Source: Escherichia phage vB_Eco_mar004NP2. Taken from it: a stretch of 64,000 nucleotides of DNA. Location of the stretch: the sequence record OR896837.1; one strand, given 5' to 3'. Positions 1-64,000 of the stretch are shown here, one piece after another (positions within the stretch are counted from its first letter, which is position 1; every line of letters starts with the position of its first letter). Both the position numbers and the translations under genes were made by a program. Under the pieces are notes generated by a model. The model made no database searches. It had not been told where the DNA came from and was given only the letters and a program-made list of their open reading frames with translations.

Positions 1-218
1 TTATATTAAATTACTTATTAACTTGTCCTGTCGCTCCGTATACTCCGCTACAAGTTAGTAATTTTAAATTACTGAACCACCACACCTTCTGTGTGGCAAC
101 TCTAAATGGTTAATTCTATTAACTCATAGAGTTATGATAACATACATTTAGCTATCTGTCAACGAGAGTTTGTATTTGAGTCTCGGTACAGGTATTGTGC
201 ACCGAGACATGCAGAATA

Positions 219-1103
219 TTATAATAACTCTTGGTATGCTTTTTGATACGCCTCAGTGTCAGTAGGTGTATCTTTTGCTAACGCAATTAATTCATCCGTT
301 ATCTGAATATTCGTATTATAACGTTGGTGGAACTCATCTGGGATTTCTAGGTATCTATTTATGAACGCTGCAGCAAGCGGTGTAACTAACCCAATTTCTA
401 GGGATAACTTAACTTGTTTCTCATAAATTAAATATTGAGAATCAGATTGGATTGGTGGGGTTACATCAATTTTCTCTGGTTCTTTTTCTGGAAGCAATGG
501 ATTGCTATACAATGCTTCATCTGGAAGTACAGATTTACGCTCTTTAAATATATAAGTTTCTAGATCCGATGCTTTAGATCCTGAGTAAACAGCAAAAACG
601 CTAGCTTTACCTTGAGATGCCCTAACTGGTAAGTAACTAGTAGGGTAGCTTCTTAATGCATCGTGGAATGGACTTCCTGAGTATTTGTACGTATCCCCAT
701 AGAGATCATCAATATTCATTCGTTCATCTTCAAAGATATGGAAAGAGCTAAATGATGGGATGGTGAAGTATTCCATTTGCAATCCATAAACTAAGAAACG
801 ATGTGCATATGCGCTAATCTTTAAGACTGTAAATGCTTTTTCACCTTCTTTATAAGAATTGCCCTTTGAAGTAACTTGGTAACGTTTACAGAACATCTCT
901 ACTAGACGTTTCTCATTAATATTGAGTGAGGAATATAAACGTCCACTTAGCCCTAGAAGAGCATCAAACATAAATGCTAACTTATCTTTTTCTTCTTGAG
1001 ACAGTTCTGGAAATGGTAATACTTTGGCATTAGGAACATTATTATTCTCTTTAGGTTTTGTTTTACCAGCATTTTGTCTTAGTTTATCTTTAAAGTTATA
1101 CAT
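219..1103 (-). CDS. hypothetical protein (294 aa)
   Basis: Long ORF in the leftward gene array; no motif recognised. Confidence 0.5.
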   Translation of the reverse strand: MYNFKDKLRQNAGKTKPKENNNVPNAKVLPFPELSQEEKDKLAFMFDALLGLSGRLYSSLNINEKRLVEMFCKRYQVTSKGNSYKEGEKAFTVLKISAYAHRFLVYGLQMEYFTIPSFSSFHIFEDERMNIDDLYGDTYKYSGSPFHDALRSYPTSYLPVRASQGKASVFAVYSGSKASDLETYIFKERKSVLPDEALYSNPLLPEKEPEKIDVTPPIQSDSQYLIYEKQVKLSLEIGLVTPLAAAFINRYLEIPDEFHQRYNTNIQITDELIALAKDTPTDTEAYQKAYQELL

Positions 1104-1183
1104 TATTATCTCCCGTTTTTAAGGTCTGGATGACCTTCTTTTTATTTTAGAGCCTCCGTAGAGGCTCATGTATTAGGAAATTA

Positions 1184-1786
1184 TTAATCCTTTTTACTCT
1201 CATTAAGAGCAGCTCCCAACGCCTCAAGGATAGTATCATTTATACTCCCAGGTCTAAGATTATTAAAGTGAGTAACATAGATGGGACTTCTAAAACCTTC
1301 AGTATCCGCAGGCGCTACGCTTTTCATGTCAGATTCAAGAGCTTCTTGGGTATGCTTTAACTGTACAGAAGGCCCATAATCTTCACCAAACTTATATGAC
1401 TTCGTACTACTTACCACACCCCCACAAGGAACATTGTGCAAATCCGACGTTATTTTAGGGCTGTTCCACATTGTATTTGGCCCTGACTGCCACGGATCTC
1501 GAATAGTCACTGGAGTACTAGGGCGGTTCACCTCAGTCTTCACAAGTTTGTATCCTGCATCGATTAATGTGTTAATCAGGTTATCAGCCGGGATGCGAGC
1601 CGTGCCAAAAATCTTACGAGCATCTTCTAGTTTACCTTCAAGATCTTTACATGCTTTAAGGTCAGTGTGTACAAATGTTAGCTTCATAGATTTGAATTGT
1701 ACAGTAGCAGTTAAATCTTTAAAGCTATAATCCCATGTGTTCAGTTCATGGTCTGGTACTACTTGAATAGGTTGTTGTGTAAACAT
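1184..1786 (-). CDS. hypothetical protein (200 aa)
   Basis: Long ORF; no motif recognised. Confidence 0.5.
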   Translation of the reverse strand: MFTQQPIQVVPDHELNTWDYSFKDLTATVQFKSMKLTFVHTDLKACKDLEGKLEDARKIFGTARIPADNLINTLIDAGYKLVKTEVNRPSTPVTIRDPWQSGPNTMWNSPKITSDLHNVPCGGVVSSTKSYKFGEDYGPSVQLKHTQEALESDMKSVAPADTEGFRSPIYVTHFNNLRPGSINDTILEALGAALNESKKD

Positions 1787-1971
1787 TATTTATTCTTCAG
1801 TTTGTCTAACAGTTTATGGGCTGCTAGGTTATATTGCTCAAGTTCACGATTAAGGATTTGGTTTTCACACTTTAGCTCTAGATTCTTATTATTAAGAATA
1901 TTGCAGATCAGTAGAAGTGCTAATATAACTAGCAAGGAACCTACGAGCATTAAAAGAAAAAGAGTTTCCAT
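1786..1971 (-). CDS. small membrane protein (61 aa)
   Basis: N-terminal hydrophobic helix LLMLVGSLLVILALLLI; start abuts upstream stop. Confidence 0.4.
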   Translation of the reverse strand: METLFLLMLVGSLLVILALLLICNILNNKNLELKCENQILNRELEQYNLAAHKLLDKLKNK

Positions 1972-2204
1972 TATTTAACTCCCATGTAACGTTTGAGATA
2001 TACGATGAAGTCTTCTGCGGTATGCTCTACGCTACCTTGAGCTACAAATAGTTTGAGGGCTTCACGTTGTAGTTTAAGGGCATCCAATTCACCTCGTAAT
2101 TTTACTACATCTTCCGCTAGTTCTATAGCTCTGCGCATAATAGCAAACGATACAAATGTTACAATAAATAACATAACTGCTAAAATAATTACTATGATCT
2201 CCAT
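1971..2204 (-). CDS. small membrane protein (77 aa)
   Basis: N-terminal TM helix IIVIILAVMLFIVTFVSFAI; coupled to neighbours. Confidence 0.4.
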   Translation of the reverse strand: MEIIVIILAVMLFIVTFVSFAIMRRAIELAEDVVKLRGELDALKLQREALKLFVAQGSVEHTAEDFIVYLKRYMGVK

Positions 2205-2482
2205 ATTAACATCCAGCTCTTATCGTATATTTGGGCATGTTCTACTAATTCATTTATCGATGTAGAATTATCGTAGATACCCTCTAGTAAACGTTTTCTG
2301 TCAAATTTATTAACCAAATACTCTGTGTCATTTATTACTACCCTATACAGCTCTGGAACTAAGGGATGTTTGTTTGGTATTGGGCGACTACCTAAGTCTA
2401 TTTCATTATATCCCCACGTTGTTTTAAATAGTTTGTTACTAAGTGCTGCTAGTGGGTTTGACCATACAATATAGCTACTCAC
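2192..2482 (-). CDS. hypothetical protein (96 aa)
   Basis: ORF in operon context. Confidence 0.4.
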   Translation of the reverse strand: MSSYIVWSNPLAALSNKLFKTTWGYNEIDLGSRPIPNKHPLVPELYRVVINDTEYLVNKFDRKRLLEGIYDNSTSINELVEHAQIYDKSWMLIWRS

Positions 2483-3023
2483 TACTTATCTCCATTCTTA
2501 GCTTTGAAAACTTATTATACCAAACTATATGATTATCGTCAATTACAAATTTATGGTAACATGCTGGTACGGTATAAGTTCCATAATCCGTGACACGCTG
2601 CACAACCTTGTGTGCGCACAGTCGACATCCATGACCTTCTAAATGAGATCTAGCAGTTTGCCAGTAATAACCATCGTGATCTGGACAATAGATCTCAACT
2701 TGCTGTTGCATTGTCTTATAATTTACACGCTCATACCCGAAGAAAGCTCCATGAGCTGCAACAGCTTTCTTGATAAATATAAGGTTTAGTGCTTCTTGTT
2801 GGAAGTCGGGATGTAGCTGCTTAATTTTAGTTCTATTAATAGATCCATCCGATTTGATGAACCTATTTATTGGAAAGTTGTTAGCTTCCTCGATTAATAA
2901 TTCATTTACTTTCTCTCTCATATTAAATAGTCTCACAGTTAAGGTAGAAACATTCGTAAGCATCCCCGGTAAACTCTTTATCTTGTAGTATACACTTAGC
3001 CTGGCCTTCGGGTACCCCCGCAT
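2475..3023 (-). CDS. hypothetical Cys/His-rich protein, possible Zn-binding nuclease-like fold
   Basis: CPDHDGYYW...HLEGHGCRLCAHK cluster; true start may be an internal Met. Confidence 0.35.
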   Translation of the reverse strand: MRGYPKARLSVYYKIKSLPGMLTNVSTLTVRLFNMREKVNELLIEEANNFPINRFIKSDGSINRTKIKQLHPDFQQEALNLIFIKKAVAAHGAFFGYERVNYKTMQQQVEIYCPDHDGYYWQTARSHLEGHGCRLCAHKVVQRVTDYGTYTVPACYHKFVIDDNHIVWYNKFSKLRMEISSE

Positions 3024-3126
3024 CTAATAATTGTTGTTTACTTGGCTTTTCAGCGAATACTTTTACAAAATACTCACCATCCTGATTATACTCATTTATA
3101 TCTCTAGTAAGGACGTATACTTGCAT
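2923..3126 (-). CDS. hypothetical small protein (67 aa)
   Basis: ORF; overlaps the N-terminal extension of the downstream ORF. Confidence 0.3.
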   Translation of the reverse strand: MQVYVLTRDINEYNQDGEYFVKVFAEKPSKQQLLDAGVPEGQAKCILQDKEFTGDAYECFYLNCETI

Positions 3127-3139
3127 TTGAAGTTCCTTG

Positions 3140-3175
3140 AAAACATAAAAGGCCAGAACAACTAAGTCCTGGCCT
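3140..3175 (-). terminator. rho-independent terminator candidate
   Basis: Hairpin AGGCCAG...CTGGCCT followed on the minus strand by a T-rich run. Confidence 0.45.
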
Positions 3176-3182
3176 CCTAAAA

Positions 3183-3620
3183 TTAATGAAGTTGTTTACC
3201 ACTTCTTAACATAGTGGCCGTTTCCATAAGACCTAGCGTAGCATCACGCTTATTGATCTGTTTACCAAGTTCATCAGTACGTTTACCGATGTAAGCATTA
3301 ATAGCCATATTCATAGCTGTAGCGAGATCTTCTTTGGTTATCTCTTCATCGTCTAAAGCTAATTTAGCCAAAGAATCAAATGTGCTAGAGAGTCCTATAA
3401 GATCTGAGGTTTCTCCAGCCAAAATAGGATTAATATTATCTACTGTTACTTCTAGCATGGAGTTGACAATATCTTCACCGTCTATTAGACCAGTTTCAAT
3501 ATTACTCTCCCACTCCTTCATCTGCTCCAATAATGGATTTTTCTTTTCTGTCATGGTAGAGGTTTCCTGTGTCAGTCGGTAAGAAGGATGATTGCGTTTT
3601 AGGTGGATGTTGCTTAGCAA
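3183..3620 (-). CDS. hypothetical acidic protein
   Basis: ORF; real start probably internal (MTEKKNPLL...). Confidence 0.4.
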   Translation of the reverse strand: MLSNIHLKRNHPSYRLTQETSTMTEKKNPLLEQMKEWESNIETGLIDGEDIVNSMLEVTVDNINPILAGETSDLIGLSSTFDSLAKLALDDEEITKEDLATAMNMAINAYIGKRTDELGKQINKRDATLGLMETATMLRSGKQLH

Positions 3621-3963
3621 TCCAGTTAAGAATCAGCACGCGACTAGGGACAATATCGGTGTTGTACCAGAAATCATGAACCCATTGACGAGCATCCTCA
3701 AACTTACCAAATTTATACGCTTTCTTAAACAATTCAAACCCAAAACAATCTGGTGTGAAGTCTACTTCACGATACTGAATTACTTTAGAACCAGTTAGGT
3801 CTTGGATTGCTGCATTAATTTCTGTATGTGAGAATTTTGTTTCGTGAAACTTATTAAAGAATCGGTAGTTGAAGCGTCCGTTCGTTTCGACAAACAACTG
3901 GATGAAGAGATCGTTAAATTGGCTATCAAACCAGTAATTCTGTAGTTGTTGTAGTGCTGTCAT
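3502..3963 (-). CDS. hypothetical protein (153 aa)
   Basis: ORF. Confidence 0.45.
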   Translation of the reverse strand: MTALQQLQNYWFDSQFNDLFIQLFVETNGRFNYRFFNKFHETKFSHTEINAAIQDLTGSKVIQYREVDFTPDCFGFELFKKAYKFGKFEDARQWVHDFWYNTDIVPSRVLILNWIAKQHPPKTQSSFLPTDTGNLYHDRKEKSIIGADEGVGE

Positions 3964-4160
3964 TTACTAACTCCGTTAATTGCCACGATGATGCCTTCGT
4001 ACATAAAAGGAAGTAGCCCAGAAGTGTAGAAGATATTTTCCGTTATTCCTAGATGTCGAAAAAGTATATTAAATAATGCTGTTAGAAATACAATCTGAGG
4101 CAGTAATACAAAATACTCAGTTACAATCTTTGGTGCCTGATAAACAAGACGTTTTACCAT
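3960..4160 (-). CDS. small hydrophobic protein (66 aa)
   Basis: Hydrophobic segments; start/stop coupling. Confidence 0.3.
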   Translation of the reverse strand: MVKRLVYQAPKIVTEYFVLLPQIVFLTALFNILFRHLGITENIFYTSGLLPFMYEGIIVAINGVSK

Positions 4161-4259
4161 TGTTTTTAAGTCTCCTTATTACTTTGGCCTGCTCCACAAT
4201 AATGAAAACTGCGAGCACTAATAGTGCTATTAGCCCCGCAGTAATTGGTACTAAATCAA

Positions 4260-4586
4260 TCATGGGAGACGCCATACATAATTAGCTGTCTGTAGAGTCT
4301 TAGCGGTATCATCATGGTACATTACTACAGACTTTGGTGAATAGCTATCAGCTAGTTCTTTACGAATCATTTCACACTCTTCACCAGTATCAATATTTTT
4401 AACTATCACTTTCATATTAAGTGGTGTTAATACAGAAAGTGGTTTCCAAGAATCCTCAATTTCAATTCCTACCTTTTTCTCGATTAACATGAGAACTTCT
4501 AGCGTGTCATCTGGAATGCTAATATTATTATTCACAAACTGTAGTATCTCATGTAAGGTATTTAATTCATTAAAATTAAGCTTCAT
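4260..4586 (-). CDS. hypothetical protein (108 aa)
   Basis: ORF. Confidence 0.4.
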   Translation of the reverse strand: MKLNFNELNTLHEILQFVNNNISIPDDTLEVLMLIEKKVGIEIEDSWKPLSVLTPLNMKVIVKNIDTGEECEMIRKELADSYSPKSVVMYHDDTAKTLQTANYVWRLP

Positions 4587-4821
4587 CTTTAAGAATATCC
4601 TCTACCATATCACAAGACTGTTGCAATTCATCAGCAATGCGTTTAATATCGGTCTTCGTCACTTTACCAATTAACATCACCAGTAACATAGAAAGTATAA
4701 TAAGTGGGACTGGAATAACAAATAGTGCTACCTTAACTACATTCTTTGGTGCCCATGTATGGTACTTAGTAACTAGAACTCCCACCACGATTAGATAAAA
4801 TGCTAGAATAAATATCATCAT
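4576..4821 (-). CDS. small membrane protein (81 aa)
   Basis: Two predicted TM helices. Confidence 0.4.
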   Translation of the reverse strand: MMIFILAFYLIVVGVLVTKYHTWAPKNVVKVALFVIPVPLIILSMLLVMLIGKVTKTDIKRIADELQQSCDMVEDILKDEA

Positions 4822-5099
4822 TTTTTAATCTCCGTGATTATCTGTGTACGCATTACTTTAGCGGGTAATTTATTATTCCCAATTATTGCTTCTATATTAT
4901 TTAATTTTTCTTTAAGAATATCTGAGCGTCTTTGTGCTAATTCAATATCTTGCTCTTGCTCTAGCAAACGGTGGTGTAATCCATCATTAGTAATGAGCAT
5001 ACTTTCCATGTTTTTTCGTGCGTTTACAACCCCAATAACTCCACCAATCGCTACTAGCGTAGTAAGAATTAGTAACCCAATAAGAATTTCAACCAACAT
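4818..5099 (-). CDS. small membrane protein (93 aa)
   Basis: N-terminal TM helix, then coiled-coil-like segment. Confidence 0.4.
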   Translation of the reverse strand: MLVEILIGLLILTTLVAIGGVIGVVNARKNMESMLITNDGLHHRLLEQEQDIELAQRRSDILKEKLNNIEAIIGNNKLPAKVMRTQIITEIKK

Positions 5100-5101
5100 T
5101 A

Positions 5102-5263
5102 AATATCCTTACATTTTTCATTATTTGGAACTAGTTTACACACCTCCACATTTAACTCGTGGATAGAATTGTCTAGTTCTGCTAAACGTGTGTGAAGAGA
5201 AACTATACTATATATTAACACTCCTAAAAGGAGTGATAGCATAAAAATGGATATTCTTTCCAT
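5102..5263 (-). CDS. small membrane protein (about 53 aa, not in ORF track)
   Basis: Hand translation MERISIFMLSLLLGVLIYSIV...; RBS-like AAAGGAG upstream. Confidence 0.3.
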
Positions 5264-5532
5264 TATTTCTTACCTTTCAGTTGCTTAACTTCACGCTCAA
5301 AAGATGCTGCACGACGTTCGGCAGTTGCCTGATGCTCTTTAGCAAAACGTGCTTCTTGTTTTGCAAGGTTGAACGCCATAGCATTCTTATTCAGGGAATC
5401 GTACATCTTTTTCATTGCCGGAATAGACATCTTCATGAGCTGGCCTTCAAAACCCTGCATGTCGAGGAGAATTGCCAGAACGTTAGCCATTTCATTTTTA
5501 GTCATGTTTTCCATTAGAATTTCCTCTCTCAT
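5263..5532 (-). CDS. hypothetical protein (89 aa)
   Basis: ORF. Confidence 0.4.
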   Translation of the reverse strand: MREEILMENMTKNEMANVLAILLDMQGFEGQLMKMSIPAMKKMYDSLNKNAMAFNLAKQEARFAKEHQATAERRAASFEREVKQLKGKK

Positions 5533-5592
5533 TAATTTATGAACTTATTATACAGAATTTTAAGGCTTAAAGCAACTGAATTTTTTAATTAC

Positions 5593-6024
5593 TTACCAAT
5601 CGTTAACAACGCCGGAGAACTCAGAAGCAAAAACTTTTTCAAATTTCTCTGCAATTTCAGGATGATCTTTGCAGATCAGCTCAATGCATGCTTCTGGAGT
5701 CATTCCTTCATCTTCAGGATCACCATAGTATTTATCCCAAAGATCATCGGGAATGATATGCTCTGCCAAATCTTGGAAAGAGATTAACTGATAACGTTCT
5801 GCCTCCTCAGCGATAAAAATTTCGCACAGATCTTTATCTATATCGCTACGATAATCAGCAATTAATAAGGCATTGCATGCATGACATTCCCAGACCATCA
5901 AACGTTCAGAGATAGGATTAGACTTATCCTGAACGTAAGACTGGAACAAGGTTCGGAAAGTTGCCTTAACTTGTTCAAACTTATCTGCTGCTGCGAAAAC
6001 TAGAGCTTTATCAACTTTGTTCAT
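5593..6024 (-). CDS. hypothetical protein (143 aa)
   Basis: ORF. Confidence 0.45.
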   Translation of the reverse strand: MNKVDKALVFAAADKFEQVKATFRTLFQSYVQDKSNPISERLMVWECHACNALLIADYRSDIDKDLCEIFIAEEAERYQLISFQDLAEHIIPDDLWDKYYGDPEDEGMTPEACIELICKDHPEIAEKFEKVFASEFSGVVNDW

Positions 6025-6191
6025 TTTGATTCCTTCTCATCAATTTATAAAGTAATTATACAGAAACTTAGGCATTTTAGCAAATAAAACTTTCAATTAA
6101 AATGCCTAATCCTGTGCCAATAGTAATACAAATGATTATAAGTATTGCTATCGCCTGTATAATTCGTTTAATAATAACCTCAGCTATATAC

Positions 6192-6713
6192 TTAGACATT
6201 TAACATCCAGCTAGTTTTATCATGAGAAGTGTACTTACCATTCATGATGTCTTCCAGGCGTACTGGTGATTTTGCATACTCTACACAAACGTTAATATAA
6301 CGGGGGTCCCCCATTAACTCAAAGTGAGTATGCCCATGTAAGTTCTTCTTGCCCCTTAACTCTTCTGGATGTACTGGAGCATGGGAAAGCCAAAAGTTTT
6401 TATACTTAACTAGGGATTGTACGTTATCCACAACTCCCACTAAGTCTTTGAAAGATAACCCTTCTCGTTCTAAGTCGTGGTTCCCCAAAACTAATGTAGT
6501 TCTAACATTACTAAAGAGTTTTTCGAATTTCTCCAAACCATTTCTAGATACAAATGCATCCCCTAAAATATAAAATACTGTACGCTTATCTTTCATGGAT
6601 GTAATAGTATCCATAATAAATTCATCATGCTCTTCCATAGTAGAGAAGATTGGTCTGAATTTAGTAATATTTGCATGCCCTAAGTGTAGATCGCTCCAAA
6701 AGCAGACTTTCAT
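6192..6713 (-). CDS. calcineurin-like metallophosphoesterase
   Basis: Motifs DLHLGH, GDAF, GNHD typical of the metallophosphatase fold. Confidence 0.7.
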   Translation of the reverse strand: MKVCFWSDLHLGHANITKFRPIFSTMEEHDEFIMDTITSMKDKRTVFYILGDAFVSRNGLEKFEKLFSNVRTTLVLGNHDLEREGLSFKDLVGVVDNVQSLVKYKNFWLSHAPVHPEELRGKKNLHGHTHFELMGDPRYINVCVEYAKSPVRLEDIMNGKYTSHDKTSWMLNV

Positions 6714-7588
6714 TAAAGAATCCTCTGTATGCCACAGCTATCTTCGCGAAGCGTGGTAAATGTTGTGATTTTGCCAGTTTCATCATTAACTTGCGCAACC
6801 GTCAACTGCCCGTTGAAAACACCGCCAGTATCTAAGTAAACACGATTTTGGTGTAAAATAGGGTAAGGTACTCCAGTATGCCCATGAAACACAAAGTCTA
6901 CCCCACTAACTGGAGGTATTTCTACCATGTATTTTTCTTTAAACCCAGAATAACGCTGGAAATACGGGTGTTCCTCACCATTTTTGGACAAATGGAAGCC
7001 TATTTCTTGTATTACATCTCGATCCCATAAATATGGTTCAACATGGTATCCAGGATGGTCATGTGGGTCTTCCTTAGCTGCTTCTACTTGTGCAATAAGG
7101 TTATCCCATACTGGAGTTTCTACTTCGTTACCACATTCTTTGTATGTAAAAGGTACACCACCATGAACAACACCATACTTCTTGCCACGATGCAGCACAG
7201 TCATAAATACTGGAAGTTTTTCAGCCATGTCTTCGGCAATATTTTTAATGGTATCTGCGTCCAGCTCATTCATAGCCCACATACCTCCATTATACATCCA
7301 GTTAGCCCAATCTCCTACAATCATAAACTGGTCATGATTTCCACGAACGCTACAAAAACGTGGATTATATAAGAATTTAGCTAAAACTTGTAAGTTTTGT
7401 GTGCCCCGGTCAATTAAGTCACCAACACATACTACGCAATCTTTCTTGCTATTATACCCAGCTAATTTCAACGCATCTTCCAGCAAATCATTGCATCCAT
7501 GAATATCACCAACGAAAAACAAGTTGGCATCATCTGGCACTACTAGAGTTTTATGTACATTAAATTCTTTTTTCATAATTATTCCCAA
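6713..7588 (-). CDS. serine/threonine protein phosphatase (PPP family)
   Basis: GDIHGC, GDLIDRG, GNHD motifs. Confidence 0.8.
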   Translation of the reverse strand: MGIIMKKEFNVHKTLVVPDDANLFFVGDIHGCNDLLEDALKLAGYNSKKDCVVCVGDLIDRGTQNLQVLAKFLYNPRFCSVRGNHDQFMIVGDWANWMYNGGMWAMNELDADTIKNIAEDMAEKLPVFMTVLHRGKKYGVVHGGVPFTYKECGNEVETPVWDNLIAQVEAAKEDPHDHPGYHVEPYLWDRDVIQEIGFHLSKNGEEHPYFQRYSGFKEKYMVEIPPVSGVDFVFHGHTGVPYPILHQNRVYLDTGGVFNGQLTVAQVNDETGKITTFTTLREDSCGIQRIL

Positions 7589-7824
7589 ATAACAGTTAAA
7601 ATAGTTGTGCCATACTCATTAGATAGTTGGAGAGTATAACCCTCTTTATAGAGGGCTTTTATAGCTTCATAACTAATTTCATCACGATTAAACTGTACAA
7701 AAGAACCTCCAATCTCCACAGAAGAAACTATTCTCTTTTTAACATACTTATATGGTTTCTTTCTGCTCTTAAGAATTGCAGCTCTATTTATCCTAGCTAA
7801 ACGTTTTGCTTGTTCCGCTAACAT
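7579..7824 (-). CDS. hypothetical protein (81 aa)
   Basis: ORF overlapping phosphatase start. Confidence 0.4.
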   Translation of the reverse strand: MLAEQAKRLARINRAAILKSRKKPYKYVKKRIVSSVEIGGSFVQFNRDEISYEAIKALYKEGYTLQLSNEYGTTILTVIWE

Positions 7825-7945
7825 TTAATTATCACCAGTGGTTAGTATGCTTCTCAGCTTCCTCATCGTTAGGCTCAAAGACAACATGGCAGTCAACTGC
7901 TTCCCAAAAAGCCTCACGGATTAAAGAGTTTTTAGCTGAAATGTC

Positions 7946-8206
7946 TTATTCTCCCCACTCTTCTAAAGTCTCTAGGTCTGTATCAACTTCGGTATCACAG
8001 CCAACCAGCCCCAAAGAGACAACAATAGTAACGCGATCTTCACGCTGTTCGGGATAAACATCAGCATATTCCCAAGCAGCTTCTTCAACATAATATTGTT
8101 GTTCCTTTTCTGGAAGTGACTTATACTTTTCTTCTGTAATACCCATCTCAACGGCGCGAGTACCACAAACTACGTTATTATTAATAATTAGATATGCATA
8201 GTTCAT
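7946..8206 (-). CDS. hypothetical acidic protein (86 aa)
   Basis: ORF; an alternative overlapping frame also exists. Confidence 0.35.
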   Translation of the reverse strand: MNYAYLIINNNVVCGTRAVEMGITEEKYKSLPEKEQQYYVEEAAWEYADVYPEQREDRVTIVVSLGLVGCDTEVDTDLETLEEWGE

Positions 8207-8294
8207 TGGAATACCCCTATTTCTTGTAGTGTGTAGATAGCCTTTTCATCAATTTATATAAGTATTATACCAAAATTTTTAGCAAAAAGCAAGT

Positions 8295-8328
8295 AAAATA
8301 AAAGCCTGATCAGCTAAGATCAGGCTTT
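8295..8328 (-). terminator. rho-independent terminator candidate
   Basis: Perfect hairpin AAAGCCTGATC-AGCTAA-GATCAGGCTTT flanked by T/A runs. Confidence 0.55.
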
Positions 8329-8333
8329 GTTTA

Positions 8334-8624
8334 TTAGTCCTCTGGATTATCATCCAGGAAATTTTTAATAGCTTCGTGAATAGTTTCTTTACGAAGCTGA
8401 CGTCCAATCAGAATATGATTAGCTTCTACTCGACCATTAGGTAAGCGATCCGCCAGAACTACTACAGGAACTTGGCGCACACCAAATTTCTGCATTAATT
8501 CTGTATTATCAGTCTCTTTATGGATTTCCAAATTATAGTCACTGACTACTTTATCAAATACTGGCTCGAAAAGTTTACACGGGTTACAGGTGGAACCTTT
8601 TAATAGATAGACTAATTTACTCAT
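8334..8624 (-). CDS. thioredoxin/glutaredoxin-fold protein
   Basis: CNPC redox motif near N-terminus; about 96 aa. Confidence 0.55.
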   Translation of the reverse strand: MSKLVYLLKGSTCNPCKLFEPVFDKVVSDYNLEIHKETDNTELMQKFGVRQVPVVVLADRLPNGRVEANHILIGRQLRKETIHEAIKNFLDDNPED

Positions 8625-9048
8625 AGTTATTAATGGCCTCTAAGAAGTTTTTCATAGTTTTTACGGTTGCGGTGCTCAGATCAAGATTTACACCCAAACA
8701 CTCGGTTAATGCTTCCTGATAAGGAGCCTTTAATCTGCCCTCTGGGACTTCTACCTTCTTATATTCTTTATTTTTGACCTTTTTAATCATAGTCTCTAGT
8801 ACAAGAAGTGGTAATTTAGCACCTTCAATATCAGTACCCAAAAGTTCAGTTAAAATTTTATTAAGATCAAGACGAGTTAACTTTTTGCCCTTAGACATAG
8901 ATGCACCTACCTTTGTATCAATAGATTTTTCCGCTTTCTTTTCGAGCTTTTTGTACTCAGGAGAGTCATGATCACGGAGTGCAATGTTTAGCTCGTAATG
9001 TGGTATACGAAAATGTTCCGCCATTTGAGTGTAGAAACGATCAGACAT
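8617..9048 (-). CDS. hypothetical protein (143 aa)
   Basis: ORF. Confidence 0.45.
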   Translation of the reverse strand: MSDRFYTQMAEHFRIPHYELNIALRDHDSPEYKKLEKKAEKSIDTKVGASMSKGKKLTRLDLNKILTELLGTDIEGAKLPLLVLETMIKKVKNKEYKKVEVPEGRLKAPYQEALTECLGVNLDLSTATVKTMKNFLEAINNYE

Positions 9049-9123
9049 AATATATACCTCTCTTAACTAATTTATGTATATATTATATAATAACTAGGGC
9101 TAAAAGTCAACTACTTTTTTATC

Positions 9124-9540
9124 TTAATCTACTGCATGTATAAATCTTTTCCTAACTAGATACATAGTTATTGGGTAAATTGAGTACATAAGTATCGGGT
9201 AGAAAAGGGTGAAATACGCTGTAACTCCCCCAGCTAACATTAAAGGTATTAATGCTAGAGTAAGGGCCATAAGAATCATACCGAATGAAACAGCCAAAGC
9301 TATGGATATGGGATTCTCTAGTTCCATCCATAACCAACAATATTTCGTATCTCTATGGCAATTGCATTTACAAACTCCGAATGAACCCATAATTATATAC
9401 TCTAGTCCGTGAATAACCTTTATTAATAAGCTATTTCGGGTAGTTAATGCAATGATAGTAAAGACTATCATTAAAACGAATACTACTAGACTTATTTTCC
9501 AGATACCTAGCAGCATCATAGTGAATAGTTCTGCAAACAT
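9124..9540 (-). CDS. integral membrane protein (138 aa)
   Basis: 3-4 predicted TM helices. Confidence 0.45.
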   Translation of the reverse strand: MFAELFTMMLLGIWKISLVVFVLMIVFTIIALTTRNSLLIKVIHGLEYIIMGSFGVCKCNCHRDTKYCWLWMELENPISIALAVSFGMILMALTLALIPLMLAGGVTAYFTLFYPILMYSIYPITMYLVRKRFIHAVD

Positions 9541-9617
9541 GGCTTTCTCCTATCTTCAAAAATTATTAAAGCCCACTTTGCCTAAAAAGGCGGGAATATT
9601 CCCGCCTCAGTTATTAA

Positions 9618-10031
9618 TTAAACTAGTTCGACATGACCTCCATCATAGGTACCACGTTTTATTTCATCGTGATAGTCTCCTGAAGCATTCCAATCAGCAC
9701 CAAAACGAAGTTTAATGCCTAGTTCTTTACCAGCTTGTTCAAAAGCCTTTTTAACCGCCCAAAATGCTTCTAAGTCATTCCAATCAATTTTGCCATTAAT
9801 ATATGGAGCAAAATCAATAGCATCCCCAGTAATATGTTTGCTTTTACTAGGATCTTTTAGAAATGAAGTACCATTAGCAATGTTCTGGGCACTTTGTGCT
9901 ACTGTACGAATACCTTGCACGATTGTGAAATCATACGGAGATAATTCTAAAGCCCTACGAGCTACTTTTTGTAGCTCGGGCTTAACGGTAGCTAATTGTT
10001 TTTCGCTATTTTTACCAAATTTAAAACTCAT
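9618..10031 (-). CDS. endolysin, L-alanyl-D-glutamate peptidase (M15-like)
   Basis: 137 aa; HITGDAIDF...GADW...DYHD...GGHVE metal-binding pattern; sits just downstream of the putative holin. Confidence 0.8.
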   Translation of the reverse strand: MSFKFGKNSEKQLATVKPELQKVARRALELSPYDFTIVQGIRTVAQSAQNIANGTSFLKDPSKSKHITGDAIDFAPYINGKIDWNDLEAFWAVKKAFEQAGKELGIKLRFGADWNASGDYHDEIKRGTYDGGHVELV

Positions 10032-10738
10032 ATTGACCTACCTAAAGATCTCTGTTGTGTGGAACAGAGCTTTGCTAAATATTCCTTGAACTGTTCAGAA
10101 TCAGCTGTATCTACCGGATTATCTTTCCAAGCAATACCAATGTACCCAGCATAGATATTTTTTAGATTGAAGTATGGACAAGTGTATATGTAATTAAAAG
10201 TAACGTTTTTAAACGCAGGTATATTTAACCCCATATATTTATTTACTCTTACACTTAAATCCGATGCGTAGTTAAAGCCCTCTAAATGACGTCTGTATAA
10301 TTCAGACGTTTTATTTACCGCTTTATCGGCCAAGTCAGCCCTATCTAATTGCGCATTACTTTCCCATGCAATAATATTGGAATAATCATTGATAGCATCT
10401 GGTTTATACTTGACTACAAAAACAGCATCTGCACCCGTCTGAGAGAAGAGAACCATGCTCTTTTCCCTCGCCACATTAGGGAAGTTATCTATCCTCTGGG
10501 TTTGTAAATCCTGTAAAACTGCAGACGTGGAAAAAGTCTTTAAGAATGACATTACTTCACTAGTATTACTAACAAATAAGAAAATAATGACAGCAACTAA
10601 GATAGTTAGCAGACGTTTAAGAAGCGATGCTGGGTCTTTCGCTTCTTGGAGCAGTACTGTTAATAATTGTAAGAACTTTTCCAATTTGTAACCTCCTCTA
10701 ACCAGTACCATTATACTAATTTTGGAGGAAAATTTCAA
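10028..10738 (-). CDS. putative holin
   Basis: TM segment LLTILVAVIIFLFV; position immediately upstream of and overlapping the endolysin. Confidence 0.5.
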   Translation of the reverse strand: MKFSSKISIMVLVRGGYKLEKFLQLLTVLLQEAKDPASLLKRLLTILVAVIIFLFVSNTSEVMSFLKTFSTSAVLQDLQTQRIDNFPNVAREKSMVLFSQTGADAVFVVKYKPDAINDYSNIIAWESNAQLDRADLADKAVNKTSELYRRHLEGFNYASDLSVRVNKYMGLNIPAFKNVTFNYIYTCPYFNLKNIYAGYIGIAWKDNPVDTADSEQFKEYLAKLCSTQQRSLGRSI

Positions 10739-10840
10739 TGGGTTTTTAAATGTTACACTTGGAGCATAAAATTATGTCGTTGTCAAGAAGAATTTTAGAT
10801 AAAAGAAAAGCCAGGGTACTTAACCCTGGCTTAAAATTAC

Positions 10841-11323
10841 TTACTCTTCGTTGTGCTCCTCAGATTGAGTTAACTGCATTTTATTATATTGCTCAGATCT
10901 ATATTTCGCCAAGATTTCAATACGCTTATGGATTTCCTTGCTATCTAGATAGATATTTTTGTTGTCTTTTACCATCTCGTCTATTTCATCTATTGAGAAG
11001 AACGGATAGTAGACATCTAGCATCATATCTTCTACGAACTTGTTGTAAGATTCATAGGCTTTCTTGATTTCTTGACCTTTCTCACAGAATCCGCCAGAGA
11101 ACGTGTGTCCCATTAGCGTAGCATGTGGATGTACTACCCATCCATGACAGGATAGGAAAATTGTGCAGTAAGCAGAAGCACTAGGACCAACCAGATGTCC
11201 TATAACTGTTCCACGGCAATTAGCAATTAAGTTAGATAACTGTGCAGCAGTATCAACATAACCACCTGGACCATTAATCATCAGATTAATTTCGTCGTCC
11301 TCATTTGCTTGCATAAGTACCAT
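10841..11323 (-). CDS. ClpP-like (S14) serine peptidase, N-terminally interrupted
   Basis: INGPGG, GPSASA and VHPHATLMGH segments align with ClpP catalytic regions; N-terminal part lies in another frame (see findings). Confidence 0.5.
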   Translation of the reverse strand: MVLMQANEDDEINLMINGPGGYVDTAAQLSNLIANCRGTVIGHLVGPSASAYCTIFLSCHGWVVHPHATLMGHTFSGGFCEKGQEIKKAYESYNKFVEDMMLDVYYPFFSIDEIDEMVKDNKNIYLDSKEIHKRIEILAKYRSEQYNKMQLTQSEEHNEE

Positions 11324-11451
11324 TGATAAATCACGGTATTCATCCGGCGGACCGAGTTCTTCATCAAAGAAAAAGGTATACTCATTAGATTGGCGAATGG
11401 AGTGAAACAGGTTAGTCTTTTCTTCTTTTTATTAGTCATAGCGATCCTTGA

Positions 11452-12204
11452 TTATCCAACTAGTGGTTCTAGCTCTAAGTCACAGAAGTTATAAACTTCT
11501 AGTTTAAGGTTATTGATACCATCGAATTTATTAACTAATTCGTGAGTAATATATTTTGCAGGAATACCACTTTCAGATGGATGATCTGATTTAATAGTGA
11601 ACTTCTGCTCAGCTGGTACTACATTTACTATCAAAGAATCCATATCTAAATGGTTTGTTTCTCTGAGTAGCTCTCCTTCATTGAGGAATCTAACATCTGT
11701 TATTACGGCGACATCTGGGTCGTCTTTAGCGATGGATTGCTCCAGAATTATGAGCCAAATGCGTTCATGTACCAGCTGCCTTCCTAGCTCTGTCCCTACG
11801 AGCTGTAACATTTTTCTCGGAGAAATAAATAAACTATAAAGTCCGTCTTCTTTATTCTCTGAGATAAGTTGTTGAGGATTAAGATATTTTTCCTCAAAAA
11901 TCGGCCAAACGTACGAGAAGTCTTCAAACTTATCGATACCGTATTTAAACCATACGTCTCTAGCTCGCTCCAATTGAGATTGTGTGACCGTAAACCATTG
12001 GTCAATCTCTTTTCCCCTGCGCTCTCCTAGAAACTCTGGAGTTACACCGAGGATTACAGATGCAAGTTCATAAACGGGCTTGGCAAAACTGTAACGACGG
12101 GGTAAACACGTTGGATACGTGTCATTACACCAATCGATAATTAATTTTGCAACGGTATCTTTTCCCGAACCAGCTTCACCATGTAAACCGACTAATACTG
12201 ACAT
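11452..12204 (-). CDS. deoxynucleoside monophosphate kinase
   Basis: P-loop GEAGSGKDT at N-terminus; about 250 aa; phage dNMP kinase family. Confidence 0.7.
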   Translation of the reverse strand: MSVLVGLHGEAGSGKDTVAKLIIDWCNDTYPTCLPRRYSFAKPVYELASVILGVTPEFLGERRGKEIDQWFTVTQSQLERARDVWFKYGIDKFEDFSYVWPIFEEKYLNPQQLISENKEDGLYSLFISPRKMLQLVGTELGRQLVHERIWLIILEQSIAKDDPDVAVITDVRFLNEGELLRETNHLDMDSLIVNVVPAEQKFTIKSDHPSESGIPAKYITHELVNKFDGINNLKLEVYNFCDLELEPLVG

Positions 12205-12557
12205 TAATCTTTCCTATTGTTAATTGGTGGATAATATACTAAACAACGTTTTTCTTGCAAATCTTGGCGGTAGAAGCAAACCATACTTGTCAGTCGTAAG
12301 ATATATGAATATTCTGCCTCGCGGCATTTTGCCAACATATTCCAATCTTTATATGGTACGACTACTACTACGCCATCTTCACCGTTTGTAGCTAATTTCT
12401 TTTCAAATTTGAAATCAAAGCTACAAGGTTGAAGTTCTTTAGGCCAGTCCACATGAGCTGTTGGTAGTTCATGGGTAGGTTCTGGCTTTATTTCTTGTGC
12501 ACAGCCTGTGATTGTGATTGCGGCTGCGAGCAGTATTCCAAGTTTCCAGTTAAACAT
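12204..12557 (-). CDS. outer-membrane lipoprotein, putative o-spanin
   Basis: Signal peptide with lipobox LAAAITITGC; overlaps the upstream i-spanin-like gene. Confidence 0.5.
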   Translation of the reverse strand: MFNWKLGILLAAAITITGCAQEIKPEPTHELPTAHVDWPKELQPCSFDFKFEKKLATNGEDGVVVVVPYKDWNMLAKCREAEYSYILRLTSMVCFYRQDLQEKRCLVYYPPINNRKD

Positions 12558-12937
12558 GCTAATCTTTCCTCGAACTCCTTACTCTGCTTTTTAGCAATTA
12601 ATGTAACCAATCCAGGCTTTGCAGCTATAATATCTTGACAACTAAGTGCTTTATCAAGCTGATTAATTTTCTTGTCTAGATCTGCTTGCGAAACATTATT
12701 CATTGTGAAATACTGATTCATTCGAGTCTCACGAAGTTCACTCTCAGCCCTCACATTATTAAGGGAGGTTTCTAGAGAAGAGATCTTTTTAGTAGCTACT
12801 GCAAGATCACCTGCTAGAGTCTCAACCTTATTAACTAAGTGATAAGCACCGAATCCGATGCCTATCGCTAGACCTGCTCCCAGGATATACCACTTACCTT
12901 GCCATATTCCTGAAAGAAGTTTTTGTATCAAATCCAT
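12488..12937 (-). CDS. putative i-spanin
   Basis: N-terminal TM helix then coiled-coil periplasmic region; overlapping lipoprotein partner. Confidence 0.5.
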   Translation of the reverse strand: MDLIQKLLSGIWQGKWYILGAGLAIGIGFGAYHLVNKVETLAGDLAVATKKISSLETSLNNVRAESELRETRMNQYFTMNNVSQADLDKKINQLDKALSCQDIIAAKPGLVTLIAKKQSKEFEERLACLTGNLEYCSQPQSQSQAVHKK

Positions 12938-13592
12938 GTGCTGCTAACCTGTCTTTATCTGATACTTTAATCATATCAGGCTCACCAGTTCCCAGTACAC
13001 CGAAGATATACTGTTCAAGAACTTGGTGTAAACGGTATAAGTTACTTTCAATTTCCTGCCACGGAATACCTGACTGATGGAAACGAATGTTAGTCTGAAT
13101 CACGAAGTTACGAACATCATCGTTATCGTTCTTCTTAATACCTTTCACATATGCAATCGGTACACGCAGTTCGGACAAGATACGTTCTGCTTTAGGTTTT
13201 GCTTCAACGAGCAAATCACGCATTGTTTCACGAACATCTCCACGACTCTTATCCATTAAGTAGGAGCGAGCATGCAATCCCATCTCTTCCATTTTATCGA
13301 ACATAGTGTCGAGGTTGAACGTTTTGAAACTAAATGCTGGGTGCCAGCAGTACAGCTCGTGTAGCCAGTAAACTTCACCTGCAATAAACAGTGGGTTTAC
13401 GAAGTATTCGAAGTCACCACGGAAAGATAGTGAACCCTCACGAAATACTTGGCGAGTATGCACAATGTTCTTTTCTGCATCATCAGTTACCTTAACTAGT
13501 AACTCTTCAGTTTTACGCTCCCAAACACGATCGGGATCAAACAAACTGTTCTGCAAATCATACACATCTGCGAATTTAGAAATGATTCTCAT
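12894..13592 (-). CDS. hypothetical protein (232 aa)
   Basis: ORF. Confidence 0.5.
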   Translation of the reverse strand: MRIISKFADVYDLQNSLFDPDRVWERKTEELLVKVTDDAEKNIVHTRQVFREGSLSFRGDFEYFVNPLFIAGEVYWLHELYCWHPAFSFKTFNLDTMFDKMEEMGLHARSYLMDKSRGDVRETMRDLLVEAKPKAERILSELRVPIAYVKGIKKNDNDDVRNFVIQTNIRFHQSGIPWQEIESNLYRLHQVLEQYIFGVLGTGEPDMIKVSDKDRLAAHGFDTKTSFRNMAR

Positions 13593-13746
13593 ATTTAATC
13601 CTATTGCCTCAATCTATGAGTATGTTATACAAAAGTTTGGGCATCTATGCAACTAAAATTTTATTACAAAAATAGCCCAGTCGCAAAAGTGCAGGCTGGG
13701 CTTTGTCATTATTTGCTTTTGCTAGTAAGTTGACTTAGTGTCAATC

Positions 13747-14127
13747 TTATGTAATATTAGTTTCTCTAGCTTTGCGTAGTACCCCTGCATTTCTCCATAA
13801 TTTGATGTCAGCAACTGTTTCTTTGTACGGAGCAATAGTAGAACCAATTGGGCCAGCAATTAATAACCCAAAGAATCCTATAATACGCATGTAGAATAAA
13901 CATTCTTTGACTGTCATTTTCTCTACTGCCTTTTTCTGCTTTTCATCTTTAAATTCATGTTCCTTGTTGTCGATACGAAGGTATTTGATGAACCATTCAG
14001 CAGAATATTCGTCTAAATGTCTAAGTACAGCTACTGCATACCCAGCACCAATTAAAAACCAAGTGGTAACAAGAATTAATACTATAGTCATATCATCTCC
14101 AGTTAAGGTCAGCGACCAACTCACCAC
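13747..14127 (-). CDS. membrane protein (126 aa)
   Basis: Multiple TM helices. Confidence 0.45.
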   Translation of the reverse strand: MVSWSLTLTGDDMTIVLILVTTWFLIGAGYAVAVLRHLDEYSAEWFIKYLRIDNKEHEFKDEKQKKAVEKMTVKECLFYMRIIGFFGLLIAGPIGSTIAPYKETVADIKLWRNAGVLRKARETNIT

Positions 14128-14201
14128 TTACCGCACTAAGGGGCACGACTCCCTTATCCGTAACAGTTGCAGGTGACGCAACTCGGTCCTACGCGAGTTC
14201 T

Positions 14202-14486
14202 TTAATTATTCTGCATTTCTGCTTTAAATTTTTTCATATTACGAGTTTTTCGGTAATAGAAAAATACAGATGCTGGTCCTAGCAGAATATCCATAATAAA
14301 TAGCACAGACATACCACATCTTAATAGTGTTTTATTGTCAAGAGGTGCTAGATCTAGTGGACGTGTTTTATGTATAACATATAAAAGTACATCTTTGTTC
14401 TTAGAGATATACAGATCATCAATCAAGCTGTAAATAGCAACTATAGACCCAATGACGAACCAAAGAGCAAATGGAGAGATAATCAT
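14202..14486 (-). CDS. membrane protein (94 aa)
   Basis: TM helices; ATGA overlap with an unlisted upstream small ORF. Confidence 0.45.
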   Translation of the reverse strand: MIISPFALWFVIGSIVAIYSLIDDLYISKNKDVLLYVIHKTRPLDLAPLDNKTLLRCGMSVLFIMDILLGPASVFFYYRKTRNMKKFKAEMQNN

Positions 14487-14756
14487 TTCAGATCCTTTTC
14501 CTTAATTAGAATATCAGTAAACAGAGGGGCAAATCCTAAACTCATAGTAGGTCCAAATGTTTTCATAGCTATCCATAACTGCATAGTAATCATGCCATCT
14601 TTAATTTCTGGATCTTTGTATTCCCCAATACGGGTTTTGGCAAAAGCCACTATATCTGGATTATTTTTATTTTCCTGAATATAGTCGTGTCAAAACTGAG
14701 TGTTTTCACTACGTAGGAATGTTAAAATATCCTTAGTTGCTGGAATCTGCACTGTG

Positions 14757-15176
14757 CTATTGATGTTTAGCTTTTTCACGTTCTTCTCTCCGACGTTTGC
14801 ATTCTTTCATCATATGAGCTGCTACTACTTCATGGTAGTGGTCATTAATGTTATCTTCTGGTAAGAAGTGTTTAATAGTCTCTAGTTGACAAATAACTCG
14901 ATGAAGATGGTTATTTGGTAGACACAATTTCATACCTGCAACAAATCCAGAGAAGCCTGGAATACTAAACATAGGTTGGGCTTCTACTCTACCTTCAGAG
15001 TTGATATTAAGCTCAATTGAGATACCCATTTTCATGCTATAAAGCTGGCAATATTCTCCATTACCAGACCTTGACCAAACAGTGAAGTCCTCATCAATTT
15101 GATCTTGGATTTCTGTAATTGCAAATTTAATTCTAGGGTCTAAATTATTCATCTTCACCTTCAAAGTCGCAATCAT
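14757..15176 (-). CDS. hypothetical protein (139 aa)
   Basis: ORF. Confidence 0.45.
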   Translation of the reverse strand: MIATLKVKMNNLDPRIKFAITEIQDQIDEDFTVWSRSGNGEYCQLYSMKMGISIELNINSEGRVEAQPMFSIPGFSGFVAGMKLCLPNNHLHRVICQLETIKHFLPEDNINDHYHEVVAAHMMKECKRRREEREKAKHQ

Positions 15177-15555
15177 AACGACAAGTAAAAGAACTAGAGC
15201 TATTAGTACGTTGAGTAGTTATCTCACCACGTTTGCTAACAGTAACAGCCGGAGTAGAGAAGTTTTTATTAGTATATATTTCTACTTTGCCGTTACGTTC
15301 CTTAACATCACGAACTTTACCATACTCGGTAATAATGCCGTTCTGTTGTACTTTAACATTGCCATTTTTCATAAAAACTTTGGTAGATGCTAGAGAACCG
15401 AAACTAACTGCCGAAACCATCAATGCAATAATAAACTTATTCATCAGTATCTTCCTCATTACAGTCACGGCATACATCATAATCATTGAAGGAATGTTCG
15501 TGAGCTTCACACCACCAAGAACAAGAATCACAGAGGAATATTTCGGTTTTCTCAA
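15145..15555 (-). CDS. secreted/periplasmic hypothetical protein
   Basis: Signal-peptide-like N-terminal hydrophobic stretch. Confidence 0.4.
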   Translation of the reverse strand: MRKPKYSSVILVLGGVKLTNIPSMIMMYAVTVMRKILMNKFIIALMVSAVSFGSLASTKVFMKNGNVKVQQNGIITEYGKVRDVKERNGKVEIYTNKNFSTPAVTVSKRGEITTQRTNSSSSFTCRYDCDFEGEDE

Positions 15556-15718
15556 GTGCTTGGCCTAAAAGATCATCAGCTTCCTCAGCAGTAATCTTCA
15601 ATCCACATACATCTGCCACACGTTCTTTAATTAAGCGACCTGCCTCATGGTAAGACATACAGGTTCCAACAACACTATGCTCGACAACGTGGATAGCACA
15701 GTCTAGACGAGTTTTCAT
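15437..15718 (-). CDS. Cys-rich small protein, possible zinc ribbon
   Basis: CDSCSWWC...CRDC pairs. Confidence 0.4.
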   Translation of the reverse strand: MKTRLDCAIHVVEHSVVGTCMSYHEAGRLIKERVADVCGLKITAEEADDLLGQALEKTEIFLCDSCSWWCEAHEHSFNDYDVCRDCNEEDTDE

Positions 15719-15795
15719 TTCAAACCTCTCCCATCAATTTATATAAATATTATAACAAGAAATTAAGCATCAAGCAACTGCGTTTTTCTTGAAAT

Positions 15796-15874
15796 TGGTA
15801 GATCGCCTGGGACTCGAACCCAGAACCTTCCGATTAAAAGTCGGATGCTACTAAACCTATTGAGCTAGCGATCT
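15796..15874 (-). tRNA. tRNA-Lys (anticodon UUU)
   Basis: Hand fold: acceptor AGATCGC/GCGATCT, T-arm CTGGG-TTCGAGT-CCCAG, anticodon loop CTTTTAA, CCA encoded. Confidence 0.7.
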
Positions 15875-16063
15875 ATTAGTAACCATTATATACTTCTTTA
15901 ATAGAGTGAACTTTCAAGTAAGGGTGATTAATCCCAAACTCCGCCATTACTTCTTTCTCATCTTTTCCATAATGAGCAAGTAAGGATTTTGAGGTATTCT
16001 TACCTAAACGTTTGTCACTTACTACTAATCGAAATACTTTCATTTCGAAATCCTCTATTAAAG

Positions 16064-16140
16064 TGGAAGCGGGTGCAGGAATCGAACCTACCTCTTTCTA
16101 GCTTATGAGACTAGCGATCTCTACCAGAGATCTAACCCGC
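16064..16140 (-). tRNA. tRNA with CAU anticodon (Met or Ile2)
   Basis: Anticodon arm CTAGT-CTCATAA-GCTAG; T-loop TTCGATT; imperfect acceptor stem. Confidence 0.55.
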
Positions 16141-16147
16141 AATTGTT

Positions 16148-16225
16148 TGGTCTCCGTGGGAGGATTTGAACCCACGACCCTATCGCCCCAAACGAAACGC
16201 TCTGGCCAAACTGAGCTACACGGAG
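16148..16225 (-). tRNA. tRNA-Pro (anticodon UGG)
   Basis: Perfect acceptor CTCCGTG/CACGGAG + A + CCA; D-arm GCTC/GAGC; loop TTTGGGG; T-stem imperfect. Confidence 0.55.
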
Positions 16226-16600
16226 AATATTATTTCTTTAACCACAGCAAAGATAAGCCCAGCATACTAAAACCGCTAACTAATCCGATACATTTTTCTT
16301 CTATAGTAAAAGTATCTAGATTAAATGCTGTTATAGCTATTGGTATACACCATAATGCCATAAAAACTTGAGCTATCTTGTGTTTCATTTTGCTTTCCTT
16401 CTCTTCACTTTATAAAATATATTATACAGATAATAAAGCAGAATAGCAAATGAATTTTTAATAAATTTACTTATTGTGTAGGCCACCTGGAGGCTACCAA
16501 CCCCACGGCTGACAAAGAAGTTTGCGAGACCTCTCTTAAATGCCAGAATAGACCCGGCGGGTCTATCGGAACCTACATAATAAGTAAACTTTATAGTGTC

Positions 16601-16720
16601 ATTCTAGACAGGACTCGAACCTATTATCACTTGTGCGGACTTACGAGAACCATTCTTTCACTCGAATCGAACGAGCTTCTGCCCTCGCCAAGCTGGTTTC
16701 CCCATCAACCACGCTAGAAT
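16601..16720 (-). ncRNA. tRNA-like structured RNA, about 120 nt
   Basis: Terminal 7-bp pairing ATTCTAG/CTAGAAT, D-like stem GGTT/AACC, T-arm ATAGG-TTCGAGT-CCTGT, but about 70 nt of extra internal sequence and no canonical anticodon arm. Confidence 0.3.
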
Positions 16721-16842
16721 GTTTGATTGTTTTCAGTGCAAGAGTCCGAGTCTTGGACACGACCGCTTCGCAAGTACATAGGCAGCTTATCATGAGTCAG
16801 CACTTCCGAATTGCTAGCTCCGTGTTCTGCACTGAAATTTTG

Positions 16843-17190
16843 TTAATTTAATAGTAAAGTACGATCTACTTCACCATTAATTGTTCGGCATTCTTCTGGG
16901 ATTGCTGGTGTAGTCTTATATTCCCACCATTCAGAACCATCATATTCACCACGTTCTAACCAAGTTCCATCGGTAAACCATACGTTACCATAAAGCAATT
17001 GTCCGCCGAAACCAGAATCATGTTTAAAGTCTAGATTATCTAGAAAATCTTCAATATCTTTTTCTGTATAACCTACGGGTAATACCCAAACTTCTTTATC
17101 CCCATAATAACCGAATTCTATCTTAATACACTTAACTTCAGAATTAGTATTCTTTAGGGCAAGTAACAATTCTTCTTTAGCATTAATCAT
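16843..17190 (-). CDS. hypothetical protein (115 aa)
   Basis: ORF inside the tRNA region. Confidence 0.45.
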   Translation of the reverse strand: MINAKEELLLALKNTNSEVKCIKIEFGYYGDKEVWVLPVGYTEKDIEDFLDNLDFKHDSGFGGQLLYGNVWFTDGTWLERGEYDGSEWWEYKTTPAIPEECRTINGEVDRTLLLN

Positions 17191-17216
17191 AGCATATTTC
17201 TCGTGCTAGTTTAATT

Positions 17217-17291
17217 TGGTACACCCTGTTCGTATCGAACGAACCTCTCAAGCTCTTCAGGCAAGCGCTAATCCATCTCAGCTAAAGGTGC
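17217..17291 (-). tRNA. tRNA-Phe-like (GAA) candidate, possibly defective
   Basis: 75 nt; acceptor GCACCTT/AGGGTGT with 2 G-U pairs; T-arm GTTCG-TTCGATA-CGAAC; loop CTGAAGA; anticodon stem has two T-T mismatches. Confidence 0.4.
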
Positions 17292-17445
17292 AAATTTTGG
17301 CAGGGGTAAAGGTATTCGAAAGCTTGGGCTTCAGAAGTAGCTCTGGCTAACCTATATCCTTTTTTATATTCATCAGGGTATTCTCTATCTTGAATAAACA
17401 CAACATAAACTATGTATAATTCCACTTGTAATCCCCTAATTAAGT

Positions 17446-17523
17446 TGGTGGCTCCCCGAGGATTCGAACCTACGTACCTTCCGGTTATGAGCCGGGTGCT
17501 CATACCATATGAGCTTGAGAACC
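17446..17523 (-). tRNA. tRNA with CAU anticodon (Met/Ile2), second copy
   Basis: Acceptor GGTTCTC/GGGAGCC + A + CCA; D-arm GCTCA/TGAGC; loop CTCATAA; weak T-stem. Confidence 0.5.
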
Positions 17524-17529
17524 AGAATT

Positions 17530-17619
17530 TGGCGGAAGAAGTGGGAATCGAACCCACAAGGCTATATTTCAAACCGACAGATTAGCAATCTGCTGCAATA
17601 CCGTTATGCTATTCTTCCG
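17530..17619 (-). tRNA. tRNA-Ser (anticodon GCU)
   Basis: Acceptor GGAAGAA/TTCTTCC + G + CCA; loop TTGCTAA; long variable arm; perfect T-arm GTGGG-TTCGATT-CCCAC. Confidence 0.65.
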
Positions 17620-17638
17620 AATTTATAAATATATTATA

Positions 17639-18157
17639 TTAGAAATTTAGCTTCATAGCAAGAAAATTTTTCAAGTTTTCGGTAGACATCTCATCCACAT
17701 CTACAGGAGAAACAAATCCATTTAATTGTCTAGCAAATTTTTCACCAGCAGGATCATTATCCCCAACAGCTACCAATTTAAAAGGTAGTAATTTCAATTG
17801 CTTTAACAACGCTTTTCCGGGGGAAGAACCCAACATTGCCAGGGCTGGATAACCAGCGTTATGTAACGCAACTGCCTTAAATACAGATTCAGCAATCAAT
17901 ACTACTTTTTCGTCTCCATTGAGAGTTTCTAGTCCCCGTACACACTGTGTAGTAGAATAAGTAAAATATCTAGCTTCAAAGGGGCATTTACCATGACCTT
18001 TTGGAGCAGAAGGATTATAAGTCTGATAGCCTCTCAACATCCCAGAGAAGTCATACAATGGGACTGTTAGCCATCCTTCTGGGCTTAGCCAGCAGTGATA
18101 TTTATCTGTATCAAACCCTCTAGATAAGAGATGTTCTGTTAGTTCATCAACAGTCAT
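17639..18157 (-). CDS. Toprim-domain protein
   Basis: Conserved Glu in VVLIAESV and acidic cluster VAVGDNDPAGEKFA resemble the Toprim fold. Confidence 0.45.
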   Translation of the reverse strand: MTVDELTEHLLSRGFDTDKYHCWLSPEGWLTVPLYDFSGMLRGYQTYNPSAPKGHGKCPFEARYFTYSTTQCVRGLETLNGDEKVVLIAESVFKAVALHNAGYPALAMLGSSPGKALLKQLKLLPFKLVAVGDNDPAGEKFARQLNGFVSPVDVDEMSTENLKNFLAMKLNF

Positions 18158-18254
18158 TATTTGATCCCCTAGTTAGTTGTATAAATACATTATACAGAAA
18201 AGCCCTGCGTTCTCCAGGAAACACAGGGCTTACTTCGAATATTACGCGTGGATA

Positions 18255-19203
18255 TTACTTATTACGCATATCCATAATCATCTGGCCATCGTAACCAGTG
18301 CCAACCACAGTCTGCGGTACACCACCTTGATACTTCTGAGCACGAATCATTTCAACTTCTAGTTGCTTCCAGCGAATCATCTCAGGAGTAATGGTACGTT
18401 GCAGCGCGGCGTTAGCTTCAGCTTCTTTCTTAGCTGCGTACAGTTTAGCATCTGCGTCGCGTTCGTTAGCAATAGCTTGGTTATTACGAGCTTCACGGTC
18501 TGCTTCTGCTTGTTTAACTTTCTGCTGAGCTTCTTGTTCAACGCGAGCCAGTTCAGCTTTTGCAGCATTAACTTGCTCTTCACGAACTTTGGTATTCTGT
18601 ACCTGTTCCATGATTACTGGTGGCAAAGTAATATCCTGAAGAAACATCTGCTTAACTGTGTAGCCATATGGGCGTGCATACTCTTCAACTTCCTGTTGAA
18701 TTGCAGTTTGCAATTGAGCCTGAATTTTAGCATCAAATAAATCTTGTGCTTTAGGTACAGACTTACCAAACTCACGAATAGTAGACAGTAATTTTTCAGT
18801 TACATATTTGTCTAATGCTTGATCCTGAGTACCTGCATTAATACGGTTAATCGGTGCCTTAGAACCATCAAACTGCAACATAACAGTCAGGTCAACAGTG
18901 GATTTAAACTTATCCTGGCTAGGAACCTGAAGTTTATCTAATTTTTACAGCAATATCTTTTGTACTAAAAGTATCGAAAGATGCAAATGGGTTTACAGGA
19001 TGGAAACCAGGTAATACTGGGTTAGGATCTACTTTACCAAGAAATGTTTGGGTTTTAACCGTACCATCAGAAACAATAGTATATGAATTAAAAGCTAGGA
19101 TTAAACCTGCTAAACCAACTACAGCACCAATCCCCCAACGTTTAATAGTACGAATTACTTTCTGCTCAGAAGTTAGTTCTTTCATATTTTTAGTATTAAA
19201 CAT
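18255..19203 (-). pseudogene. SPFH/band-7 membrane protein, reading frame interrupted (two ORFs, 18934..19203 and 18255..18881)
   Basis: Upstream ORF gives TM anchor plus first SPFH segment; downstream ORF gives the rest plus coiled coil; frames differ by +1 across an A5 run. Confidence 0.5.
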
Positions 19204-19237
19204 ATATTTCCTTTGTTTTAGTTACAGTTAATAAAAT

Positions 19238-19312
19238 TGGCCGAGGTGACAGGATTCGAACCTGCATAAAGGAATTTAGAAGACTCCTGCCTATCCCTTA
19301 GACTACACCCCG
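19238..19312 (-). tRNA. tRNA-Arg (anticodon UCU)
   Basis: Acceptor CGGGGTG/CACCTCG + G + CCA; anticodon arm GGAGT-CTTCTAA-ATTCC; T-arm GCAGG-TTCGAAT-CCTGT. Confidence 0.6.
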
Positions 19313-19814
19313 TTTAAGTATTTTTAAGAACTCTCGTAAAAACTCTTAAAAATACAGACGATACCGGGAGAGTCATAAGTCTCACTCATTAAGTATTTCA
19401 AGACAAAATACAGTAACGTCTATTATTTTCCAGTTTAAGTCAGGGTGACTTAGTGGTTATGTCCTGCGGTATATTGAGGACTCGGTTAGGCTTGGGGTCA
19501 TGACTTCCCACCTTTTGCTGCTACTCAACAGGAGTTATCGCGAATTACCTGTGCTATTGTGCACCATTAGTGACATCTCTCATGTCAGCATTTCCCACTT
19601 TGTGGATAGCTTGAAAAACTACTCCGATATGGAGAAAGAACTTCACTACCCTAGAATACCTTCTAAAGTTCTTCTTTAGCCTAGGCATAGTTAAATCGTA
19701 ATAAAACTATTCAGCAGACTGGTTGGTTAGTCTGGAACCAACTACCGCGTGGTTTAGGCAGTGCGCAACTAACCTCGGAAGCTTTTACGTTAAAAGCATC
19801 AGTTATCCAGTTCT

Positions 19815-19890
19815 TACCGACCGTAGGATTCGAACCTACATCTTCCACCAGTTACGGCTTGATAATACCAATTATACTAGGACGGCAGTG
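19815..19890 (-). ncRNA. tRNA-like element, possible tRNA pseudogene
   Basis: Perfect T-arm GTAGG-TTCGAAT-CCTAC and partial acceptor pairing; no anticodon stem could be folded; no CCA. Confidence 0.3.
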
Positions 19891-20161
19891 TTACTACATA
19901 AGTGATTTCCACACCCCACTATTTATAAATTAGAGAAGAGTTTAGGGGAGAGGTTTCAGACGCCTCATTTTACACGTTCTAGCCACTAACCGGGATTGCC
20001 GCCCCCTGTGTACTAGTTTTACAACTAACCCACCGACTCTATTCAACGAATCTTAGTGCTTGACGCATCTTACATTAAGACAAGTTCAGCGTAATCGGCT
20101 CGCTGTTCTCTAATTTATGAATATATTATACAGAATTTATAAGCATTTAGCAAATAAATTT

Positions 20162-20605
20162 TTAATTAAATTCGCCAGCAATCTGAGCAGCAGTACCACC
20201 ATCATAACGCCCAGGAAATTCTTCCTTAATCGCTTTCATTAGCATACCTTTTGTAATTCCAGGGTTTAGCTTAACTAATTCTGCAAAGTATTTACGAATC
20301 TCAGTATCAGATAACTGAGGAGGCAGATACTCCTGCAACCACTTATTTAGAATGTATTCATACTGAGCGGACTGCAAGCTATAACTATCAAGATCTTGAC
20401 CATGAAGTTTAGCTTTCATCTGGTTAATGCTTTTTAGTTGAGCTTTGAGATAAGACACAAATTGTTCAGAAGTGATGAAATCTTTATTAATACGCTGAAG
20501 ATCCCCGATTATGGTCTGATAGCTTTTAGCGACTTCTTTATCAGAACCATTAAACTTAGAATCCTGCAAAGCTCTACGCAAAACATCTAAAATATTCTCT
20601 TCCAT
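20162..20605 (-). CDS. GatB/YqeY-domain protein
   Basis: C-terminal GMLMKAIKEEFPGRYDGGTAAQI matches the YqeY/GatB C-terminal signature. Confidence 0.55.
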   Translation of the reverse strand: MEENILDVLRRALQDSKFNGSDKEVAKSYQTIIGDLQRINKDFITSEQFVSYLKAQLKSINQMKAKLHGQDLDSYSLQSAQYEYILNKWLQEYLPPQLSDTEIRKYFAELVKLNPGITKGMLMKAIKEEFPGRYDGGTAAQIAGEFN

Positions 20606-20843
20606 TATTTCATTCCTAACGCTTGGTTAAAAGATCGTTCTGTCATAACTGCTGAGACTTTGGCGAAATCAAACTTTTTAGGGTTCGTAGTGATCTCAGC
20701 AACGTTAGAAGTTTTAACAGTTTTCGTAGTACGAATACCGCGAGTGTTAACACCAATAATTACAACTGATTTCATATTTCGCTTCCTCTCATTAATTTAT
20801 GGAAGTATTATACTGAAATTTAAGTATTTAAGCAAGTAAATTT

Positions 20844-21311
20844 TTAAGTTTTAGTGACAACAGGTTTATAAAACGTATGTCCCTTAATCTTAGTTGTTTT
20901 CTTAAACTTCTTTGTCCAGTAAGGTTTATCTTTACCACTATGGAAGTATAGTGCTCCATGTGTAGGATCTTGTGGTAAATCAACGTAGTATATCACTCTA
21001 GCTAAATTCTTGGCGGTTTGCCAAGCCTCATCAGTTTTATCAACTTTTGGTCTCTTAGATACCCAAGAGAACTGGTTAGACTGATATACTACTTTACAGT
21101 AGGAATCTGGGAATTTACCGGAGTTTACACGGTTTTTAGTAACATGTGCAATCGCCGTCATTCCCTTTATGCCCTCACCACGACTTTCGAAATAGATATT
21201 TTTAGCAATGCAATCTATTTCTTTTGCATCGTGCGATGCCTGACTACTAAAGCTGAAGGTAAGGGCAGCTACTAAAAGCAAAGCTGCCTTCATTCTTTTT
21301 ACTCCTGCCAA
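20844..21311 (-). CDS. secreted cell-wall hydrolase (SleB-like)
   Basis: Signal peptide AALLLVAALTFSFSSQA; NIYFESRGE...VTKNR motif. Confidence 0.6.
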   Translation of the reverse strand: MAGVKRMKAALLLVAALTFSFSSQASHDAKEIDCIAKNIYFESRGEGIKGMTAIAHVTKNRVNSGKFPDSYCKVVYQSNQFSWVSKRPKVDKTDEAWQTAKNLARVIYYVDLPQDPTHGALYFHSGKDKPYWTKKFKKTTKIKGHTFYKPVVTKT

Positions 21312-21616
21312 TCATATTCAACACGATTGGGATTTTCTTTATACCCTAAGTCAAGCAAATCATTACGCATATTTTGCTTAGCTACTGGGTTCGAGGTTAC
21401 TAGTACCACTTTCTTTGGTCTCTGCCCAAATTCTAAGAGTAAACGAAGAATTTGATAACCTTCCATACCATCTACAGCCAAGTCATTATCCATATAAACG
21501 AAATGGCCTGTGGTATCAGTTTTATTCAGAAACTCTACAGCGGCTTCTGGGGTTCGAATGATAATGTCCATTCCATGAAGATTACGCACATCATCAATCA
21601 AAATATGAAAAGTCAT
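21299..21616 (-). CDS. hypothetical protein, possible receiver-like fold
   Basis: Weak resemblance only. Confidence 0.35.
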   Translation of the reverse strand: MTFHILIDDVRNLHGMDIIIRTPEAAVEFLNKTDTTGHFVYMDNDLAVDGMEGYQILRLLLEFGQRPKKVVLVTSNPVAKQNMRNDLLDLGYKENPNRVEYDWQE

Positions 21617-21802
21617 AATAGCCTCGTTTCATCAATTTAAAAATATATTATACATATAATTTAGTGGATTAGCAAATACATTTTTAAATTGTGAAACTAG
21701 TAAACCGATAAACAGCCTAGAGGCGCCACAGGCCATATCTTATGAGCCATGTACCTTTGATCTAGGGTTTGAATCATCAACGAATACTTTGCATCTTTTA
21801 GC

Positions 21803-21818
21803 TTTAGAAGTTTAGAAG
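21803..21818. repeat. tandem 8-mer TTTAGAAG x2 in a long non-coding spacer
   Basis: Direct reading of sequence. Confidence 0.8.
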
Positions 21819-22058
21819 TTTGAGTTCTTTAAACTTTTCAGCTTTCATACTTAAATGTTGATCTTTGAAGTTGTGTCGGTAATATCAACGACGCTTTGTT
21901 CTTACGTGTCAGCTTAAAAGGCTGGTGTAATAAACATAATCTCCAATAGATTATACTTTATAGTATGGTCAGCGGTCTTATTTAACCTCGTATTTCAACC
22001 GCTGCTGCGAGGTAAGATGCTTGGGCTTTCGTCTACCGATTTACTAGCTTTTAAATTA

Positions 22059-22697
22059 TTACTCTACTTCAATGAAGGTAGAGGCGTTAGACTCGGACAG
22101 AACAAAGTCAACATTTGTTGCAAAGTCCTGGTATTCCTCGTCATGCTGCTTAATCAGCTTCTCCAGTTCCAGCGGATCAATCAAGAATGGAGTATTCTTG
22201 AGTTCCAGCAGGTTGAGCTGCATTTTAACTTCATCTTCGGAAGTTTTCTTATCGCGGGTAGCCATGCTATCCTGCAAACGCTCATATTTAGCATCAAACT
22301 GTGCTTTCTGCGTATTAAATTTAACCGTAGCGGCATGGAACTGCTTACGCATGTTAGCCAGCAGTTGAGCTTTAAGCTCCATAGAACGCTTAGCTTCAAT
22401 TGCTTCCGCAACAGTCATCTTACGAGAGCCAATCTCAACTACTGTTTCCGCATTGCTCTTAATCAGAGCAGCTTTGATACGATCACGCTGAGACATCATA
22501 TCCAGCAGAGACTGGAAATCTGTCTTAATACGCTCAGATAAATCATCTACTTCGATTGCAGCGCCAACTACAACCTTATTTTTATCCTTACCTTCACCAA
22601 CAGCGATCAGAAGCTGTTGTTCAGTAGCTTTACGGATTTTAGCTTCCAGAGATTTGATAGTTGCTAGAGCGCGAGTTTTAGAGATACGAGTAGTCAT
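22059..22697 (-). CDS. hypothetical coiled-coil protein (212 aa)
   Basis: ORF. Confidence 0.5.
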   Translation of the reverse strand: MTTRISKTRALATIKSLEAKIRKATEQQLLIAVGEGKDKNKVVVGAAIEVDDLSERIKTDFQSLLDMMSQRDRIKAALIKSNAETVVEIGSRKMTVAEAIEAKRSMELKAQLLANMRKQFHAATVKFNTQKAQFDAKYERLQDSMATRDKKTSEDEVKMQLNLLELKNTPFLIDPLELEKLIKQHDEEYQDFATNVDFVLSESNASTFIEVE

Positions 22698-22750
22698 TAT
22701 TTGCTTCCTTATATGAAGTTTGAGATTTGAATTTGTTTAAATTTGGTCTA

Positions 22751-22933
22751 TTACAGACCAATTGCCAGCAGAGTGCGCAGAACAGTATCATTACTGTTAT
22801 CAATTTTAGGATTAGCACGATTTAGCAGATCAAAGATTTTCTGGATACCTGATTGACGTTCAGCCATACGACGGATACCCAGATTACGAGTAGCTTTCTT
22901 ACCATTTTTACGAACATTTTTAGATACTGGCAT
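22751..22933 (-). CDS. small basic protein (60 aa)
   Basis: Lys/Arg-rich N-terminus. Confidence 0.35.
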   Translation of the reverse strand: MPVSKNVRKNGKKATRNLGIRRMAERQSGIQKIFDLLNRANPKIDNSNDTVLRTLLAIGL

Positions 22934-23003
22934 ATTTGTTTTCCTTTTATTGTTTTCTCAAATTTATGAATATATTATACAGAATTTTGGAGCCGGAAGC
23001 AAA

Positions 23004-23705
23004 TCAAATTTTCATTTTTTCGATCATAGCTGCAACACAATAACTCTCAACTAGGGCATCGAATGCTGGGTCGTGCTTAACCGGATAGATCCCATAACGA
23101 ATGGTGTCCATCTTCTCCATTTTAGCTATTGCCCAGCTAATACCTTCGGTCTCTAGAGCCTTATAACTGTATCCAGCTTGCATCCAGAGATTACGAAGAG
23201 ATCGAACATTACCCAAATTCCAGAATTTCCATGGAACTACCTCTTCATTGGTTCCAGCATGGAACGTGTTTGCAGAGTAGATAGTCATATCAAACTCTGG
23301 GCCATTGCCATAATACAAAGCATTTTCGCCTAGAGCCAACTCCATAATATTTTGAGCCATAGAGAAGGCAGCATAGTTTGAGCCTAATTTATTAGTGCAA
23401 TGATGTTTACCATTTTGGAAGGCAATCAGTTTTGTATTACGTTCCTTCATAGCTTCCATAATGTGGATAGCAGATGGGCTATTTTTAGCTTGATCCATCC
23501 AGAATGCTAGAGTAGATGCTGTAACTTTGGCACCAGAATTAAGCTGATCCTGCACATCCAAAGTAACAAATACTAGATCAGGGTCTTTATCAACCCCATG
23601 CATAGCCACAAAAGCGAAAGAAGGCATTACGATATGAGTAGTACCACAATCTCCTGGAGTTCCTAGAGATTCAATATCTAGCATACCAAATGGTTTTACT
23701 TTCAT
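23004..23705 (-). CDS. DEDDh-type 3'-5' exonuclease
   Basis: N-terminal FGMLDIESLG (DxE) and C-terminal HDPAFD motifs. Confidence 0.55.
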   Translation of the reverse strand: MKVKPFGMLDIESLGTPGDCGTTHIVMPSFAFVAMHGVDKDPDLVFVTLDVQDQLNSGAKVTASTLAFWMDQAKNSPSAIHIMEAMKERNTKLIAFQNGKHHCTNKLGSNYAAFSMAQNIMELALGENALYYGNGPEFDMTIYSANTFHAGTNEEVVPWKFWNLGNVRSLRNLWMQAGYSYKALETEGISWAIAKMEKMDTIRYGIYPVKHDPAFDALVESYCVAAMIEKMKI

Positions 23706-23733
23706 AACTTATCCTTTACTGTGTAGAAAACTA

Positions 23734-23970
23734 TTAAAGAGCTGTCTCTTTAATAGACTCCCACTTCTTGGGGTCTTTAAAGCCAGGAAGCATATCCTCA
23801 CTGACATCCCAGTTCTCTTCCATAGAGAAGTCGGGCCATTCATTCCAGCTACCTTCCAGCTCTTCATAACAGGTGTCCATTACCTCATGACTAGAAAGTC
23901 GTGTATAATCTCTAGCGGACTTATGAGTGCTAGCACGGTTAAAATCATTCTTTGCTACAAAATTACGCAT
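23734..23970 (-). CDS. hypothetical acidic protein (78 aa)
   Basis: ORF. Confidence 0.4.
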   Translation of the reverse strand: MRNFVAKNDFNRASTHKSARDYTRLSSHEVMDTCYEELEGSWNEWPDFSMEENWDVSEDMLPGFKDPKKWESIKETAL

Positions 23971-24011
23971 AGTTTCTCCAAATAAGAGTGGCTTTCGCCC
24001 CCTGATTTAAA

Positions 24012-24227
24012 TCACTTGCCCAGCAGTTTAAGGATATTTTCCATAATAGTTTGGGCAGATTTTTCACTCTTGTTGGTTTCAGCCAACTTTAAAGCGAGTT
24101 CTTCCTGCTGTTTCTGAATATCCGCCGCAATTTTTTGATCAGCCTCAATACGAGCTTGAAGCTCATCAGTGATAGTGGTAAAGGAAGCAACGATTTCAGT
24201 AACGGAACGTGGTTTCTTAGAGAACAT
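24012..24227 (-). CDS. hypothetical protein (71 aa)
   Basis: ORF. Confidence 0.4.
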   Translation of the reverse strand: MFSKKPRSVTEIVASFTTITDELQARIEADQKIAADIQKQQEELALKLAETNKSEKSAQTIMENILKLLGK

Positions 24228-24291
24228 AAAAAATATCCTTGATTAGTTAGAGAATTAGTAGATTGTAGGGGCTTCTGCCCCTATTTATCTA

Positions 24292-24807
24292 TTACTTCGC
24301 TTTACGTTTACGAGCTGGTTTAGCAGATTTACGAGCAGAATCACCCGTGAACTTAATGCCTACACCGTAACATAGAGCACGAACATTATCTTTGCTATAC
24401 TCTACACCGAAGATATTTGGCTTAACAGAACCAAACTGTCCACGAGTATCACGAAATACATCTGCCGTTGGTTTGCGTTTCTGGTTAACTGCTTTCTCGT
24501 AATCTTTCATGGCCATGCCATTACGAGGGAACAATTCTGCTCCAGCATTGAAACTCAGTGCTACTGGAACAGATTTGTGACCATAACCCTGTACATAGGT
24601 CACAAGGCGGGCTACAGAACGAGTGGTATTCTTAGCCTTCGGCTTTTGACGAATCGAAGCCGGACGATTCAGTGCCTGTGCAGCTTGAGCATCAGTAGGG
24701 TGCTTGCGCAGGTGGCGTTCCAGACGAGCTTTGCGGTTAGCCTCAGTCTGAGGGAAAGTTTTAACTGCCGGGGCTGCTTGAGTTTTTGCGTTTTTCTGCT
24801 TAGCCAT
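24292..24807 (-). CDS. basic, probably nucleic-acid-binding protein (171 aa)
   Basis: Lys/Arg-rich termini. Confidence 0.45.
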   Translation of the reverse strand: MAKQKNAKTQAAPAVKTFPQTEANRKARLERHLRKHPTDAQAAQALNRPASIRQKPKAKNTTRSVARLVTYVQGYGHKSVPVALSFNAGAELFPRNGMAMKDYEKAVNQKRKPTADVFRDTRGQFGSVKPNIFGVEYSKDNVRALCYGVGIKFTGDSARKSAKPARKRKAK

Positions 24808-24890
24808 TATTTATTTTCCTTTTTGTTTATCAATTTATGAAGTATATTATACGAGAATTTGAAGCGTTTAGCAAATGAATTTTTTAAAAA

Positions 24891-25169
24891 TTATCTACCA
24901 ACCATCTTGGCTTGTTCTGCATCGGAAACATATTGATACGCTCCTTTATTATATGCTGGAGCAGTACACATTTTCTTACGCTCAATCTCTTCTTGAGCTT
25001 TTCTTTCGCGTTCAGCTAATTCTTCATCCAGATAAACTAAACGTTGTTCCGGAGGAGGTGGAAGACGTGTTTCTGGCTCACCAATATTAGCCTTTCTTAT
25101 TTGACGAGGTGATTGTGCACGTTTTCTCAACGGTTTAAATCCTAATGAATTTGAGTTATAAATTCTCAT
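24891..25169 (-). CDS. hypothetical protein (92 aa)
   Basis: ORF. Confidence 0.4.
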   Translation of the reverse strand: MRIYNSNSLGFKPLRKRAQSPRQIRKANIGEPETRLPPPPEQRLVYLDEELAERERKAQEEIERKKMCTAPAYNKGAYQYVSDAEQAKMVGR

Positions 25170-25246
25170 AAAGCCCTCCTCACTTTCAATACGAATATTA
25201 TACTAAATTAGAGGGCTTTAAGCAAGAAAATTTTTTAATTTATTTA

Positions 25247-25723
25247 TCACATCTCAGCCATTTCAGCTTCAGTAATAACTGTGTTACATAAGGCGTCTAC
25301 AGCTTCATTACCACTAATACCAGAATGTCCTTTAACCTTAATAAAGGTAGGGTTAGTATTATGAAAGTTGATATACTGCTGTGTTAATTTAAATGCTTCC
25401 TGCCAAAGTTCTAGATTAAGAGGAACTTCACCATCTGCTTTCTTCCAGCCTTTCCTTTGCCAAGAAAACATCCAACTTTCCATACCATTTTTGCAATAAG
25501 CAGAATCAGTATAGATAACAATTGGTCTATTATCTTTTTTAACTGACCAACGTAGAGCCTCTACAATAGCCGTGAGTTCCATCTCATTATTTGTAGTTTT
25601 AGGACTATATCCAGATTTAGAACCTAAACGATCATCGTTATCATCATAGACAATAAATCCCCAAGCACCTGGACCTGGGTTAGACTTACAAGCACCATCT
25701 GTGTAAATGTGGAAAACCGACAT
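25247..25723 (-). CDS. rnhA: ribonuclease H
   Basis: IYTDGAC...NEMELTA...YTDS...GHSG...NE.VD RNase HI signature. Confidence 0.8.
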   Translation of the reverse strand: MSVFHIYTDGACKSNPGPGAWGFIVYDDNDDRLGSKSGYSPKTTNNEMELTAIVEALRWSVKKDNRPIVIYTDSAYCKNGMESWMFSWQRKGWKKADGEVPLNLELWQEAFKLTQQYINFHNTNPTFIKVKGHSGISGNEAVDALCNTVITEAEMAEM

Positions 25724-25992
25724 TATTTGCTCCAGTCAATTTCAAGCCAAAAACCTTCACGCTGCTCATACTTAGCTTCTACGACGTAGCCTAGTTTAGT
25801 GAGTCGTTGCATAACGCTGTTTCTGGCGTTTTCTGAATATTCAGTTAATCCCTGAATATGGCAGTTAAATTCTTTTTCTTTGATTGCTTTATCAATCTCT
25901 ACGGCAATAAGTGACTCTAGATTAAGTACTTCCTGTTTAATAACAGCAATAGTATTTTGTTTTGCTTCTAAAGCAGATAAAAGAATAGACAT
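25723..25992 (-). CDS. hypothetical protein (89 aa)
   Basis: ORF, start/stop coupled. Confidence 0.4.
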   Translation of the reverse strand: MSILLSALEAKQNTIAVIKQEVLNLESLIAVEIDKAIKEKEFNCHIQGLTEYSENARNSVMQRLTKLGYVVEAKYEQREGFWLEIDWSK

Positions 25993-26288
25993 TAGTTTTC
26001 GCCTTCTATAATTACCCTAGTCGCTGGAGGAATTGGCGGCATAGGAGAAATACATGGTTGACCTCTCTGTGCATCATTTAGTACTCTTGGCGGTTCAGGT
26101 CTAATTGCCTTTAATTCCTTTTCTAGGAATTGTTCTAACGCCCGTTCTACAAAATGATCGAAAGGTAAGTGATAATACTGAGACAGAGCTAAGAACCTAC
26201 GTTCTTGACTTTGTGTTAAATAAACTTTCTTTTTAAATAGTCCCATAGTTGTCTCCGATTTATAAAATATATTATATCTAAATTTCAC
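25992..26288 (-). CDS. hypothetical protein (98 aa)
   Basis: ORF. Confidence 0.4.
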   Translation of the reverse strand: MKFRYNIFYKSETTMGLFKKKVYLTQSQERRFLALSQYYHLPFDHFVERALEQFLEKELKAIRPEPPRVLNDAQRGQPCISPMPPIPPATRVIIEGEN

Positions 26289-26338
26289 TCAGTAAGCAAA
26301 TGAAATTTAAATATAATAGCCCCGAAGGGCTATTTGAG

Positions 26339-27178
26339 TTAAGAAGACATCTTAGCTTTAAGAGCTGGGTGAGGATCGTACCCCTCTAAATGGAATGACC
26401 AAGCTGCAGTATTATTCTCCAGTAAATCGTAGAGATCTACAAATTCTGGCATTACTAGAGTTGGTAAAGAACGAGGTTTACGTTTTACCTGTTCTTCTAC
26501 CTGTTCCATATGGTCATTATAGATATGAGTATCACCGCCACTAAAGATAAGGTAGCGAGGTTTTAATCCAGTCAGTTTTGCCAGGATATGTGTTAATAAA
26601 GCATAACTAGCAATATTGAAAGGTAAACCGAGGAAACAATCCACAGAGCGTTGTGTCCATTTAAGATCTAGGTATCCATCGTTACTTACATAGCACTGGA
26701 AGCCGTAGTGACAAGGTGGTAATGCCATTTTATCAAGTTCAGCTACGTTCCACGCAGAAACTAGATGTCTGCGGCCATGAGGATTATTCTTGAGTCCTTC
26801 AATAAGTTCTAGAATCTGATCTCGCCCACCAAAGTTACGCCACTGTTTACCATATACCGGTCCTAGATTACCCTTATCATACCCCATACTTATAGCTTGA
26901 TCTTCATAATTTGGAGTCCAGATGGTCCACTGTCCTTCGTCACGACCAAATGTGAATACACGTAGATCATGGAGATTTGTGGAACCAGACAAGAACCATA
27001 AGAGTTCTCCTACTACGGATTTCCAAGCTAGACGTTTGGTAGTTACAGCCGGAAACCCCTCACGTAGGTCGAATTTAGCATAGGAATCAAAAATTGAAAC
27101 TGTGCCTGTTCCTGTACGGTCATTACGGGGTTCACCTAGTAAAATTACATCTGTCAAAATTTTTAAGTATTGTTGCAT
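26339..27178 (-). CDS. thyA: thymidylate synthase
   Basis: Active-site region LPPCH and overall ThyA-like sequence. Confidence 0.9.
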   Translation of the reverse strand: MQQYLKILTDVILLGEPRNDRTGTGTVSIFDSYAKFDLREGFPAVTTKRLAWKSVVGELLWFLSGSTNLHDLRVFTFGRDEGQWTIWTPNYEDQAISMGYDKGNLGPVYGKQWRNFGGRDQILELIEGLKNNPHGRRHLVSAWNVAELDKMALPPCHYGFQCYVSNDGYLDLKWTQRSVDCFLGLPFNIASYALLTHILAKLTGLKPRYLIFSGGDTHIYNDHMEQVEEQVKRKPRSLPTLVMPEFVDLYDLLENNTAAWSFHLEGYDPHPALKAKMSS

Positions 27179-27711
27179 TAATAAGTAACCAATTCCTGTA
27201 CAAATCGCAGGCTGTTATCACTGTTTGCGCCAACTGCATAGACTAATCGAGTGGATTCGTAGTTATAATCCAGTATCATACTATCTAGGTGTATATCCGC
27301 CTCTAGCTTCTGCTCGCTAAAGATTGTAGATACAAAAGCACTTTCTATATGTCCATGCTGATACATTTCTAGGAGAAGATTAGCTCCGCCTAGAACTACT
27401 GTTTGCTGATCTTTTAAGAACGTAGGTAATGTATCCCCAATCTTAGAAATTGGGGTATAGATACCATGTTTAATATCATCAGGCAGAGGACGATCCGCAC
27501 GAATAAAGAGGTCAGATTCTCCAATCATACGTTGCCGAATAACTTCTGGAAGTGCTAAATAAGTACCCGCACCAATGATGATGTTATCTGGGTTCAACAC
27601 GTCCAGTTGAGAGTAGAAAGCATCTAGTTCTTCTTTGAAGGAACCCCAAGGGAGTTTACCTCGGAGGCCGAACTCCCCATTCGGCCCAACTGCATATAAT
27701 GCCGTTATCAT
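27178..27711 (-). CDS. frd: dihydrofolate reductase
   Basis: DHFR-like N-terminus and GGA glycine motif; stop overlaps thyA start. Confidence 0.8.
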   Translation of the reverse strand: MITALYAVGPNGEFGLRGKLPWGSFKEELDAFYSQLDVLNPDNIIIGAGTYLALPEVIRQRMIGESDLFIRADRPLPDDIKHGIYTPISKIGDTLPTFLKDQQTVVLGGANLLLEMYQHGHIESAFVSTIFSEQKLEADIHLDSMILDYNYESTRLVYAVGANSDNSLRFVQELVTY

Positions 27712-28853
27712 AAGAAATCTCCAAATTCATTACCCAGATCTTTCAGAGTATCAGTAGAGGTCTCAGTTACCTGACCCACACGGTAGGCTGCACCAATCTG
27801 GATTTCTTGTGGAGCAGGCTGTAAAGAAGTGGTATCCAACCAGTTCATGATCCACGGAATAGGGTTTTTGGTGATTACTGGTAAATGACTAGGCCATTCT
27901 ACACCAATGTGCATAAACGCATTACGCCCCACAAAATATAGATACTCTTCTAGAAGTTCTGCGTTCAAACCAATCAGACTACGACCTTTGAAAATGAAAT
28001 GACCCCATTCAATTTCAGTTTTCAGAGTTTTCAGGAGCTGTGCTGGTGCTTTAGCCACTGCTTCATCTACCAGATCTTTGTCAAATTGTTGAAACATAAT
28101 CTGGATGATTGCTTTGGACATCTGAGTGTGCAGAGCTTCATCTTTAGCGATTAATTGCAGATTTTTAGCAATACCTTGCAGAATATCGTTCTCTGCTAAT
28201 GCAAAGGTACATGCAAAGGATGCGTAAAACTGCATTGCTTCCAGACCATAGATCGCAAAGTAAGCATCTAATAGCTTAGCCTGAGTTTCACGTTTAACTT
28301 CAGGGAACTCAGTTTCTGGATATGTATTGTCGCCACGATGATCGCGTACTGCGATGAAATACTGACCTAACTGGTACAGTTCATCGAATAGTTCAACAGA
28401 ATCAGCGATGCGTGCGAATGCTTCTTGGTTTTTGGTTACAGAATCAATAAATTCTGCTGGATCAGTCAGCACATTACGAATAATATTACTATATGCACGG
28501 CTATGCAGATCTTCGAAGTAGCTCCACTGCTTGAGCATACCTTCCAACTCTGGACGACTTACAAGCGGCATAATAGCTGCTTCAGGGGCACGACTGATAA
28601 AGGAATCTGTTTGAGTCTGCCATGCTAAGTTCAGGAGTGTAATTTCCTGAATTTCACGCGGGAGATTAGGCCACTGTTTCTTATCTGCTTCCAGACTAAT
28701 TTCAGTTTCAGTCCAAAATTGAGAGCGTTGCAGAAGTGCCAGACGTTCTAGTTCTGGATGTGCTACACGTACATAATCTGCGATACCGAGAGAATCTCCC
28801 AGGAAAAGGTCAGCGTTAGTATGATCCCAATTCAGGTTTAGTAAAGTAGTCAT
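27708..28853 (-). CDS. nrdB: ribonucleotide reductase small subunit
   Basis: R2 iron/radical site helices (EAMQFYASFA, LIAKDEALH); ATGA overlap with frd. Confidence 0.9.
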   Translation of the reverse strand: MTTLLNLNWDHTNADLFLGDSLGIADYVRVAHPELERLALLQRSQFWTETEISLEADKKQWPNLPREIQEITLLNLAWQTQTDSFISRAPEAAIMPLVSRPELEGMLKQWSYFEDLHSRAYSNIIRNVLTDPAEFIDSVTKNQEAFARIADSVELFDELYQLGQYFIAVRDHRGDNTYPETEFPEVKRETQAKLLDAYFAIYGLEAMQFYASFACTFALAENDILQGIAKNLQLIAKDEALHTQMSKAIIQIMFQQFDKDLVDEAVAKAPAQLLKTLKTEIEWGHFIFKGRSLIGLNAELLEEYLYFVGRNAFMHIGVEWPSHLPVITKNPIPWIMNWLDTTSLQPAPQEIQIGAAYRVGQVTETSTDTLKDLGNEFGDFL

Positions 28854-28920
28854 TGATTTTCCTCTTTCTCACTATTTCAGGAATATTATAGCAAATCTGG
28901 TAGCGATTAGCAAGTAAAAT

Positions 28921-28951
28921 TTCAAAGAAAAAGGAGACCCGAAGATCTCCT
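28921..28951 (-). terminator. hairpin/attenuator between nrdA and nrdB
   Basis: AGGAGA-loop-TCTCCT hairpin with T-rich flanks on both strands. Confidence 0.4.
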
Positions 28952-28959
28952 TGTTTTTA

Positions 28960-31290
28960 TTAAATAGTACAACCACCGGATGCACAACCGGCTGCTTCTT
29001 CTCCAGCACCTCCACCATTTGCGGTATTGAAGTTAGCATAATACCAAGTTTTCCACCCATACTTAACAGCAGTCATGAAATCACGAACTACTACTGGGCC
29101 AGGAATGATTTCATTCTCAAACTTGGTGTAGTCATAGTACATATTAGTACTGATAGACTGACTGAAGAATTTCTGCATAGTTGCTACCCACTTGATCCAC
29201 TCGATACGATCTACATCATAGGCCAGTTTATAGCTCATTAACGTTTCCCAATCGGTTGCACCTGGAGCAATTGCAATTACTTTATTTACTGCACTACCCT
29301 TGATAGATACAATCTTACGAGGTGGTTCAATAGAGTTAGTAACACCTAACAGAACAGAAGAACTTTCTCCCGGCATCTGAGCAGTCAGAACAGAGTTACG
29401 CATACCATATTTCAGAATATCTGCACGTAGAGACTCCCAATCCATTTCTAGACCTACGGATACCAGTTCATCAACAGTTTTCTTGTACGTGTCGATTACC
29501 AGAATTCCTTTAGATGGTTTAGTACGATCAAACCACTCACATGCACCCTGTTCTTTAGCTAGGCGTACAGAGGCTTTATGCAGGAAGTAAGACAGTTTTT
29601 CAGCCTCACGGTGAATCCAGTTACGGGCTTCAATACCTTCATAAGCCAGACCTTCTGCTGCCATTGCACCTGCTGCGTTCATCAGTCCAATACCAACATT
29701 ACGACGTTTCTTAGCCGTATATTCCATAGTTGGGAACGGATAATCCTGGATTTCAATAATTGTATCAACGAATTTCAGGAGGATGTAGCAAGTTTTTTCC
29801 CACTCAGCCAGAGATTCCATGCGTCCAAGTACAACACCACCTAAGTTACACAGAGATACTTCACCAATATCCTCCGGCTTCATTTGATCAAGTTGTTCTT
29901 TTGTTTTATACAGTTCCGTGATATGGTGGAACGGGCGTGTAGGCTGAGTAATCTCAACACAAAGGTTTGTCATACGGATCGGATCAAGGAAATTACCGTG
30001 ACGATTAGATTCCCCGATGTGATGCGCATACATACGTCCTGTTTCCATTCGGATACGTAGCCAAGTATCTAGGATTTCTTTTGCAGAGACTTTAGGAGCT
30101 GCTGGAACTGTTTTTCCTTCGTGGTCGATCTTTGTAAGAGATGCCACACGTTTCTCCGCTGCCACGTAGATTTCTTCAAATTTAGCCTCGTCATCACTAT
30201 AAAACGCTTCATGAACTTCTGGAGCATAGAAGTATGACATTAGCGTAATATCTTCGTTTTTAAGATAACGTTTTAACAAAAGATTGTTAAAGCTCAGAGA
30301 ATAATCCATCTTATCGATTTTATTCTCATCTGTAGCACGTTGTTGCTTAACCTGCATCAATTGAATGATTTCAGGGTCGAAGTACGGATAAGACACTGTG
30401 GCAGAACCACCACGAGTTTGCTGAGTATTGGCCTTTACTGAGCGGTCAATGTGTCGATAATATGGCAGTTTTCCGGAATGCGGGAATGCCCCATTTCGCA
30501 CCGGATCAGCAATTGATCGGCTTTCAAGATGATACCCGATTCCCGCTCTGGCTGCGACCATTTTGAAGACGATGTGCTCGGCGGTGTCGATTGAATCCAA
30601 CGTGTCAGTGGAATCCACGAGGCAGCAACTAGCAAATCCACGGTCACTAGAGCGCAGACCAACCAGTGGCGGCGTAGGAACGTTGATTTTGTGGAGTGAC
30701 ATTGCGTTGTAGAGGTCGATTGCATCTAGAATTGTCCAGCTAGGTTGAGATAACATCGCCATTGCCATACCCATGTAGGCAAACTGCGGAGTTTCATAAA
30801 TTTCACCAGTGGCTATGTTACGACGGGAATACTTATCAAAGAACTGTTTCAGTCCACCACTAGTAAAAAGACGGTCACGATCATGGTCGATAACCTGATT
30901 CAGAGCTTCGAACTGCTCATCGGTAATCCATGCACTCATGTCTTCCCATGCACCTACGCTAACCATATGGTCATGGAAGAAGCGTAGAGAAGGTGGTTCG
31001 AAAGAGTCGTAAAGGCGTTTACGCATTTGCGCAAGACGTAATTCCTTTGCTGGCACATCGTATGCTGGGTTATCTTTGATAAGACTTTCAGCAGCTTTAA
31101 TTAATGCGTCCATCAGAGTGTCGGAATCTACAACCCCCTTAGGCAGAGTTTTTTGAGCAGCCATAGTAATGGCTGACCAACTTACATCAACTGTTTTGCA
31201 ACCATACTCTGCCCAACCATTGAGTTTTTCAGGAGCAAAGTCTTCTACAGTACCGTCACGTTTAATTACTTTTTCAATGCGATGGCTCAT
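28960..31290 (-). CDS. nrdA: ribonucleotide reductase large subunit
   Basis: ATP-cone N-terminus MSHRIEKVIKRDG, class I catalytic motifs, C-terminal Cys pair; start set at ATG 31290 with RBS rather than track start 31395. Confidence 0.9.
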   Translation of the reverse strand: MSHRIEKVIKRDGTVEDFAPEKLNGWAEYGCKTVDVSWSAITMAAQKTLPKGVVDSDTLMDALIKAAESLIKDNPAYDVPAKELRLAQMRKRLYDSFEPPSLRFFHDHMVSVGAWEDMSAWITDEQFEALNQVIDHDRDRLFTSGGLKQFFDKYSRRNIATGEIYETPQFAYMGMAMAMLSQPSWTILDAIDLYNAMSLHKINVPTPPLVGLRSSDRGFASCCLVDSTDTLDSIDTAEHIVFKMVAARAGIGYHLESRSIADPVRNGAFPHSGKLPYYRHIDRSVKANTQQTRGGSATVSYPYFDPEIIQLMQVKQQRATDENKIDKMDYSLSFNNLLLKRYLKNEDITLMSYFYAPEVHEAFYSDDEAKFEEIYVAAEKRVASLTKIDHEGKTVPAAPKVSAKEILDTWLRIRMETGRMYAHHIGESNRHGNFLDPIRMTNLCVEITQPTRPFHHITELYKTKEQLDQMKPEDIGEVSLCNLGGVVLGRMESLAEWEKTCYILLKFVDTIIEIQDYPFPTMEYTAKKRRNVGIGLMNAAGAMAAEGLAYEGIEARNWIHREAEKLSYFLHKASVRLAKEQGACEWFDRTKPSKGILVIDTYKKTVDELVSVGLEMDWESLRADILKYGMRNSVLTAQMPGESSSVLLGVTNSIEPPRKIVSIKGSAVNKVIAIAPGATDWETLMSYKLAYDVDRIEWIKWVATMQKFFSQSISTNMYYDYTKFENEIIPGPVVVRDFMTAVKYGWKTWYYANFNTANGGGAGEEAAGCASGGCTI

Positions 31291-31411
31291 TTGGCTTTCC
31301 TTTTTATAGTTATCAGGATTTAAGGAATATTCTACTTTATTATCTGTCATTAGGCAAATAAAATTTTCTGATAGAAAAGGCCCGAGTATTTTCATACCCA
31401 GGCCCTGTATA

Positions 31412-31723
31412 TTACCAGTCTAGCTTTTTAGCTTGTTCAATTACTTTAGCTCTAGCTACTTCTTTTAATAGAATATCTATAGAGGTGCTCAGCTCGTTAT
31501 AATTGAATGGTTTATTTGGATTTGAGGTTACAATTTTCCACGCTAGGGTTGTCTTAGGACTTTCTTTCCCTTCCTTACGTGTAATCATATTAGCAGCACT
31601 CAGTGAAGTACGATGTATTTTAGTTTTACGGCTCAGATGAACGACGTTTCCCATATTACACCTTTCCCATATCTTTAAAAATATCATAGAATGCTTTAGA
31701 CTCAACAGAACGAACGTTATCAA
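31412..31723 (-). CDS. hypothetical small protein
   Basis: ORF; overlaps phoH 3' end so true start is probably internal. Confidence 0.3.
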   Translation of the reverse strand: MITFVLLSLKHSMIFLKIWERCNMGNVVHLSRKTKIHRTSLSAANMITRKEGKESPKTTLAWKIVTSNPNKPFNYNELSTSIDILLKEVARAKVIEQAKKLDW

Positions 31724-32408
31724 TCAATTCGATCATTGAGAATGGGGCATTTTCATATTTCTCATAGACTTCCATAAGGAGTGCTAGACCTGAGTCACCT
31801 TTAATGTCTTTCTGAGCTATATCTCCGCAGATAATTAAACGGCAGTCTTGCCCTACACGAGTTAGGAGACAAATCATTGCCTCAACGGAAATATTCTGAG
31901 CTTCATCGACAATTACATAGGAGTTGTTGAAAGTTCTGCCACGAGCATGTTCGACAGCCAAAAATTTAATTTTCTGACGTTCGACATATCCCTTATAGGC
32001 ATGATCGCCGATGGCCCATTTCATACCATCAGCTATTGGCTCTAACCAAGGCTCTAGCTTTTCCGCCAGATCACCAGGAAGCATACCAAGAGACTTACCT
32101 AGAGGTTCATTAGGACGTACGAGAATCACTTGCTCAATATCTGAGTGAATGTCTACGAGTTCCTGAGCTGCAAGAACGGACGGAATAAAGGTTTTACCAG
32201 TACCTGGCTCACCGATACCCACAGTCACTGTGTTGTTCTTGATCATATTGATATATGATTTTTGCTCGCGGTTTTTACCTACTAGGGATTTAGCAACTGG
32301 GTTAGCGTAATCATTAGAAAAATTAGTCTGAATTACGTTATTCTCATATTTGTTGCCACGCTTTCTTGAACCATTGCGGTTCTCTCTTTTTTGACGTGCT
32401 TTTCCCAT
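31656..32408 (-). CDS. phoH: PhoH-like ATPase
   Basis: Walker A GEPGTGKT and Walker B VIVDEAQN; start set at ATG 32408 after AGGAG RBS. Confidence 0.8.
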   Translation of the reverse strand: MGKARQKRENRNGSRKRGNKYENNVIQTNFSNDYANPVAKSLVGKNREQKSYINMIKNNTVTVGIGEPGTGKTFIPSVLAAQELVDIHSDIEQVILVRPNEPLGKSLGMLPGDLAEKLEPWLEPIADGMKWAIGDHAYKGYVERQKIKFLAVEHARGRTFNNSYVIVDEAQNISVEAMICLLTRVGQDCRLIICGDIAQKDIKGDSGLALLMEVYEKYENAPFSMIELIDNVRSVESKAFYDIFKDMGKV

Positions 32409-32481
32409 AAATAACACTCCTATAGTGTACTTCGCTAACAGAGGATCAACAAAAAGATCTTGTTTATCAACTTACAAATAT

Positions 32482-32510
32482 ATTATACCAATATATACAG
32501 TAAAAAGCAA
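32482..32510 (-). promoter_or_regulatory. sigma70-like promoter reading leftward toward phoH
   Basis: Reverse complement gives TTGCTT, 17-bp spacer, TATAAT. Confidence 0.45.
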
Positions 32511-32622
32511 CTACAATTTTAAATAAGCCTATGATATTGCATTTAAATAAAAAATTTGCTTGCTTTTAACGTGAGATGTGTGATACTAGATAATCATTTT
32601 ATATCGCGTGTACGAGTGCGTG

Positions 32623-32651
32623 ATTATACAATTTTTAATAGAGATTGGCAA
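32623..32651 (-). promoter_or_regulatory. second leftward sigma70-like promoter
   Basis: Reverse complement TTGCCA, 17 bp, TATAAT. Confidence 0.4.
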
Positions 32652-32702
32652 ATAAAATTTTTTGACTCAGATCATGTTACAGAACTTTATAGTAAAATAT
32701 TG

Positions 32703-32731
32703 TTGACATCTGCCCTCGAATGAGTTATAAT
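32703..32731 (+). promoter_or_regulatory. consensus sigma70 promoter for nrdD
   Basis: TTGACA, 17-bp spacer, TATAAT, then GGAGAG RBS and ATG at 32761. Confidence 0.65.
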
Positions 32732-32760
32732 AGTAGTCTTAGTTATAGAAGGAGAGTATA

Positions 32761-34635
32761 ATGAATCGCAATGAAGAACTAAAGTATAAAGAAATGCAGG
32801 CGTTAATTAGAAACTGCAAAGAGATTATCGAAGGGTCAGCAGATGAAGAGCTGCTGTTTAATAATGCCAATAAACCCTCAGAACGTTTCCCTACACAAAG
32901 GGATATGCTTGCAGGTGAATTGAGTAAGTATCTGATTCTAGAAGAAATGCCAATTCAGATTCGAAATGCTCATATGATTGGGGATATTCATTTCCATGAT
33001 GCTGATTATGCTGCATTAGGCATGACTAACTGTTGCCTGGTAGCTCTGGAAGATATGTTGAAGAATGGTATGAAGGTTGGTAATGCTGAAATTAGCACTC
33101 CAAACTCTATCACTACTGCGGCGGCTATCACTGCTCAGATTATCACTCAAGTTAGCTCCCATCAGTATGGTGGTACTTCTGTAGATCGCCTTGATGAAGT
33201 ATTAGCACCTTATGTTCGTAAATCCTATGACAAAAATCATGCGTTTGCAAAACGTTGGACTAAGGATGAAGCCAAAGCATCCGTAATGGCTACGGAGATG
33301 ACTGAAAAAGAAGTCTATGACGCTTGTCAGGGTTTAGAATATGAAATCAATACCATGTTCAACTCTAATGGTCAGAGTCCGTTTATTACCTTTGGTTTTG
33401 GTCTAGGAACTTCTTGGGAAGCACGTCTAGTACAGAAAGCAATACTGAAAGTACGCATGGATGGTTTAGGTATCAATAAGCGTACAGCTATCTTCCCGAA
33501 ACTGGTATTTGTACTCCGTGATGGCGTTAACATGAAACCAGGAGATGTTAATTATGACATCAAGAAGTTAGCTATGAAATGTACTGCTGAACGTATGTAT
33601 CCAGATTATATCAGCTATGATAAGGTTGTGGAAGTTACTGGAGACTATAAAGTTTCTATGGGCTGCCGTTCATTCCTAGCTGCTACAGAAGATGGTGAAA
33701 CTGCCGGTCGTAATAACTTAGGTGTTGTTTCTGTAAACTTGCCTAGAATTGCTATCGAAGCTGAAGGAAATATTGACCTATTCTTTGATTTGCTTGAGCT
33801 ACGTGTGGATACAGCGTTAAAAGCATTGGAGTGGAGAGTTGATCGCTTAAAATACATCCAAGCTAAAGCTGCGCCCATCCTCTATATGTCAGGAGCCTTT
33901 GGACTGCGCTTGGAGCCTGATGAATATGTATTCGATCATTTCTATAACCGTGCTTCTGTATCTCTAGGGTATATTGGTTGCCATGAAATGCTACAGTTCA
34001 TGTTTGGCAAAGATGTAGACACAATGTCCGAGACCTGCATCAAGTTTGTTCAGCGTGTATTGCAGTACATGCGGGATAGAGTCGATCAGAAGAAGGAAGA
34101 AACTAAGTTAGGTTATAGCCTGTATGCTACACCATCAGAATCCCTATGTGACCGTTTTTGTCGTCTAGACCGCGAATATTTCCCGGAGCATGAAGATATT
34201 CTGTCTAAAGGATACTACACTAACTCGCACCACCTTGATGTAGAACGTAAGGTTGCTCCCAATGTGAAATTTGATTATGAATCTAACTTTACGCCTATTG
34301 CTTCTGGTGGGTGCATTTCCTATGTAGAACTACCAGATATGAAACGATTCCCAGATGCACTGGAATGGGTTATTAATTATGCTGCTAGTAAAGTTCATTA
34401 CTTCGGTATTAATACTCCAGTGGATTCTTGCGGTAAATGTGGATTCTTAGGTGAAACAGTAGCATCCGAAGATGGGTTTAAGTGCCCTATCTGTGGTAAT
34501 CATGATCCCGAAACTCTTGAAGTAACTCGCCGAGTTTGTGGGTATCTTGGAAATCCAGGTGCTCGTCCATTTAACCCTGGTAAACAGCACGAGGTTATGG
34601 GCAGGGTGAAACATCAGGATATTCGAGCTAAATAA
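32761..34635 (+). CDS. nrdD: anaerobic ribonucleoside-triphosphate reductase
   Basis: C-terminal glycyl-radical motif RVCGYLGNP; Zn-ribbon cysteines CGKCG...CPICG. Confidence 0.9.
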   Translation: MNRNEELKYKEMQALIRNCKEIIEGSADEELLFNNANKPSERFPTQRDMLAGELSKYLILEEMPIQIRNAHMIGDIHFHDADYAALGMTNCCLVALEDMLKNGMKVGNAEISTPNSITTAAAITAQIITQVSSHQYGGTSVDRLDEVLAPYVRKSYDKNHAFAKRWTKDEAKASVMATEMTEKEVYDACQGLEYEINTMFNSNGQSPFITFGFGLGTSWEARLVQKAILKVRMDGLGINKRTAIFPKLVFVLRDGVNMKPGDVNYDIKKLAMKCTAERMYPDYISYDKVVEVTGDYKVSMGCRSFLAATEDGETAGRNNLGVVSVNLPRIAIEAEGNIDLFFDLLELRVDTALKALEWRVDRLKYIQAKAAPILYMSGAFGLRLEPDEYVFDHFYNRASVSLGYIGCHEMLQFMFGKDVDTMSETCIKFVQRVLQYMRDRVDQKKEETKLGYSLYATPSESLCDRFCRLDREYFPEHEDILSKGYYTNSHHLDVERKVAPNVKFDYESNFTPIASGGCISYVELPDMKRFPDALEWVINYAASKVHYFGINTPVDSCGKCGFLGETVASEDGFKCPICGNHDPETLEVTRRVCGYLGNPGARPFNPGKQHEVMGRVKHQDIRAK

Positions 34636-34642
34636 GCTAATC

Positions 34643-34679
34643 AGCCGGGTTGCTAGTCGACCTGGCTTTTATTTTATTT
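34643..34679 (+). terminator. rho-independent terminator after nrdD
   Basis: GC hairpin (AGCCGGG...CCTGGCT) followed by TTTTATTTTATTT. Confidence 0.5.
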
Positions 34680-34706
34680 GCTTTCAGCCAAAAATTTATG
34701 TATAAT
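34678..34706 (+). promoter_or_regulatory. sigma70-like promoter
   Basis: TTGCTT, 17 bp, TATAAT, followed by the conserved ATAAATTTGAGAGGAG leader. Confidence 0.55.
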
Positions 34707-34734
34707 TGATTTATAAATTTGAGAGGAGAAAGCT

Positions 34735-34947
34735 ATGAGAGTTCACAAGGTAGATAAAGAACGTATCTATTTTATTATGGATTCTGGGGCGTATGGTTCC
34801 ATTCTCCGTGGGGATATAGCTAAATTATGTTTAGTAAATACTTGGATGGACGAAGGGAAGATTGATCCTAGGGTGGGATTGTGCTTATCTGGGCCCGCCC
34901 TTTATATTGCTAGTGCAGAAATTGAAATGTTTGAGGAACAAGAATGA
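34735..34947 (+). CDS. hypothetical protein (70 aa)
   Basis: ORF with RBS GAGAGGAG. Confidence 0.45.
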   Translation: MRVHKVDKERIYFIMDSGAYGSILRGDIAKLCLVNTWMDEGKIDPRVGLCLSGPALYIASAEIEMFEEQE

Positions 34948-35147
34948 AGAACGTAAAACATCTTAAATATCGCTTAATTTACAACGGACGTATGGAAACA
35001 GAAGACCTGGCCCAGTTAGCTATTAATTCTAATGAGGTTACAGTGCGTGCGCTGGCAATTGAAAAGTTGCGTGCTTCTTATGAAAATCGTGTTATGGAAC
35101 TAGAGGAGAAACTTTATGGCATTCTCGAAGCCGATGCTACCAGATAA
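34944..35147 (+). CDS. hypothetical protein (67 aa)
   Basis: ATGA-coupled ORF. Confidence 0.4.
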   Translation: MKNVKHLKYRLIYNGRMETEDLAQLAINSNEVTVRALAIEKLRASYENRVMELEEKLYGILEADATR

Positions 35148-35337
35148 GGGTTTAAATGCCGCTTTGGAAAACGCATTAATGCAGCATTGGGAAACTGGCT
35201 ATAAGGATGGTGTTGAATCCTGCGCTAATATGCTAGAAGTTATTGCTAATACCTTAATGGAGAAAGGCAATAAAGAATTAGCTGAGCTATTAGACAGTAT
35301 TGGGCAAAACTTCAGAGAACAGGTGGAAAATGCGTAG
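35116..35337 (+). CDS. hypothetical protein (73 aa)
   Basis: ORF. Confidence 0.4.
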   Translation: MAFSKPMLPDKGLNAALENALMQHWETGYKDGVESCANMLEVIANTLMEKGNKELAELLDSIGQNFREQVENA

Positions 35338-36148
35338 ATTAATTATTATTAGCGGTGCGGGTTTGAGTGTTGAAAGTGGTGTACGAGCTTTTCGTACTGA
35401 TACTGCTAGTGGTAAAGCACTGTGGGATGATTATGATCTAGAAGAAGTATGTAATATTCATGCCTTTCGTAGTAATTTTTACCATAAAACCCATATGTTT
35501 TACAACAAACGTCGTGAAGAGCTAAAAACTGTTGAACCCAATCTTGCACATTTGCGTATTGGTGAATGGTATAAACAATATCCAGGTCAGGTAGTAAACT
35601 TGACTACCAACGTTGATGACCTTATTGAGCGTGCTGGCGTTCCACATAGTGACATTCTGCACATTCACGGATATTTAAAAGAGGTTATTGTAGCTGATAG
35701 CTACAATAGTAGCAATAAACGGATTATTGATGTAGGGTACAATTCTATTGATCCAGATGATTATAAATGGGTTAAACCTAATGTAATCTTCTTTGGGGAG
35801 CATGCTCCAGCGTATGCAGAAATGTACAATATTTTTGATGGTATTACCAGTCAAGATATGATCATTGTGGTTGGTTGCTCTAACCAAGTAATTAACTTCT
35901 ACTGGGAATTATTTCCTGTTCTTAATTTGACTGCTGCGAAACTTATGGTTGTTAACTACTATGATAGTGCCCTCGCAGCGGAACCGGGCTATCAAGGTAT
36001 GACTCGTAGTGAGATGTACCAGCTGGAAGAACGTGGTATCCCTTACTGGAGTAAAGGTGCGGTAGATGCTTTCAACGACCCTGATTTTATTGCTCGTGTA
36101 GAAGCCCATTTAGAGGGTAGACCTTATGTGTCGAGAAGCAAGAAATAA
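35330..36148 (+). CDS. Sir2-family (sirtuin-like) NAD-binding protein
   Basis: GAGLSVESGVRAFR, NVDDLIERAG, HIHG, FFGE motifs; no Zn-binding Cys tetrad visible; start set at ATG 35330. Confidence 0.65.
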   Translation: MRRLIIISGAGLSVESGVRAFRTDTASGKALWDDYDLEEVCNIHAFRSNFYHKTHMFYNKRREELKTVEPNLAHLRIGEWYKQYPGQVVNLTTNVDDLIERAGVPHSDILHIHGYLKEVIVADSYNSSNKRIIDVGYNSIDPDDYKWVKPNVIFFGEHAPAYAEMYNIFDGITSQDMIIVVGCSNQVINFYWELFPVLNLTAAKLMVVNYYDSALAAEPGYQGMTRSEMYQLEERGIPYWSKGAVDAFNDPDFIARVEAHLEGRPYVSRSKK

Positions 36149-36240
36149 TGAATGGGATATTTTTATAGCTTAGTCTGGCACTTGGTGTTATATATATGTT
36201 GATACGGTTGAGTATGATACGTTCTTAGAAAGGAACAAAA

Positions 36241-36747
36241 ATGGAAATAAGTAATACTCCAATTATTTTTCTAGACATTGATGGGGTGCTCAATTCGAGC
36301 ATCTCCCATCATCATGCACCTGATAATGAAAAGATTTTCTTTGGAAGTGACTGGGTTTTCAAACCGCTTCTCAAGGCTTTTCAGGATTTTATTCGTCCTT
36401 CTCCGATAATGATTGTTGGAGTATCCTCATGGTTCTCTGTTAGGAATGAGATGGAGAACGTTCAGATTATGACCGGATTAGGTCTTATCGATCGTTTTCT
36501 TGGTACAACTGATTTTACTGGGGGTGGGCTATCTAGAGGTAATTCTGTTCTCCGTTTCGTTGAAAAGCATAAGCTCAAACATTGGTGTGTGCTTGATGAT
36601 GCTGGTGCTACGATGTATCAGTATCCAACGGTTATAGTCAACGGTAGGACTGGGATAAATCTTCAAGATTTAAAAGCTGTTAGCTATATGCTAGAATTTA
36701 GCCCAGATATTGAAATGTGTAAATCCTTACAACAATTTAAGGTGTAA
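36241..36747 (+). CDS. HAD-superfamily phosphatase (nucleotidase-like)
   Basis: N-terminal FLDIDGVLN (DxDG) motif. Confidence 0.55.
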   Translation: MEISNTPIIFLDIDGVLNSSISHHHAPDNEKIFFGSDWVFKPLLKAFQDFIRPSPIMIVGVSSWFSVRNEMENVQIMTGLGLIDRFLGTTDFTGGGLSRGNSVLRFVEKHKLKHWCVLDDAGATMYQYPTVIVNGRTGINLQDLKAVSYMLEFSPDIEMCKSLQQFKV

Positions 36748-36749
36748 AT

Positions 36750-37178
36750 ATGTTCAATAATGTATTCTCTAAAGAAGCTAACCCAATTTTGGTTAACTTT
36801 TGGCGTACTCTCCCAGCTAGCCTGTATAATGAGGCTATTAACTCTTTGAAAATATGGTGTGAGAATAACGAAATCTCCTTTGCTTTTAAGGATGATATTG
36901 ATGAGGCCCCCTGTATTGGTTTAATTGTGCAGGTAGAGGATGGTCTTGAAGAGATTGTGGGCTGGAAAGAGTTAGACGAAATGGGCTTAGTTTTTGCGTT
37001 AAACTATAAGCTGTTTATGCCTGCTAAGCATCGCCTAGTTGTTAACTATAAAACTAGTGAATCTCCTGGTTTTCAGGTTAATGAACGTTATGGTTGGTCT
37101 TACTCACCGGAAGAAGTGAATGAGGGGATTCAGAAACTTCGCCGTTTCGGGTATATGATCCCAGGTTTAACTGCTTAA
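36750..37178 (+). CDS. hypothetical protein, paralog A of tandem pair
   Basis: Shares SF(A/T)F...(D/P)C.G...W.EL..MGL...LN..LF...PGL with the next ORF. Confidence 0.5.
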   Translation: MFNNVFSKEANPILVNFWRTLPASLYNEAINSLKIWCENNEISFAFKDDIDEAPCIGLIVQVEDGLEEIVGWKELDEMGLVFALNYKLFMPAKHRLVVNYKTSESPGFQVNERYGWSYSPEEVNEGIQKLRRFGYMIPGLTA

Positions 37179-37187
37179 GGAGGCAGA

Positions 37188-37580
37188 ATGGAACAAGTAT
37201 ATTGGCGTCAGATTGATCCTAGTTTGGTGAAGCGTGCTGAGAAGCTGCTACAACGTTGGTTGGGGGTAAAGCAAGCCTCCTTCACTTTTCCAGAGCAGCA
37301 AATAGATGATCCCTGCACTGGCGTTTTCCTGTCTGGATATGCCGGGGAATGGGAGATGGACTGGAATGAATTGTCCTCTATGGGTTTAATTGTTTCCCTA
37401 AATTTCTCTTTGTTCCATCCACGTGGTTTTGCCATATGTCGTGTGCCTGATGACGGTTGTTCGCCCCATCTTTTACAGGTGAAAGATGATATTTGGGAGT
37501 ACACTCCAGATATTCTCAAAGAAGCTAAAGAACAATTAAACCGTGTTGGGATTTATGTTCCAGGCCTAAATGATGAATGA
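37188..37580 (+). CDS. hypothetical protein, paralog B of tandem pair
   Basis: Similarity to preceding ORF. Confidence 0.5.
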   Translation: MEQVYWRQIDPSLVKRAEKLLQRWLGVKQASFTFPEQQIDDPCTGVFLSGYAGEWEMDWNELSSMGLIVSLNFSLFHPRGFAICRVPDDGCSPHLLQVKDDIWEYTPDILKEAKEQLNRVGIYVPGLNDE

Positions 37581-37671
37581 TTTTTACTAGCTGAACTCTG
37601 ATTACCGAGTCATTTTGGCTCGGTTTTCTCTGTACTCAAAGACACTGATAGCACCTTTGGGAAAAATTTAC

Positions 37672-37700
37672 TTGCACGGTGCTCAAAATCTTGATATAAT
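37672..37700 (+). promoter_or_regulatory. sigma70-like promoter at start of a 0.6-kb non-coding region
   Basis: TTGCAC, 17 bp, TATAAT. Confidence 0.55.
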
Positions 37701-38199
37701 ATTTATATTGAATTGAGAGACATTAGTAAAAATTGATTTTGCTAATTTTTCTTGTTTACAATCCGCGATACGGAACAGTTAGGCTGCCCCATTAAGGGTT
37801 GTTTTAACTGTTACGTGTTAGTTTTTAAACAAATAGTTAATAGAATACTTAGCGATCTGCGTCCCGTAGGAACCCTGGTAAGGCCTCGAAGCAACCTAGA
37901 TAGAGGTGGTTGTGAAGTGAGACGGGAGGAGTGAAAAACTCCGAGACGTGATTCTGTAAGTTATATTGCATCTAGTATGAGCTAGTATATGAAGCATTAG
38001 GTGAGCAAATCTGGCTTAGCGGCCATCCTCAAGGATTTGTGCGGTATAGCAAAGCAGCAGCGCAGCGTGAAAGTGGAAGTTGCCACCCCACTTCAGTATT
38101 TGCGATTAATTTGTTGAGAAATTGACAGTAACAGTTGTTCTATTCTTTCTGAATAGTCCTAAAGAAAACTTATTTCATTTCCAACACAGGAGTATTGTT

Positions 38200-40989
38200 G
38201 TGTTTTCAATCCTACAAGGTCATGCAGGATTTCATCGCGATTTAGCCACAGGCAATTGGCGAGAAGTTAAAGCAGAAGATTATCTTTTTGCTAAAAGATT
38301 TTCCTCAAAGCATCCTGAAGGTAAACCAGCTTCAATGCCCTTCAAGTTTGATGTAATTGACGAAGTTGATCCTCAAACCCTAGTAGAAATGCTTCCTCTT
38401 ATGAGACGTTTAACGTCTGACCCTCATATCGTTGCGGTACGAGGTCGATGTCTTGCACCTAAAAATAATGTGCGGCGTAAGAATGGCAACTTTAATGTAT
38501 CTAACCCAAGTCATATAATTGCAATGGATGTGGATGGTATTGTAGATACAGGTGGTTGTAACAAGTTTGATCTTGTTGGCATGGCTCGACATATTATTAG
38601 AATGTTAAATAGTATTAGTGAGGATATGTTTCCTCTTGATGCAGGGTTTATCGCTCATGCATCGTCTTCGGCTGGGCTAAAACCAGGTATCCGAATGCAC
38701 TTAATACTAGAATCTAATGTTAAAGTAACTCAGGGTCAAATCAAATTCTTATTTACATCTATCAACGAAAGTAGTAGACAAAAGTATGGCTTTGATATTG
38801 CCGACTTAGCTTATTACTCTTCCGTACAGCTCCATTATTTTGCAGATCCGTTATTTACCGATGGTATAGTAGATCCGTTTAAAGAGGAGGGTGCTTCACG
38901 TCTGGTATTTGTTAAGGGTTCTAAAGTAAATTTACCCAATAATCTGGTTGACTATGAAACAACTAGAGGTGAGTTTAAAGAAGAGTTCTACTCTTTACTA
39001 GACCAAATTAAGGGTAAAAAAGCTGCCTCTGATAAAGTAGAAGAAACCATCAGCGAACTAGAAGAAGCTGAGGATGGAGTGTATCTACGTATTATTCCTA
39101 AACTCTATCACAGGGCTTTAGAGGATGGTGTTGATTTTGCATGGCTAGAAAAAGAAATCCGTCCAGCCTTATCAGAATATATTGCAACTAAAGATAATAG
39201 TCGTAATATTCAAGACTACTTTAATAATGGTCGTAAACAGGCTCTAAAAGCATTTGTTAATAATTCTAAACGTTATATACCGGATGTTTTAAAAGGTATT
39301 CCACTCAAAAAGCTAGAAACTAACTCTTTAGAGACTGATAACTTCTTGAAATTAAATACTGTGCCACCAGAAGGTTATATGACTTTTGTAAAAGCGAGTC
39401 TAGGTACAGGTAAAACTACAGCGGTTGTGCGTTGGTTAGATTCAGGAGTTATTAAAGGTAATTTCTTAGCAATTACCAATACTCGAGCACTGGTATCTTC
39501 CAATGCTAAGAAATTTAGTGCAGGACAATATGATAAGTCTGTAGATATGCTTAATTTTAAGCGTGGTGCTATTGACCGTATGTCCACAACTATTCACTCT
39601 TTGCATAAGTTCAAGAGTTTTATTGGTCAAATTGATGCAATCTTTATCGATGAATGTGATGCAGTAATGAACGACCTATTATTCGCCCCGGTTGTTAAAC
39701 AACGTCGTGAATGTATTCAGGTTCTTCGGGATATTCTTGCAACTGCAAAAATCATTATATTATCAGATGGTGATATTAGTGCAGAAACAATTGAAGCATA
39801 TGGTTCTTTGATCGAGTTTGATAAACCGGTTGCATTTTATAATCATCACCGTAAAATGCTGTCAAAAGCTCATGCTTATGAGTTTCCTGATGAATCCAGT
39901 ATTTGGGTTGCACTTCAGACTTCTCTAGAGATGGGTGAGAAATCTATTCTGGTATCTGATTGTGGCCCTGATGAGCTGAATGAGAAGGGTATGGCATTAC
40001 GTCGTAATACGGGTGCGTTAGTTAAGGAAATCCACTCAAATTCTACGTCTGATGTGGATATTAGACGTATTCTGGATTACACAACTAATGAGCTGATTGA
40101 TCAACAAATTGATTGCTTATTATGTAGTCCATCCGTAACGAGTGGAGTTGACTTCAACTATTTTGATAACGTATTCGTTATTACTAGAACCAGTAACCAA
40201 GCGCCAAACATGCGTTTTCAAGCAATCAGGCGCGACCGTGGTGCTCAGAATATCTATTATTTTATTGATAAATCTACGAGTGGATTCTCTGCAGGTTCTG
40301 AACAATATAATATTGATGAGGGCTGGCTGGAGTTAGCACAGCAATTATATGCACGTCGTAGAGAGCTGGAATCTAGAAATTATACTAGTACTTTACGTTA
40401 TTACTTGCTTGATCAGGGTGCAACTATTGATATTTTCAGCGAAAGCTGGGGAACTATTGAAGGTGCAGGGAAAGAATATATGGAAGAGCGAATCAAAGCT
40501 ATTCTACATTCAACTCCTGATTATTGTGCTCCACGTCATGCGGATGCGTATGAAGCTAAACTACTTCTTGTTCGCTATTATCATCTTGAGTCTATTAAAG
40601 ATGTAACAGTTGAGCATGTTGAACAATATATCAAGGATAAACCTAATGATCGAGCGGCATTCTTCCATAAAATGCACGAGATGTTTTGGGAAGATATTAA
40701 GAAGTGTTCAAACGTCACTATCAAACCATTCATAGAAGCTCTGAAAGGTAAGAAGAAGGACTTCTTCCTTAAAACAGGTCAGAGTGCTAACCCAAAATAT
40801 GCTAGAATGTATCTTGGTATGATGGGTATTGGTAAGGATATGAACACTGAAAATATTGTAGACTGGTACAGAACCTATTGTAAAATCGAGTGTATGCCAA
40901 TTCCTTATAAGTTTATGACTGATGAGGAGAAACATATGCATGATGAAGCAATGGCAGAGCTAGGTGCTAGAAATGACAGTGAAGAATAA
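38200..40989 (+). CDS. replication initiation / origin-binding-type protein with P-loop NTPase domain
   Basis: Walker A SLGTGKTT and Walker B IFIDECD in a 929-aa protein at the head of the replication module; start set at GTG 38200 after ACAGGAG RBS. Confidence 0.5.
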   Translation: MFSILQGHAGFHRDLATGNWREVKAEDYLFAKRFSSKHPEGKPASMPFKFDVIDEVDPQTLVEMLPLMRRLTSDPHIVAVRGRCLAPKNNVRRKNGNFNVSNPSHIIAMDVDGIVDTGGCNKFDLVGMARHIIRMLNSISEDMFPLDAGFIAHASSSAGLKPGIRMHLILESNVKVTQGQIKFLFTSINESSRQKYGFDIADLAYYSSVQLHYFADPLFTDGIVDPFKEEGASRLVFVKGSKVNLPNNLVDYETTRGEFKEEFYSLLDQIKGKKAASDKVEETISELEEAEDGVYLRIIPKLYHRALEDGVDFAWLEKEIRPALSEYIATKDNSRNIQDYFNNGRKQALKAFVNNSKRYIPDVLKGIPLKKLETNSLETDNFLKLNTVPPEGYMTFVKASLGTGKTTAVVRWLDSGVIKGNFLAITNTRALVSSNAKKFSAGQYDKSVDMLNFKRGAIDRMSTTIHSLHKFKSFIGQIDAIFIDECDAVMNDLLFAPVVKQRRECIQVLRDILATAKIIILSDGDISAETIEAYGSLIEFDKPVAFYNHHRKMLSKAHAYEFPDESSIWVALQTSLEMGEKSILVSDCGPDELNEKGMALRRNTGALVKEIHSNSTSDVDIRRILDYTTNELIDQQIDCLLCSPSVTSGVDFNYFDNVFVITRTSNQAPNMRFQAIRRDRGAQNIYYFIDKSTSGFSAGSEQYNIDEGWLELAQQLYARRRELESRNYTSTLRYYLLDQGATIDIFSESWGTIEGAGKEYMEERIKAILHSTPDYCAPRHADAYEAKLLLVRYYHLESIKDVTVEHVEQYIKDKPNDRAAFFHKMHEMFWEDIKKCSNVTIKPFIEALKGKKKDFFLKTGQSANPKYARMYLGMMGIGKDMNTENIVDWYRTYCKIECMPIPYKFMTDEEKHMHDEAMAELGARNDSEE

Positions 40990-41206
40990 AAAATGGGAAA
41001 CAAGGAAGTTCCCAGTAAAAGAGCGTAAAGTTCCTGTTTACGATACTTCGGAAAAGCTATGTAGGGTGGTTCCTGCTAGATTAGCTGGCATCCCTAACAT
41101 ATCCGAGTGGTTACTTAAACAACGGAAAACAAACGTGTCTCTTCGCATCGGCTTTGAATTAGATAAAGTCTATGCTGAACTTGCTTCTTTGCTCAAGGAA
41201 TCGTAA
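40973..41206 (+). CDS. hypothetical small protein
   Basis: ORF overlapping end of preceding gene. Confidence 0.35.
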   Translation: MTVKNKKWETRKFPVKERKVPVYDTSEKLCRVVPARLAGIPNISEWLLKQRKTNVSLRIGFELDKVYAELASLLKES

Positions 41207-41214
41207 AAATTTAT

Positions 41215-41243
41215 TTGCATAGTGCAAAAAATTTCTGTATAAT
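41215..41243 (+). promoter_or_regulatory. sigma70-like promoter
   Basis: TTGCAT, 17 bp, TATAAT, then ATAAATTTGAGAGAGGAG leader. Confidence 0.55.
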
Positions 41244-41274
41244 AGATTCATAAATTTGAGAGAGGAGTTTAAAT

Positions 41275-41979
41275 ATGGCTGGTTCTCGTAGAAAGAAACA
41301 TATCCATGAAATCCCGGATGAAGTCTTTAAAAAGGTTATAGAGCATCTGGAGAACGGTGGTACTAAGAAAGCAGCATGTGAAATGCTCGGCGTATCATCT
41401 AATCCAACTATGGAAAGAATGATTGAAGAATGGCAAGACCGCCAGATTCAAGTTGCCGAAATGAAGAAAAAGAAACGTGGCACACTCATTGAAGGCATTG
41501 AGTTAGCTAACGTTATTGAGCAGTATTTATCTGGTGATTCTTTTGAAGAAATTGCCGATCGTAATTACCGCTCTGTAGCAATGGTTAAATCTGTTCTGGA
41601 ACGATATGGTGCTCTACTTCGTTTGAACGATATTGTAGATCCATTGAATCCTCCAATTATTCCTGATGATGCTGTAGCAGAAGAATTTGCAGTTGGTGAG
41701 CTTGTTTGGGTTCCTGGATACCAGTGTATCGGTGAAATCAAAAAAGCAATGGATAATCCTGTTGGTTGTTACCGTGTATGGCTTCTATCGGAAGGCAAAC
41801 AACAGAACGTCCATTATATGAATTACGAGTTGGCCTCTGTTAAGCATCTAGAAAAGTTAGGGGTTGACGTAAAATCTCTAGGGTACAAGTGGACTCGTGA
41901 AGAAATTATTACGTTGATTAACGAAGCTGTTAAGGCCGCCCTGAAGCTTGATAAAGAAAAAGGAAAACGCCGTGAGTAA
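41275..41979 (+). CDS. putative HTH DNA-binding protein
   Basis: N-terminal GGTKKAACEMLGVSSNPTMERMIEEW helix-turn-helix-like segment. Confidence 0.45.
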   Translation: MAGSRRKKHIHEIPDEVFKKVIEHLENGGTKKAACEMLGVSSNPTMERMIEEWQDRQIQVAEMKKKKRGTLIEGIELANVIEQYLSGDSFEEIADRNYRSVAMVKSVLERYGALLRLNDIVDPLNPPIIPDDAVAEEFAVGELVWVPGYQCIGEIKKAMDNPVGCYRVWLLSEGKQQNVHYMNYELASVKHLEKLGVDVKSLGYKWTREEIITLINEAVKAALKLDKEKGKRRE

Positions 41980-42235
41980 GCTAACAGATTTGCTTAAAGA
42001 TGGAGATGTAAAATATCTCCAGCGGGATAGCTGGGGTAATTGGGACGCTCGTACTTATTACTCTACTATTATAAAAGTAGATGTTGATAATAATGATATT
42101 GTCGAGTTTACCTGGTGGCTCAATGAAGGTGGGTATACCAAGTTCGATATAAAAGACGCAACATGGAAAACCTCCTCCCTAACCCTAGAAGAAGCTCTGG
42201 CGGATGATTGGGAGATCGTTGAGCTAGATGTGTAG
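41971..42235 (+). CDS. hypothetical protein
   Basis: ORF; probable GTG start after AAAAAGGAAAA. Confidence 0.4.
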
Positions 42236-42256
42236 CAATTACAGAAAAAATTTCAG

Positions 42257-42285
42257 TTGCTTAATCCTATAATTCTTGATATAAT
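42257..42285 (+). promoter_or_regulatory. sigma70-like promoter
   Basis: TTGCTT, 17 bp, TATAAT. Confidence 0.5.
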
Positions 42286-42342
42286 ATTCTCATAGTTTGA
42301 AAGAACTATTCTGTTTAATTATTAATTAAGGAAATATAAAAT

Positions 42343-42753
42343 ATGACTACTCCAACTCAGTGGACTGATGAACTGTTCGAAAAAATGTCTTCCGAATACG
42401 TTGCTCGTATGGAGCAATTCCCAGAGGATGAACGTCCGGGTGTTAGCATGGAAATTGTTAGCGAAATTGCCCAGGAAAATGGTGTAACTCCGAACGGTTT
42501 TCGTATGAAGCTAACTAAAGCAGGTGTGTATATCAAGAAAGCTGCTGGCTCTGCTTCTAAATCTAGCGCATCTACTGGAGAAAAAGCTTCTGGTGGTTCT
42601 CGTACTTCCAAAGCCCAAGCTCATGCCGATCTTCGTTCAGCATTCTCTGATGCTGGCTTAGCACCAGATTTTCTGGATGATGCAATTATCGACAAACTGA
42701 CCGGTAAAGCGGCTGCTCATCTGGCAGAAGCAATCCGAGCTATCACTAAGTAA
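42343..42753 (+). CDS. hypothetical protein (136 aa)
   Basis: ORF with RBS AAGGAAA. Confidence 0.5.
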   Translation: MTTPTQWTDELFEKMSSEYVARMEQFPEDERPGVSMEIVSEIAQENGVTPNGFRMKLTKAGVYIKKAAGSASKSSASTGEKASGGSRTSKAQAHADLRSAFSDAGLAPDFLDDAIIDKLTGKAAAHLAEAIRAITK

Positions 42754-42789
42754 TTTCTAGATAAATCCACCAACAAAAGGAACACAGTT

Positions 42790-43083
42790 ATGACCAAAGC
42801 TGAAATTATCGCACAATGTGAAAAATTTGGTGAGTTTTATCTTCATTACGAGAAACTTCGTCAGAAAGGAACCACGTACCTTCAGGGTACGATGGAATTT
42901 GATCCAGCCCAAGATAAATATCTGGCTGAGCGTATTAAACGTGAACGTATTCGTAAAGCGAAAGATGATGAGATCCTTGTCTTCTCTCGTACTAATGATA
43001 GCTTCCGTTTTATTCCTGTCGAGAAAGTCCGTCGTGTGACTAGCCTCCAATCAGAGTTAGATCGTGCTTCTCCAGTAGGCTGA
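42790..43083 (+). CDS. hypothetical protein (97 aa)
   Basis: ORF. Confidence 0.45.
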   Translation: MTKAEIIAQCEKFGEFYLHYEKLRQKGTTYLQGTMEFDPAQDKYLAERIKRERIRKAKDDEILVFSRTNDSFRFIPVEKVRRVTSLQSELDRASPVG

Positions 43084-43095
43084 TAAGAAACCAAT

Positions 43096-43118
43096 TAGCC
43101 CCTATATGGGGCTTTTTG
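43096..43118 (+). terminator. rho-independent terminator
   Basis: AGCCCC-TATA-TGGGGCT hairpin + TTTTTGTG. Confidence 0.55.
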
Positions 43119-43136
43119 TGTATTTGGGATATGTAA

Positions 43137-43445
43137 ATGAGCGAACAGGTAAATCAAAACTATGAAGGACACGTTGATGACCAGTCCATCATACTCTGGG
43201 AGAAGGAGGGAGAACAAGTAAGATTAACAGTATCTGAATTTCGTGGGAATCTATACATGGGTATTCGTTACTGGCTTCTTGATATTAATGATGAATGGTT
43301 TCCAACGAAATCTGGCTTCTCTTTTCCTTACACCCTAGAAACAACATCGCAGCTTTTCTATGCGTTTACACAGATTCTTAGCGAATCTGAGGTTTTACAT
43401 GAAGTACAGAAACGAGCTGAAGAACTCAAAGCCAAGAATGCCTAG
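43137..43445 (+). CDS. hypothetical protein (102 aa)
   Basis: ORF. Confidence 0.45.
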   Translation: MSEQVNQNYEGHVDDQSIILWEKEGEQVRLTVSEFRGNLYMGIRYWLLDINDEWFPTKSGFSFPYTLETTSQLFYAFTQILSESEVLHEVQKRAEELKAKNA

Positions 43446-43472
43446 TTCTTGGCTTTTTCTTTATAAATGTAT

Positions 43473-43501
43473 TTGCTTTCAACTCAGTTTTGTTATATAA
43501 T
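43473..43501 (+). promoter_or_regulatory. sigma70-like promoter
   Basis: TTGCTT, 17 bp, TATAAT. Confidence 0.55.
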
Positions 43502-43532
43502 ATTTATATAAATTAATGAGAGATACAAATAA

Positions 43533-44504
43533 ATGACTAATGTAAAAGACTTTATTAAACGTTGCCAAGAAGCATATTACCAGGGAATGTCTTTAATCTC
43601 TGACGAAGAATATGATCGTCTGATTAAAAGATTTCCGTTAGAAGAAGAGATCGGGCCTAAGGGCGATATTCCACATCTGTATCGTATGTATTCTTTACAG
43701 AAAGTTTATTATAATCGTGGAGATAAACCTCCGTTTAACCCATTAGGTCAGGTAGAAACTGATAAGTTAGATGGTTGTGCGATTTCTCTGTTATATATTA
43801 ATGGCGAATTTGTTCAAGCATTAACTCGTGGTAATGGCATTCTAGGGAATGATGTCACAAGCAACGTAAGATTGCTGAACATCCCTAAAAAGATTTCCCA
43901 AAAAGTACCTACTCAAATCACTGGTGAAGTTCTAATTACAAAAGAAGTAGAAAATAAACGTAACTTTGCCTCTGGTGCTATTAACCTCAAGGATAGAGAT
44001 GATTTCGTACAACGTATCGGGGAAGGTGGTTTAATCTTCGTTGCATATGGTATCCAGTGTTCTGCTGAATCTGTAGGTATTACAGAAGCGTATTTAAAAG
44101 ATATGCTTTGGCTGGAGAATGAGAACTTCTTAACAGTTGTTAATGTGCGTTCCTTCTTTAAATGGATTCCGACGGACGGTAAAGTTGTTCGTATCAATGA
44201 CAATAACAAATTCTTCCGAGAAGGCTGGACTAATAAATTCCCTCGTGGAGCATTCGCTATTAAAGAGGATGAAGAAGGCGAAATTACAACTCTTACTAAA
44301 GTTGAATGGCAGGTAGGGGCTTCTGGTAAAGTAACTCCAGTTGGTTATTTTGAACCGGTAATTATTGATGATGCTACAATTGTTAAAGCGACTCTTAATA
44401 ACGTTGATTATATTAACTCTCTCGATCTAGAGATCGGTTGCCAGATTCGAGTGATTCGTGCTGGTGGTGTAATCCCGTGTATAGTAGAGCGAGTATACGA
44501 TTAA
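43533..44504 (+). CDS. NAD-dependent DNA ligase, adenylation-domain subunit (split ligase, part A)
   Basis: KLDG adenylation motif and OB-like region; C-terminal Zn/HhH/BRCT modules are in the next gene. Confidence 0.7.
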   Translation: MTNVKDFIKRCQEAYYQGMSLISDEEYDRLIKRFPLEEEIGPKGDIPHLYRMYSLQKVYYNRGDKPPFNPLGQVETDKLDGCAISLLYINGEFVQALTRGNGILGNDVTSNVRLLNIPKKISQKVPTQITGEVLITKEVENKRNFASGAINLKDRDDFVQRIGEGGLIFVAYGIQCSAESVGITEAYLKDMLWLENENFLTVVNVRSFFKWIPTDGKVVRINDNNKFFREGWTNKFPRGAFAIKEDEEGEITTLTKVEWQVGASGKVTPVGYFEPVIIDDATIVKATLNNVDYINSLDLEIGCQIRVIRAGGVIPCIVERVYD

Positions 44505-44554
44505 TACATAACCCTTTGCTACCCATCTACCATATCGGAATTATAAAGTGGTTA

Positions 44555-44583
44555 TTGACATTTTCGCCGCTTAGGTATATACT
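44555..44583 (+). promoter_or_regulatory. sigma70-like promoter in ligase intergenic region
   Basis: TTGACA, 17 bp, TATACT. Confidence 0.5.
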
Positions 44584-44646
44584 ATTATCATTCAGTTGAG
44601 GGATAGAAAGTTATGGCGAGGGTAAGCAAAGTTAGTTAAAATTGTA

Positions 44647-44676
44647 GTTGCTAAATGCTTAAATACTTGCTATAAT
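44647..44676 (+). promoter_or_regulatory. sigma70-like promoter
   Basis: TTGCTA, 18 bp, TATAAT. Confidence 0.45.
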
Positions 44677-44703
44677 ATTTATATAAATTGATAAGGAAGA
44701 AAT

Positions 44704-45486
44704 TTGATGAAAATCGAAATTCCAACACAATGTCCCTCTTGTGGTTCTAAGCTAGATCTTGTCAACGGACAATTATTCTGTCGGAATAAGTCCAACTGTC
44801 CAGCGCAATCAAGTAAGTTAATTGAGAACTTCTGTTCAAAAATGAAGTTAAAGGGCTTTGGCCCAAAAACTATTGAGAAGCTGGAGCTGACGAAGATTTC
44901 AGAACTATTTTACCTAACCGAAGAAGATTTGGTTAGAGCCGTGGGTAGCAAGGTTGCCGCTAAGTTAATTAGCGAATTAAATACTAAAGTTCGCGGAGAC
45001 ATTGACTTTGGTTCAGTTCTCGGTTCTTTAGGAATCCCTCTAATTGGAGAGGTTGCAGCAAAGAAATTATCCCAAAATTACACTAGCTTCCATGATGTGA
45101 AGGCTGACGGCAAGGCTGGAGAAAATTACAAAGCCTGGCTAAATTCCCCACAAGGCAAGGATGTTATCGAACTACCGTGGAAATTTTCAACTGGTATTAA
45201 GGGCACTAAAGCTGACGTCATCATTACAGATGAATTAGTTGCCCAGCCAAATGGAATCGCGGTATGTATTACCGGATCTTTGCAAGATTTTGCAAATCGA
45301 ACGGATGCAACAAACTATTTAGAAGGTCTAGGGTATACGGTTAAGAAATCCGTTACTAAAGACGTCAAATACCTAATCTGTGAGGATGAATCAAAACGTT
45401 CTTCCTCATCTTATAAGAAAGCCGAAACGAATGGGATAGAAATCCTGTCGATTAAAGAACTATTGGAGAAAAATAATAATGTCTAA
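44704..45486 (+). CDS. NAD-dependent DNA ligase, Zn-finger/HhH/BRCT subunit (split ligase, part B)
   Basis: CPSCGSKL...CRNKSNCPAQ zinc finger, helix-hairpin-helix-like GFGPKT, C-terminal BRCT-like region. Confidence 0.7.
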   Translation: MMKIEIPTQCPSCGSKLDLVNGQLFCRNKSNCPAQSSKLIENFCSKMKLKGFGPKTIEKLELTKISELFYLTEEDLVRAVGSKVAAKLISELNTKVRGDIDFGSVLGSLGIPLIGEVAAKKLSQNYTSFHDVKADGKAGENYKAWLNSPQGKDVIELPWKFSTGIKGTKADVIITDELVAQPNGIAVCITGSLQDFANRTDATNYLEGLGYTVKKSVTKDVKYLICEDESKRSSSSYKKAETNGIEILSIKELLEKNNNV

Positions 45487-46246
45487 ACTGAACTGGAACG
45501 TAGAAGGTGTAACCGAGTCTCTGAAAGCAAAAGCCACTGCTCTGGGTGTTGCTGTAATCTCTCAAGAACAAGTAGCTGCTATCGCTGCTGAACTGGCTGC
45601 TGAAACTGGCAAAGACGTTACCGCTCGCTCTGTTGGCTCTAAGCTGCGTAAAGAAGGTTTTGAAGTACAAAAAGCTAACGAAGTACAGAAATCCCCGTGG
45701 ACTCCTGAGCAGGAAGCTGAACTGGTTGATTTCCTGAACGCTCATGCTGGTCAGTATACCTATGCTGAAATCGCTGCTGCTGTAGCTGGTGGTCAATTTG
45801 GTGCTAAGCAGGTACAGGGTAAGATCCTGAGTCTGGAAATGACCGCCTCTGTTAAACCAACTGAAAAAGCTGCTGCTGTTCGTTCCTTCACTCCTGATGA
45901 AGAAACCGATTTTGTTAATCAGGTTGTTGCTGGGGCTACTATTGAAGCTATCGCTGCTCACTTCGGTCGTAATATCAAGCAGATCCGTGGTAAAGCTCTG
46001 AGCCTGCTTCGTGAAGGTCGTATCGCTGCTATGCCGGTACAGGAAACTTCAAGTGCTAAAACTCGTGAAGATCTGTTAGAAGGTCTGGATCTGGCTAACA
46101 TGACTGTTGCTGAGATCGCTGAGAAAACTGGTAAATCTGAGCGCGGTGTTAAATCTATGCTGTCTCGTCGTGGTCTAGTTGCTAAGGACTATGATGGTGC
46201 TGCTAAGCGTGCTAAACTGGATGCAAAAGCTGCGGCTGCTGAATAA
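45479..46246 (+). CDS. Ala-rich protein with four internal repeats, putative abundant DNA-binding protein
   Basis: Repeated ~50-aa units ending in basic helices; codon usage strongly biased to host-preferred codons unlike neighbours. Confidence 0.45.
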   Translation: MSKLNWNVEGVTESLKAKATALGVAVISQEQVAAIAAELAAETGKDVTARSVGSKLRKEGFEVQKANEVQKSPWTPEQEAELVDFLNAHAGQYTYAEIAAAVAGGQFGAKQVQGKILSLEMTASVKPTEKAAAVRSFTPDEETDFVNQVVAGATIEAIAAHFGRNIKQIRGKALSLLREGRIAAMPVQETSSAKTREDLLEGLDLANMTVAEIAEKTGKSERGVKSMLSRRGLVAKDYDGAAKRAKLDAKAAAAE

Positions 46247-46264
46247 TCTGGTAAATTAAACCTA

Positions 46265-46297
46265 AGGGGAGGGGGCTATGCTCCTTCCCCTTTTTTG
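46265..46297 (+). terminator. rho-independent terminator
   Basis: GGGGAGGGGG...CCTTCCCC hairpin + TTTTTT. Confidence 0.5.
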
Positions 46298-46329
46298 CAT
46301 TTAGAAGGCACGAAAGCGTGCAAAGGAGA

Positions 46330-47802
46330 ATGACCTTGTTTAACGTGCAAGCTGTAGTGTTGAAGATGCTTCTTGCTTCTGAACAGAAGCAAATAGCATT
46401 GGAAACATTCTCAAAACTGCATAAAGATCATTTTAATGACGCTTTCTCCTCAATTTACCAAGCCGTCCAGAATTATTATAAAAAATATAACACAATGCCG
46501 TCCATTGACGCACTTATGCTTGAAGCTAATAGGAACGCCCGCCTTTCTCAAGCTCTAGTCGTCTTAGCTAACACTCAAATTCCAGAAGTGAGCATGGAAC
46601 AGGCACTTGAAGTCCTAGAGGCCGAATATACACAAGATTTATTCCTAAAGCTTCTAGAAACAGATGTGCTTCAAGATTTAACAATGCTGGATCAGGGAGA
46701 AATTCTCAACCGAGTTGCCTCCCTTCACTTAAAATTAGAAGAGAAAGTAACGAATACTGGAAAAGTATTCAACGCAGATAACATGCGTATTTTCCAGAGA
46801 GAAGAAGATACCAAACTGAACTTAATCGCTCTTGGTATTTGTAATGAGTTCGACGCTCAAATTGGTTTAGCTCGCACAGAAACGTTACTGCTTGGTGGTT
46901 GGCGTGGTACTGGTAAATCCATTATCTGTTCAAACATACAGGTTCAGCAATATTTGAATGGAGATATTGCTCCATACTTCTCAATTGAGATGAAAGAACA
47001 TGAAGTATTTAGACGTAATCTAGCCATGTTAGCTGGTGTATCAGCATTAGCAATGCGTAATAATACTCTAGAAGGTGCAGCTCTGTTGAGATTGGCCAGA
47101 ACTAGAGCTAGGATGTTCAACGGGGGTGAGGAGCTTTTCGATAACTTCGTTAAACAGTATACAATGGCTAAGATGAGTGATTTCTACGATATGGAGAGTA
47201 AGCTAATAGAAGGATATGAGCTACATACTCCTATGATTATTGTTTATGACCCTGAGCTGTCCATTACAACAGTTGACGTAGAATTAAATAAATTAGTTGC
47301 TAGATACGGAGATAAAGTTACAGTAGCTTTACTGGACTATATTAACCAAACCCGACTTCCAGACTCTAAAACCATTGATATGTATGACTGGAAAGAACAG
47401 ATGGTTGTCAGCTCGTCTTTCAAATCTATCTGCCAGAAACATAACGTGGCTGGTGTAGCTCCTTACCAGATTGATCAAGATGGTAGAACACGTATGTCAA
47501 AGGGGATTCTTGATTCCGCAGACATGGCTGCTAATCTTAATGCTGCAAAAGCTGATAATGGTCAAGGTGCTATTATGTTTGACTTCGTTAAGACCCGTTC
47601 TTCTGATAGCGTGAAGTTTATGCCTAAAATGAACTGGGAAACCCTGCGGATGGATAACACTATCAACCTAGCAATGGAAGATATATCTCAAATGGAAGCT
47701 GAGTTCGTTATCCCTATTGAGAAGGATAAGCCGGCTCAATCTAAACGTGCTAAGAAAGACAAAGCTGAAAATTCAACAGGTGAACAGGCCAGCGATATAT
47801 GA
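46330..47802 (+). CDS. RecA-fold replicative helicase-like ATPase (DnaB-like)
   Basis: Walker A GGWRGTGKS; directly upstream of and coupled to the primase; start uncertain (ATG 46330 or TTG 46336). Confidence 0.5.
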   Translation: MTLFNVQAVVLKMLLASEQKQIALETFSKLHKDHFNDAFSSIYQAVQNYYKKYNTMPSIDALMLEANRNARLSQALVVLANTQIPEVSMEQALEVLEAEYTQDLFLKLLETDVLQDLTMLDQGEILNRVASLHLKLEEKVTNTGKVFNADNMRIFQREEDTKLNLIALGICNEFDAQIGLARTETLLLGGWRGTGKSIICSNIQVQQYLNGDIAPYFSIEMKEHEVFRRNLAMLAGVSALAMRNNTLEGAALLRLARTRARMFNGGEELFDNFVKQYTMAKMSDFYDMESKLIEGYELHTPMIIVYDPELSITTVDVELNKLVARYGDKVTVALLDYINQTRLPDSKTIDMYDWKEQMVVSSSFKSICQKHNVAGVAPYQIDQDGRTRMSKGILDSADMAANLNAAKADNGQGAIMFDFVKTRSSDSVKFMPKMNWETLRMDNTINLAMEDISQMEAEFVIPIEKDKPAQSKRAKKDKAENSTGEQASDI

Positions 47803-48689
47803 GTAGAATAACAGAACTACTTGATCTGAAAGGCATTGAGTATAAAGACACAGGTGGGGACATCCTCATCTGTTGTCTCAATCCAGATCATGACGATAAA
47901 CATCCAAGTTTGCGTATTGATCCTGAAACAGGTATTATGCACTGCTTGAGTTGTGGCTTCGGTAAAGGTATACCGAGCATTTACCATTATTTTAATGAGA
48001 CTCAGTACCGACAGTCTCCAAGACTATCGCAGGTACGTAAAAAGATTTCAGAGATTAGGAATGGATCTACGAATCTTGCAATTCCTGAATCTGCTTACCT
48101 TTTCGAAGGTGATTTCCGAGGTATAAGTTCTAAGACCTTGAAGAAATATTTTGCTTTCCAACACCAAGCAGATTGGGAGGGCAGAATTGTATTCCCAATC
48201 ACAGATGCTGTTGGACGCAATATCCTATTTTTGGGTCGTTCTATAAACAGTTCTGCCCCTCCTAAATACTTAGTAAAACCAAAACAAGTTTCACCACCGA
48301 TTTTCCCTGTACGATATAATACTCCAGTTCTTATTCTAGTTGAAGGTATCTTTGATATGCTGAACCTAGAGGATAATGGTATAGACTATGCTTCTTGCTG
48401 CTTTGGTACACATCAGTTTACTTCGGATAACATTGCAGATAAGTTCAGTCCTTATATTATTGCTGGTGTAAAAGTTGTTGTTATCTTACTAGATAATGAT
48501 GCTTCTGGTAATAAAACTGCACAAGCATTGGCTAAGCTAATTCGTACAAAAACGCGTTTAACACCTGTAGTTGCTAACTTTCTCCTACCTGAAGGCAAAG
48601 ATCCAGGTGATTTAAACAAAGATGAAATTGATATGTTAGCAAAACGTATTGAAATTTTAGTTGCTGAATCGCTTAAAGATTTGGTATAA
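47799..48689 (+). CDS. DNA primase (DnaG-like)
   Basis: Zn-finger CLNPDHDDKHPSLRIDPETGIMHCLSCG; Toprim EGIFDMLNL...DNDASG. Confidence 0.75.
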   Translation: MSRITELLDLKGIEYKDTGGDILICCLNPDHDDKHPSLRIDPETGIMHCLSCGFGKGIPSIYHYFNETQYRQSPRLSQVRKKISEIRNGSTNLAIPESAYLFEGDFRGISSKTLKKYFAFQHQADWEGRIVFPITDAVGRNILFLGRSINSSAPPKYLVKPKQVSPPIFPVRYNTPVLILVEGIFDMLNLEDNGIDYASCCFGTHQFTSDNIADKFSPYIIAGVKVVVILLDNDASGNKTAQALAKLIRTKTRLTPVVANFLLPEGKDPGDLNKDEIDMLAKRIEILVAESLKDLV

Positions 48690-48715
48690 TAGTCCTAAAT
48701 AACTGAGGAGCTACT

Positions 48716-49045
48716 ATGGAATATGTATATATTTATGCGGATGTTCCAGTGTATGATAGTGTAACACACAAAGAGGTTAAACTAGAGCGGTTTACAACAC
48801 TGGAGTCCCTTAATAAACGAAAGAATTTCCATTTATTTGGTGATCCTAAATTACCTGCATCTTATATTTACTTTAAAGTAAAAGATACAGGTCAAGAGGT
48901 ATACCTAACATATGATTGGGCTGTTGTAGAAAATACTGAGCAATCTATGAAAGCGCTAGATGCTTTTCTGCGTATAGATGAAGAATTTCGGGTACTAGAA
49001 AAGCAGCGCAATGAAATGCGTAAATTACTTCACACCTATAAATAG
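48716..49045 (+). CDS. hypothetical protein (109 aa)
   Basis: ORF with RBS GAGGAG. Confidence 0.45.
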   Translation: MEYVYIYADVPVYDSVTHKEVKLERFTTLESLNKRKNFHLFGDPKLPASYIYFKVKDTGQEVYLTYDWAVVENTEQSMKALDAFLRIDEEFRVLEKQRNEMRKLLHTYK

Positions 49046-49048
49046 TAT

Positions 49049-49077
49049 TTGCTATTATCCCAATATTTTGATATAAT
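49049..49077 (+). promoter_or_regulatory. sigma70-like promoter upstream of DNA polymerase
   Basis: TTGCTA, 17 bp, TATAAT. Confidence 0.55.
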
Positions 49078-49138
49078 ATATTGGTAAGTTAGAGAAGAAA
49101 CACTGAAGTTATACTTACTTACCAAGAGGAGATTAAAT

Positions 49139-51706
49139 TTGAAAATCGCAGTAGTTGATAAAGCTCTAAATAACACTCGTTATGATAAACATTTCCAGCT
49201 ATACGGCGAGGAAGTTGATGTATTCCATATGTGTAACGAGAAGTTATCCGGTCGTTTGCTCAAAAAGCATATTACTATCGGGACTCCGGAAAACCCATTT
49301 GACCCGAATGATTATGATTTTGTTATACTGGTAGGTGCCGAGCCTTTCCTGTACTTTGCAGGTAAGAAAGGCATTGGTGACTATACTGGTAAACGTGTAG
49401 AGTATAATGGATATGCTAACTGGATTGCGAGTATCAGCCCCGCCCAGTTACACTTTAAGCCTGAAATGAAACCAGTTTTCGATGCAACAGTAGAGAATAT
49501 CCACGATATTATCAATGGTCGTGAGAAGATTGCAAAAGCTGGTGATTACCGTCCTATTACTGACCCTGACGAGGCGGAAGAATATATCAAGATGGTGTAT
49601 AATATGGTTATCGGACCTGTCGCATTCGACTCCGAAACCTCAGCACTATACTGTCGAGATGGTTATCTGCTTGGTGTTTCTATGTCTCACCAAGAGTATC
49701 AGGGTGTATATATCGATTCTGATTGTCTCACAGAGGTTGCAGTATATTATCTCCAGAAAATTCTGGATAGTGAAAACCACACTATTGTTTTTCACAACTT
49801 GAAGTTTGATATGCACTTTTATAAGTACCATCTGGGACTTACTTTTGATAAAGCACATAAAGAACGCAGGCTCCATGATACCATGTTGCAGCATTATGTT
49901 CTAGATGAGCGTCGTGGTACTCATGGCTTGAAATCTCTAGCAATGAAGTATACCGATATGGGCGACTATGACTTTGAACTAGATAAGTTCAAGGAGGATT
50001 ACTGCAAAGCACATAAAATCAAGAAAGAAGATTTCACCTATGATTTAATTCCGTTTGATATTATGTGGCCTTACGCTGCAAAAGATACCGATGCCACCAT
50101 ACGTTTGCACAACTTCTTCTTATCAAAAATTGAGAAGAATGAAAAACTTTGCAGTCTGTATTATGATGTCCTAATGCCTGGTTGTGTATTTCTCCAGCGT
50201 GTTGAGGATCGTGGTGTACCTATTTCTATTGATCGTTTAAAAGAAGCTCAGTACCAGTTAACCCATAATCTGAATAAGGCTCGTGAGAAACTGTATACTT
50301 ATCCAGAAGTCGTTCAGCTAGAAAAAGACCAGAACGAGGCGTTTAACCCAAACTCTGTTAAGCAACTGCGTGTTCTTCTGTTTGATTATGTTGGCTTAAC
50401 TCCAACAGGTAAATTGACGGATACTGGGGCAGACTCTACAGATGCAGAAGCTCTGAATGAACTGGCTACGCAGCATCCAATTGCTAAGACTCTACTAGAG
50501 ATTCGTAAGCTGACTAAGCTGATCTCTACTTATGTTGAGAAGATTCTTCTGAGTATTGATGCAGATGGTTGCATTCGTACTGGTTTCCATGAACATATGA
50601 CTACTTCTGGTCGTCTGAGTTCTTCTGGTAAACTGAACCTGCAACAGTTACCTCGTGATGAATCTATTATCAAGGGTTGTGTAGTAGCTCCTCCCGGGTA
50701 TCGTGTAATTGCATGGGACTTAACAACTGCGGAAGTTTATTATGCTGCTGTTCTATCTGGTGATAGAAATATGCAACAAGTATTTATCAACATGAGAAAT
50801 GAACCTGATAAATACCCTGACTTCCACTCTAACATCGCACACATGGTATTTAAACTCCAATGCGAGCCTCGTGATGTTAAAAAGTTATTCCCAGCTCTGC
50901 GTCAGGCTGCTAAAGCAATCACCTTTGGTATTCTGTATGGTTCTGGCCCGGCTAAAGTAGCTCATTCTGTTAACGAAGCTCTTCTGGAACAGGCTGCTAA
51001 GACAGGTGAACCGTTTGTAGAGTGTACTGTTGCGGATGCGAAGGACTATATCGAAACTTACTTCGGTCAGTTCCCGCAGCTTAAGCGTTGGATTGATAAG
51101 TGTCACGACCAGATCAAGAATCATGGATTTATCTATAGTCACTTTGGTCGTAAACGTCGTCTGCATAATATCCATTCCGAAGACCGTGGTGTTCAGGGTG
51201 AAGAAATCCGTTCTGGATTTAACGCAATCATTCAGTCTGCTTCTTCCGACAGTCTCCTTTTAGGTGCTGTAGATGCAGATAATGAGATCATTTCTCTTGG
51301 CCTAGAACAAGAGATGAAGATTGTTATGCTAGTTCATGACTCCGTAGTTGCTATTGTTCGTGAAGACTTGATCGACCAATACAATGAAATCCTGATTCGT
51401 AATATTCAGAAAGACCGTGGTATTAGTATTCCTGGCTGTCCGATTGGTATTGATTCAGATTCTGAAGCAGGAGGTTCTCGTGACTATTCTTGTGGTAAGA
51501 TGAAGAAACAGCACCCATCAATCGCTTGTATTGATGATGATGAATATACTCGTTATGTCAAGGGTGTATTACTTGATGCAGAGTTCGAGTATAAGAAACT
51601 AGCTGCAATGGATAAAGAGCATCCAGATCATAGCAAGTACAAGGATGATAAGTTTATTGCTATATGTAAAGATTTGGATAACGTGAGAAGGATTCTCGGT
51701 GCTTAA
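49139..51706 (+). CDS. DNA polymerase, family A, with 3'-5' exonuclease domain
   Basis: Exo motif AFDSETSALY, motif B RQAAKAITFGILYG, motif C LVHDS; TTG start after AAGAGGAG RBS. Confidence 0.9.
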   Translation: MKIAVVDKALNNTRYDKHFQLYGEEVDVFHMCNEKLSGRLLKKHITIGTPENPFDPNDYDFVILVGAEPFLYFAGKKGIGDYTGKRVEYNGYANWIASISPAQLHFKPEMKPVFDATVENIHDIINGREKIAKAGDYRPITDPDEAEEYIKMVYNMVIGPVAFDSETSALYCRDGYLLGVSMSHQEYQGVYIDSDCLTEVAVYYLQKILDSENHTIVFHNLKFDMHFYKYHLGLTFDKAHKERRLHDTMLQHYVLDERRGTHGLKSLAMKYTDMGDYDFELDKFKEDYCKAHKIKKEDFTYDLIPFDIMWPYAAKDTDATIRLHNFFLSKIEKNEKLCSLYYDVLMPGCVFLQRVEDRGVPISIDRLKEAQYQLTHNLNKAREKLYTYPEVVQLEKDQNEAFNPNSVKQLRVLLFDYVGLTPTGKLTDTGADSTDAEALNELATQHPIAKTLLEIRKLTKLISTYVEKILLSIDADGCIRTGFHEHMTTSGRLSSSGKLNLQQLPRDESIIKGCVVAPPGYRVIAWDLTTAEVYYAAVLSGDRNMQQVFINMRNEPDKYPDFHSNIAHMVFKLQCEPRDVKKLFPALRQAAKAITFGILYGSGPAKVAHSVNEALLEQAAKTGEPFVECTVADAKDYIETYFGQFPQLKRWIDKCHDQIKNHGFIYSHFGRKRRLHNIHSEDRGVQGEEIRSGFNAIIQSASSDSLLLGAVDADNEIISLGLEQEMKIVMLVHDSVVAIVREDLIDQYNEILIRNIQKDRGISIPGCPIGIDSDSEAGGSRDYSCGKMKKQHPSIACIDDDEYTRYVKGVLLDAEFEYKKLAAMDKEHPDHSKYKDDKFIAICKDLDNVRRILGA

Positions 51707-52196
51707 TTTCAAATTGCCCGTATATGCTTTACGGGCGTTTGTATCAATTGAGCAAGAAGGTGATTATTCCGTAATTACAACAAGATATAATAAATATGTG
51801 CTAGATAACAGGAAGTTGCCTGGCACGTTTTCTCAACGTAGACTTATTCTATTTGAGAAACGGAAAGAATTACCATACAAGCTCTACCCTATTAGAGGTA
51901 GAATATCAATGTTGTCTCAATTAGTTGGGTCAAAGCGTAGCCAATTTATAGATTCTGATGGAAATCTTATTAACTGGAAGAAAACTACGTTCTATGATGT
52001 TGTCACCTCTAAAGTTTTGCATTCAGCTAGAATTTATAATGGAAAATACCAATGCTATGTGGCTAAAGTTCCTTATCCATTTGTATTATCCTATGTTCCA
52101 GCTTATATAAGCTATATTCTGGTAAATAATAGCCCTGTTATTTATCAAGTCCATCAAGAGGAGCCTGAAATTCCTAGACTTAGAATAAAATTATGA
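51699..52196 (+). CDS. hypothetical protein (165 aa)
   Basis: ORF coupled between polymerase and helicase. Confidence 0.4.
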   Translation: MLNFKLPVYALRAFVSIEQEGDYSVITTRYNKYVLDNRKLPGTFSQRRLILFEKRKELPYKLYPIRGRISMLSQLVGSKRSQFIDSDGNLINWKKTTFYDVVTSKVLHSARIYNGKYQCYVAKVPYPFVLSYVPAYISYILVNNSPVIYQVHQEEPEIPRLRIKL

Positions 52197-53545
52197 AGGT
52201 TGTTATATCTAATAAAGCCTATTTCAAGCCCGATGATGAACTTTGGGATTATTGTAGTAAGCAAACCACTTATCACATTGAGACAATGACTAGTAAATAC
52301 CCTATTATGTATAAGAATAGTGGTGTTGTTGCCAAAGAGATTAAGTGGATTCCTATTACGCGTCTGGACTTACTAGATGCTAAAGGAGTAAAATACGAAT
52401 TAGTCGATAAACGCACATTAGCTCCGGTAGATATACCAAAACCTAAGTTCAAGCTGCGTGAAGAAGACCAGCTCCCAATATATGAAGAGTGTGATGATAC
52501 CTGTATTATTAATGGTAAGCCTGGATTTGGCAAAACTATCCTAGCCCTTGCACTTGCGTATAAATTTGGCCAGAAAACTCTGGTAATTTGTACTAACACA
52601 TCTATTCGTGAGATGTGGGCAGCAGAAGTTCGTAAATGGTTTGGATTTGAGCCAGGTATTATAGGTTCTGGGAAATACAATATTGATCCACCAATTGTAG
52701 TCAGTAATATTCAAACAGTGAATAAACATGCGAATAATCTTTCTAAAGTATTCGGTACTGTTATAGTTGATGAAGTTCACCATTGTGTGGCTACAACTTT
52801 CATTAACTTCCTAGAAATATCATGTGCTCGCTATAAGATTGGGCTATCTGGAACATTAAAACGTAAAGATGGTCTACAAGTTATGCTCAAAGATTTCTTT
52901 GGATATAAGATCTTTAGCCCACCGGTTAATAATACTGTTGCACCTACAATCCACAGGTACTCCGTACCAGTTGAGTTGTCTGGAAACCAAAACGTACCGT
53001 GGGCATTACGTGCTAATGATGTGTATAATCATCCTGAATATCGAGAAACTATTATAAACCTAGCACATTTATATGTGAATATGGGACATAAAGTACTCAT
53101 TGTAAGTGATAGAACAGAGTTAATCCAAACAGTACTAGAAGCTCTTGCACAACGTGGTGTTACAACATATGAAATTATAGGGTCAACTCACTTGGATGAC
53201 CGATTAAAAATTCAGGAAGATATAGCAAAAGGTGGGCCTTGTGTACTTGCAGCAGCTCAAAGTATCTTCTCTGAAGGTATTTCCCTTAATGAGCTGTCTT
53301 GTTTAATAATGGGAAGCCTCATTAATAATGAATCTCTCATTGAACAGCTTGCAGGACGTGTTCAACGTATTGTCGATGGTAAACTCGACCCTATTGTTGT
53401 AGATCTAATTATGAAAGGTGGCACTGGACTAAGGCAGGCTTCTGGACGTATGGCAGTATATCATAACAATGGGTGGAAAACTATTACCATGACTCCTGAG
53501 AAAGCAGTTCAATTAGCTAAAATTGCATTTGGCAACAGCTCATAA
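52193..53545 (+). CDS. SF2 DNA helicase
   Basis: Walker A GKPGFGKT, Walker B VIVDEVHH, C-terminal helicase domain. Confidence 0.75.
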   Translation: MKVVISNKAYFKPDDELWDYCSKQTTYHIETMTSKYPIMYKNSGVVAKEIKWIPITRLDLLDAKGVKYELVDKRTLAPVDIPKPKFKLREEDQLPIYEECDDTCIINGKPGFGKTILALALAYKFGQKTLVICTNTSIREMWAAEVRKWFGFEPGIIGSGKYNIDPPIVVSNIQTVNKHANNLSKVFGTVIVDEVHHCVATTFINFLEISCARYKIGLSGTLKRKDGLQVMLKDFFGYKIFSPPVNNTVAPTIHRYSVPVELSGNQNVPWALRANDVYNHPEYRETIINLAHLYVNMGHKVLIVSDRTELIQTVLEALAQRGVTTYEIIGSTHLDDRLKIQEDIAKGGPCVLAAAQSIFSEGISLNELSCLIMGSLINNESLIEQLAGRVQRIVDGKLDPIVVDLIMKGGTGLRQASGRMAVYHNNGWKTITMTPEKAVQLAKIAFGNSS

Positions 53546-53558
53546 ATGATGTATAATA
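53530..53558 (+). promoter_or_regulatory. sigma70-like promoter
   Basis: TTGGCA, 17 bp, TATAAT, then conserved ATAAATTTGAGAGAGA leader. Confidence 0.45.
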
Positions 53559-53629
53559 ATATACATAAATTTGAGAGAGAAAGTTTCGGATTGATAAGAA
53601 AGTCCGAAGCAGAAAAATAAAAATTTTAG

Positions 53630-53659
53630 TTGCTAAATTCTCTCGAAATCTAGTATAAT
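53630..53659 (+). promoter_or_regulatory. sigma70-like promoter
   Basis: TTGCTA, 18 bp, TATAAT. Confidence 0.45.
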
Positions 53660-53766
53660 ATATACATAAATTCGAGGAGAAAACAAAAATTAAATTCTTC
53701 GATTATGAAAAGCTATACTTACTAGCTAGAGGAAATTCCGACCTAATTATTAAGTTATTCAAAAGA

Positions 53767-54051
53767 ATGCTCATAGAGCCTGATGCTCACCAATTATTGG
53801 TCGGTTCCTCATTCATTTTGAATGAGTCAACAATAGTTGATAATCCAAATAAATTGTCTAATAGACAACTGGCAGAATATCTAGGAATTTTAAGTCTACG
53901 AAATTATGCCGAATACAAGTTTACAAACGATCCTAGTTTGAACATACAATATGTTCCAGTATGGATACCACGTTTAGTAATCGACACTAACCCACTAATC
54001 GCAATTAACAAATCGAAATTAATCTTTAAAGAGGAAATAAAATATGGCTAA
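53767..54051 (+). CDS. hypothetical protein (94 aa)
   Basis: ORF. Confidence 0.35.
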   Translation: MLIEPDAHQLLVGSSFILNESTIVDNPNKLSNRQLAEYLGILSLRNYAEYKFTNDPSLNIQYVPVWIPRLVIDTNPLIAINKSKLIFKEEIKYG

Positions 54052-54817
54052 GTCTTGGGGCGAAACTACTGGCGGTTCTAACGATAAAATCGAATTCCTG
54101 AAGTTCAACAACGGTATCACTCGTGTCCGTATCGTTTCTGGTGTTCTTCCACGTTATGTCTATTGGCTGACTAATAAAGAGGGTAACGTAGCTCCTTTTG
54201 AATGTCTCCGTTTTAACCGTGACAAAGAGAGCTTTGTTCGTGGTAAAGCTGATCCGGTTCATGAGATGGGCTTCTTCGAGAAAGAGCTGGATAAAGACGG
54301 TAATCGTGTTCCGCTGAAACCGAAGAAAAACTATATCGCTTTTGTTATCGACCGTTCTGATAACAAACTGAAAGTAATGGAAGTCAAGGCTACTATTCTG
54401 AAAGGCATCCAGTCTATCATGAAGCAGTTGAATCTGGCAACTCCGTTTGATATTGATATTTCTATCGAGAAAAAAGGTAAAGGTTTCGATACTGAGTATG
54501 ATGTACAGCAGATTGCTGCTATGCAGTTCCAGATTAAGCTGCAAGATCCTAACAGTGCAGAATCTAAGCAATATGCTGCAGATGTAGATCTGATCGGTGA
54601 AGCTATGTGTGATGAAGATGGCGACATCATTAAGTTCGAAAAAGTTCCTTCTCTGGAACAAACCTATCCGGTTCCTACCTATGAAGAGCAGAAAGAAGCA
54701 ATTCAAGCCTTCATGGAGGGTCGTGAGAATAAAGATGATGATGCCAAATCTGGTAATAGCAATGCAGGCTCCCAGAAAGGTATTGACACAGAAGCTGCAA
54801 GCGATCTGGACGACTAA
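54044..54817 (+). CDS. putative ssDNA-binding protein with acidic C-terminal tail
   Basis: Highly expressed-type codon usage; acidic tail ...EAASDLDD; sits inside the replication/recombination module. Confidence 0.4.
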   Translation: MAKSWGETTGGSNDKIEFLKFNNGITRVRIVSGVLPRYVYWLTNKEGNVAPFECLRFNRDKESFVRGKADPVHEMGFFEKELDKDGNRVPLKPKKNYIAFVIDRSDNKLKVMEVKATILKGIQSIMKQLNLATPFDIDISIEKKGKGFDTEYDVQQIAAMQFQIKLQDPNSAESKQYAADVDLIGEAMCDEDGDIIKFEKVPSLEQTYPVPTYEEQKEAIQAFMEGRENKDDDAKSGNSNAGSQKGIDTEAASDLDD

Positions 54818-54822
54818 TAAAT

Positions 54823-54849
54823 AGAGGGGCTTCGGCCCCTTTCTTTTTA
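54823..54849 (+). terminator. rho-independent terminator
   Basis: AGGGGC-TTCG-GCCCCT hairpin + TTTCTTTTT. Confidence 0.65.
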
Positions 54850-54853
54850 ACTT

Positions 54854-55831
54854 ATGAGAATATTATTTAGTGCTGATCATCATATTAAGCTGGGCCAAGA
54901 TAAGATACCCAAAGAATGGCAGAAGCGTCGCTTCCTGATGCTAGGAGAACGGTTAAATGATATATTCCATAATCATAACTGTGATTTGCATATTATTGGT
55001 GGTGATTTATTTGATCATTCCGACCCGTCGTCGGAAGAAGTAGAACTTCTAGAAAAATTTATGTCTAGGCTAGATCATATAGGAATGGTATTTACAGGTA
55101 ATCATGAATTAATAACTAAGACTATTTCATGCCTATATCATTATGCAGGAGTTATTAATAAAGTAACGAGTGGTAAGTGGGAAGTAATTACCAAACCATA
55201 TCGTTCCCCTGAATTTGATATTGTTCCATATGACGAAATCCATAAATCTAAGTGGAAACCTCCTGTATCAAAACTATGTTTCACGCATGTTCGTGGTGAA
55301 ATCCCTCCACATGTAAAACCAGAAATTGATCTAACTAAGTACAACTGTTATGATACTGTAATTGCTGGCGATTTACATTCTTATACTAATAGCCAGACTA
55401 TCGGATCTACTAGACTTCTCTACCCAGGATCTCCATTAACTACATCGTTCCATAGAGAACGCACAAAAGGTACAAATGGTTGCTTTATCATTGATACCGA
55501 CACATTAAAAGTAGAATGGATTGAACTAGGTGATTTACCACAACTGATTCGTAAAACAATCGGAGCAGGTGAAGAGATGGAACCTAGTGATTATGATCGT
55601 GTAGTCTATGAAGTTACTGGTGACGTTGTTCAATTAAAGTCTATTAAAGACTCTGATTTGTTAGATAAGAAGATTAACCATCGAGTTACTAAAGACGCTA
55701 AGTTAAATCTTGTTGATCTTGATATGTTAGGGGAACTTGAACTTTACTTCCGTGAAGTCGAGAAGCTGTCTCAAGGCGACATTGATAGAATCTTGGCTAG
55801 AGCTGCGAAATATGTCAAAGATTACAATTAA
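54854..55831 (+). CDS. SbcD/Mre11-like nuclease
   Basis: Metallophosphoesterase motifs DHH, GGDLFD, GNHE. Confidence 0.8.
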   Translation: MRILFSADHHIKLGQDKIPKEWQKRRFLMLGERLNDIFHNHNCDLHIIGGDLFDHSDPSSEEVELLEKFMSRLDHIGMVFTGNHELITKTISCLYHYAGVINKVTSGKWEVITKPYRSPEFDIVPYDEIHKSKWKPPVSKLCFTHVRGEIPPHVKPEIDLTKYNCYDTVIAGDLHSYTNSQTIGSTRLLYPGSPLTTSFHRERTKGTNGCFIIDTDTLKVEWIELGDLPQLIRKTIGAGEEMEPSDYDRVVYEVTGDVVQLKSIKDSDLLDKKINHRVTKDAKLNLVDLDMLGELELYFREVEKLSQGDIDRILARAAKYVKDYN

Positions 55832-57650
55832 GACACTAAAATTTAGTAACGTTATGTCTTACGGTAGGGACATCGTAATTCATTTCGATAAGAATCCAGT
55901 TACTCAGTTAATCGGAGGAAACGGTCTAGGGAAGTCCACTATTGCTACTGTTATTGAGGAATTGTTTTATAGCAAGAACTCACGTGGTATCAAGAAGGAC
56001 GCCCTATTCTCTTGGGGTTCTCCGAAGAAAGAGTATGATATGCATGCTTACTTCTCGAAAGATGAAGATGAGTATGAATTGCATAAAGTAGTTAAATCAA
56101 CTGCTAAGGTTACACTGATTAAGAATGGAGAAGATATCAGTGGACACACAGCAACTCAAACGTACAAGATGATTGAAGAGATTATGGGTGGTGACTTCCA
56201 AACATTCACTAAACTAATCTATCAATCTGTTGGTTCCAATCTAGACTTCCTCAAAGCAACAGATGCAACACGTAAGGCTTTTCTTGTTAACTTGTTCAAT
56301 CAAGAACAGTATAAAGAAATGTCAGAAACTATTAAGGCTGACCGTAAAGAAATAGCAAATACCTTAAATAATTTGCAGGGCCAAATGGCTGTAATTACAA
56401 AAATCCTTAATGGAAAGAATAACTTGGGAACCTTACAAGAACCAGTCGAAGTACCAGAATTTGATGAAGAACCATTAGCACAAGAACTTACAGAATCGAA
56501 AATTAAGGCGGCATTAGCCAAGTCTCAAGAGGCTAATATTACTAAATTGCGTAATTTGGACAAAGCTGTACAAGTTGCCGAACAATCTTTCGAGCCTTTC
56601 AAAAATTTGCCTGCGCCCACCGACCAAAATGAAGAGATCTCGAGTGTTACGCGTGACCTAACGATTGTGACCTCACGTGCGGGCGAAGTCAAGAAACGTT
56701 ATCAGAAGTTCAAGCAAGAGGCTTCAAATACTGAATGTCCTACTTGTGGTACTCACCTGGATACAACTGCTGCTCAAAAAGCAATGGATATGGCTAGAAC
56801 AGAATATGATCCTCTGTTCAAAGAGAAGCAATCTCTTGAAACCAAGCTAGAACAGCTGAAGAAAGAACAACTTGAGTACACTACGTATATTAGAGCAAAG
56901 GATGCTTTGGATAAAGCAGTAGCAGCTAGAGACGAGTTCAAAAATTCAATGAGTGATGCTTCTTTTGAAGAACTCAATGTGCAAAACCTACAGGTGCAAA
57001 TACGACAATTAGAACAGGAAATTGCTGATGGACGTTCTAAGGTTGCAATTGCCAAAGAGCATAATGCAAATGTTGAATTAGCCAATGCAAAATATAAAGC
57101 GAAACTAGAACAGATTGAGAAAGCTGAGGCAGAAATGTCTGAGATTACTTCCAAACTGGATGAAGTATCAGAAGCTGTTGCTGATCTCGATATTCTGATC
57201 GCCGCATTGAAAAATCTGGTAGGGTATAAGCTAGAGCATAGTGTGAAAGTATTTGAAGAACTAATTAATAAATACCTTTCCATTATGACTGGTGGTAAGT
57301 TCGCACTTGGATTTGAACTTGATGAAACAAAATTACAAGTAGTAATCTTCAATGATGGAAACCGTACCAGTATGGAGAACTGCTCTACTGGTCAGCAAAG
57401 TCGAATCAACCTAGCAACTCTGTTAGCTATTCGAATGCTACTAACATCTATTAGTAAAGTTAATATTAATCTTCTATTCCTTGATGAAGTAATTAGCTTT
57501 ATTGATACGAAAGGACTTGACACCCTTGTTGAATTATTAAATGAGGAAGAAAGTCTAAACTCTATCATTGTTTCTCATGGGCATACGCATCCATTGGCCC
57601 ATAAGATTACTGTCAAAAAAGATGCAGAAGGATTTTCCTACTTAGAATAA
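55812..57650 (+). CDS. SbcC/Rad50-like ATPase
   Basis: Walker A GGNGLGKST, long coiled coil, C-terminal LLFLDEVISFID; start set at ATG 55812. Confidence 0.8.
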   Translation: MSKITIKTLKFSNVMSYGRDIVIHFDKNPVTQLIGGNGLGKSTIATVIEELFYSKNSRGIKKDALFSWGSPKKEYDMHAYFSKDEDEYELHKVVKSTAKVTLIKNGEDISGHTATQTYKMIEEIMGGDFQTFTKLIYQSVGSNLDFLKATDATRKAFLVNLFNQEQYKEMSETIKADRKEIANTLNNLQGQMAVITKILNGKNNLGTLQEPVEVPEFDEEPLAQELTESKIKAALAKSQEANITKLRNLDKAVQVAEQSFEPFKNLPAPTDQNEEISSVTRDLTIVTSRAGEVKKRYQKFKQEASNTECPTCGTHLDTTAAQKAMDMARTEYDPLFKEKQSLETKLEQLKKEQLEYTTYIRAKDALDKAVAARDEFKNSMSDASFEELNVQNLQVQIRQLEQEIADGRSKVAIAKEHNANVELANAKYKAKLEQIEKAEAEMSEITSKLDEVSEAVADLDILIAALKNLVGYKLEHSVKVFEELINKYLSIMTGGKFALGFELDETKLQVVIFNDGNRTSMENCSTGQQSRINLATLLAIRMLLTSISKVNINLLFLDEVISFIDTKGLDTLVELLNEEESLNSIIVSHGHTHPLAHKITVKKDAEGFSYLE

Positions 57651-57653
57651 AAC

Positions 57654-58136
57654 ATGGCTGTAGATAGTAGAGAGAAAGGTAAACGTGGTGAATATCAGGT
57701 AAGAGATATTCTACGCGAGCGTACAGGTCTTGAGTGGGAACGTGTTCCTGGCTCTGGTGCTTTTGGCCAGAGCCACGGACTGAAAGGTGACATCTACCTT
57801 CCACCACAAAGCGGACACATTAGTAAATACTGCTTCGAAGTTAAGTGGTATAAAGATGATAATATATCAAGTAATTTATTTAATGTCGGTGAATCCACTC
57901 TAGAGAAGTGGTGGCAGCAATGCTCACGTGAAGGTGAGCAGATGAACTCCAAGTCTGCATTAATATTCAAAAAAGACAGAGGACAGTGGTTAATAGCTTT
58001 GGATAGCGCAGACCCGATGGTTGACAACTTAATGAGTCGTACCCATATGGTGTTAAATAAGAAAGACATGGAAATCGTAATTGGTTTATTTGAACCGTGG
58101 CTACATCATGCATCTGTTGAGGACTTAATTAAATAA
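57654..58136 (+). CDS. PD-(D/E)xK-type nuclease-like protein (resolvase-like)
   Basis: GDIY...EVK motif pattern; position between SbcC-like gene and flap endonuclease. Confidence 0.4.
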   Translation: MAVDSREKGKRGEYQVRDILRERTGLEWERVPGSGAFGQSHGLKGDIYLPPQSGHISKYCFEVKWYKDDNISSNLFNVGESTLEKWWQQCSREGEQMNSKSALIFKKDRGQWLIALDSADPMVDNLMSRTHMVLNKKDMEIVIGLFEPWLHHASVEDLIK

Positions 58137-59011
58137 TGAGTAAATCCTGGGGAAAATTTATTGAAGAAGAGGAAGCTGAAATGGCTTCCCGTCGTAACCT
58201 AATGATTGTTGATGGAACTAACTTAGGCTTCCGCTTCAAACATAACAATAGTAAAAAACCATTTGCCTCAAGTTATGTTTCCACTATTCAGTCTCTAGCA
58301 AAATCTTATTCTGCTAGAACTACAATAGTTTTAGGGGATAAAGGAAAGTCTGCATTCCGCCTAGAGCATCTTCCAGAGTATAAAGGGAATCGAGATGAGA
58401 AATACTCTCAGCGTACGGAAGAGGAAAAAGCGTTAGATGAGCAGTTTTTCGAGTATTTGAAAGATGCTTTCGAACTATGTGAAACTACATTCCCAACCTT
58501 CACTATTCGTGGTGTAGAAGCAGATGATATGGCAGCTTATATTGTTAAGCTGATTGGGCATCTATATGATCATGTTTGGCTAATTTCTACCGATGGTGAC
58601 TGGGATACTTTATTAACTGATAAAGTTTCTCGCTTCTCTTTTACAACACGTCGTGAATATCATCTTCGTGATATGTATGAGCACCATAATGTTGACGATG
58701 TAGAGCAGTTTATCTCTCTGAAAGCAATTATGGGTGATTTAGGGGATAATATCCGTGGTGTTGAAGGTATTGGGGCAAAACGCGGGTATAATATTATTCG
58801 TGAATTTGGTAACGTTCTGGATATTATTGATCAGCTTCCACTACCTGGAAAACAGAAATATATACAGAATTTAAATGCTTCGGAAGAATTGCTTTATCGA
58901 AACCTAATTTTAGTTGATTTACCTACCTACTGTGTGGACGCTATTGCTGCTGTAGGTCAAGATGTATTAGATAAGTTTACAAAAGATATTTTGGAGATTG
59001 CAGAACAATGA
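58136..59011 (+). CDS. 5'-3' exonuclease / flap endonuclease
   Basis: FEN signatures MIVDGTNLGFR, EADD, STDGD, GD.GDN.RGVEGIG. Confidence 0.85.
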   Translation: MSKSWGKFIEEEEAEMASRRNLMIVDGTNLGFRFKHNNSKKPFASSYVSTIQSLAKSYSARTTIVLGDKGKSAFRLEHLPEYKGNRDEKYSQRTEEEKALDEQFFEYLKDAFELCETTFPTFTIRGVEADDMAAYIVKLIGHLYDHVWLISTDGDWDTLLTDKVSRFSFTTRREYHLRDMYEHHNVDDVEQFISLKAIMGDLGDNIRGVEGIGAKRGYNIIREFGNVLDIIDQLPLPGKQKYIQNLNASEELLYRNLILVDLPTYCVDAIAAVGQDVLDKFTKDILEIAEQ

Positions 59012-59454
59012 TTAAAATTAAATTAACTCATCCAGATTGTATGCCTAAGATTGGTTCCGAAGATGCCGCAGGTATGGATCTGCGAGCATTCTTTGGTACA
59101 AACCCTGCTGCAGATTTACGTGCTATTGCGCCAGGCAAATCCCTAATGATTGACACCGGTGTCGCGGTAGAAATTCCGCGAGGTTGGTTCGGTTTGGTGG
59201 TTCCTCGTAGCTCTTTAGGTAAGCGCTATTTGATGATTGCAAACACCGCAGGGGTGATCGACTCAGACTATCGTGGTACTATTAAGATGAACCTCTATAA
59301 TTACGGTTCTGAAATGCAAACTCTGGAGAATTTCGAGAGACTTTGTCAGCTAGTGGTATTGCCACATTACTCAACTCATAATTTTGAAATCGTTGATGAG
59401 TTAGAAGAGACTGTACGTGGAGAAGGAGGATTTGGAAGTTCAGGAAGTAAGTAA
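59008..59454 (+). CDS. dut: dUTPase
   Basis: Motifs AGMDLRA, GVIDSDYRG, GGFGSSG. Confidence 0.9.
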   Translation: MIKIKLTHPDCMPKIGSEDAAGMDLRAFFGTNPAADLRAIAPGKSLMIDTGVAVEIPRGWFGLVVPRSSLGKRYLMIANTAGVIDSDYRGTIKMNLYNYGSEMQTLENFERLCQLVVLPHYSTHNFEIVDELEETVRGEGGFGSSGSK

Positions 59455-59478
59455 TCTACATATAAAATAAATAATAAA

Positions 59479-59513
59479 CCCCAGTGGATTTTGTCCACTG
59501 GGATTTTCTTTTA
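59479..59513. terminator. bidirectional rho-independent terminator between early and late genes
   Basis: CCCAGTGGA-TTTTG-TCCACTGGG hairpin flanked by A-rich and T-rich runs. Confidence 0.65.
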
Positions 59514-61283
59514 TTGTGATACTAATTGTACCTTTAATTGCTCAAGCTCTTTCTCTAGATCTTCAATCCGTTTAATAAGATCTTGCACAACATGCATAGT
59601 GTCAAGAAGCATTGGAGTTGTATCTAATTCCTTTTGCTCCTGCTCTATTCCGTCATCATTATAAAATTTTCTAGTTTTTACATAAAGTGGTTCTATAGTC
59701 TCTACTTGCTGAGCAATAACCCCACGTCGGACACGAGATTTTTCATCGTTATTATATACAAAGGATTGGAATTCTAATCCTTTTAATACCTCGATGGACT
59801 TAGTTGCGTCTATAGCCTTAATATCATGCTTTAAGCGAGAATCAGATACAGCATTTAATTGCAAAGTATAGGTTGCTGAAGCACCTGGCCACCAAGAATA
59901 AAAATAAATACTATTATTATTCGGCTGAATTTTTAAACGCACACCAAATTTATTATCATCATCTCCCGCTACCTGCCAACAAGAATCTGCAAATGAGCCT
60001 AAGTCATTATGAATTAATCCAAAATGTGCAGATGTCTTATACCCTGCGGAAGAAGACTGGGAACCGCTCAATATACTATTAAAGTTAAATGTACTACCTA
60101 TATTGACCTCGTTCTGAGAAAGAGTACCTTGTACCCAGCCAGTCTGAGACCACGCCATGCCAGTAACTAATCTAGCTTTAAAACGATCCGTTACAAAATC
60201 CCCATTTATCTACAAGCTGGGCGGAATTCGATTTACCGGTAGATTTATTGTCTATTAGTAGTTCAGTAGAGTAGGTGCCACCAATAGTAGCTTTAGCTCG
60301 TAGTGTACTTACAGCCTCACTACTAGTACCTACTTTATACTCAGATAGTACACTCCCGCCATAAACAGTAGTACCAGTATTAGGTTTGACAGCATCACCA
60401 CTAATAACACTCCACGAAGTCTTTGCAGCCACGAACCCACCAGAAGCACGGATTACCCAGACACCTATAAAGCTGTTTGGAATAATAGTACCTTTTATTC
60501 CATAACGCCCATAAACAGGGTCCGCTAAGTTTGCATCAAAACTAAATCCGTATTGGTTATCAGGATTAACTACGGCGAATGATTTAGATGCACCTCCAGG
60601 AGCGGCACCTAAGCCGTTTTCACCACCAATCGCCCCAATAAGACCAAATCTAGATGAATATCTATTAAGCGCTTCTTCATATGCACCAGCAATAGCGCCA
60701 GGAAAACTACCAGTAATATTGGGTGCTGCAGCTTCTGATATTGAACCAGCTTGACCAGCATCCCCCCCCCCCCCACCGTCACCACGAGCGAATAACCCTT
60801 TGATTGAATTTAGTTGCACACCATTACGATCTGGGACGCGGAAAGTAGTGGTACCATCTCCCGTAGAATATTTCCCACGTTGTCCTACATCTGCTAACCA
60901 AACTGAATCATCTATAGCTCCAACCATTTGTGCATACGCCCAAAGTTCAGGCCAGTCAGCCCTGTTAAGAAGCTGCCCATCAGAAACTACCTCATAAGGT
61001 TGAATATACGCACGGCTATCTCGAAGATGAAAATCCCCACCCCGTAGTTCATAACACCATTCATTGTGGGTCCTACTGTGCCAGTATTAAGTTTGTTCTC
61101 CACCCAACGCTTAGTTGCGGCATCATAGTCACTAACAGGATCTCCAGCAAGAGGGGTAGATCCAATAGGACGCACATTTAGCCATGCTGCACGGTCTGCT
61201 AAGTCACTCAGGTTATTATTTTTATTAAGTGACTCATTTTTAAGTTTTGTAATATCCGTAGGAATTACTGTTTTAGTTACCAT
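59511..61283 (-). pseudogene. tail fiber protein with C-terminal intramolecular chaperone/autoprotease domain, split into three ORFs by two frame breaks
   Basis: N-terminus MVTKTVIP...PLAGDPVSDYDAATKRWV; open frame continues in another phase (HNEWCYELRGGDF...); C-terminal ORF carries the SDSRLK autocleavage-type motif. Confidence 0.55.
60762..60774. repeat. 13-nt C/G homopolymer inside the tail fiber coding sequence
   Basis: Read directly; encodes the Gly run GDGGGGGD on the minus strand. Confidence 0.9.
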
Positions 61284-61292
61284 TATAAAACC

Positions 61293-61571
61293 TTATGCCC
61301 ATACTCTAAGAGGCTGTTCTAGCTGAACTATAAAAGGCTCGAAGGATTCGTAAGTAAAGGATTCATCAAGAATCCTTACATTAATATAATACCCTTCATT
61401 ACGGATGCATCTAGGTTCCTCATCACCTAGCGGAGAGATTTCAGTATAAGTATATCCAATTTCGTCAAGCATTATTTGGTTTTGCAAATTTTCATTAGTA
61501 TCCCACTCTATTTTTAAGAGAAAATCTTTATATGCTGATTTATCCGTGAATTTTAGGATTATATCTCTCAT
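61293..61571 (-). CDS. hypothetical small protein between the two fiber genes
   Basis: ATGA overlap with upstream fiber gene stop. Confidence 0.4.
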   Translation of the reverse strand: MRDIILKFTDKSAYKDFLLKIEWDTNENLQNQIMLDEIGYTYTEISPLGDEEPRCIRNEGYYINVRILDESFTYESFEPFIVQLEQPLRVWA

Positions 61572-63625
61572 ACATACTCCTTCATTTGTCTATCAGTTAG
61601 TTCCTTATGCCAGATTCTAAAGTTTCTAACGTGCCCGAAAAGATGACGTTCGCCCCTAGTTGTTTGTCCTCCAATCCTTATAGTAGCCGTTGATTGTATG
61701 TATCTCCATTCCGTTTTTGTTTCGCTTGATATTCTGGCATTACTTACACAGCAAGTATTGTAATCACTCTTTACTCTCATTCCCATGATCATCTTTTTTA
61801 GTTTTGCATTCTCGTAAACCCTTCTGTTTGATTTACCTATATCGCAATAAGGGAAACCATCATTATCGCCTTCGGCAGATCCGAAAGCAAGAATAATAGC
61901 CGCTTCGGTTTGATGACCTCTGGTATCAAAAACACGTGGCGCTGCACTTGGCGTTATACTCCAGTTTTTATGAGCTTCCACAAGTACTGTAAACGGCAAA
62001 TTGTAAAGGTTGTTTTTTATTGGTAATGTGACCATATCGCTTGCCCGTGTTACTGGAGTCTCTTCTGTAATAATAAACGATGAAGCGCACGCCCCGCCTT
62101 CAACTTGAGGGGTAGCTACCTGTAAGTACTCTCCACCAGAATAAGTGCCAGGTGAAACAGGTGGAGCAATTTGGATCTGAGAGCTAACCATATTATCAAT
62201 AGCTTCAGATTGATATGTAACCTCGAAATAAATCCATCCATTAGATTCTTTCTCCGCTCGGGCGGTTATTCTTGCAGCCCCTACTTCCGTTTTTCTAATG
62301 GACATATCTGTTATATTAAGATATGCATCTGCTAGATAAAAATATGCGGATCCGTCATATCTTTCAAATCTTATACGACATTGTATATTAGCACTATCGC
62401 TTTTTACACGACATGATGTTGTAACATACTTTTCAGTTCCGGTAACATCGACACCTCTTCCTCCTGAAATCGCAGCGATATTCATTGCCGTATTTGTCCC
62501 AATTTTTTCGTCCTTTATTTGAAACCGCCCATAAGTAAATCCAAACTCATCAACACCACTTTCTGTTATAGTTACACTTGTTGTAGCTTCCCACTTAGAT
62601 GGCGTAAGTGAGTTAAGATGATAGTTAGTTCTTTGCCCCTCAATGAGCAAACCATCCTTTTCAAATCTAGGTTCATTAATCCCCGCAACAGTTAATACAC
62701 CTGATTTATTAATATATGTCGCAGTTGATGCACGTGTAAAGCTAACAATCTTGTCACTGGGCAGTGTTATTTCCTCATCACCGACTGTTATTTTTTTTTT
62801 ATAGTCTGGCGCAAAGCCGGTGATCATATCTAGAGAATCGTTAAACGGTATCCATACATCTGGAAGAGGTTGAATGTCGGGGGTAGAATTAGCAGCAGCT
62901 TCTGATCTATCAGCCTCAGTTTTTGAACGATCGGCTTCAGTTTTAGCAGTATTAGCACTATTAGCAGCATTAGTAGCTTGTTTTCCTGCTTCAGTAGCAG
63001 AATTAGCAGCACTAGTTGCAGAATTAGCAGCTTGGTTTTTTAGCGTGGTAGTTTCTGTTATCGCGCTATTCTTAATGCCTTGTGTGTCTGTTTTTAACTG
63101 CGCAACATCTGCCTTTATAGCTGTTGTCTCTGTTACAGCACTGTTTTTAATGGCCTGAGTATCTGATTTTAGCTGCTCAACATCTGATTTTAAGCCTTGA
63201 ATAGTAGTTACTGACTGACTAGCTGAAGTTGCGGAACTAGCTGCGTTATTCTCACTAGCTTTGGCTTTAGTCTCACTAGCTTTGGCTTTAGTCTCACTAG
63301 CTTTTGCATTAGTCTCGGATACTTTAGCAGCGGATGCAGATGTTGCAGCTTGTCTAGCGAATGTTTCTGCTTCATCCCTAAAACCTTTAGAATTGGCAGC
63401 AGACGCAGCAGCATTAGTCTCACTAATTTTAGCGTTAGTTTCGCTAATTTTTGCAGCCGCAGCAGATTTAGCAGCAGCCTCTATAGAAGATACTAACTCA
63501 TTAGCAGTAATAGAGCTAATAGAATTTCCAAGAGTTACTGTGTATCTAGGAAATTTACTAGCAGTAGCTTTAGTATCATCAATATTTAATATTTGTTGTA
63601 CAATAATCTTAGTAGTTATTGCCAT
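61568..63625 (-). CDS. L-shaped/side tail fiber protein (685 aa)
   Basis: N-terminus [18 protein letters not shown]..., repetitive SETNAKASETKAKASE coiled-coil repeats typical of side tail fibers. Confidence 0.7.
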   Translation of the reverse strand: MAITTKIIVQQILNIDDTKATASKFPRYTVTLGNSISSITANELVSSIEAAAKSAAAAKISETNAKISETNAAASAANSKGFRDEAETFARQAATSASAAKVSETNAKASETKAKASETKAKASENNAASSATSASQSVTTIQGLKSDVEQLKSDTQAIKNSAVTETTAIKADVAQLKTDTQGIKNSAITETTTLKNQAANSATSAANSATEAGKQATNAANSANTAKTEADRSKTEADRSEAAANSTPDIQPLPDVWIPFNDSLDMITGFAPDYKKKITVGDEEITLPSDKIVSFTRASTATYINKSGVLTVAGINEPRFEKDGLLIEGQRTNYHLNSLTPSKWEATTSVTITESGVDEFGFTYGRFQIKDEKIGTNTAMNIAAISGGRGVDVTGTEKYVTTSCRVKSDSANIQCRIRFERYDGSAYFYLADAYLNITDMSIRKTEVGAARITARAEKESNGWIYFEVTYQSEAIDNMVSSQIQIAPPVSPGTYSGGEYLQVATPQVEGGACASSFIITEETPVTRASDMVTLPIKNNLYNLPFTVLVEAHKNWSITPSAAPRVFDTRGHQTEAAIILAFGSAEGDNDGFPYCDIGKSNRRVYENAKLKKMIMGMRVKSDYNTCCVSNARISSETKTEWRYIQSTATIRIGGQTTRGERHLFGHVRNFRIWHKELTDRQMKEYV
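62791..62800. repeat. 10-nt T/A homopolymer inside the tail fiber coding sequence
   Basis: Read directly; encodes KKK on the minus strand. Confidence 0.9.
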
Positions 63626-63987
63626 TATCTAGTTACCCCATCACTGATAAATACTTTACCCTCCATTATACGAAAAGAGCTAATAGCTGATCCTATGACA
63701 TCTCGTGTCATAATTATATCATAGTATCCTGCAAAACGTTGGCGAGGGTTATACTTATCTCTCTCTTTGGTAGCTTTTTCACCAATATTATCTACCGCCT
63801 CTACAGGTAAACTTATAGCTATAGCACCTTGAGCAGCATCAATAATTTTAGTAGTAAAAGATGCCAAAGTTTCCGCGTTCTCATCAAGCCCCGCCTTTAT
63901 AGTACCCCTTAGGGAATACCCTGTTAAGTTAACAGGGGTATTTGTAGGTGGATAAGTACTATCATCAACATCTAAGAATTGCATCAT
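63625..63987 (-). CDS. hypothetical late (virion-associated?) protein, possibly truncated by window end
   Basis: ORF directly upstream of the fiber gene; its 5' end lies within 13 bp of the window edge. Confidence 0.35.
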
Positions 63988-64000
63988 TAGACCATAAGGT

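What the first reader, a model, noticed from the sequence alone, without database searches (positions are those of the whole stretch)
37581..38199. 0.6-kb non-coding region with strong promoter and multiple inverted repeats upstream of the replication initiator gene
After the paralog pair there is a sigma70-consensus promoter (37672..37700) and then about 500 nt with no ORF. Inverted repeats include ACAGTTA...TAACTGT (about 37783..37820) and AAGTGG...CCACTT (about 38069..38091), ending at the origin-binding-type gene. Candidates are a long structured 5' leader, an sRNA, or a replication origin with initiator binding sites.
Basis: partly seen in the sequence, partly recalled or inferred. Interest (0 to 1): 0.5.

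Follow-up and report, generated by a model that had tools for sequence, protein, structure and literature searches.

The report
Large structured RNA before T5 helicase gene
The "empty" 0.6 kb in front of the replication-initiator helicase gene of this T5-like phage encodes a large, intricately folded RNA made from a strong early promoter; it is conserved in shape across T5 relatives, matches no described RNA family, and its function is unknown.

Summary
The window is a T5-like Salmonella phage. The gap 37581-38199 holds a terminator, a T5-type early promoter (-35 37672-77, TGnTATAAT to 37700) and a ~493-nt untranslated stretch before the GTG of the D2/"origin-binding" helicase gene.

It is neither a small ORF nor an iteron origin. 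It is a large structured RNA:
- a 5' hairpin;
- an invariant 25-nt motif;
- a ~335-nt domain closed by a ~40-bp helix (P1). Inside are a multi-helix domain carrying the invariant hairpin CU[UAGC]GG, and a terminal hairpin.

Two lineages share 84-97% identity in the flanks but only 43-51% in the core, yet fold alike. A covariance model built from T5-type sequences alone finds the window's copy (E 1e-5). On the cross-lineage alignment 93% of cells pair, and 50 of 63 pairs changed on both sides (13-22 in slid controls).

Rfam has no match. True copies occur only in T5-like phages. Aeromonas relatives carry a ~770-nt structured RNA at the same locus.

Function is inferred, not shown: most likely an RNA module acting with or for the adjacent initiator (expression control or initiator recruitment). 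An RNA-primed origin and an unrelated trans-acting RNA remain open.

The parts
37604..37632 (+). Intrinsic terminator of the upstream operon: hairpin 37604-37624, then a T-run.
   Evidence: Terminator scan. T5 annotates a terminator at the homologous site. The stem is conserved or compensated in relatives.
37661..37700 (+). T5-type early promoter: A-tract 37661-69, -35 TTGCAC 37672-77, 17-nt spacer, TG 37692-93, -10 TATAAT 37695-37700.
   Evidence: Sequence. T5 annotates a promoter at the homologous place. The -10, TTGCA and the downstream GAGAGA box are invariant in 9 lineages. Resemblance to published T5 promoters such as PN25 is from memory.
37707..38199 (+). Untranslated transcript, about 493 nt. 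The start at A37707 is inferred from promoter geometry, not measured.
   Evidence: No conserved ORF. No promoter-like or terminator-like site between 38072 and 38199.
37715..37753 (+). 5' hairpin HP1: inner stem 37722-31 with 37737-46, outer stem 37715-20 with 37748-53.
   Evidence: MFE folds of all lineages. Hand comparison on the sequences shows covariation: window TAGTAAAA/TTTTGCTA, L025 TTAGACAA/TTGTCTAA, PR1 TTAGGCG/CGCCTAA.
37768..37792 (+). Invariant motif ATACGGAACAGTTAGGCTGCCCCAT, probably a small hairpin GG-AA-CAGU[UAG]GCUG-CC.
   Evidence: Near-invariant across lineages down to 67-78% helicase identity. A related motif, ACGGAAC..TTAGGCTCCACCC, occurs in Aeromonas phages.
37805..37849 (+). 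Helix P1, 5' strand. It pairs with 38095-38137 and closes the core domain.
   Evidence: Consensus fold of the window's own type and of the T5 type. Duplex energy test: z -5.5, 0 of 300 shuffles. The sequences differ between types but the pairing is the same.
37849..38071 (+). Inner multi-helix domain, the 'Pa domain'. Pa is CTGCG 37857-61 with CGCAG 38061-65. Pb is 37863-67 with 37922-26. Pc is GGAGU[GAAAA]ACUCC 37928-42. Pk is 38005-11 with 38034-40.
   Evidence: Full-length hit of covariance model R1, which was built only from T5-type sequences: 23.7 bits, E 1.1e-5. Cross-lineage pair counts. Within-type compensations in Pa, Pb and Pc.
38013..38024 (+). Hairpin Pg, GGCU[UAGC]GGCC. Its core CUUAGCGG is invariant.
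   Evidence: GCTTAGCGGC is present once, on the + strand, in all 35 loci fetched at that point. CTTAGCGG is invariant in 9 lineages. The flanking stem pairs covary (GC, AU, UG).
38071..38093 (+). Hairpin Pz, AAGUGG[AAGUUGCCACC]CCACUU.
   Evidence: UA to GC within type; the T5 type has GAUAUGA/UCAUAUU. My1 has TAAGGGG[GTTGCCA]TCCCTTA.
38095..38137 (+). Helix P1, 3' strand.
38140..38156 (+). Small hairpin CUAUUC[UUUCU]GAAUAG. No U-run follows, so it is not a terminator.
   Evidence: MFE folds. Conserved in close relatives. Terminator scans negative.
38183..38204 (+). Translation-initiation hairpin AACACA[GGAGUAUUGU]UGUGUU. The Shine-Dalgarno AGGAG 38188-92 is in the loop; the GTG start at 38200 is in the stem.
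   Evidence: Sequence and MFE fold. L024 has AACAT...ATGTT, with an ATG start.
38200..40989 (+). Gene for the 929-aa D2 / 'replication origin binding' SF2 helicase (T5.108 homologue).
   Evidence: ORF. Pfam Herpes_ori_bp at aa 394-533. PHROG 3712. T5 annotation. Biochemistry of the T5 protein in PMC3632103.

Best explanation
The 0.6-kb gap is the gene for a large structured RNA.

**Anatomy.** E. coli-type RNA polymerase starts at an extended -10 early promoter (start about 37707, inferred) and transcribes rightwards. The RNA has three parts:
- a 5' hairpin (37715-53);
- an invariant 25-nt motif (37768-92);
- a self-contained domain of about 335 nt.

In that domain a helix of about 40 bp (P1, 37805-49 with 38095-137) closes a junction that carries two things:
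- a multi-helix domain (37849-38071) with the invariant hairpin CU[UAGC]GG;
- a terminal hairpin (38071-93).

In this phage the same transcript continues, with no promoter or terminator in between, into the GTG-initiated gene of the D2 / origin-binding helicase.

**Shown:**
- the fold is under selection on the + strand;
- it is conserved across T5-like phages although the primary sequence is nearly randomised between lineages;
- it is not coding and matches no described RNA family.

**Inferred (my preferred mechanism).** The folded domain is a functional RNA module that works with or for the neighbouring initiator. The long P1 duplex is the kind of substrate RNase III cuts. Cutting there would release a stable core RNA and a processed helicase mRNA. 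The core, or the invariant motifs, would be bound by the N-terminal half of D2, with which each RNA type is co-inherited. That binding would either set D2 synthesis or bring D2 to this locus.

**Confidence.** The figure of 0.55 is for the statement as a whole. That a selected, structured, non-coding RNA exists here I put at about 0.95. The proposed mode of action I put at about 0.3-0.35.
For: **Identity of the locus.**
- The window is 100% identical to Salmonella phage SIA3lw, and 529 phage records match.
- T5 annotates a terminator and a promoter at the homologous sites, 470 nt before T5.108.

**Length and motifs conserved while the sequence is not.**
- The gap is about 620-650 nt in lineages whose helicase is 99% down to 74% identical.
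- GCTTAGCGGC is present in 35 of 35 loci.
- Window against T5: 84-97% identity in the flanks, 43-51% at 37841-38140.

**Covariation within a lineage.**
- T5 type: 109 pairs, 99.7% of cells paired, 7 pairs changed on both sides against 0-1 in slid controls, and only three isolated single-sequence mismatches.
- Window type: 103 pairs, 5 compensated (in Pa, Pb, Pc and Pz), 2 single broken cells.

**Covariation across lineages.** A model built from T5-type sequences only gives the best hit in each relative's locus, at the expected place and full length:
- window, 23.7 bits, E 1e-5;
- L024, 25.4 bits;
- L011, 14.8; My1, 14.4; PSTCR5, 12.3; L025, 10.7; PR1, 8.9.

On that alignment:
- 93.1% of cells pair, against 64% when shuffled and 35-44% when slid;
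- 50 of 63 pairs changed on both sides, against 13-22 when slid;
- the covariation score is 0.575, against 0.168 shuffled and at most 0.117 slid.

**Helix P1.** Duplex energy is -33 to -41.5 kcal/mol in 7 of 8 lineages, with z from -2.4 to -6.6.

**Strand.**
- The MFE is -101 kcal/mol on the + strand and -77 on the reverse complement.
- Polymorphic single-sided changes are G.U-type about 10 times and A.C-type twice.

**Not coding:**

**Insertions avoid the core.** Relatives carry a homing-endonuclease gene, a 97-nt insert or a 65-aa ORF, all upstream of the invariant motif and never in the core.

**Link to D2.**
- RNA type A or B co-segregates with nt 0-1240 of D2 in all 28 genomes. It does not co-segregate with the upstream leader or with the D2 C-terminal part.
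- A long gene-free stretch precedes the D2 homologue even in Proteus, Vibrio and Aeromonas phages.
- The Aeromonas stretch is itself a structured RNA of about 770 nt: 47 compensated pairs against 3-6 in slid controls, on an ordinary MAFFT alignment.
Against: **No expression data.** The start site, the RNA's stability, RNase III cleavage and any D2 binding are all inferred.

**Limits of the covariation evidence.**
- The cross-lineage alignment was fitted to the structure by Infernal, which inflates the pairing percentages.
- The model's E-values are rough.
- Most within-lineage compensations lie on one or two tree branches.

**The co-inheritance may be plain linkage.** The RNA core is too diverged to recombine. 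One genome (L029) does show an exchange near the start codon.

**Adjacency may be independence.**
- Proteus RP7 has a consensus promoter between the RNA region and D2.
- Aeromonas phages have a strong terminator there.
- L025 and My1 have a 10/12 promoter-like site inside P1.
Together these suggest the RNA may act independently of the D2 message.

**Homology of the distant RNAs is weak.** For the Aeromonas, Vibrio and Proteus RNAs it rests only on short shared motifs; the model did not detect them.

**Weaker spots.**
- In L024, P1 is no better than shuffles.
- Thermodynamic z-scores are modest (-2 to -4), and absent for L024 and the Vibrio phages.
Confidence: 0.55

Rival explanations
1. RNA-dependent replication origin. 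Transcription from the strong promoter through this region activates or primes replication next to the initiator gene, as with ColE1 RNA II, T4 ori(uvsY)/ori(34) R-loops or the T7 primary origin. The folded RNA would control hybrid formation or load the D2 helicase.
For: - It lies immediately upstream of the helicase thought to initiate T5 replication (PMC3632103).
- It has a strong early promoter.
- The RNA-like strand is G-rich, with GC skew +0.26 to +0.50 at 37850-38000.
- Each RNA type is co-inherited with the N-terminal half of D2.
- In T5 the locus lies at 48.4-48.9% of the genome. From memory, not verified here, electron microscopy (Bourguignon et al. 1976) placed a first-round origin near the centre.
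Against: - No origin has been mapped here.
- The cumulative GC-skew minimum of the window is at about 32 kb, at the switch of transcription direction, not here.
- No antisense promoter-like site lies in the leader.
- Known R-loop origins do not need a 12-helix fold.
Confidence: 0.2
2. Purely cis-regulatory leader. The fold senses a ligand or protein (riboswitch-like, or autoregulation by D2) and only tunes translation or stability of the D2 message.
For: - It is in the 5' untranslated region on the same strand, and in this phage it is the only route to D2 expression.
- A weak GTG start sits inside a small hairpin, with the Shine-Dalgarno sequence in its loop. The hairpin is kept with a compensatory change where the start is ATG.
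- Replication proteins of other phages autoregulate through leader RNA structures, for example T4 gp32 and gp43 (established knowledge).
Against: - No expression platform was found: there is no terminator, and no alternative pairing between the core and the ribosome-binding site.
- The core closes on itself through P1.
- Its size and complexity far exceed known operators.
- In RP7 and the Aeromonas phages, and perhaps L025 and My1, the RNA region is separated from D2 by a promoter or a terminator.
Confidence: 0.25
3. Trans-acting stable RNA unrelated to D2, for example host takeover, sequestration of a host protein, or counter-defence. It would merely be parked upstream of D2.
For: - A very strong early promoter.
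- A self-closed ornate fold with a long terminal duplex, as in excised stable RNAs.
- Separate transcription signals in some relatives.
- Two deeply diverged alleles exchanged as a cassette, with a similar mosaic in Vibrio phages.
- Other large phage RNAs of unknown function exist, such as GOLLD and ROOL (bioRxiv 10.1101/2024.12.08.627333, seen).
Against: - The position directly upstream of D2 is kept across very deep divergence (helicase 25-33% identical) while the left-hand neighbour changes.
- There is no similarity to any E. coli genome sequence that would suggest mimicry of a host RNA.
Confidence: 0.2
4. Classical DNA origin: initiator-binding repeats plus an AT-rich unwinding element, recognised as double-stranded DNA.
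For: - It is adjacent to an 'origin-binding protein' gene.
- An AT-rich stretch lies at 37650-37850, GC 0.27-0.35.
Against: - No direct-repeat family has more than two copies, and those found are short and imperfect.
- The conserved signal is base pairing over distances up to 330 nt with compensatory changes. Double-stranded DNA recognition does not select for that.
- G.U-type changes exceed A.C-type changes.
Confidence: 0.05
5. One or more small protein-coding genes hidden in the gap.
For: - ORFs of 60 aa (37752-37934, TTG start) and 38 aa (38001-38117) exist.
- Some database records annotate tiny ORFs in the equivalent gaps.
Against: - The longest ORF differs in frame, strand and length in every lineage.
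- Between types the sequence is about 45-50% identical with preserved pairing, not preserved reading frame.
Confidence: 0.02

Closest known systems
Large 'ornate' phage-associated RNAs of unknown function (GOLLD, ROOL)
   Same: It is hundreds of nucleotides long with many covarying helices. It is encoded by phages and has no coding capacity. Its function is unknown.
   Different: There is no sequence or structure match to the Rfam models. It is smaller, with a core of about 335 nt. It is restricted to T5-like phages. It sits at a fixed position in front of one gene and, in this phage, is part of that gene's transcript.
ColE1 RNA II, T4 ori(uvsY)/ori(34) and the T7 primary origin (transcripts that prime or activate an origin)
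   Same: A strong promoter gives a several-hundred-nucleotide untranslated transcript next to replication functions. In ColE1 the fold of the RNA matters.
   Different: No origin, R-loop, RNase H site or antisense regulator has been shown or predicted here. The architecture is unrelated. This resemblance is a lead only.
Autoregulated leaders of phage replication genes (T4 gene 32 pseudoknot, gene 43 operator) and long structured bacterial leaders
   Same: It is a structured 5' untranslated region of a replication gene, and the start codon region is itself in a hairpin.
   Different: Those operators are tens of nucleotides long. Here at least 12 helices form a self-closed domain with no visible coupling to the ribosome-binding site.
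RNase III processing stalks that flank stable RNAs (rRNA precursors, T7 early mRNAs)
   Same: A long duplex (about 40 bp, few mismatches) formed by sequences flanking a compact structured RNA inside a longer transcript.
   Different: Cleavage has not been tested, and no RNase III site can be predicted reliably from sequence.

Membership tests
Any Rfam 15 family (including GOLLD, ROOL, RNase P, tmRNA, 6S, group I/II introns, riboswitches) | Covariance-model score at or near the family's gathering threshold. | tested here: not met
   The E-value scan of 36500-39000 gave only four chance-level hits (E 4-9), none a credible match to the element. The same scan of six relatives' loci gave nothing relevant. 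ARAGORN found no tRNA or tmRNA here.
Structured non-coding RNA (general kind) | Base pairs maintained by compensatory substitutions beyond the controls. | tested here: met
   7 compensated pairs against 0-1; 5 compensated pairs; 50 of 63 pairs against 13-22, 93% paired against 35-64%., Aeromonas relatives: 47 against 3-6.
Structured non-coding RNA (general kind) | Transcribed on the strand that carries the structure. | not testable with these tools
   A promoter and its orientation are present, and the G.U excess favours the + strand. No expression data were available.
Iteron-type replication origin | Three or more direct repeats of an initiator-binding site beside an AT-rich unwinding element. 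| tested here: not met
   Only two-copy families of 8-17 nt at 75-100% identity were found. An AT-rich stretch exists, but it is one strand of helix P1.
ColE1-type primer RNA origin | An antisense regulatory RNA promoter within the 5' part of the primer transcript. | tested here: not met
   No minus-strand promoter-like site lies inside 37707-38199. The nearest are inside the helicase gene. This is a consensus scan only, so the test is weak.
ColE1-type primer RNA origin | A persistent RNA-DNA hybrid and processing to a primer at a mapped origin. | not testable with these tools
   Needs DRIP, origin mapping or primer mapping.
Riboswitch or attenuator leader | An expression platform: a terminator, or a helix that sequesters the ribosome-binding site and alternates with the sensor fold. 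| tested here: not met
   No terminator-like site lies between the core and the start codon. The ribosome-binding site lies in a small local hairpin, and the core is closed by P1.
Lambda-type nut/boxB antitermination site | A conserved boxB hairpin (5-bp stem, GNRA-like pentaloop) with boxA and a cognate N protein. | tested here: not met
   Pc, GGAGU[GAAAA]ACUCC (37928-42), resembles boxB by eye. It is absent from the T5 type and altered in L025. boxA and N were not searched for.
Small protein-coding gene | An ORF conserved in frame and extent among relatives. | tested here: not met
RNase III-excised stable RNA | A flanking duplex of at least about 20 bp that closes the mature RNA. | tested here: met
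   P1, about 40 bp, is significant against shuffles in 7 of 8 lineages.
RNase III-excised stable RNA | Cleavage in the duplex, giving a discrete stable product. | not testable with these tools
   Needs Northern blots or end mapping in wild-type and rnc hosts.

The most novel reading that the evidence does not exclude
The RNA is the cis-acting partner of the D2 initiator. On this reading the abundant early transcript folds next to its own template, is recognised by the type-specific N-terminal domain of D2 (which carries primase-like DxD and SxGxGxH motifs by eye), and thereby defines or primes the phage's replication origin. That would be an RNA-specified origin in a classical double-stranded DNA phage, with matched RNA-initiator 'types' A and B.
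Probability: 0.2. Interest if true: 0.85.

Novelty: new variant of a known kind. Interest (0 to 1): 0.68.

Why it matters
T5 is one of the seven classical T phages, and its relatives are among the most commonly isolated Salmonella, E. coli and Klebsiella phages; 529 database records carry this region.

- **A blind spot in annotation.** A conserved, promoter-driven structured RNA of 335-490 nt in front of the presumed replication initiator has gone unannotated. Databases leave the stretch blank or fill it with spurious tiny ORFs.
- **A handle on T5 replication.** How and where T5 replication starts is still unsettled. If the RNA acts with the D2 helicase, it gives a direct way to test that.
- **A tractable large phage RNA.** If it acts in trans, it adds a genetically tractable member to the small set of large phage RNAs whose functions are unknown.
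- **A natural experiment.** The two exchangeable core types with the same fold allow specificity to be tested by swapping them.

Tried and rejected
**Known RNA families.** Rfam scans of the window region and of relatives found nothing. There are no tRNA or tmRNA genes here.

**Small ORFs.** Rejected.

**Iterons or direct repeats.** Rejected.

**Host mimicry or prophage copies.** No match in 5,426 E. coli genomes.

**Wider distribution.** A 20-21-base two-motif pattern was scanned in IMG/VR, in metagenomes and in one genome per species.
- All true hits were T5-like phage contigs.
- The 15 hits in bacterial genomes, and most metagenome hits, had neither a helicase homologue nor leader similarity. 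I treat them as chance.

**Structure-aware alignment.**
- mafft-qinsi was unavailable.
- A mini-model of the Pk/Pg hairpin was dropped because MAFFT put the 3' strands in different registers.

As a result, homology of the Proteus, Vibrio and Aeromonas RNAs to the T5 RNA could not be tested by a model. The T5-only model did not detect them.

**Thermodynamic z-scores.** These gave only modest support and are not used as main evidence.

**Nature of the D2 N-terminal domain.**
- Pfam, PHROGs and PDB sequence and profile searches were uninformative.
- The single-sequence AlphaFold model was unusable, pLDDT 33.
- The homologue search returned only 2 fragments.

**GC skew as an origin indicator.** The minimum lies at about 32 kb, at the switch of transcription direction, so it is uninformative (compare PMC5519627).

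**Literature.**
- No description of this RNA was found.
- The 1976 origin-mapping paper is not held.
- The 2023 catalogue of more than 10,000 viral structured-RNA candidates does not mention T5-like phages in its text, and its tables are not held. An unnamed entry there cannot be excluded.
- The Bas33 RNA-seq paper reports gene-level values only.
Full report
**1. What the window is**

The region 37500-38300 is 100% identical to Salmonella phage vB_SalS-SIA3lw. It matches 529 phage records, almost all T5-like phages of Salmonella, Escherichia and Klebsiella.

In phage T5 itself the homologous stretch is annotated only as:
- a terminator (58952-58976);
- a promoter (58999-59073);
- 470 nt later, gene T5.108, "replication origin binding".

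The 929-aa product in the window (38200-40989) has the Pfam Herpes_ori_bp helicase core at aa 394-533. That fits the protein characterised biochemically as the bipolar "D2" helicase of T5: Walker A at aa 399-406 and PF02399 at aa 392-532 (PMC3632103).

**2. The observation**

- **Upstream genes.** The pair 36750-37178 and 37188-37580 are DUF7415 paralogs.
- **Terminator.** A hairpin with a T-run at 37604-37632 ends their operon.
- **Promoter.** TTGCAC (37672-77), 17 nt, then TG-n-TATAAT (37692-37700), with an upstream A-tract and a downstream ATTGAGAGA box.
  - The -10 is perfect and extended.
  - The -35 matches the consensus at only 3 of 6 positions, which is why the simple scan missed it.
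  - The hexamers and the GAGAGA box are invariant in nine diverged relatives.
- **Start site.** I infer a start near A37707 from the geometry. This was not measured.
- **Downstream.** From there to the GTG at 38200 there is no promoter-like or terminator-like site.
- **ORFs.** No ORF is kept in other lineages.

**3. Conservation pattern**

The gap between the upstream gene and the helicase gene stays at about 620-650 nt in lineages whose helicase is 99% down to 74% identical. It is longer only where something has been inserted near its left end.

Two sequence islands are essentially invariant:
- ATACGGAACAGTTAGGCTGCCCCAT (37768-92);
- GCTTAGCGGC (38014-23), present once, on the + strand, in all 35 loci fetched at that stage, including Providencia phages.

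Between these islands the sequence is almost randomised between two "types". Window against T5 is 84-97% identical in the flanking genes and in the first 110 nt of the transcript, but only 43-51% identical at 37841-38140. The length is identical.

Conversely, phage L011 has a core 96-100% identical to the window's while its flanking genes are only 56-95% identical. The core therefore behaves as an exchangeable cassette. It is strongly conserved within a type and saturated between types.

**4. It is a structured RNA**

*(a) Within the T5 type (16 sequences).*
- RNAalifold gives 109 pairs in 15 helices.
- 99.7% of cells pair.
- Seven pairs changed on both sides; sliding the partners by 1-3 columns gives 0-1.
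- Only three single-sequence mismatches occur.

*(b) Within the window's own type (12 sequences).*
- There are 103 pairs.
- Compensated changes occur in Pa (two), Pb, Pc and Pz.
- Only two single broken cells occur.

*(c) Across types.* I built a covariance model from T5-type sequences only (224 positions, 63 pairs). It found the window's copy at 37849-38071, full length (23.7 bits, E about 1e-5), and the Sugarland-like phages (25 bits). With filters off, the top hit in each of L011, My1, PSTCR5, L025 and PR1 fell at the expected place (8.9-14.8 bits).

On the resulting ten-sequence alignment:

| Measure | Observed | Shuffled | Slid |
|---|---|---|---|
| Cells paired | 93.1% | 64% | 35-44% |
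| Pairs changed on both sides (of 63) | 50 | about 29 | 13-22 |
| Covariation score | 0.575 | 0.168 | at most 0.117 |

Caveat: this alignment was fitted to the structure, which favours pairing. Even so, the model had never seen the other lineages.

*(d) The outer helix P1.* I tested it separately. In each lineage the 62 nt before the inner domain were duplexed with the 80 nt after it:
- window, -35.7 kcal/mol against -17.5 +/- 3.3 for shuffles (0 of 300 reach it);
- T5, -36.0;
- L034, -41.5;
- L025, -41.1;
- My1, -32.9;
- the Providencia phages, about -34 (4-5 of 300);
- only the Sugarland type is not significant.

*(e) Strand.*
- The + strand folds to -101 kcal/mol and its complement to -77.
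- Single-sided polymorphisms at paired positions are G.U-compatible about ten times and A.C-type twice.
- So the selected strand is the one made by the promoter.

**5. Anatomy in window coordinates**

| Element | Coordinates | Note |
|---|---|---|
| HP1 | 37715-53 | 5' hairpin |
| Invariant motif | 37768-92 | probably a short hairpin |
| P1 | 37805-49 with 38095-137 | closes the core |
| Pa | 37857-61 with 38061-65 | inside P1 |
| Pb | 37863-67 with 37922-26 | encloses two hairpins |
| Pc | 37928-42 | GGAGU[GAAAA]ACUCC |
| Purine-rich joiner | after Pc | GAGACGUG |
| Three-way sub-domain | ending in Pk | |
| Pk | 38005-11 with 38034-40 | |
| Pg | 38013-24 | invariant GGCU[UAGC]GGCC plus a 9-nt 3' tail |
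| Pz | 38071-93 | also inside P1 |
| Small hairpin | 38140-56 | after P1 |
| Initiation hairpin | 38183-204 | Shine-Dalgarno in the loop, GTG in the stem |

- Its second repeat is Pz.
- Its first repeat is not the conserved pairing. TAACTGTTAC pairs with the distal GTAACAGTT as the base of P1. Where relatives have AACTATTAC they also have GTAATAGTT, while the proximal AACAGTTA stays unchanged.

**6. Distribution**

- No Rfam family matches, in the window or in relatives.
- A two-motif pattern scan of IMG/VR, JGI metagenomes and one genome per bacterial species returned true copies only on T5-like phage contigs. The hits in bacterial genomes lacked any helicase or leader similarity and fit the chance expectation.
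- Nothing similar exists in complete E. coli genomes.
- I found no paper describing the element. An unnamed entry in a large catalogue of viral RNA candidates cannot be excluded.

**7. Deeper relatives**

A long gene-free stretch, often filled with implausible tiny ORFs in the records, precedes the D2 homologue in each of these phages:

| Phage | Gene-free stretch |
|---|---|
| Pectobacterium My1 | 590 nt |
| Providencia PR1 | about 610-nt leader |
| Proteus RP7 | about 800 nt |
| Vibrio phages | about 700 nt |
| Aeromonas phages | 1.5-1.75 kb |

- **Aeromonas.** An ordinary MAFFT alignment of three phages (73% identical) gives 244 predicted pairs, 47 of them compensated against 3-6 in slid controls. 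This is an independent, larger structured RNA of about 770 nt. It contains two CU[UAGC]GG hairpins and the motif ACGGAAC..TTAGGCTCCACCC, which resembles the T5 motif. Homology is therefore plausible but not shown.
- **Vibrio.** The evidence is only suggestive: 5 compensated and 5 disrupted pairs. Some Vibrio phages share just the first 164 nt and then diverge, the same mosaic as in T5.

**8. What it does: shown versus inferred**

*Shown:* an RNA-level fold is under purifying selection, is driven by a conserved strong promoter, and always lies next to D2.

*Bearing on mechanism:*
- (i) In this phage D2 can only be expressed from this transcript.
- (ii) RNA type A or B co-segregates perfectly with nt 0-1240 of D2 (the N-terminal ~410 aa) in 28 genomes. 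It does not co-segregate with the upstream leader or the D2 C-terminal part.
- (iii) The left neighbour changes between genera while D2 stays.
- (iv) Insertions in relatives all lie upstream of the invariant motif.
- (v) RP7 has a consensus promoter, and the Aeromonas phages a strong terminator, between the RNA and D2. L025 and My1 have a promoter-like site in P1. So the RNA need not be part of the D2 message.
- (vi) The core closes on itself through a ~40-bp duplex. That is the architecture of RNAs excised by RNase III (an inference from established knowledge of rRNA and T7 mRNA processing).

*My preferred reading (about 0.3-0.35 for the functional part).* The RNA is a folded module that acts with or for the initiator, either setting its synthesis or recruiting it.

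*Rivals:*
- an RNA-dependent origin (about 0.2);
- a purely cis regulatory leader (about 0.25);
- an unrelated trans-acting RNA (about 0.2);
- a DNA iteron origin or hidden ORFs (about 0.05 or less).

*Evidence for and against an origin here:*
- In T5 the locus sits at 48.4-48.9% of the genome. From memory, the 1976 electron-microscopy study placed a first-round origin near the centre. I could not read that paper.
- A recent study infers mostly unidirectional replication from one end (PMC10055335).
- GC skew turns at about 32 kb, where transcription direction switches, not here.

**9. The D2 N-terminal domain**

It has no Pfam or PDB match. Ten homologues 25-88% identical to the window protein keep these residues invariant:
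- a DxD motif (D110, D112);
- ASSSAGxKxGIRxH;
- D202.

By eye these resemble the catalytic motifs of archaeo-eukaryotic primase-polymerases. This is my reading only.

**10. Verdict**

The finding is real and more interesting than "a leader with some inverted repeats". It is a previously unannotated, family-specific, large structured RNA of a classical model phage.

- It is not a member of any described family, so I class it as a new variant within the known kind "large structured phage RNAs / structured leaders".
- That the structured RNA exists: about 0.95.
- The proposed mode of action: low to moderate confidence, and directly testable.

Noticed in passing
L007:1860-2560 (also L012, L031; Escherichia phage SP15, hit H12): A free-standing HNH homing-endonuclease ORF (about 137 aa, with its own promoter) is inserted between the upstream DUF7415 gene and the RNA. 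The RNA's promoter is replaced by a different TTTGCA-17-TATAAT promoter, while the 5' hairpin and everything downstream are kept.
   Followed up: partly
L006:2455-2551 (also L023, L030): A 97-nt insertion flanked by an 8-nt direct repeat (TTTTTCTT) sits between the 5' hairpin and the invariant motif. It may be a miniature mobile element. It shows this position tolerates insertions whereas the core does not.
   Followed up: no
Escherichia phage SUT_E420 OQ990039.1 59046-60422 (hit H105): The helicase N-terminal match is split into two pieces spanning 1377 nt for 1200 nt of query. That suggests an insertion of about 177 nt inside the gene (intein, intron or indel).
   Followed up: no
window 38200-39369: The N-terminal ~390 aa of the D2 helicase match no Pfam or PDB entry. 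Homologues 25-88% identical to the window protein still keep invariant DxD (D110, D112), ASSSAGxKxGIRxH and D202. By eye this is primase-polymerase-like. The large protein database returned only two partial homologues.
   Followed up: partly
window 35300-37580: The upstream genes are: a Sir2-like protein (35300-36148); a protein with the HAD domain of 'Swiss Army Knife' RNA-repair proteins (36241-36747, Pfam HAD_SAK_2); and two DUF7415 paralogs.
   Followed up: no
window 37928-37942: The hairpin GGAGU[GAAAA]ACUCC has the same stem length, closing pair and loop as lambda nutR boxB (from memory). It is kept, with a compensatory change, within the window's type, but is absent from the T5 type.
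   Followed up: partly
window ~32400-32760: The cumulative GC-skew minimum of the window coincides with the switch from minus-strand genes (up to 32417) to plus-strand genes (from 32761). This is 5.5 kb left of the RNA, and is the kind of point another paper called the 'origin' in phage phiLLS.
   Followed up: partly
L118:860-1700, L116:850-1690, L117:850-1720 (Aeromonas Shenzhenvirus phages): A gene-free gap of 1.5-1.75 kb lies between nrdD and the helicase gene. It encodes a ~770-nt RNA with 47 compensated base pairs and two CU[UAGC]GG hairpins. A strong terminator follows, 85 nt before the helicase start.
   Followed up: yes
L037:661-1371 and hits H164, H165 (Vibrio Thalassavirus phages): A ~700-nt gene-free stretch lies upstream of the helicase gene, with suggestive structure (5 compensated and 5 disrupted pairs). 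Phages Wyman and Pylo share only its first 164 nt, at 98%, and then diverge. This is the same 'conserved 5' part, swapped core' mosaic as in T5.
   Followed up: partly
L001 (NC_005859) features T5.108 and T5.111: There is a name clash. The T5 record labels the 234-aa T5.111 as 'D2 helicase'. The published 'D2' helicase (Walker A at aa 399-406) can only be the 928-aa T5.108, the homologue of the gene downstream of this RNA.
   Followed up: partly
L115:1135-1164 (Proteus phage RP7); L025:2905-2933; L036:1412-1440: RP7 has a 12/12 consensus promoter between its long non-coding region and the helicase gene. L025 and My1 have a 10/12 promoter-like site inside the 3' strand of helix P1.
   Followed up: no

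What the first reader, a model, noticed from the sequence alone, without database searches (positions are those of the whole stretch)
43533..45486. NAD-dependent ligase encoded as two genes separated by a promoter-containing 200-bp spacer
The adenylation domain and the Zn-finger/HhH/BRCT modules are in separate ORFs, 199 bp apart, with two sigma70-like promoters and a hairpin between them. The second half can therefore be transcribed independently. This is an unusual architecture for a ligase.
Basis: partly seen in the sequence, partly recalled or inferred. Interest (0 to 1): 0.4.

Follow-up and report, generated by a model that had tools for sequence, protein, structure and literature searches.

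The report
Phage T5's known two-gene DNA ligase
This is the two-gene (ligA/ligB) NAD-dependent DNA ligase of T5-like phages, with the two named T5 promoters P-K28b and P-K28a in the gap; it is real and strongly conserved, but already annotated in the T5 reference genome and solved as a two-chain structure for a related phage.

Summary
ORF 43533-44504 encodes the NAD-binding, adenylation and OB part of a LigA-type ligase. ORF 44707-45486 encodes the Zn-finger, HhH and BRCT part. Between them lies a 202-nt non-coding gap (199 nt from the upstream TTG) holding two sigma70 promoters.

The window is a T5-like phage. The gap is 100% identical to phage T5, whose GenBank record names the genes ligA (T5.116) and ligB (T5.117) and the two promoters P-K 28b and P-K 28a. 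More than 400 phage records carry the same arrangement. PDB entries 9hu3 and 9i5i hold both chains of the Providencia-phage homologue. The architecture is therefore already known.

What I added:
- All 98 related loci where both halves are visible are split.
- A strong promoter sits about 31 nt before ligB in 49 of 55 distinct gaps.
- The gap is the most conserved stretch of the locus.
- The site just after the ligA stop codon collects inserted genes in some relatives, including a GIY-YIG homing endonuclease.
- Single-chain relatives of 555-578 aa show the break lies in the OB/Zn-finger linker.

This is not a frameshifted gene.

The parts
43428..43456 (+). Terminator-like hairpin ending the upstream transcription unit
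   Evidence: 12-bp stem followed by a T-run. The corresponding site is annotated as a terminator in phage Lindwurm.
43473..43501 (+). Early-type promoter of ligA (TTGCTT-17-TATAAT, then ATTTATATAAATT)
   Evidence: T5 annotates a promoter at 65284-65358, which is window 43453-43527. It shares a 25-nt repeat with the ligB promoter (D1).
43533..44504 (+). ligA: ligase subunit A (domain Ia, nucleotidyltransferase with KxDG at K78, OB fold), 323 aa
   Evidence: Matches LigA profile TIGR00575 as far as position 378. 100% identical to the SPLA5b protein.
44505..44706 (+). 202-nt non-coding gap between ligA and ligB
   Evidence: Nucleotide diversity 0.010, against 0.148 and 0.088 at codon position 3 of ligA and ligB. 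100% identical to T5.
44535..44609 (+). Promoter P-K28b (core 44555-44583: TTGACA-17-TATACT)
   Evidence: T5 feature 'promoter P-K 28b' at 66366-66440, offset -21831. Conserved in all Demerecviridae genera sampled.
44615..44674 (+). Local hairpin or dyad whose 3' arm overlaps the -35 of P-K28a; function unknown
44628..44702 (+). Promoter P-K28a (core 44648-44676: TTGCTA-17-TGcTATAAT), the generic T5 early-promoter type
   Evidence: T5 feature 'promoter P-K 28a' at 66459-66533. No variable site among 33 relatives.
44693..44699 (+). Ribosome-binding site AAGGAAG of ligB
   Evidence: Sequence. An RBS is annotated at the same place in Lindwurm.
44707..45486 (+). ligB: ligase subunit B (Cys4 Zn finger, HhH, BRCT), 259 aa
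   Evidence: Matches LigA profile TIGR00575 positions 388-651.
45479..46246 (+). D5 DNA-binding protein gene, overlapping the ligB stop by 8 nt (ATGTCTAA); same operon
46264..46292 (+). Terminator-like hairpin after D5, the likely end of the ligA-ligB-D5 unit
   Evidence: A terminator is annotated here in Lindwurm.

Best explanation
This is the two-subunit NAD-dependent DNA ligase of a T5-like phage. Subunit A carries the NAD-binding domain Ia, the adenylation (nucleotidyltransferase) domain and the OB fold. Subunit B carries the Zn finger, the HhH DNA-binding domain and BRCT. The break falls in the short variable linker that joins OB and Zn finger in single-chain ligases.

The two polypeptides are inferred to assemble without a covalent link into a LigA-like clamp that seals nicks in replicating, and naturally nicked, T5 DNA.

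The 202-nt gap is a promoter module. The tandem T5 promoters P-K28b and P-K28a start an operon of ligB and D5. ligA has its own early promoter, and no terminator follows it. So ligB and D5 would be transcribed from three promoters and ligA from one.

Shown here: domain content, colinearity with LigA, the split in all relatives, promoter identity with T5, and conservation. Inferred: assembly, activity, and relative expression.
For: Identity of the locus. It is 99.9% identical to Salmonella phage SPLA5b, and 447 phage records match. The gap is 100% identical to T5. T5 record AY543070 names ligA (T5.116), ligB (T5.117), P-K 28b and P-K 28a. PMC3632103 cites the T5 subunits as AAU05253 and AAU05254.

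Domains. A ends at LigA profile position 378 and B begins at 388. Against E. coli LigA (2owo), A residues 214-320 align to 284-390 and B residues 3-127 to 402-534.

Heterodimer. PDB 9hu3 and 9i5i contain chain A 'DNA ligase (NAD(+))' (E 2e-103) and chain B 'DNA ligase subunit B' (E 2e-80). The 159 aligned chain-B residues queried match Providencia phages PSTCR5 and PR1 at 100%.

Selection. Diversity at codon position 3 far exceeds positions 1 and 2 in both genes.

Distribution of the split. All 98 loci with both halves visible are split, with A directly upstream of B. About 98 stand-alone B-type cluster representatives exist.

Break point. Single-chain relatives of 555-578 aa are colinear with A+B; the break lies in a variable linker of 4-18 residues.

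Promoters. 49 of 55 distinct gaps hold a promoter matching at least 10 of 12 consensus positions within 130 nt of ligB, against 1 of 330 coding controls. The -10 element ends a median of 31 nt from the start codon. No terminator lies in the gap.
Against: No biochemical paper on the T5-type ligase was found in the held library, so ligase activity and A-B association for this phage rest on homology to a deposited structure.

Each half alone scores below NCBI's LigA equivalog cut-off (171 and 110 bits against 444).

Promoter use in vivo is taken from a GenBank annotation. The underlying 1985 paper could not be read.

The near-invariance of the 64 nt between the two promoter cores is only partly explained by overlapping promoter footprints.
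Confidence: 0.9

Rival explanations
1. The two ORFs are one ligase gene broken by a frameshift, sequencing error or recent pseudogenisation, and the gap has no function.
For: None beyond the fact that cellular LigA is a single chain.
Against: The 202-nt gap has no LigA coding potential. The two halves tile the LigA profile with nothing missing. The same gap occurs in hundreds of independent genomes. Both halves are under purifying selection, and the gap is more conserved than the coding sequence. A two-chain structure exists for a homologue.
Confidence: 0.01
2. The split was made by a mobile element, a free-standing homing endonuclease gene inserting in the OB/Zn linker, as in the genes-in-pieces cases of T4-like phages. 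The present gap is then what remains after loss of that gene.
For: A GIY-YIG endonuclease gene sits exactly at the ligA stop codon in Salmonella phages SP3 and RUS_R2. Next to it, a stretch of about 180 nt at the 3' end of ligA (about 28 nt short of the stop) is only 75% identical to the window. The last roughly 12 codons of that gene are homologous to window 44510-44546. Other genes are inserted at the same point: NADAR in a Proteus phage, and a DprA-like gene plus an unknown gene in Vibrio phage pVp-1.
Against: The endonuclease is present in only 3 phage records (two phages), whereas the split is family-wide and extends to distant metagenomic relatives. So it looks like a late arrival. Gaps of 57-107 nt in distant relatives hold only a promoter, and in the shortest the -35 overlaps the ligA stop. 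No target-site duplication or endonuclease remnant was recognised in the gap, and no ORF of 40 aa or more lies there.
Confidence: 0.08
3. The two products do not work only as a 1:1 ligase. Subunit B, made from two extra strong promoters together with D5, is in excess or differently timed. It would have a second role, for example as a nick- or DNA-binding or BRCT scaffold protein, while A is a minimal adenylating module.
For: There are three promoters for ligB against one for ligA, with no terminator between them. ligB overlaps D5 by 8 nt, suggesting translational coupling. A promoter before ligB is near-universal.
Against: A and B are always adjacent and co-inherited. They were deposited together in one PDB entry. 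No expression or interaction data were found. The promoters may exist mainly to drive D5.
Confidence: 0.12

Closest known systems
Phage T5 ligA (T5.116) / ligB (T5.117) with promoters P-K28b and P-K28a (GenBank AY543070; proteins AAU05253 and AAU05254 in AY692264)
   Same: The same genes, the same order (ligA, P-K28b, P-K28a, ligB, D5), and a gap that is 100% identical over 231 nt.
   Different: Nothing of substance. The window is another member of the same phage group, closest to Salmonella phage SPLA5b at 99.9%.
Two-chain NAD-dependent ligase of Providencia phage PSTCR5 / vB_PreS_PR1 (PDB 9hu3, 9i5i)
   Same: The same two-subunit organisation. Full-length matches to both chains, E 2e-103 and 2e-80. 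The same tandem promoter layout lies before ligB (L038 and L040).
   Different: Protein identity is about 52-55%. The gap is 192 nt with a different sequence between the promoters.
Cellular single-chain LigA (E. coli 2owo, Thermus filiformis 1v9p)
   Same: The same domain order Ia, NTase, OB, Zn, HhH, BRCT. The KxDG lysine, the domain Ia YY..ISDxEYDxL motif and the Cys4 finger are all present.
   Different: It is one polypeptide of about 670 aa. The phage enzyme totals 582 aa in two chains, cut at about E. coli residues 393-400, and has shorter NTase and HhH regions.
Compact single-chain phage-type LigA (555-578 aa; P0031, P0063, P0084, P0090, P0101, P0102, P0112)
   Same: Colinear with A+B at 31-44% identity, with the same compact size.
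   Different: The OB and Zn finger are joined by a linker of 4-18 residues instead of stop, gap and start. These relatives are scattered among split forms in a crude tree.
'Genes in pieces' of T4-like phages (Aeromonas phage Aeh1 nrdA split by the mobE endonuclease gene; split DNA polymerase gp43). Cited from my own knowledge, not checked here.
   Same: An essential DNA-metabolism enzyme is encoded as two adjacent genes whose products reassemble. A homing endonuclease gene occupies the break in some relatives.
   Different: Here the break normally holds promoters, not an endonuclease gene. The endonuclease is rare and looks secondary.

Membership tests
NAD-dependent DNA ligase (LigA family) | Nucleotidyltransferase domain with the motif I lysine (KxDG) | tested here: met
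   Pfam PF01653 E 1e-22. DKLDG at residues 77-81 aligns with HKVDG of T. filiformis LigA.
NAD-dependent DNA ligase (LigA family) | N-terminal domain Ia that binds the NMN moiety of NAD+ (YY...D.EYD motif) | tested here: inconclusive
   AYYQGMSLISDEEYDRLI aligns with YYVLADPEISDAEYDRLL of 1v9p, but that stretch alone is not significant (i-Evalue 380). It is well conserved against the 9hu3 chain A homologue. NAD use was not tested.
NAD-dependent DNA ligase (LigA family) | OB-fold domain after the NTase domain | tested here: met
   Pfam PF03120 E 4e-22, residues 252-321. Aligns to E. coli LigA residues 284-390.
NAD-dependent DNA ligase (LigA family) | Cys4 zinc finger, HhH domain and C-terminal BRCT | tested here: met
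   C9, C12, C25 and C31 are invariant in 31 homologues. BRCT PF00533 E 9e-8. HHH_2 scores 26.6 bits, just under its cut-off of 27. Aligns to E. coli LigA 402-534 and 585-666.
NAD-dependent DNA ligase (LigA family) | All domains on one polypeptide (NCBIfam equivalog TIGR00575, cut-off 444 bits) | tested here: not met
   Two polypeptides score 171 and 110 bits, covering profile positions up to 378 and 388-651. It is a split variant of the family, not the canonical equivalog.
T5-type two-subunit ligase (ligA/ligB of Demerecviridae) | Adjacent ligA and ligB genes in that order, followed by D5, in a T5-like genome | tested here: met
T5-type two-subunit ligase (ligA/ligB of Demerecviridae) | Tandem promoters P-K28b and P-K28a in the gap | tested here: met
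   100% sequence identity to the annotated T5 features. Their activity in this phage was not tested.
T5-type two-subunit ligase (ligA/ligB of Demerecviridae) | Physical A-B complex with nick-sealing activity | not testable with these tools
   Only indirect: both chains of a homologue with about 52-55% identity are co-deposited in PDB 9hu3 and 9i5i.
Gene split by a free-standing homing endonuclease ('genes in pieces') | Endonuclease gene, or a recognisable remnant of one, between the two halves | tested here: not met
   No ORF of 40 aa or more lies in the gap. A GIY-YIG gene is present only in SP3 and RUS_R2. Only the last roughly 12 codons of that gene resemble window 44510-44546.

The most novel reading that the evidence does not exclude
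The fission is not a neutral accident. It is mechanistically tied to an internal promoter: across this whole phage clade the OB/Zn-finger linker serves as a transcription-unit boundary. The DNA-binding half (B) would then be co-expressed at high level, or with different timing, with D5 and the downstream replication genes, uncoupled from the catalytic half (A). A conserved dyad over the -35 of P-K28a would add a further, unknown layer of control.
Probability: 0.2. Interest if true: 0.35.

Novelty: already known. Interest (0 to 1): 0.1.

Why it matters
As it stands, the finding matters little. The split ligase and both promoters are in the T5 reference annotation, and a homologous two-chain structure is in the PDB.

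The comparative results give modest extra value. They show a natural, ancient and stable domain fission of an essential replication enzyme, always accompanied by a promoter. The locus is also a ready-made system for two questions: why phages break enzymes at domain linkers, and whether subunit stoichiometry or timing is being tuned.

Tried and rejected
- Rfam scan of 43000-46500 at E up to 1: nothing in the gap.
- Whole-gap RNA fold: z -0.5.
- Terminator scan: none in the gap.
- Mini-ORF 44613-44639 (MARVSKVS*) behind an SD-like GAGGGA downstream of P-K28b. Rejected as a conserved peptide: the few substitutions are non-synonymous, and other genera have unrelated or no mini-ORFs.
- Long-range inverted repeat 44514-44527 / 44618-44631. 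It is not conserved outside tequintaviruses, and its 5' arm is lost in SP3.
- Insertions seen as two-piece hits. They lie upstream of ligA, not in the gap.
- Pfam on the small intervening or upstream ORFs of relatives: no hits.
- Literature searches for a biochemical or structural paper on the split ligase, for P-K28a/b and for essentiality data: none found.
- Gentz and Bujard 1985 is not held. The promoter alignment figure of PMC7472727 is held only as an image.
- NJ tree of B domains: too poorly resolved to count fission or fusion events.

Full report
**What is there.** ORF 43533-44504 (+) encodes 323 aa and ORF 44704/44707-45486 (+) encodes 260 or 259 aa.
- The first ORF has the NAD-ligase adenylation and OB domains. 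The second has HhH and BRCT.
- Four Cys residues (C9, C12, C25, C31) are invariant in 31 homologues and form the Zn finger.
- Against NCBI's LigA model TIGR00575, the first protein ends at profile position 378 and the second starts at 388. Together they tile one LigA with nothing missing.
- Against E. coli LigA, the break maps to about residues 393-400, the OB/Zn-finger junction.
- The gap is 199 nt to the TTG, or 202 nt to the ATG that relatives annotate. That ATG has an AAGGAAG ribosome site 7 nt upstream.
- The only two + strand promoter-like sites in 3.5 kb both lie in the gap: TTGACA-17-TATACT at 44555-44583 and TTGCTA-17-TGcTATAAT at 44648-44676.

**Where it comes from.** The region is 99.9% identical to Salmonella phage SPLA5b. 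It matches 447 phage records, nearly all Tequintavirus or other Demerecviridae. [quoted passage not shown]
- Window 44490-44720 is 100% identical to phage T5.
- T5 record AY543070 annotates ligA (T5.116), ligB (T5.117) and D5. In the gap it annotates 'promoter P-K 28b' and 'promoter P-K 28a'. With an offset of -21831 these are window 44535-44609 and 44628-44702.
- These names come from the classical functional selection of T5 promoters (Gentz and Bujard 1985, PMID 3900050). The reference is confirmed through, but the text is not held. That the names originate there is my own knowledge.
- PMC3632103 lists the T5 subunits as AAU05253 and AAU05254. PMC4319617 mentions A and B subunits in phage Stitch.

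**Is it a working two-subunit enzyme?**
- PDB entries 9hu3 and 9i5i contain a chain 'DNA ligase (NAD(+))' (E 2e-103 to subunit A) and a chain 'DNA ligase subunit B' (E 2e-80 to subunit B).
- The 159 aligned chain-B residues I queried are 100% identical to Providencia phages PSTCR5 and vB_PreS_PR1. Those phages are about 52-55% identical to the window proteins.
- Among 33 tequintavirus loci, nucleotide diversity at codon positions 1, 2 and 3 is 0.028, 0.011 and 0.148 for ligA. For ligB it is 0.032, 0.015 and 0.088. Both genes are therefore under purifying selection.
- I found no biochemical paper in the held library. Association and activity in this phage are inferred.

**How general the split is.**
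- In 98 of 98 loci where both halves are visible, A lies directly upstream of B and the two are separate genes. Two further loci are cut off before A.
- These loci cover Tequintavirus, Klebsiella, Providencia, Proteus, Vibrio and Aeromonas phages, plus metagenomic relatives down to 36% identity.
- An exhaustive search with subunit B gave about 98 stand-alone B-type representatives of roughly 200-270 aa among the hits that cover most of B. It also gave about a dozen single-chain relatives of only 555-578 aa.
- The single-chain relatives are colinear with A+B. They carry a variable linker of 4-18 residues where the window has stop, gap and start.
- In a crude NJ tree the fused compact forms are scattered among split forms. 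The tree is too weak to count events.

**What the gap does.**
- A promoter before ligB is the constant feature. 49 of 55 distinct gaps hold a sigma70 match of at least 10/12 (17 of them 12/12) within 130 nt of ligB, against 1 of 330 equal-length coding controls. The -10 element ends a median of 31 nt before the start codon.
- In the shortest gaps (57-58 nt) the -35 hexamer overlaps the ligA stop codon.
- The tandem layout is P-K28b type, then about 60 nt, then P-K28a type. It is kept in every Demerecviridae genus sampled, even where extra genes sit after ligA.
- P-K28a belongs to the generic T5 early-promoter class, with about 24 copies in the window. P-K28b (TTGACA...TATACT, without the ATAAATT box) is unique in the window.
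- PMC7472727 states that T5 early promoters share an ATATT discriminator and that late ones differ there. Which class P-K28b belongs to could not be checked.
- No terminator lies in the gap. ligA has its own promoter at 43473-43501, behind a terminator-like hairpin. ligB overlaps D5 by 8 nt, and a terminator-like hairpin follows D5.
- The likely unit is therefore P-ligA-[P-K28b][P-K28a]-ligB-D5-T, with more transcription over ligB and D5 than over ligA. This is inferred.

**Conservation.**
- The gap has diversity 0.010 and 9% variable columns. Codon position 3 has 68% variable columns in ligA and 41% in ligB.
- 44540-44760 is the longest near-invariant stretch in the 5.7-kb locus.
- Two back-to-back full promoter footprints plus the translation start explain most of this.
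- In more distant genera only the promoters stay similar, while the middle segment diverges but keeps its length.
- A local fold at 44615-44674 (z about -3.4) places its 3' arm on the -35 of P-K28a. A comparable dyad occurs in 7 of 10 genera, with different sequences and up to 10 bp in Proteus phage L006 and in locus L045. It occurs in only 3 of 21 other early-type promoters in the window, one of which is P-K28a itself. This is suggestive and unexplained.

**Mobile-element question.**
- In Salmonella phages SP3 and RUS_R2, a 213-aa GIY-YIG endonuclease gene starts at the ligA stop codon. Next to it, a stretch of about 180 nt at the 3' end of ligA (about 28 nt short of the stop) is only 75% identical to the window. 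This pattern is expected of homing.
- The endonuclease ORF ends inside sequence shared with the window (…PSTISEL*, window 44510-44546).
- Other relatives carry different genes at the same point: NADAR in a Proteus phage, and a DprA-like gene plus an unknown gene in Vibrio phage pVp-1.
- The position just after the ligA stop is therefore an insertion hot spot. The endonuclease is found in only 3 phage records, representing two phages, so it is a late arrival and not the cause of the ancient split.

**Verdict.** The architecture is nevertheless the long-annotated T5 ligA/ligB locus with its named promoters, and a homologous two-chain structure has been deposited. Novelty: already known. Interest is low. 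The only open angle is whether fission and internal promoter are functionally coupled.

Noticed in passing
L034 1699-2340 (Salmonella phage SP3); L102 1501-2142 (phage vB_Sen_SG_WM_RUS_R2): A 213-aa GIY-YIG homing-endonuclease gene is inserted exactly at the ligA stop codon. Next to it, a stretch of about 180 nt at the 3' end of ligA is only 75% identical to the window, while the rest of the gap is about 99% identical. This looks like a co-conversion tract. The gene is found in only 3 phage records.
   Followed up: yes
L041 1653-2309; L007 1365-1586 and 1817-2344; L006 2149-2316: Other cargo sits between ligA and the promoter module in relatives. A Proteus phage has a NADAR-domain gene (Pfam E 2e-31). 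Vibrio phage pVp-1 has a phrog_23191 ORF and a DprA-like phrog_768 gene. Proteus phage M4H10_20 has a 55-aa ORF. The site right after the ligA stop is an insertion hot spot.
   Followed up: partly
window 44540-44760 and 45410-45510: These are near-invariant stretches among 33 tequintaviruses (diversity 0.000-0.005). The first spans the gap and the first 18 codons of ligB, including synonymous sites. The second spans the ligB/D5 overlap. Both are more conserved than non-synonymous positions nearby.
   Followed up: partly
window 44615-44674: A hairpin or dyad has its 3' arm covering the -35 hexamer of P-K28a (AGCAA...TTGCT). Analogous stems with different sequences occur in Proteus, Vibrio and other genera, up to 10 bp. 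They are rare at other early-type promoters of the window. Function unknown.
   Followed up: partly
window 44505-44546: After the ligA stop the frame stays open for 13 codons (YITLCYPSTISEL*). This tail is homologous to the C-terminal codons of the SP3 GIY-YIG gene (...TPSTISEL*). It could be an insertion that borrows the resident sequence, or a deletion remnant. Unresolved.
   Followed up: partly
window 44613-44639: An eight-codon mini-ORF (MARVSKVS*) lies 8 nt after an SD-like GAGGGA, just downstream of P-K28b. Short ORFs occur at the same place in Providencia and Proteus phages, but the peptides are not conserved.
   Followed up: partly
L003 1632-1820 (Klebsiella phage KPP2018); L004 1633-1905 (Escherichia phage HK6): Some close relatives carry an extra small ORF (62 or 90 aa, no Pfam hit) between the ligA promoter region and ligA. 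This explains the two-piece BLAST hits. The window lacks it.
   Followed up: partly
window, whole length (for example 5575, 6083, 15777, 20835, 24874 on the - strand; 34678, 43473, 44648 on the + strand): There are about 24 copies of one promoter template, TTGCT(A/T)-17-TATAAT followed by ATATT/ATTTA and ATAAATT. This is the T5 early-promoter class. The copy at 24874 (-) looks like the classical P_H207 as I recall its sequence; I did not verify this.
   Followed up: no
P0031, P0063, P0084, P0090, P0101, P0102, P0112 (no genomic context): Single-chain relatives of the T5-type ligase, only 555-578 aa long, are scattered among split forms in a crude tree. The split or fused state may have changed more than once.
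   Followed up: partly

What the first reader, a model, noticed from the sequence alone, without database searches (positions are those of the whole stretch)
45479..46246. Two genes with sharply different, host-optimised codon usage
The Ala-rich four-repeat protein here and the acidic-tail protein at 54044..54817 use host-preferred codons (CTG, CGT, GCT, GGT, AAA) and are visibly more GC-rich in coding positions than the surrounding AT-rich genes. This suggests very high expression, as for abundant DNA-binding proteins, or recent acquisition.
Basis: seen in the sequence. Interest (0 to 1): 0.4.

Follow-up and report, generated by a model that had tools for sequence, protein, structure and literature searches.

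The report
Codon-optimised DNA-coating genes of T5-like phage
Two early genes of a T5-like phage, the double-strand DNA-binding protein D5 and the single-strand DNA-binding protein D11, are written almost entirely in the host's fast codons because the phage needs them in bulk; this is real but ordinary biology.

Summary
The window is a T5-like phage (Tequintavirus, about 99% identical to Salmonella phage SPLA5b). Scored against 30 E. coli ribosomal and elongation-factor genes, 45479..46246 (D5) has a codon adaptation index of 0.747 and 54044..54817 (SSB, D11) 0.659. They rank 1 and 2 of 82 genes; the others average 0.339 (sd 0.094). Resampling synonymous codons for the same proteins from the phage's bulk usage gives 0.39 ± 0.03 (z = 13 and 10).

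In the complete genome of a close relative, D5, the major head protein and SSB are the three most biased genes.

One correction: D5's third-position GC is average (0.311, rank 43 of 82). Its high GC comes from an Ala/Gly-rich protein. AAA is not enriched.

Recent acquisition is rejected. Both genes keep the same neighbours across four Demerecviridae genera and are among the most biased genes in each. Their favoured Leu codon differs by host group (CTG, TTA or CTA), and each phage's capsid gene shifts the same way.

D5 is predicted as four helix-turn-helix domains. SSB is a T4 gp32-like fold with a disordered acidic tail. Each gene ends a short promoter-to-terminator unit. This is known genes and a known phenomenon, so interest is low.

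The parts
45479..46246 (+). D5 gene, 255 aa: Ala-rich protein of four helix-turn-helix repeats and the most codon-biased gene of the window
   Evidence: phrog_323 'transcriptional regulator, D5-like', E 1.9e-71. Pfam Sigma70_r4_2 at 29.1 bits against a cut-off of 25.7. Relatives annotate it as D5. CAI 0.747, effective number of codons (Nc) 32.2.
45494..46204 (+). The four HTH repeats of D5: R1 aa 6-66 = 45494..45676; R2 aa 70-128 = 45686..45862; R3 aa 133-190 = 45875..46048; R4 aa 191-242 = 46049..46204
   Evidence: AlphaFold2 helices 11-22/29-43/49-58, 76-88/95-101/109-118, 139-150/155-162/166-178 and 210-217/221-231, plus a C-terminal helix 240-254. hhalign R2-R3 probability 96%, P 1.3e-9. 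Repeat alignment.
54044..54817 (+). Single-strand DNA-binding protein gene (D11 in T5 nomenclature), 257 aa: second most codon-biased gene of the window
54728..54814 (+). Disordered acidic C-terminal tail of SSB (aa 229-257), ending in a conserved EAASDLDD
   Evidence: pLDDT below 50 for residues 229-257. E250 and L255 are invariant and A251 nearly invariant across 37 homologues.
46264..46292 (+). Intrinsic terminator 18 nt after the D5 stop codon
   Evidence: 13-bp stem with 8 G-C pairs, followed by TTTTTT. A hairpin plus T-run sits at the same place in Klebsiella, Proteus and Vibrio phage relatives.
54823..54842 (+). Intrinsic terminator 6 nt after the SSB stop codon
   Evidence: 8-bp stem with a GCTTCGGC loop, followed by CTTTTT. 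Conserved in position in the three distant relatives.
44555..44676 (+). Two sigma-70-like promoter matches between ligase A and ligase B, upstream of the ligB-D5 unit
   Evidence: TTGACA-17-TATACT (11 of 12) and TTGCTA-17-TATAAT with an extended TG. These are consensus matches only. No + strand match lies inside ligB.
44704..45486 (+). NAD-ligase subunit B: low-bias upstream cistron whose stop codon overlaps the D5 start by 8 nt
   Evidence: CAI 0.297. The sequence ...AATAATAATGTCTAA shows the overlap. Relatives annotate it as ligase subunit B.
45465..45468 (+). Shine-Dalgarno GGAG of D5, followed by a 10-nt A/T spacer
   Evidence: Read directly from the sequence. The 65-nt initiation region folds weakly, -3.5 kcal/mol, z +1.1 against shuffles.
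53529..53659 (+). Sigma-70-like promoter matches in the 220-nt gap after the D10 helicase, upstream of the orf94-SSB unit
   Evidence: TTGGCA-17-TATAAT (11 of 12) and TTGCTA-18-TATAAT. Consensus matches only.
53767..54051 (+). Small upstream cistron (94 aa, phrog_4258, function unknown): low bias, overlapping the SSB start by 8 nt
   Evidence: CAI 0.199. phrog_4258, E 2.7e-47. The sequence ...AAATATGGCTAA shows the overlap.
54031..54034 (+). Shine-Dalgarno GAGG of SSB, 9 nt before the ATG
   Evidence: Read directly from the sequence. The initiation region folds weakly, -6.0 kcal/mol, z +1.1.
45452..45961 (-). Antisense ORF inside D5 (169 aa): not a gene but a by-product of the codon bias
   Evidence: D5 has only one each of TTA, CTA and TCA in frame. 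Shuffling its synonymous codons gives open antisense stretches of 141 +/- 35 codons, and 10.7% of shuffles reach the observed 190. The open frame is absent from the Proteus and Vibrio orthologues.
54026..54706 (-). Antisense ORF inside SSB (226 aa): not a gene but a by-product of the codon bias
   Evidence: SSB has no TTA, CTA or TCA in frame, so the antisense frame is open in every shuffle. The open frame is absent from the Proteus and Vibrio orthologues.
42343..42753 (+). Third strongly biased early gene, a 136-aa 'DNA binding protein' (phrog_1725); same class of signal
   Evidence: CAI 0.607. phrog_1725, E 1.7e-50. The Vibrio-phage orthologue (annotated DNA binding protein) ranks 2 by CAI; in the Proteus locus the rank-2 ORF sits at the syntenic position but is unannotated and was not shown to be the orthologue.

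Best explanation
The two genes encode the phage's bulk DNA-coating proteins. D5 is an array of four helix-turn-helix domains that binds double-stranded DNA. D11 is a T4-gp32-like single-strand DNA-binding protein with an acidic tail that probably recruits partner proteins.

Both are needed in amounts proportional to the replicating phage DNA rather than in catalytic amounts, so they are among the most heavily translated messages of the infection. Selection on translation has replaced codons read by rare host tRNAs (AGA, TTA, CTA, ATA, GGA) with codons read by abundant ones (CGT, CTG, GGT, GCT, ATC, TCT, ACT). The AT-rich third-position composition of the phage was kept.

Each gene is the last cistron of a short unit: promoter, then a low-bias gene, then the high-bias gene, then an intrinsic terminator. 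Each has its own Shine-Dalgarno sequence and a weakly folded start region.

Shown here: the outlier status, its independence from amino-acid composition, its sharing with the capsid gene, its conservation, and the differing codon sets in phages of different host groups. Inferred: the actual protein amounts (supported for D5 by one published proteome), promoter activity, and translation being the selected trait.
For: - CAI rank 1 and 2 of 82 genes, z 4.3 and 3.4.
- Resampling that keeps the protein sequence: z 13.1 and 9.9.
- In the full genome of the 99%-identical relative, the three highest CAI values are D5 0.745, major head protein 0.726 and SSB 0.633.
- A principal-component analysis of relative codon usage, which uses no host information, has a first axis (26% of variance) that correlates with E. 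coli CAI at r = 0.91. Its extremes are the head protein, D5 and SSB. The loadings are +CGT, +CTG, +GGT, +TCT, +ATC and -AGA, -TTA, -ATA, -AGG, -GGA.
- Orthologues in Klebsiella, Proteus and Vibrio phages: D5 ranks 1, 1 and 3 by CAI and 1, 2 and 1 by Nc. SSB ranks 3 and 1 by CAI in the Proteus and Vibrio phages. The Klebsiella-phage SSB, scored separately, has CAI 0.757, second only to D5's 0.772 in that locus.
- The preferred Leu codon differs with the host group (CTG, TTA, CTA), and Gln goes from CAG to CAA. In each phage the capsid gene departs from bulk usage the same way, with correlations of 0.52-0.88 to D5 and SSB.
- D5 has the highest fraction of identical codons at conserved residues in all three distant comparisons.
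- Protein identities.
- Terminators directly after both genes are conserved across four genera.
- Literature: D5 is among the seven most abundant proteins by spectral count in phiR2-01 (PMC8624392). T5 D5 was predicted by AlphaFold3 to engage retron msDNA through an HTH motif, triggers retron-Kva2 and remodels its complex (PMC13405049). [quoted passage not shown] Host-preferred codons in abundant phage proteins are a documented pattern (PMC2266997).
Against: - No expression measurement was made for this phage, and none for SSB in any relative.
- Asp and Tyr codons stay phage-like in both genes (GAT 24/33, TAT 10/10) although the host prefers GAC and TAC.
- SSB's enrichment of GCT and GGT is not significant. 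SSB's codon conservation is unremarkable against the Proteus and Vibrio phages.
- Codon tables for highly expressed genes of Proteus and Vibrio were not measured here. 'Tracking the host' in those lineages therefore rests on agreement with each phage's own capsid gene.
- Promoters are consensus matches at about the chance frequency (44 found, 42 expected).
Confidence: 0.85

Rival explanations
1. The two genes were recently acquired by horizontal transfer from a GC-richer donor such as the host, and still carry the donor's codon usage.
For: D5 has the highest overall GC of the window, 0.473 against a mean of 0.386. SSB's GC3 is somewhat raised, 0.398, rank 5.
Against: - D5's GC3 is 0.311, the window mean. 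E. coli genes have a GC3 of about 0.45-0.57.
- Its excess GC lies in codon positions 1 and 2, that is, in the amino-acid composition.
- Both genes sit in conserved order (ligA, ligB, D5, helicase ... small ORF, SSB, SbcD) in four genera and three subfamily-level lineages of Demerecviridae.
- 902 phage records hold a D5 homologue.
- The bias lies on the same axis as the capsid gene and uses different codon sets in phages of different hosts.
Confidence: 0.02
2. The high CAI is an artefact of amino-acid composition (Ala, Gly, Glu, Val) or of the phage's AT bias happening to coincide with T-ending host-optimal codons.
For: D5 is 18% Ala. Many host-optimal codons end in T or A, which an AT-rich genome favours anyway.
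Against: Resampling holds the protein sequence fixed and draws codons from the phage's own pooled usage. It gives a CAI of 0.39 +/- 0.03 against observed values of 0.747 and 0.659. The strongest shift is to a G-ending codon, CTG, from 15% to about 80%. Nc is 32 and 34 against a typical 40-55.
Confidence: 0.02
3. Codon choice is constrained by overlapping antisense genes (45452..45961 and 54026..54706, - strand).
For: Long antisense ORFs of 169 and 226 aa lie inside both genes.
Against: Open antisense frames follow automatically from the near-absence of TTA, CTA and TCA. Shuffles that keep each gene's codon usage reproduce them: always for SSB, and in 10.7% of shuffles at the observed length for D5. 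The frames are closed in the Proteus and Vibrio orthologues, with longest stretches of 34-92 codons.
Confidence: 0.02
4. The bias is selected for something other than bulk translation rate. One option is timing: these early messages must be read by host tRNAs before phage-encoded tRNAs accumulate. Another is mRNA stability or avoidance of a nuclease or defence target.
For: The codons avoided (AGA, CCA) are those served by phage tRNAs present in the window, Arg-TCT and Pro-TGG. Both genes are early genes. The Tyr and Asp codons differ between the early genes D5 and SSB and the late capsid gene.
Against: The late capsid gene shows the same main shifts (CTG, CGT, GGT, no AGA or ATA), so timing is not needed to explain them. 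Other early genes on the same transcripts are unbiased: ligB 0.297 and orf94 0.199.
Confidence: 0.1

Closest known systems
Bacteriophage T5 gene D5 product (T5.118), a DNA-binding protein that affects replication and late gene expression
   Same: 98-100% protein identity to D5 entries of T5-like phages. Same position between ligase B and the DnaB-like helicase. HTH content. Same length as the 255-residue D5 studied as a retron-Kva2 trigger (PMC13405049).
   Different: Nothing substantive; it is the same gene in a close relative. Added here: its codon bias ranks first in the genome, and it is predicted to be four tandem three-helix domains with no full-length match among solved structures.
T4 and RB69 gp32 single-strand DNA-binding protein
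   Different: 16% identity. No Pfam PF08804 match for the window protein. Only one invariant Cys (C54), so gp32's Cys3-His zinc site, recalled from the literature and not tested structurally, is probably absent.
Translational selection for host-preferred codons in abundant phage proteins (Lucks et al. 2008, PMC2266997)
   Same: Host-preferred codons are concentrated in the most abundant products. The signal is significant after controlling for amino-acid content and GC.
   Different: That study emphasised head and tail proteins over non-structural ones. Here two non-structural early proteins equal or exceed the major head protein.

Membership tests
T5 D5 protein family (phrog_323) | Full-length sequence match to the family profile | tested here: met
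   phrog_323, E 1.9e-71, residues 1-253. 726 homologues, the best at 98% identity.
T5 D5 protein family (phrog_323) | Conserved position between NAD-ligase subunit B and the DnaB-like helicase | tested here: met
   Same order in the window and in Tequintavirus, Sugarlandvirus, Novosibvirus and Thalassavirus records.
T5 D5 protein family (phrog_323) | Helix-turn-helix DNA-binding domains | tested here: met
   Pfam Sigma70_r4_2 at 29.1 bits against a cut-off of 25.7, plus weaker HTH and Myb matches on the other repeats. The AlphaFold2 model has four three-helix domains, pLDDT 92.9.
T5 D5 protein family (phrog_323) | Binding to double-stranded DNA; effect on replication and late transcription | not testable with these tools
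   Known only from the literature on T5 (reference cited in PMC12630848; PMC13405049).
gp32-like SSB (Pfam PF08804; T4 and RB69 gp32) | OB-fold core superposable on gp32 | tested here: met
gp32-like SSB (Pfam PF08804; T4 and RB69 gp32) | Sequence match to the Pfam family | tested here: not met
   No PF08804 hit at E up to 1. No PDB sequence hit with the family profile. Only a 29%-identical homologue, P0157, carries PF08804.
gp32-like SSB (Pfam PF08804; T4 and RB69 gp32) | Zinc site (Cys3-His) in the core | tested here: inconclusive
   The protein has two Cys, and only C54 is invariant in 37 homologues. The site therefore looks absent, but no structural alignment of the site was inspected.
gp32-like SSB (Pfam PF08804; T4 and RB69 gp32) | Disordered acidic C-terminal tail | tested here: met
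   pLDDT below 50 for residues 229-257. Conserved ...EAASDLDD end.
Phage SSB family phrog_1607 (T5 D11) | Full-length profile match and position upstream of the SbcD/SbcC-like genes | tested here: met
   phrog_1607, E 6.6e-106. Gene order conserved.
Highly expressed, translationally selected gene class | Codon adaptation far above the genome's other genes, beyond what amino-acid composition gives | tested here: met
   Ranks 1 and 2 of 82. Resampling z 13.1 and 9.9.
Highly expressed, translationally selected gene class | Same direction of bias as a protein of known high abundance in the same genome | tested here: met
   The major head protein, D5 and SSB are the three extremes of the first principal component. 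Departures from bulk usage correlate at 0.52-0.88 in three phage lineages.
Highly expressed, translationally selected gene class | Bias follows the host's preferred codons when the host changes | tested here: inconclusive
   The preferred Leu, Gln and Pro codons differ between the E. coli/Klebsiella, Proteus and Vibrio phages. Ribosomal-gene codon tables for Proteus and Vibrio were not obtained.
Highly expressed, translationally selected gene class | Measured high protein abundance | not testable with these tools
   Literature only: D5 is among the seven top proteins by spectral count in phiR2-01 (PMC8624392). No data for SSB.
Recently acquired (alien) gene | Synonymous-site composition unlike the resident genome | tested here: not met
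   D5 GC3 0.311 against a window mean of 0.308. SSB 0.398, within the window range.
Recently acquired (alien) gene | Patchy presence among relatives or a variable location | tested here: not met
   Present in the same gene order in all four genera examined. 902 phage records hold a homologue.

The most novel reading that the evidence does not exclude
D5, an early non-structural protein, is made in capsid-protein-like amounts and acts as a phage 'chromatin' protein. In this reading its beads-on-a-string array of four HTH domains coats the replicating double-stranded phage DNA. Together with SSB and the third biased DNA-binding protein at 42343..42753, it would form a stoichiometric DNA-coating set whose size can be read from codon bias alone. 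Its abundance would also explain why defence systems such as retron-Kva2 use it as a sensor target. The evidence here does not exclude this, but it rests on codon bias, one proteome and predicted structure.
Probability: 0.3. Interest if true: 0.35.

Novelty: already known. Interest (0 to 1): 0.15.

Why it matters
It matters little beyond good annotation. The analysis shows that codon bias in this phage is a clean read-out of expression demand, and that it is not restricted to virion proteins: two early DNA-coating proteins match the major head protein.

Three practical consequences follow:
- CAI or Nc can flag stoichiometric proteins among the many unknown T5-like genes. Several biased ORFs of unknown function are listed under things noticed.
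- Strongly biased genes keep their antisense frame open and can be annotated on the wrong strand. One probable case was seen in a GenBank relative.
- The very high predicted abundance of D5 fits its recently reported role as a trigger sensed by a retron defence system.

Tried and rejected
- Recent acquisition: rejected on GC3, conserved gene order and bias conserved across genera.
- Amino-acid-composition artefact: rejected by resampling.
- Antisense genes: rejected by codon shuffles and lack of conservation.
- Sequence search of solved structures: nothing for SSB, and only marginal homeodomain-type hits for D5 (E 0.002 or weaker).
- Foldseek of the whole D5 model against the PDB: no significant full-length match (best E 0.14). 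This is as expected for four loosely connected small domains, and the hits were assorted HTH proteins.
- Tested whether 42343..42753 or 42790..43083 matches any solved structure, looking for the T5 PC4-like protein recalled from memory: no hit.
- Classical T5 D5 papers (PMC353123) and the Davison review (PMC4743489) are not held in the library. Details of D5 biochemistry are therefore not quoted.
- Supplementary proteome tables of the phiR2-01 paper are not held, so SSB abundance could not be checked.
- mRNA folding around both start codons is weak but not significantly weaker than shuffles (z +1.1).
- The promoter scan found no more matches than chance (44 against 42.1 expected), so the promoter assignments are tentative.
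- A first automatic ORF set dropped SbcD (54854..55831) in favour of a spurious antisense ORF. This was corrected by hand before the statistics.
Full report
**What the window is.** A 2-kb stretch around the finding is 99.1% identical to Salmonella phage SPLA5b and 98-99% identical to many T5-like phages of E. coli and Salmonella. The annotated relative PP429239.1 is a Tequintavirus of the family Demerecviridae. The gene order around the finding is the T5 replication cluster: ligase A, ligase B, D5, DnaB-like helicase, primase, polymerase, D10 helicase, a small ORF, SSB, SbcD-like, SbcC-like.

**What the two genes are.**
- 45479..46246 matches phrog_323, 'transcriptional regulator, D5-like' (E 1.9e-71). 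Its last repeat passes Pfam's threshold for Sigma70_r4_2.
- 54044..54817 matches phrog_1607, 'single strand DNA binding protein' (E 6.6e-106). Orthologues are called D11 or ssDNA-binding protein.

**Checking the observation.**
- I built a codon adaptation index (CAI) from 30 E. coli K-12 ribosomal-protein, tufA and fusA genes (4894 codons). I scored 82 window ORFs of at least 80 aa, chosen greedily by length with one manual correction.
- D5 scores 0.747 and SSB 0.659, ranks 1 and 2. The other 80 genes average 0.339 (sd 0.094, maximum 0.608), which gives z 4.3 and 3.4.
- D5 scores above the mean of the E. coli reference genes themselves (0.684). Ordinary E. coli genes in the same locus score 0.22-0.53.
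- Holding each protein fixed and drawing synonymous codons from the pooled phage usage gives 0.387 ± 0.028 and 0.389 ± 0.027. The observed values were never reached in 5000 draws (z 13.1 and 9.9).

**Corrections to the observation.**
- The shifts are to CTG (84% and 79% of Leu against 15% in the bulk), CGT, GGT, ATC, TCT and ACT, and in D5 to GCT (89%). They come with a near-total loss of AGA, TTA, CTA, ATA and GGA.
- AAA is not enriched (p 0.36 and 0.43).
- D5 is the GC-richest gene (0.473), but this comes from codon positions 1 and 2 (0.557; 18% Ala). Its GC3 is 0.311, rank 43 of 82, equal to the window mean. SSB's GC3 is mildly raised (0.398, rank 5).
- The bias is thus a choice among synonymous codons within an AT-rich third position, not a shift in GC.

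**Protein anatomy.**
- An AlphaFold2 model of D5 from 55 homologues has pLDDT 92.9 and pTM 0.50. It shows four three-helix domains and a C-terminal helix.
- Profile-profile comparison shows repeats 2 and 3 are clearly homologous (P 1.3e-9). Four of the other five pairs give P of 5e-5 to 4e-4; repeats 2 and 4 give only 0.005.
- The repeats resemble Myb/homeodomain-type HTH units. No solved structure matches the whole protein.

**High expression or recent acquisition?**
- In the full genome of the relative, the three highest CAI values belong to D5 (0.745), the major head protein (0.726) and SSB (0.633).
- A principal-component analysis of relative codon usage uses no host information. Its first axis correlates with E. 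coli CAI at r = 0.91, and the same three genes are at its extreme.
- Gene order is conserved in a Klebsiella Sugarlandvirus, the Proteus Novosibvirus PM135 and the Vibrio Thalassavirus River4.
- In those phages D5 ranks 1, 1 and 3 by CAI and 1, 2 and 1 by effective number of codons (Nc). SSB ranks 3 and 1 by CAI in the Proteus and Vibrio phages. The Klebsiella-phage SSB, scored separately, has CAI 0.757, second only to D5's 0.772 there.
- At conserved residues D5 keeps the same codon more often than any other orthologue pair in all three comparisons.
- The preferred codons differ with the host group: Leu is CTG in the E. coli and Klebsiella phages, TTA in the Proteus phage and CTA in the Vibrio phage; Gln goes from CAG to CAA. 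Each phage's capsid gene departs from bulk usage in the same way as its D5 and SSB (r 0.52-0.88).
- This is what translational selection predicts and what a recent transfer does not. I did not obtain Proteus or Vibrio ribosomal-gene tables, so host matching in those two lineages is inferred from the capsid control.

**Independent support from the literature.**
- Proteomics of the T5-like Yersinia phage phiR2-01 lists D5 (T5.118) among the seven proteins with spectral counts above 100, together with the major tail, tape-measure, head and portal proteins (PMC8624392).
- In a recent preprint, AlphaFold3 modelling predicts that T5 D5 engages retron msDNA through an HTH motif. The same work shows by co-expression and mass photometry that D5 triggers retron-Kva2 and remodels its complex (PMC13405049).
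[quoted passage not shown] I could see this only as a citation.
- Enrichment of host-preferred codons in abundant phage proteins is established, although it was reported for head and tail proteins relative to non-structural ones (PMC2266997).

**Local architecture.**
- Each biased gene overlaps the stop codon of a low-bias upstream gene by 8 nt: ligase B (CAI 0.297) and orf94 (CAI 0.199).
- Each has its own Shine-Dalgarno sequence and an A/T-rich, weakly folded start region.
- Each is followed within 6-18 nt by a strong hairpin plus T-run. Terminator-like hairpins are found at the same two places in all three distant relatives despite sequence divergence.
- Sigma-70-like matches lie in the gaps upstream of both two-gene units. 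Such matches are no more frequent than chance, so they are tentative.
- The upstream cistrons share the transcript but not the bias. The abundance difference is therefore presumably set at translation; this is an inference.

**Rivals.**
- An amino-acid or AT-bias artefact is excluded by the resampling.
- The long antisense ORFs (169 and 226 aa) are by-products of the lack of TTA, CTA and TCA, and are not conserved.
- A timing or mRNA-stability variant of selection cannot be excluded. It is not needed either, because the late capsid gene shows the same main shifts.
- One small oddity remains. Tyr is TAT in 10 of 10 cases in D5 and SSB, although the host and the capsid gene prefer TAC. The numbers are small.

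**Verdict.** The 'abundant DNA-binding proteins' reading is right and 'recent acquisition' is wrong. The genes and the phenomenon are known, so interest is low.

Noticed in passing
window 15796..19886 (- strand): The tRNA block holds 8 tRNA matches by Rfam and 5 by ARAGORN. The 99%-identical relative PP429239.1 annotates more than 20 tRNAs over about 12.7 kb, and the window is about 10 kb shorter in this region.
   Followed up: partly
window 22059..22697 (-); L001 21822..22535 (+) and 21864..22502 (-): A 212-aa gene (phrog_1491, E 4e-82) has a high CAI of 0.608. In GenBank record PP429239.1 the CDS annotated at this place is the longer antisense ORF on the other strand, which matches no PHROG. 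This is probably a wrong-strand annotation caused by an open antisense frame in a codon-biased gene.
   Followed up: partly
window 42343..42753 (+); L003 3686..4093: A third strongly biased early gene: a 136-aa 'DNA binding protein' (phrog_1725), CAI 0.607, with no Pfam or PDB sequence match. A second phrog_1725 gene sits in the pre-early region of the relative (CAI 0.528). The Vibrio-phage orthologue ranks 2 by CAI; the rank-2 ORF in the Proteus locus is at the syntenic position but was not checked for homology.
   Followed up: partly
window 24292..24807 (-), 18255..18881 (-), 24012..24227 (-), 22751..22933 (-), 5263..5532 (-), 5593..6024 (-): Further genes with CAI 0.49-0.56 and no known function: DUF7022, a lipoprotein with a weak SPFH match, two small ORFs, DUF7179 and DUF7020. 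By the logic of this report they are candidates for abundant products.
   Followed up: no
window 45479..46246 and 54044..54817: Tyr is encoded by TAT in 10 of 10 cases and Asp by GAT in 24 of 33. E. coli ribosomal genes prefer TAC and GAC, and the relative's major head protein uses TAC 77% of the time. The Klebsiella-phage SSB and the Vibrio-phage D5 and SSB use mostly TAC. Small numbers; unexplained.
   Followed up: partly
window 47799..49139: The relative has an HNH endonuclease gene between the DnaB-like helicase and the primase. The window has none there, but has an extra 109-aa ORF (48716..49045) between primase and polymerase. This is local mosaicism between 99%-identical phages.
   Followed up: no
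window 43533..45486: The NAD-dependent DNA ligase is split into two genes, 43533..44504 and 44704..45486. The 200-nt spacer between them carries the two best promoter-like matches of the region. The split is shared by all four genera examined.
   Followed up: no
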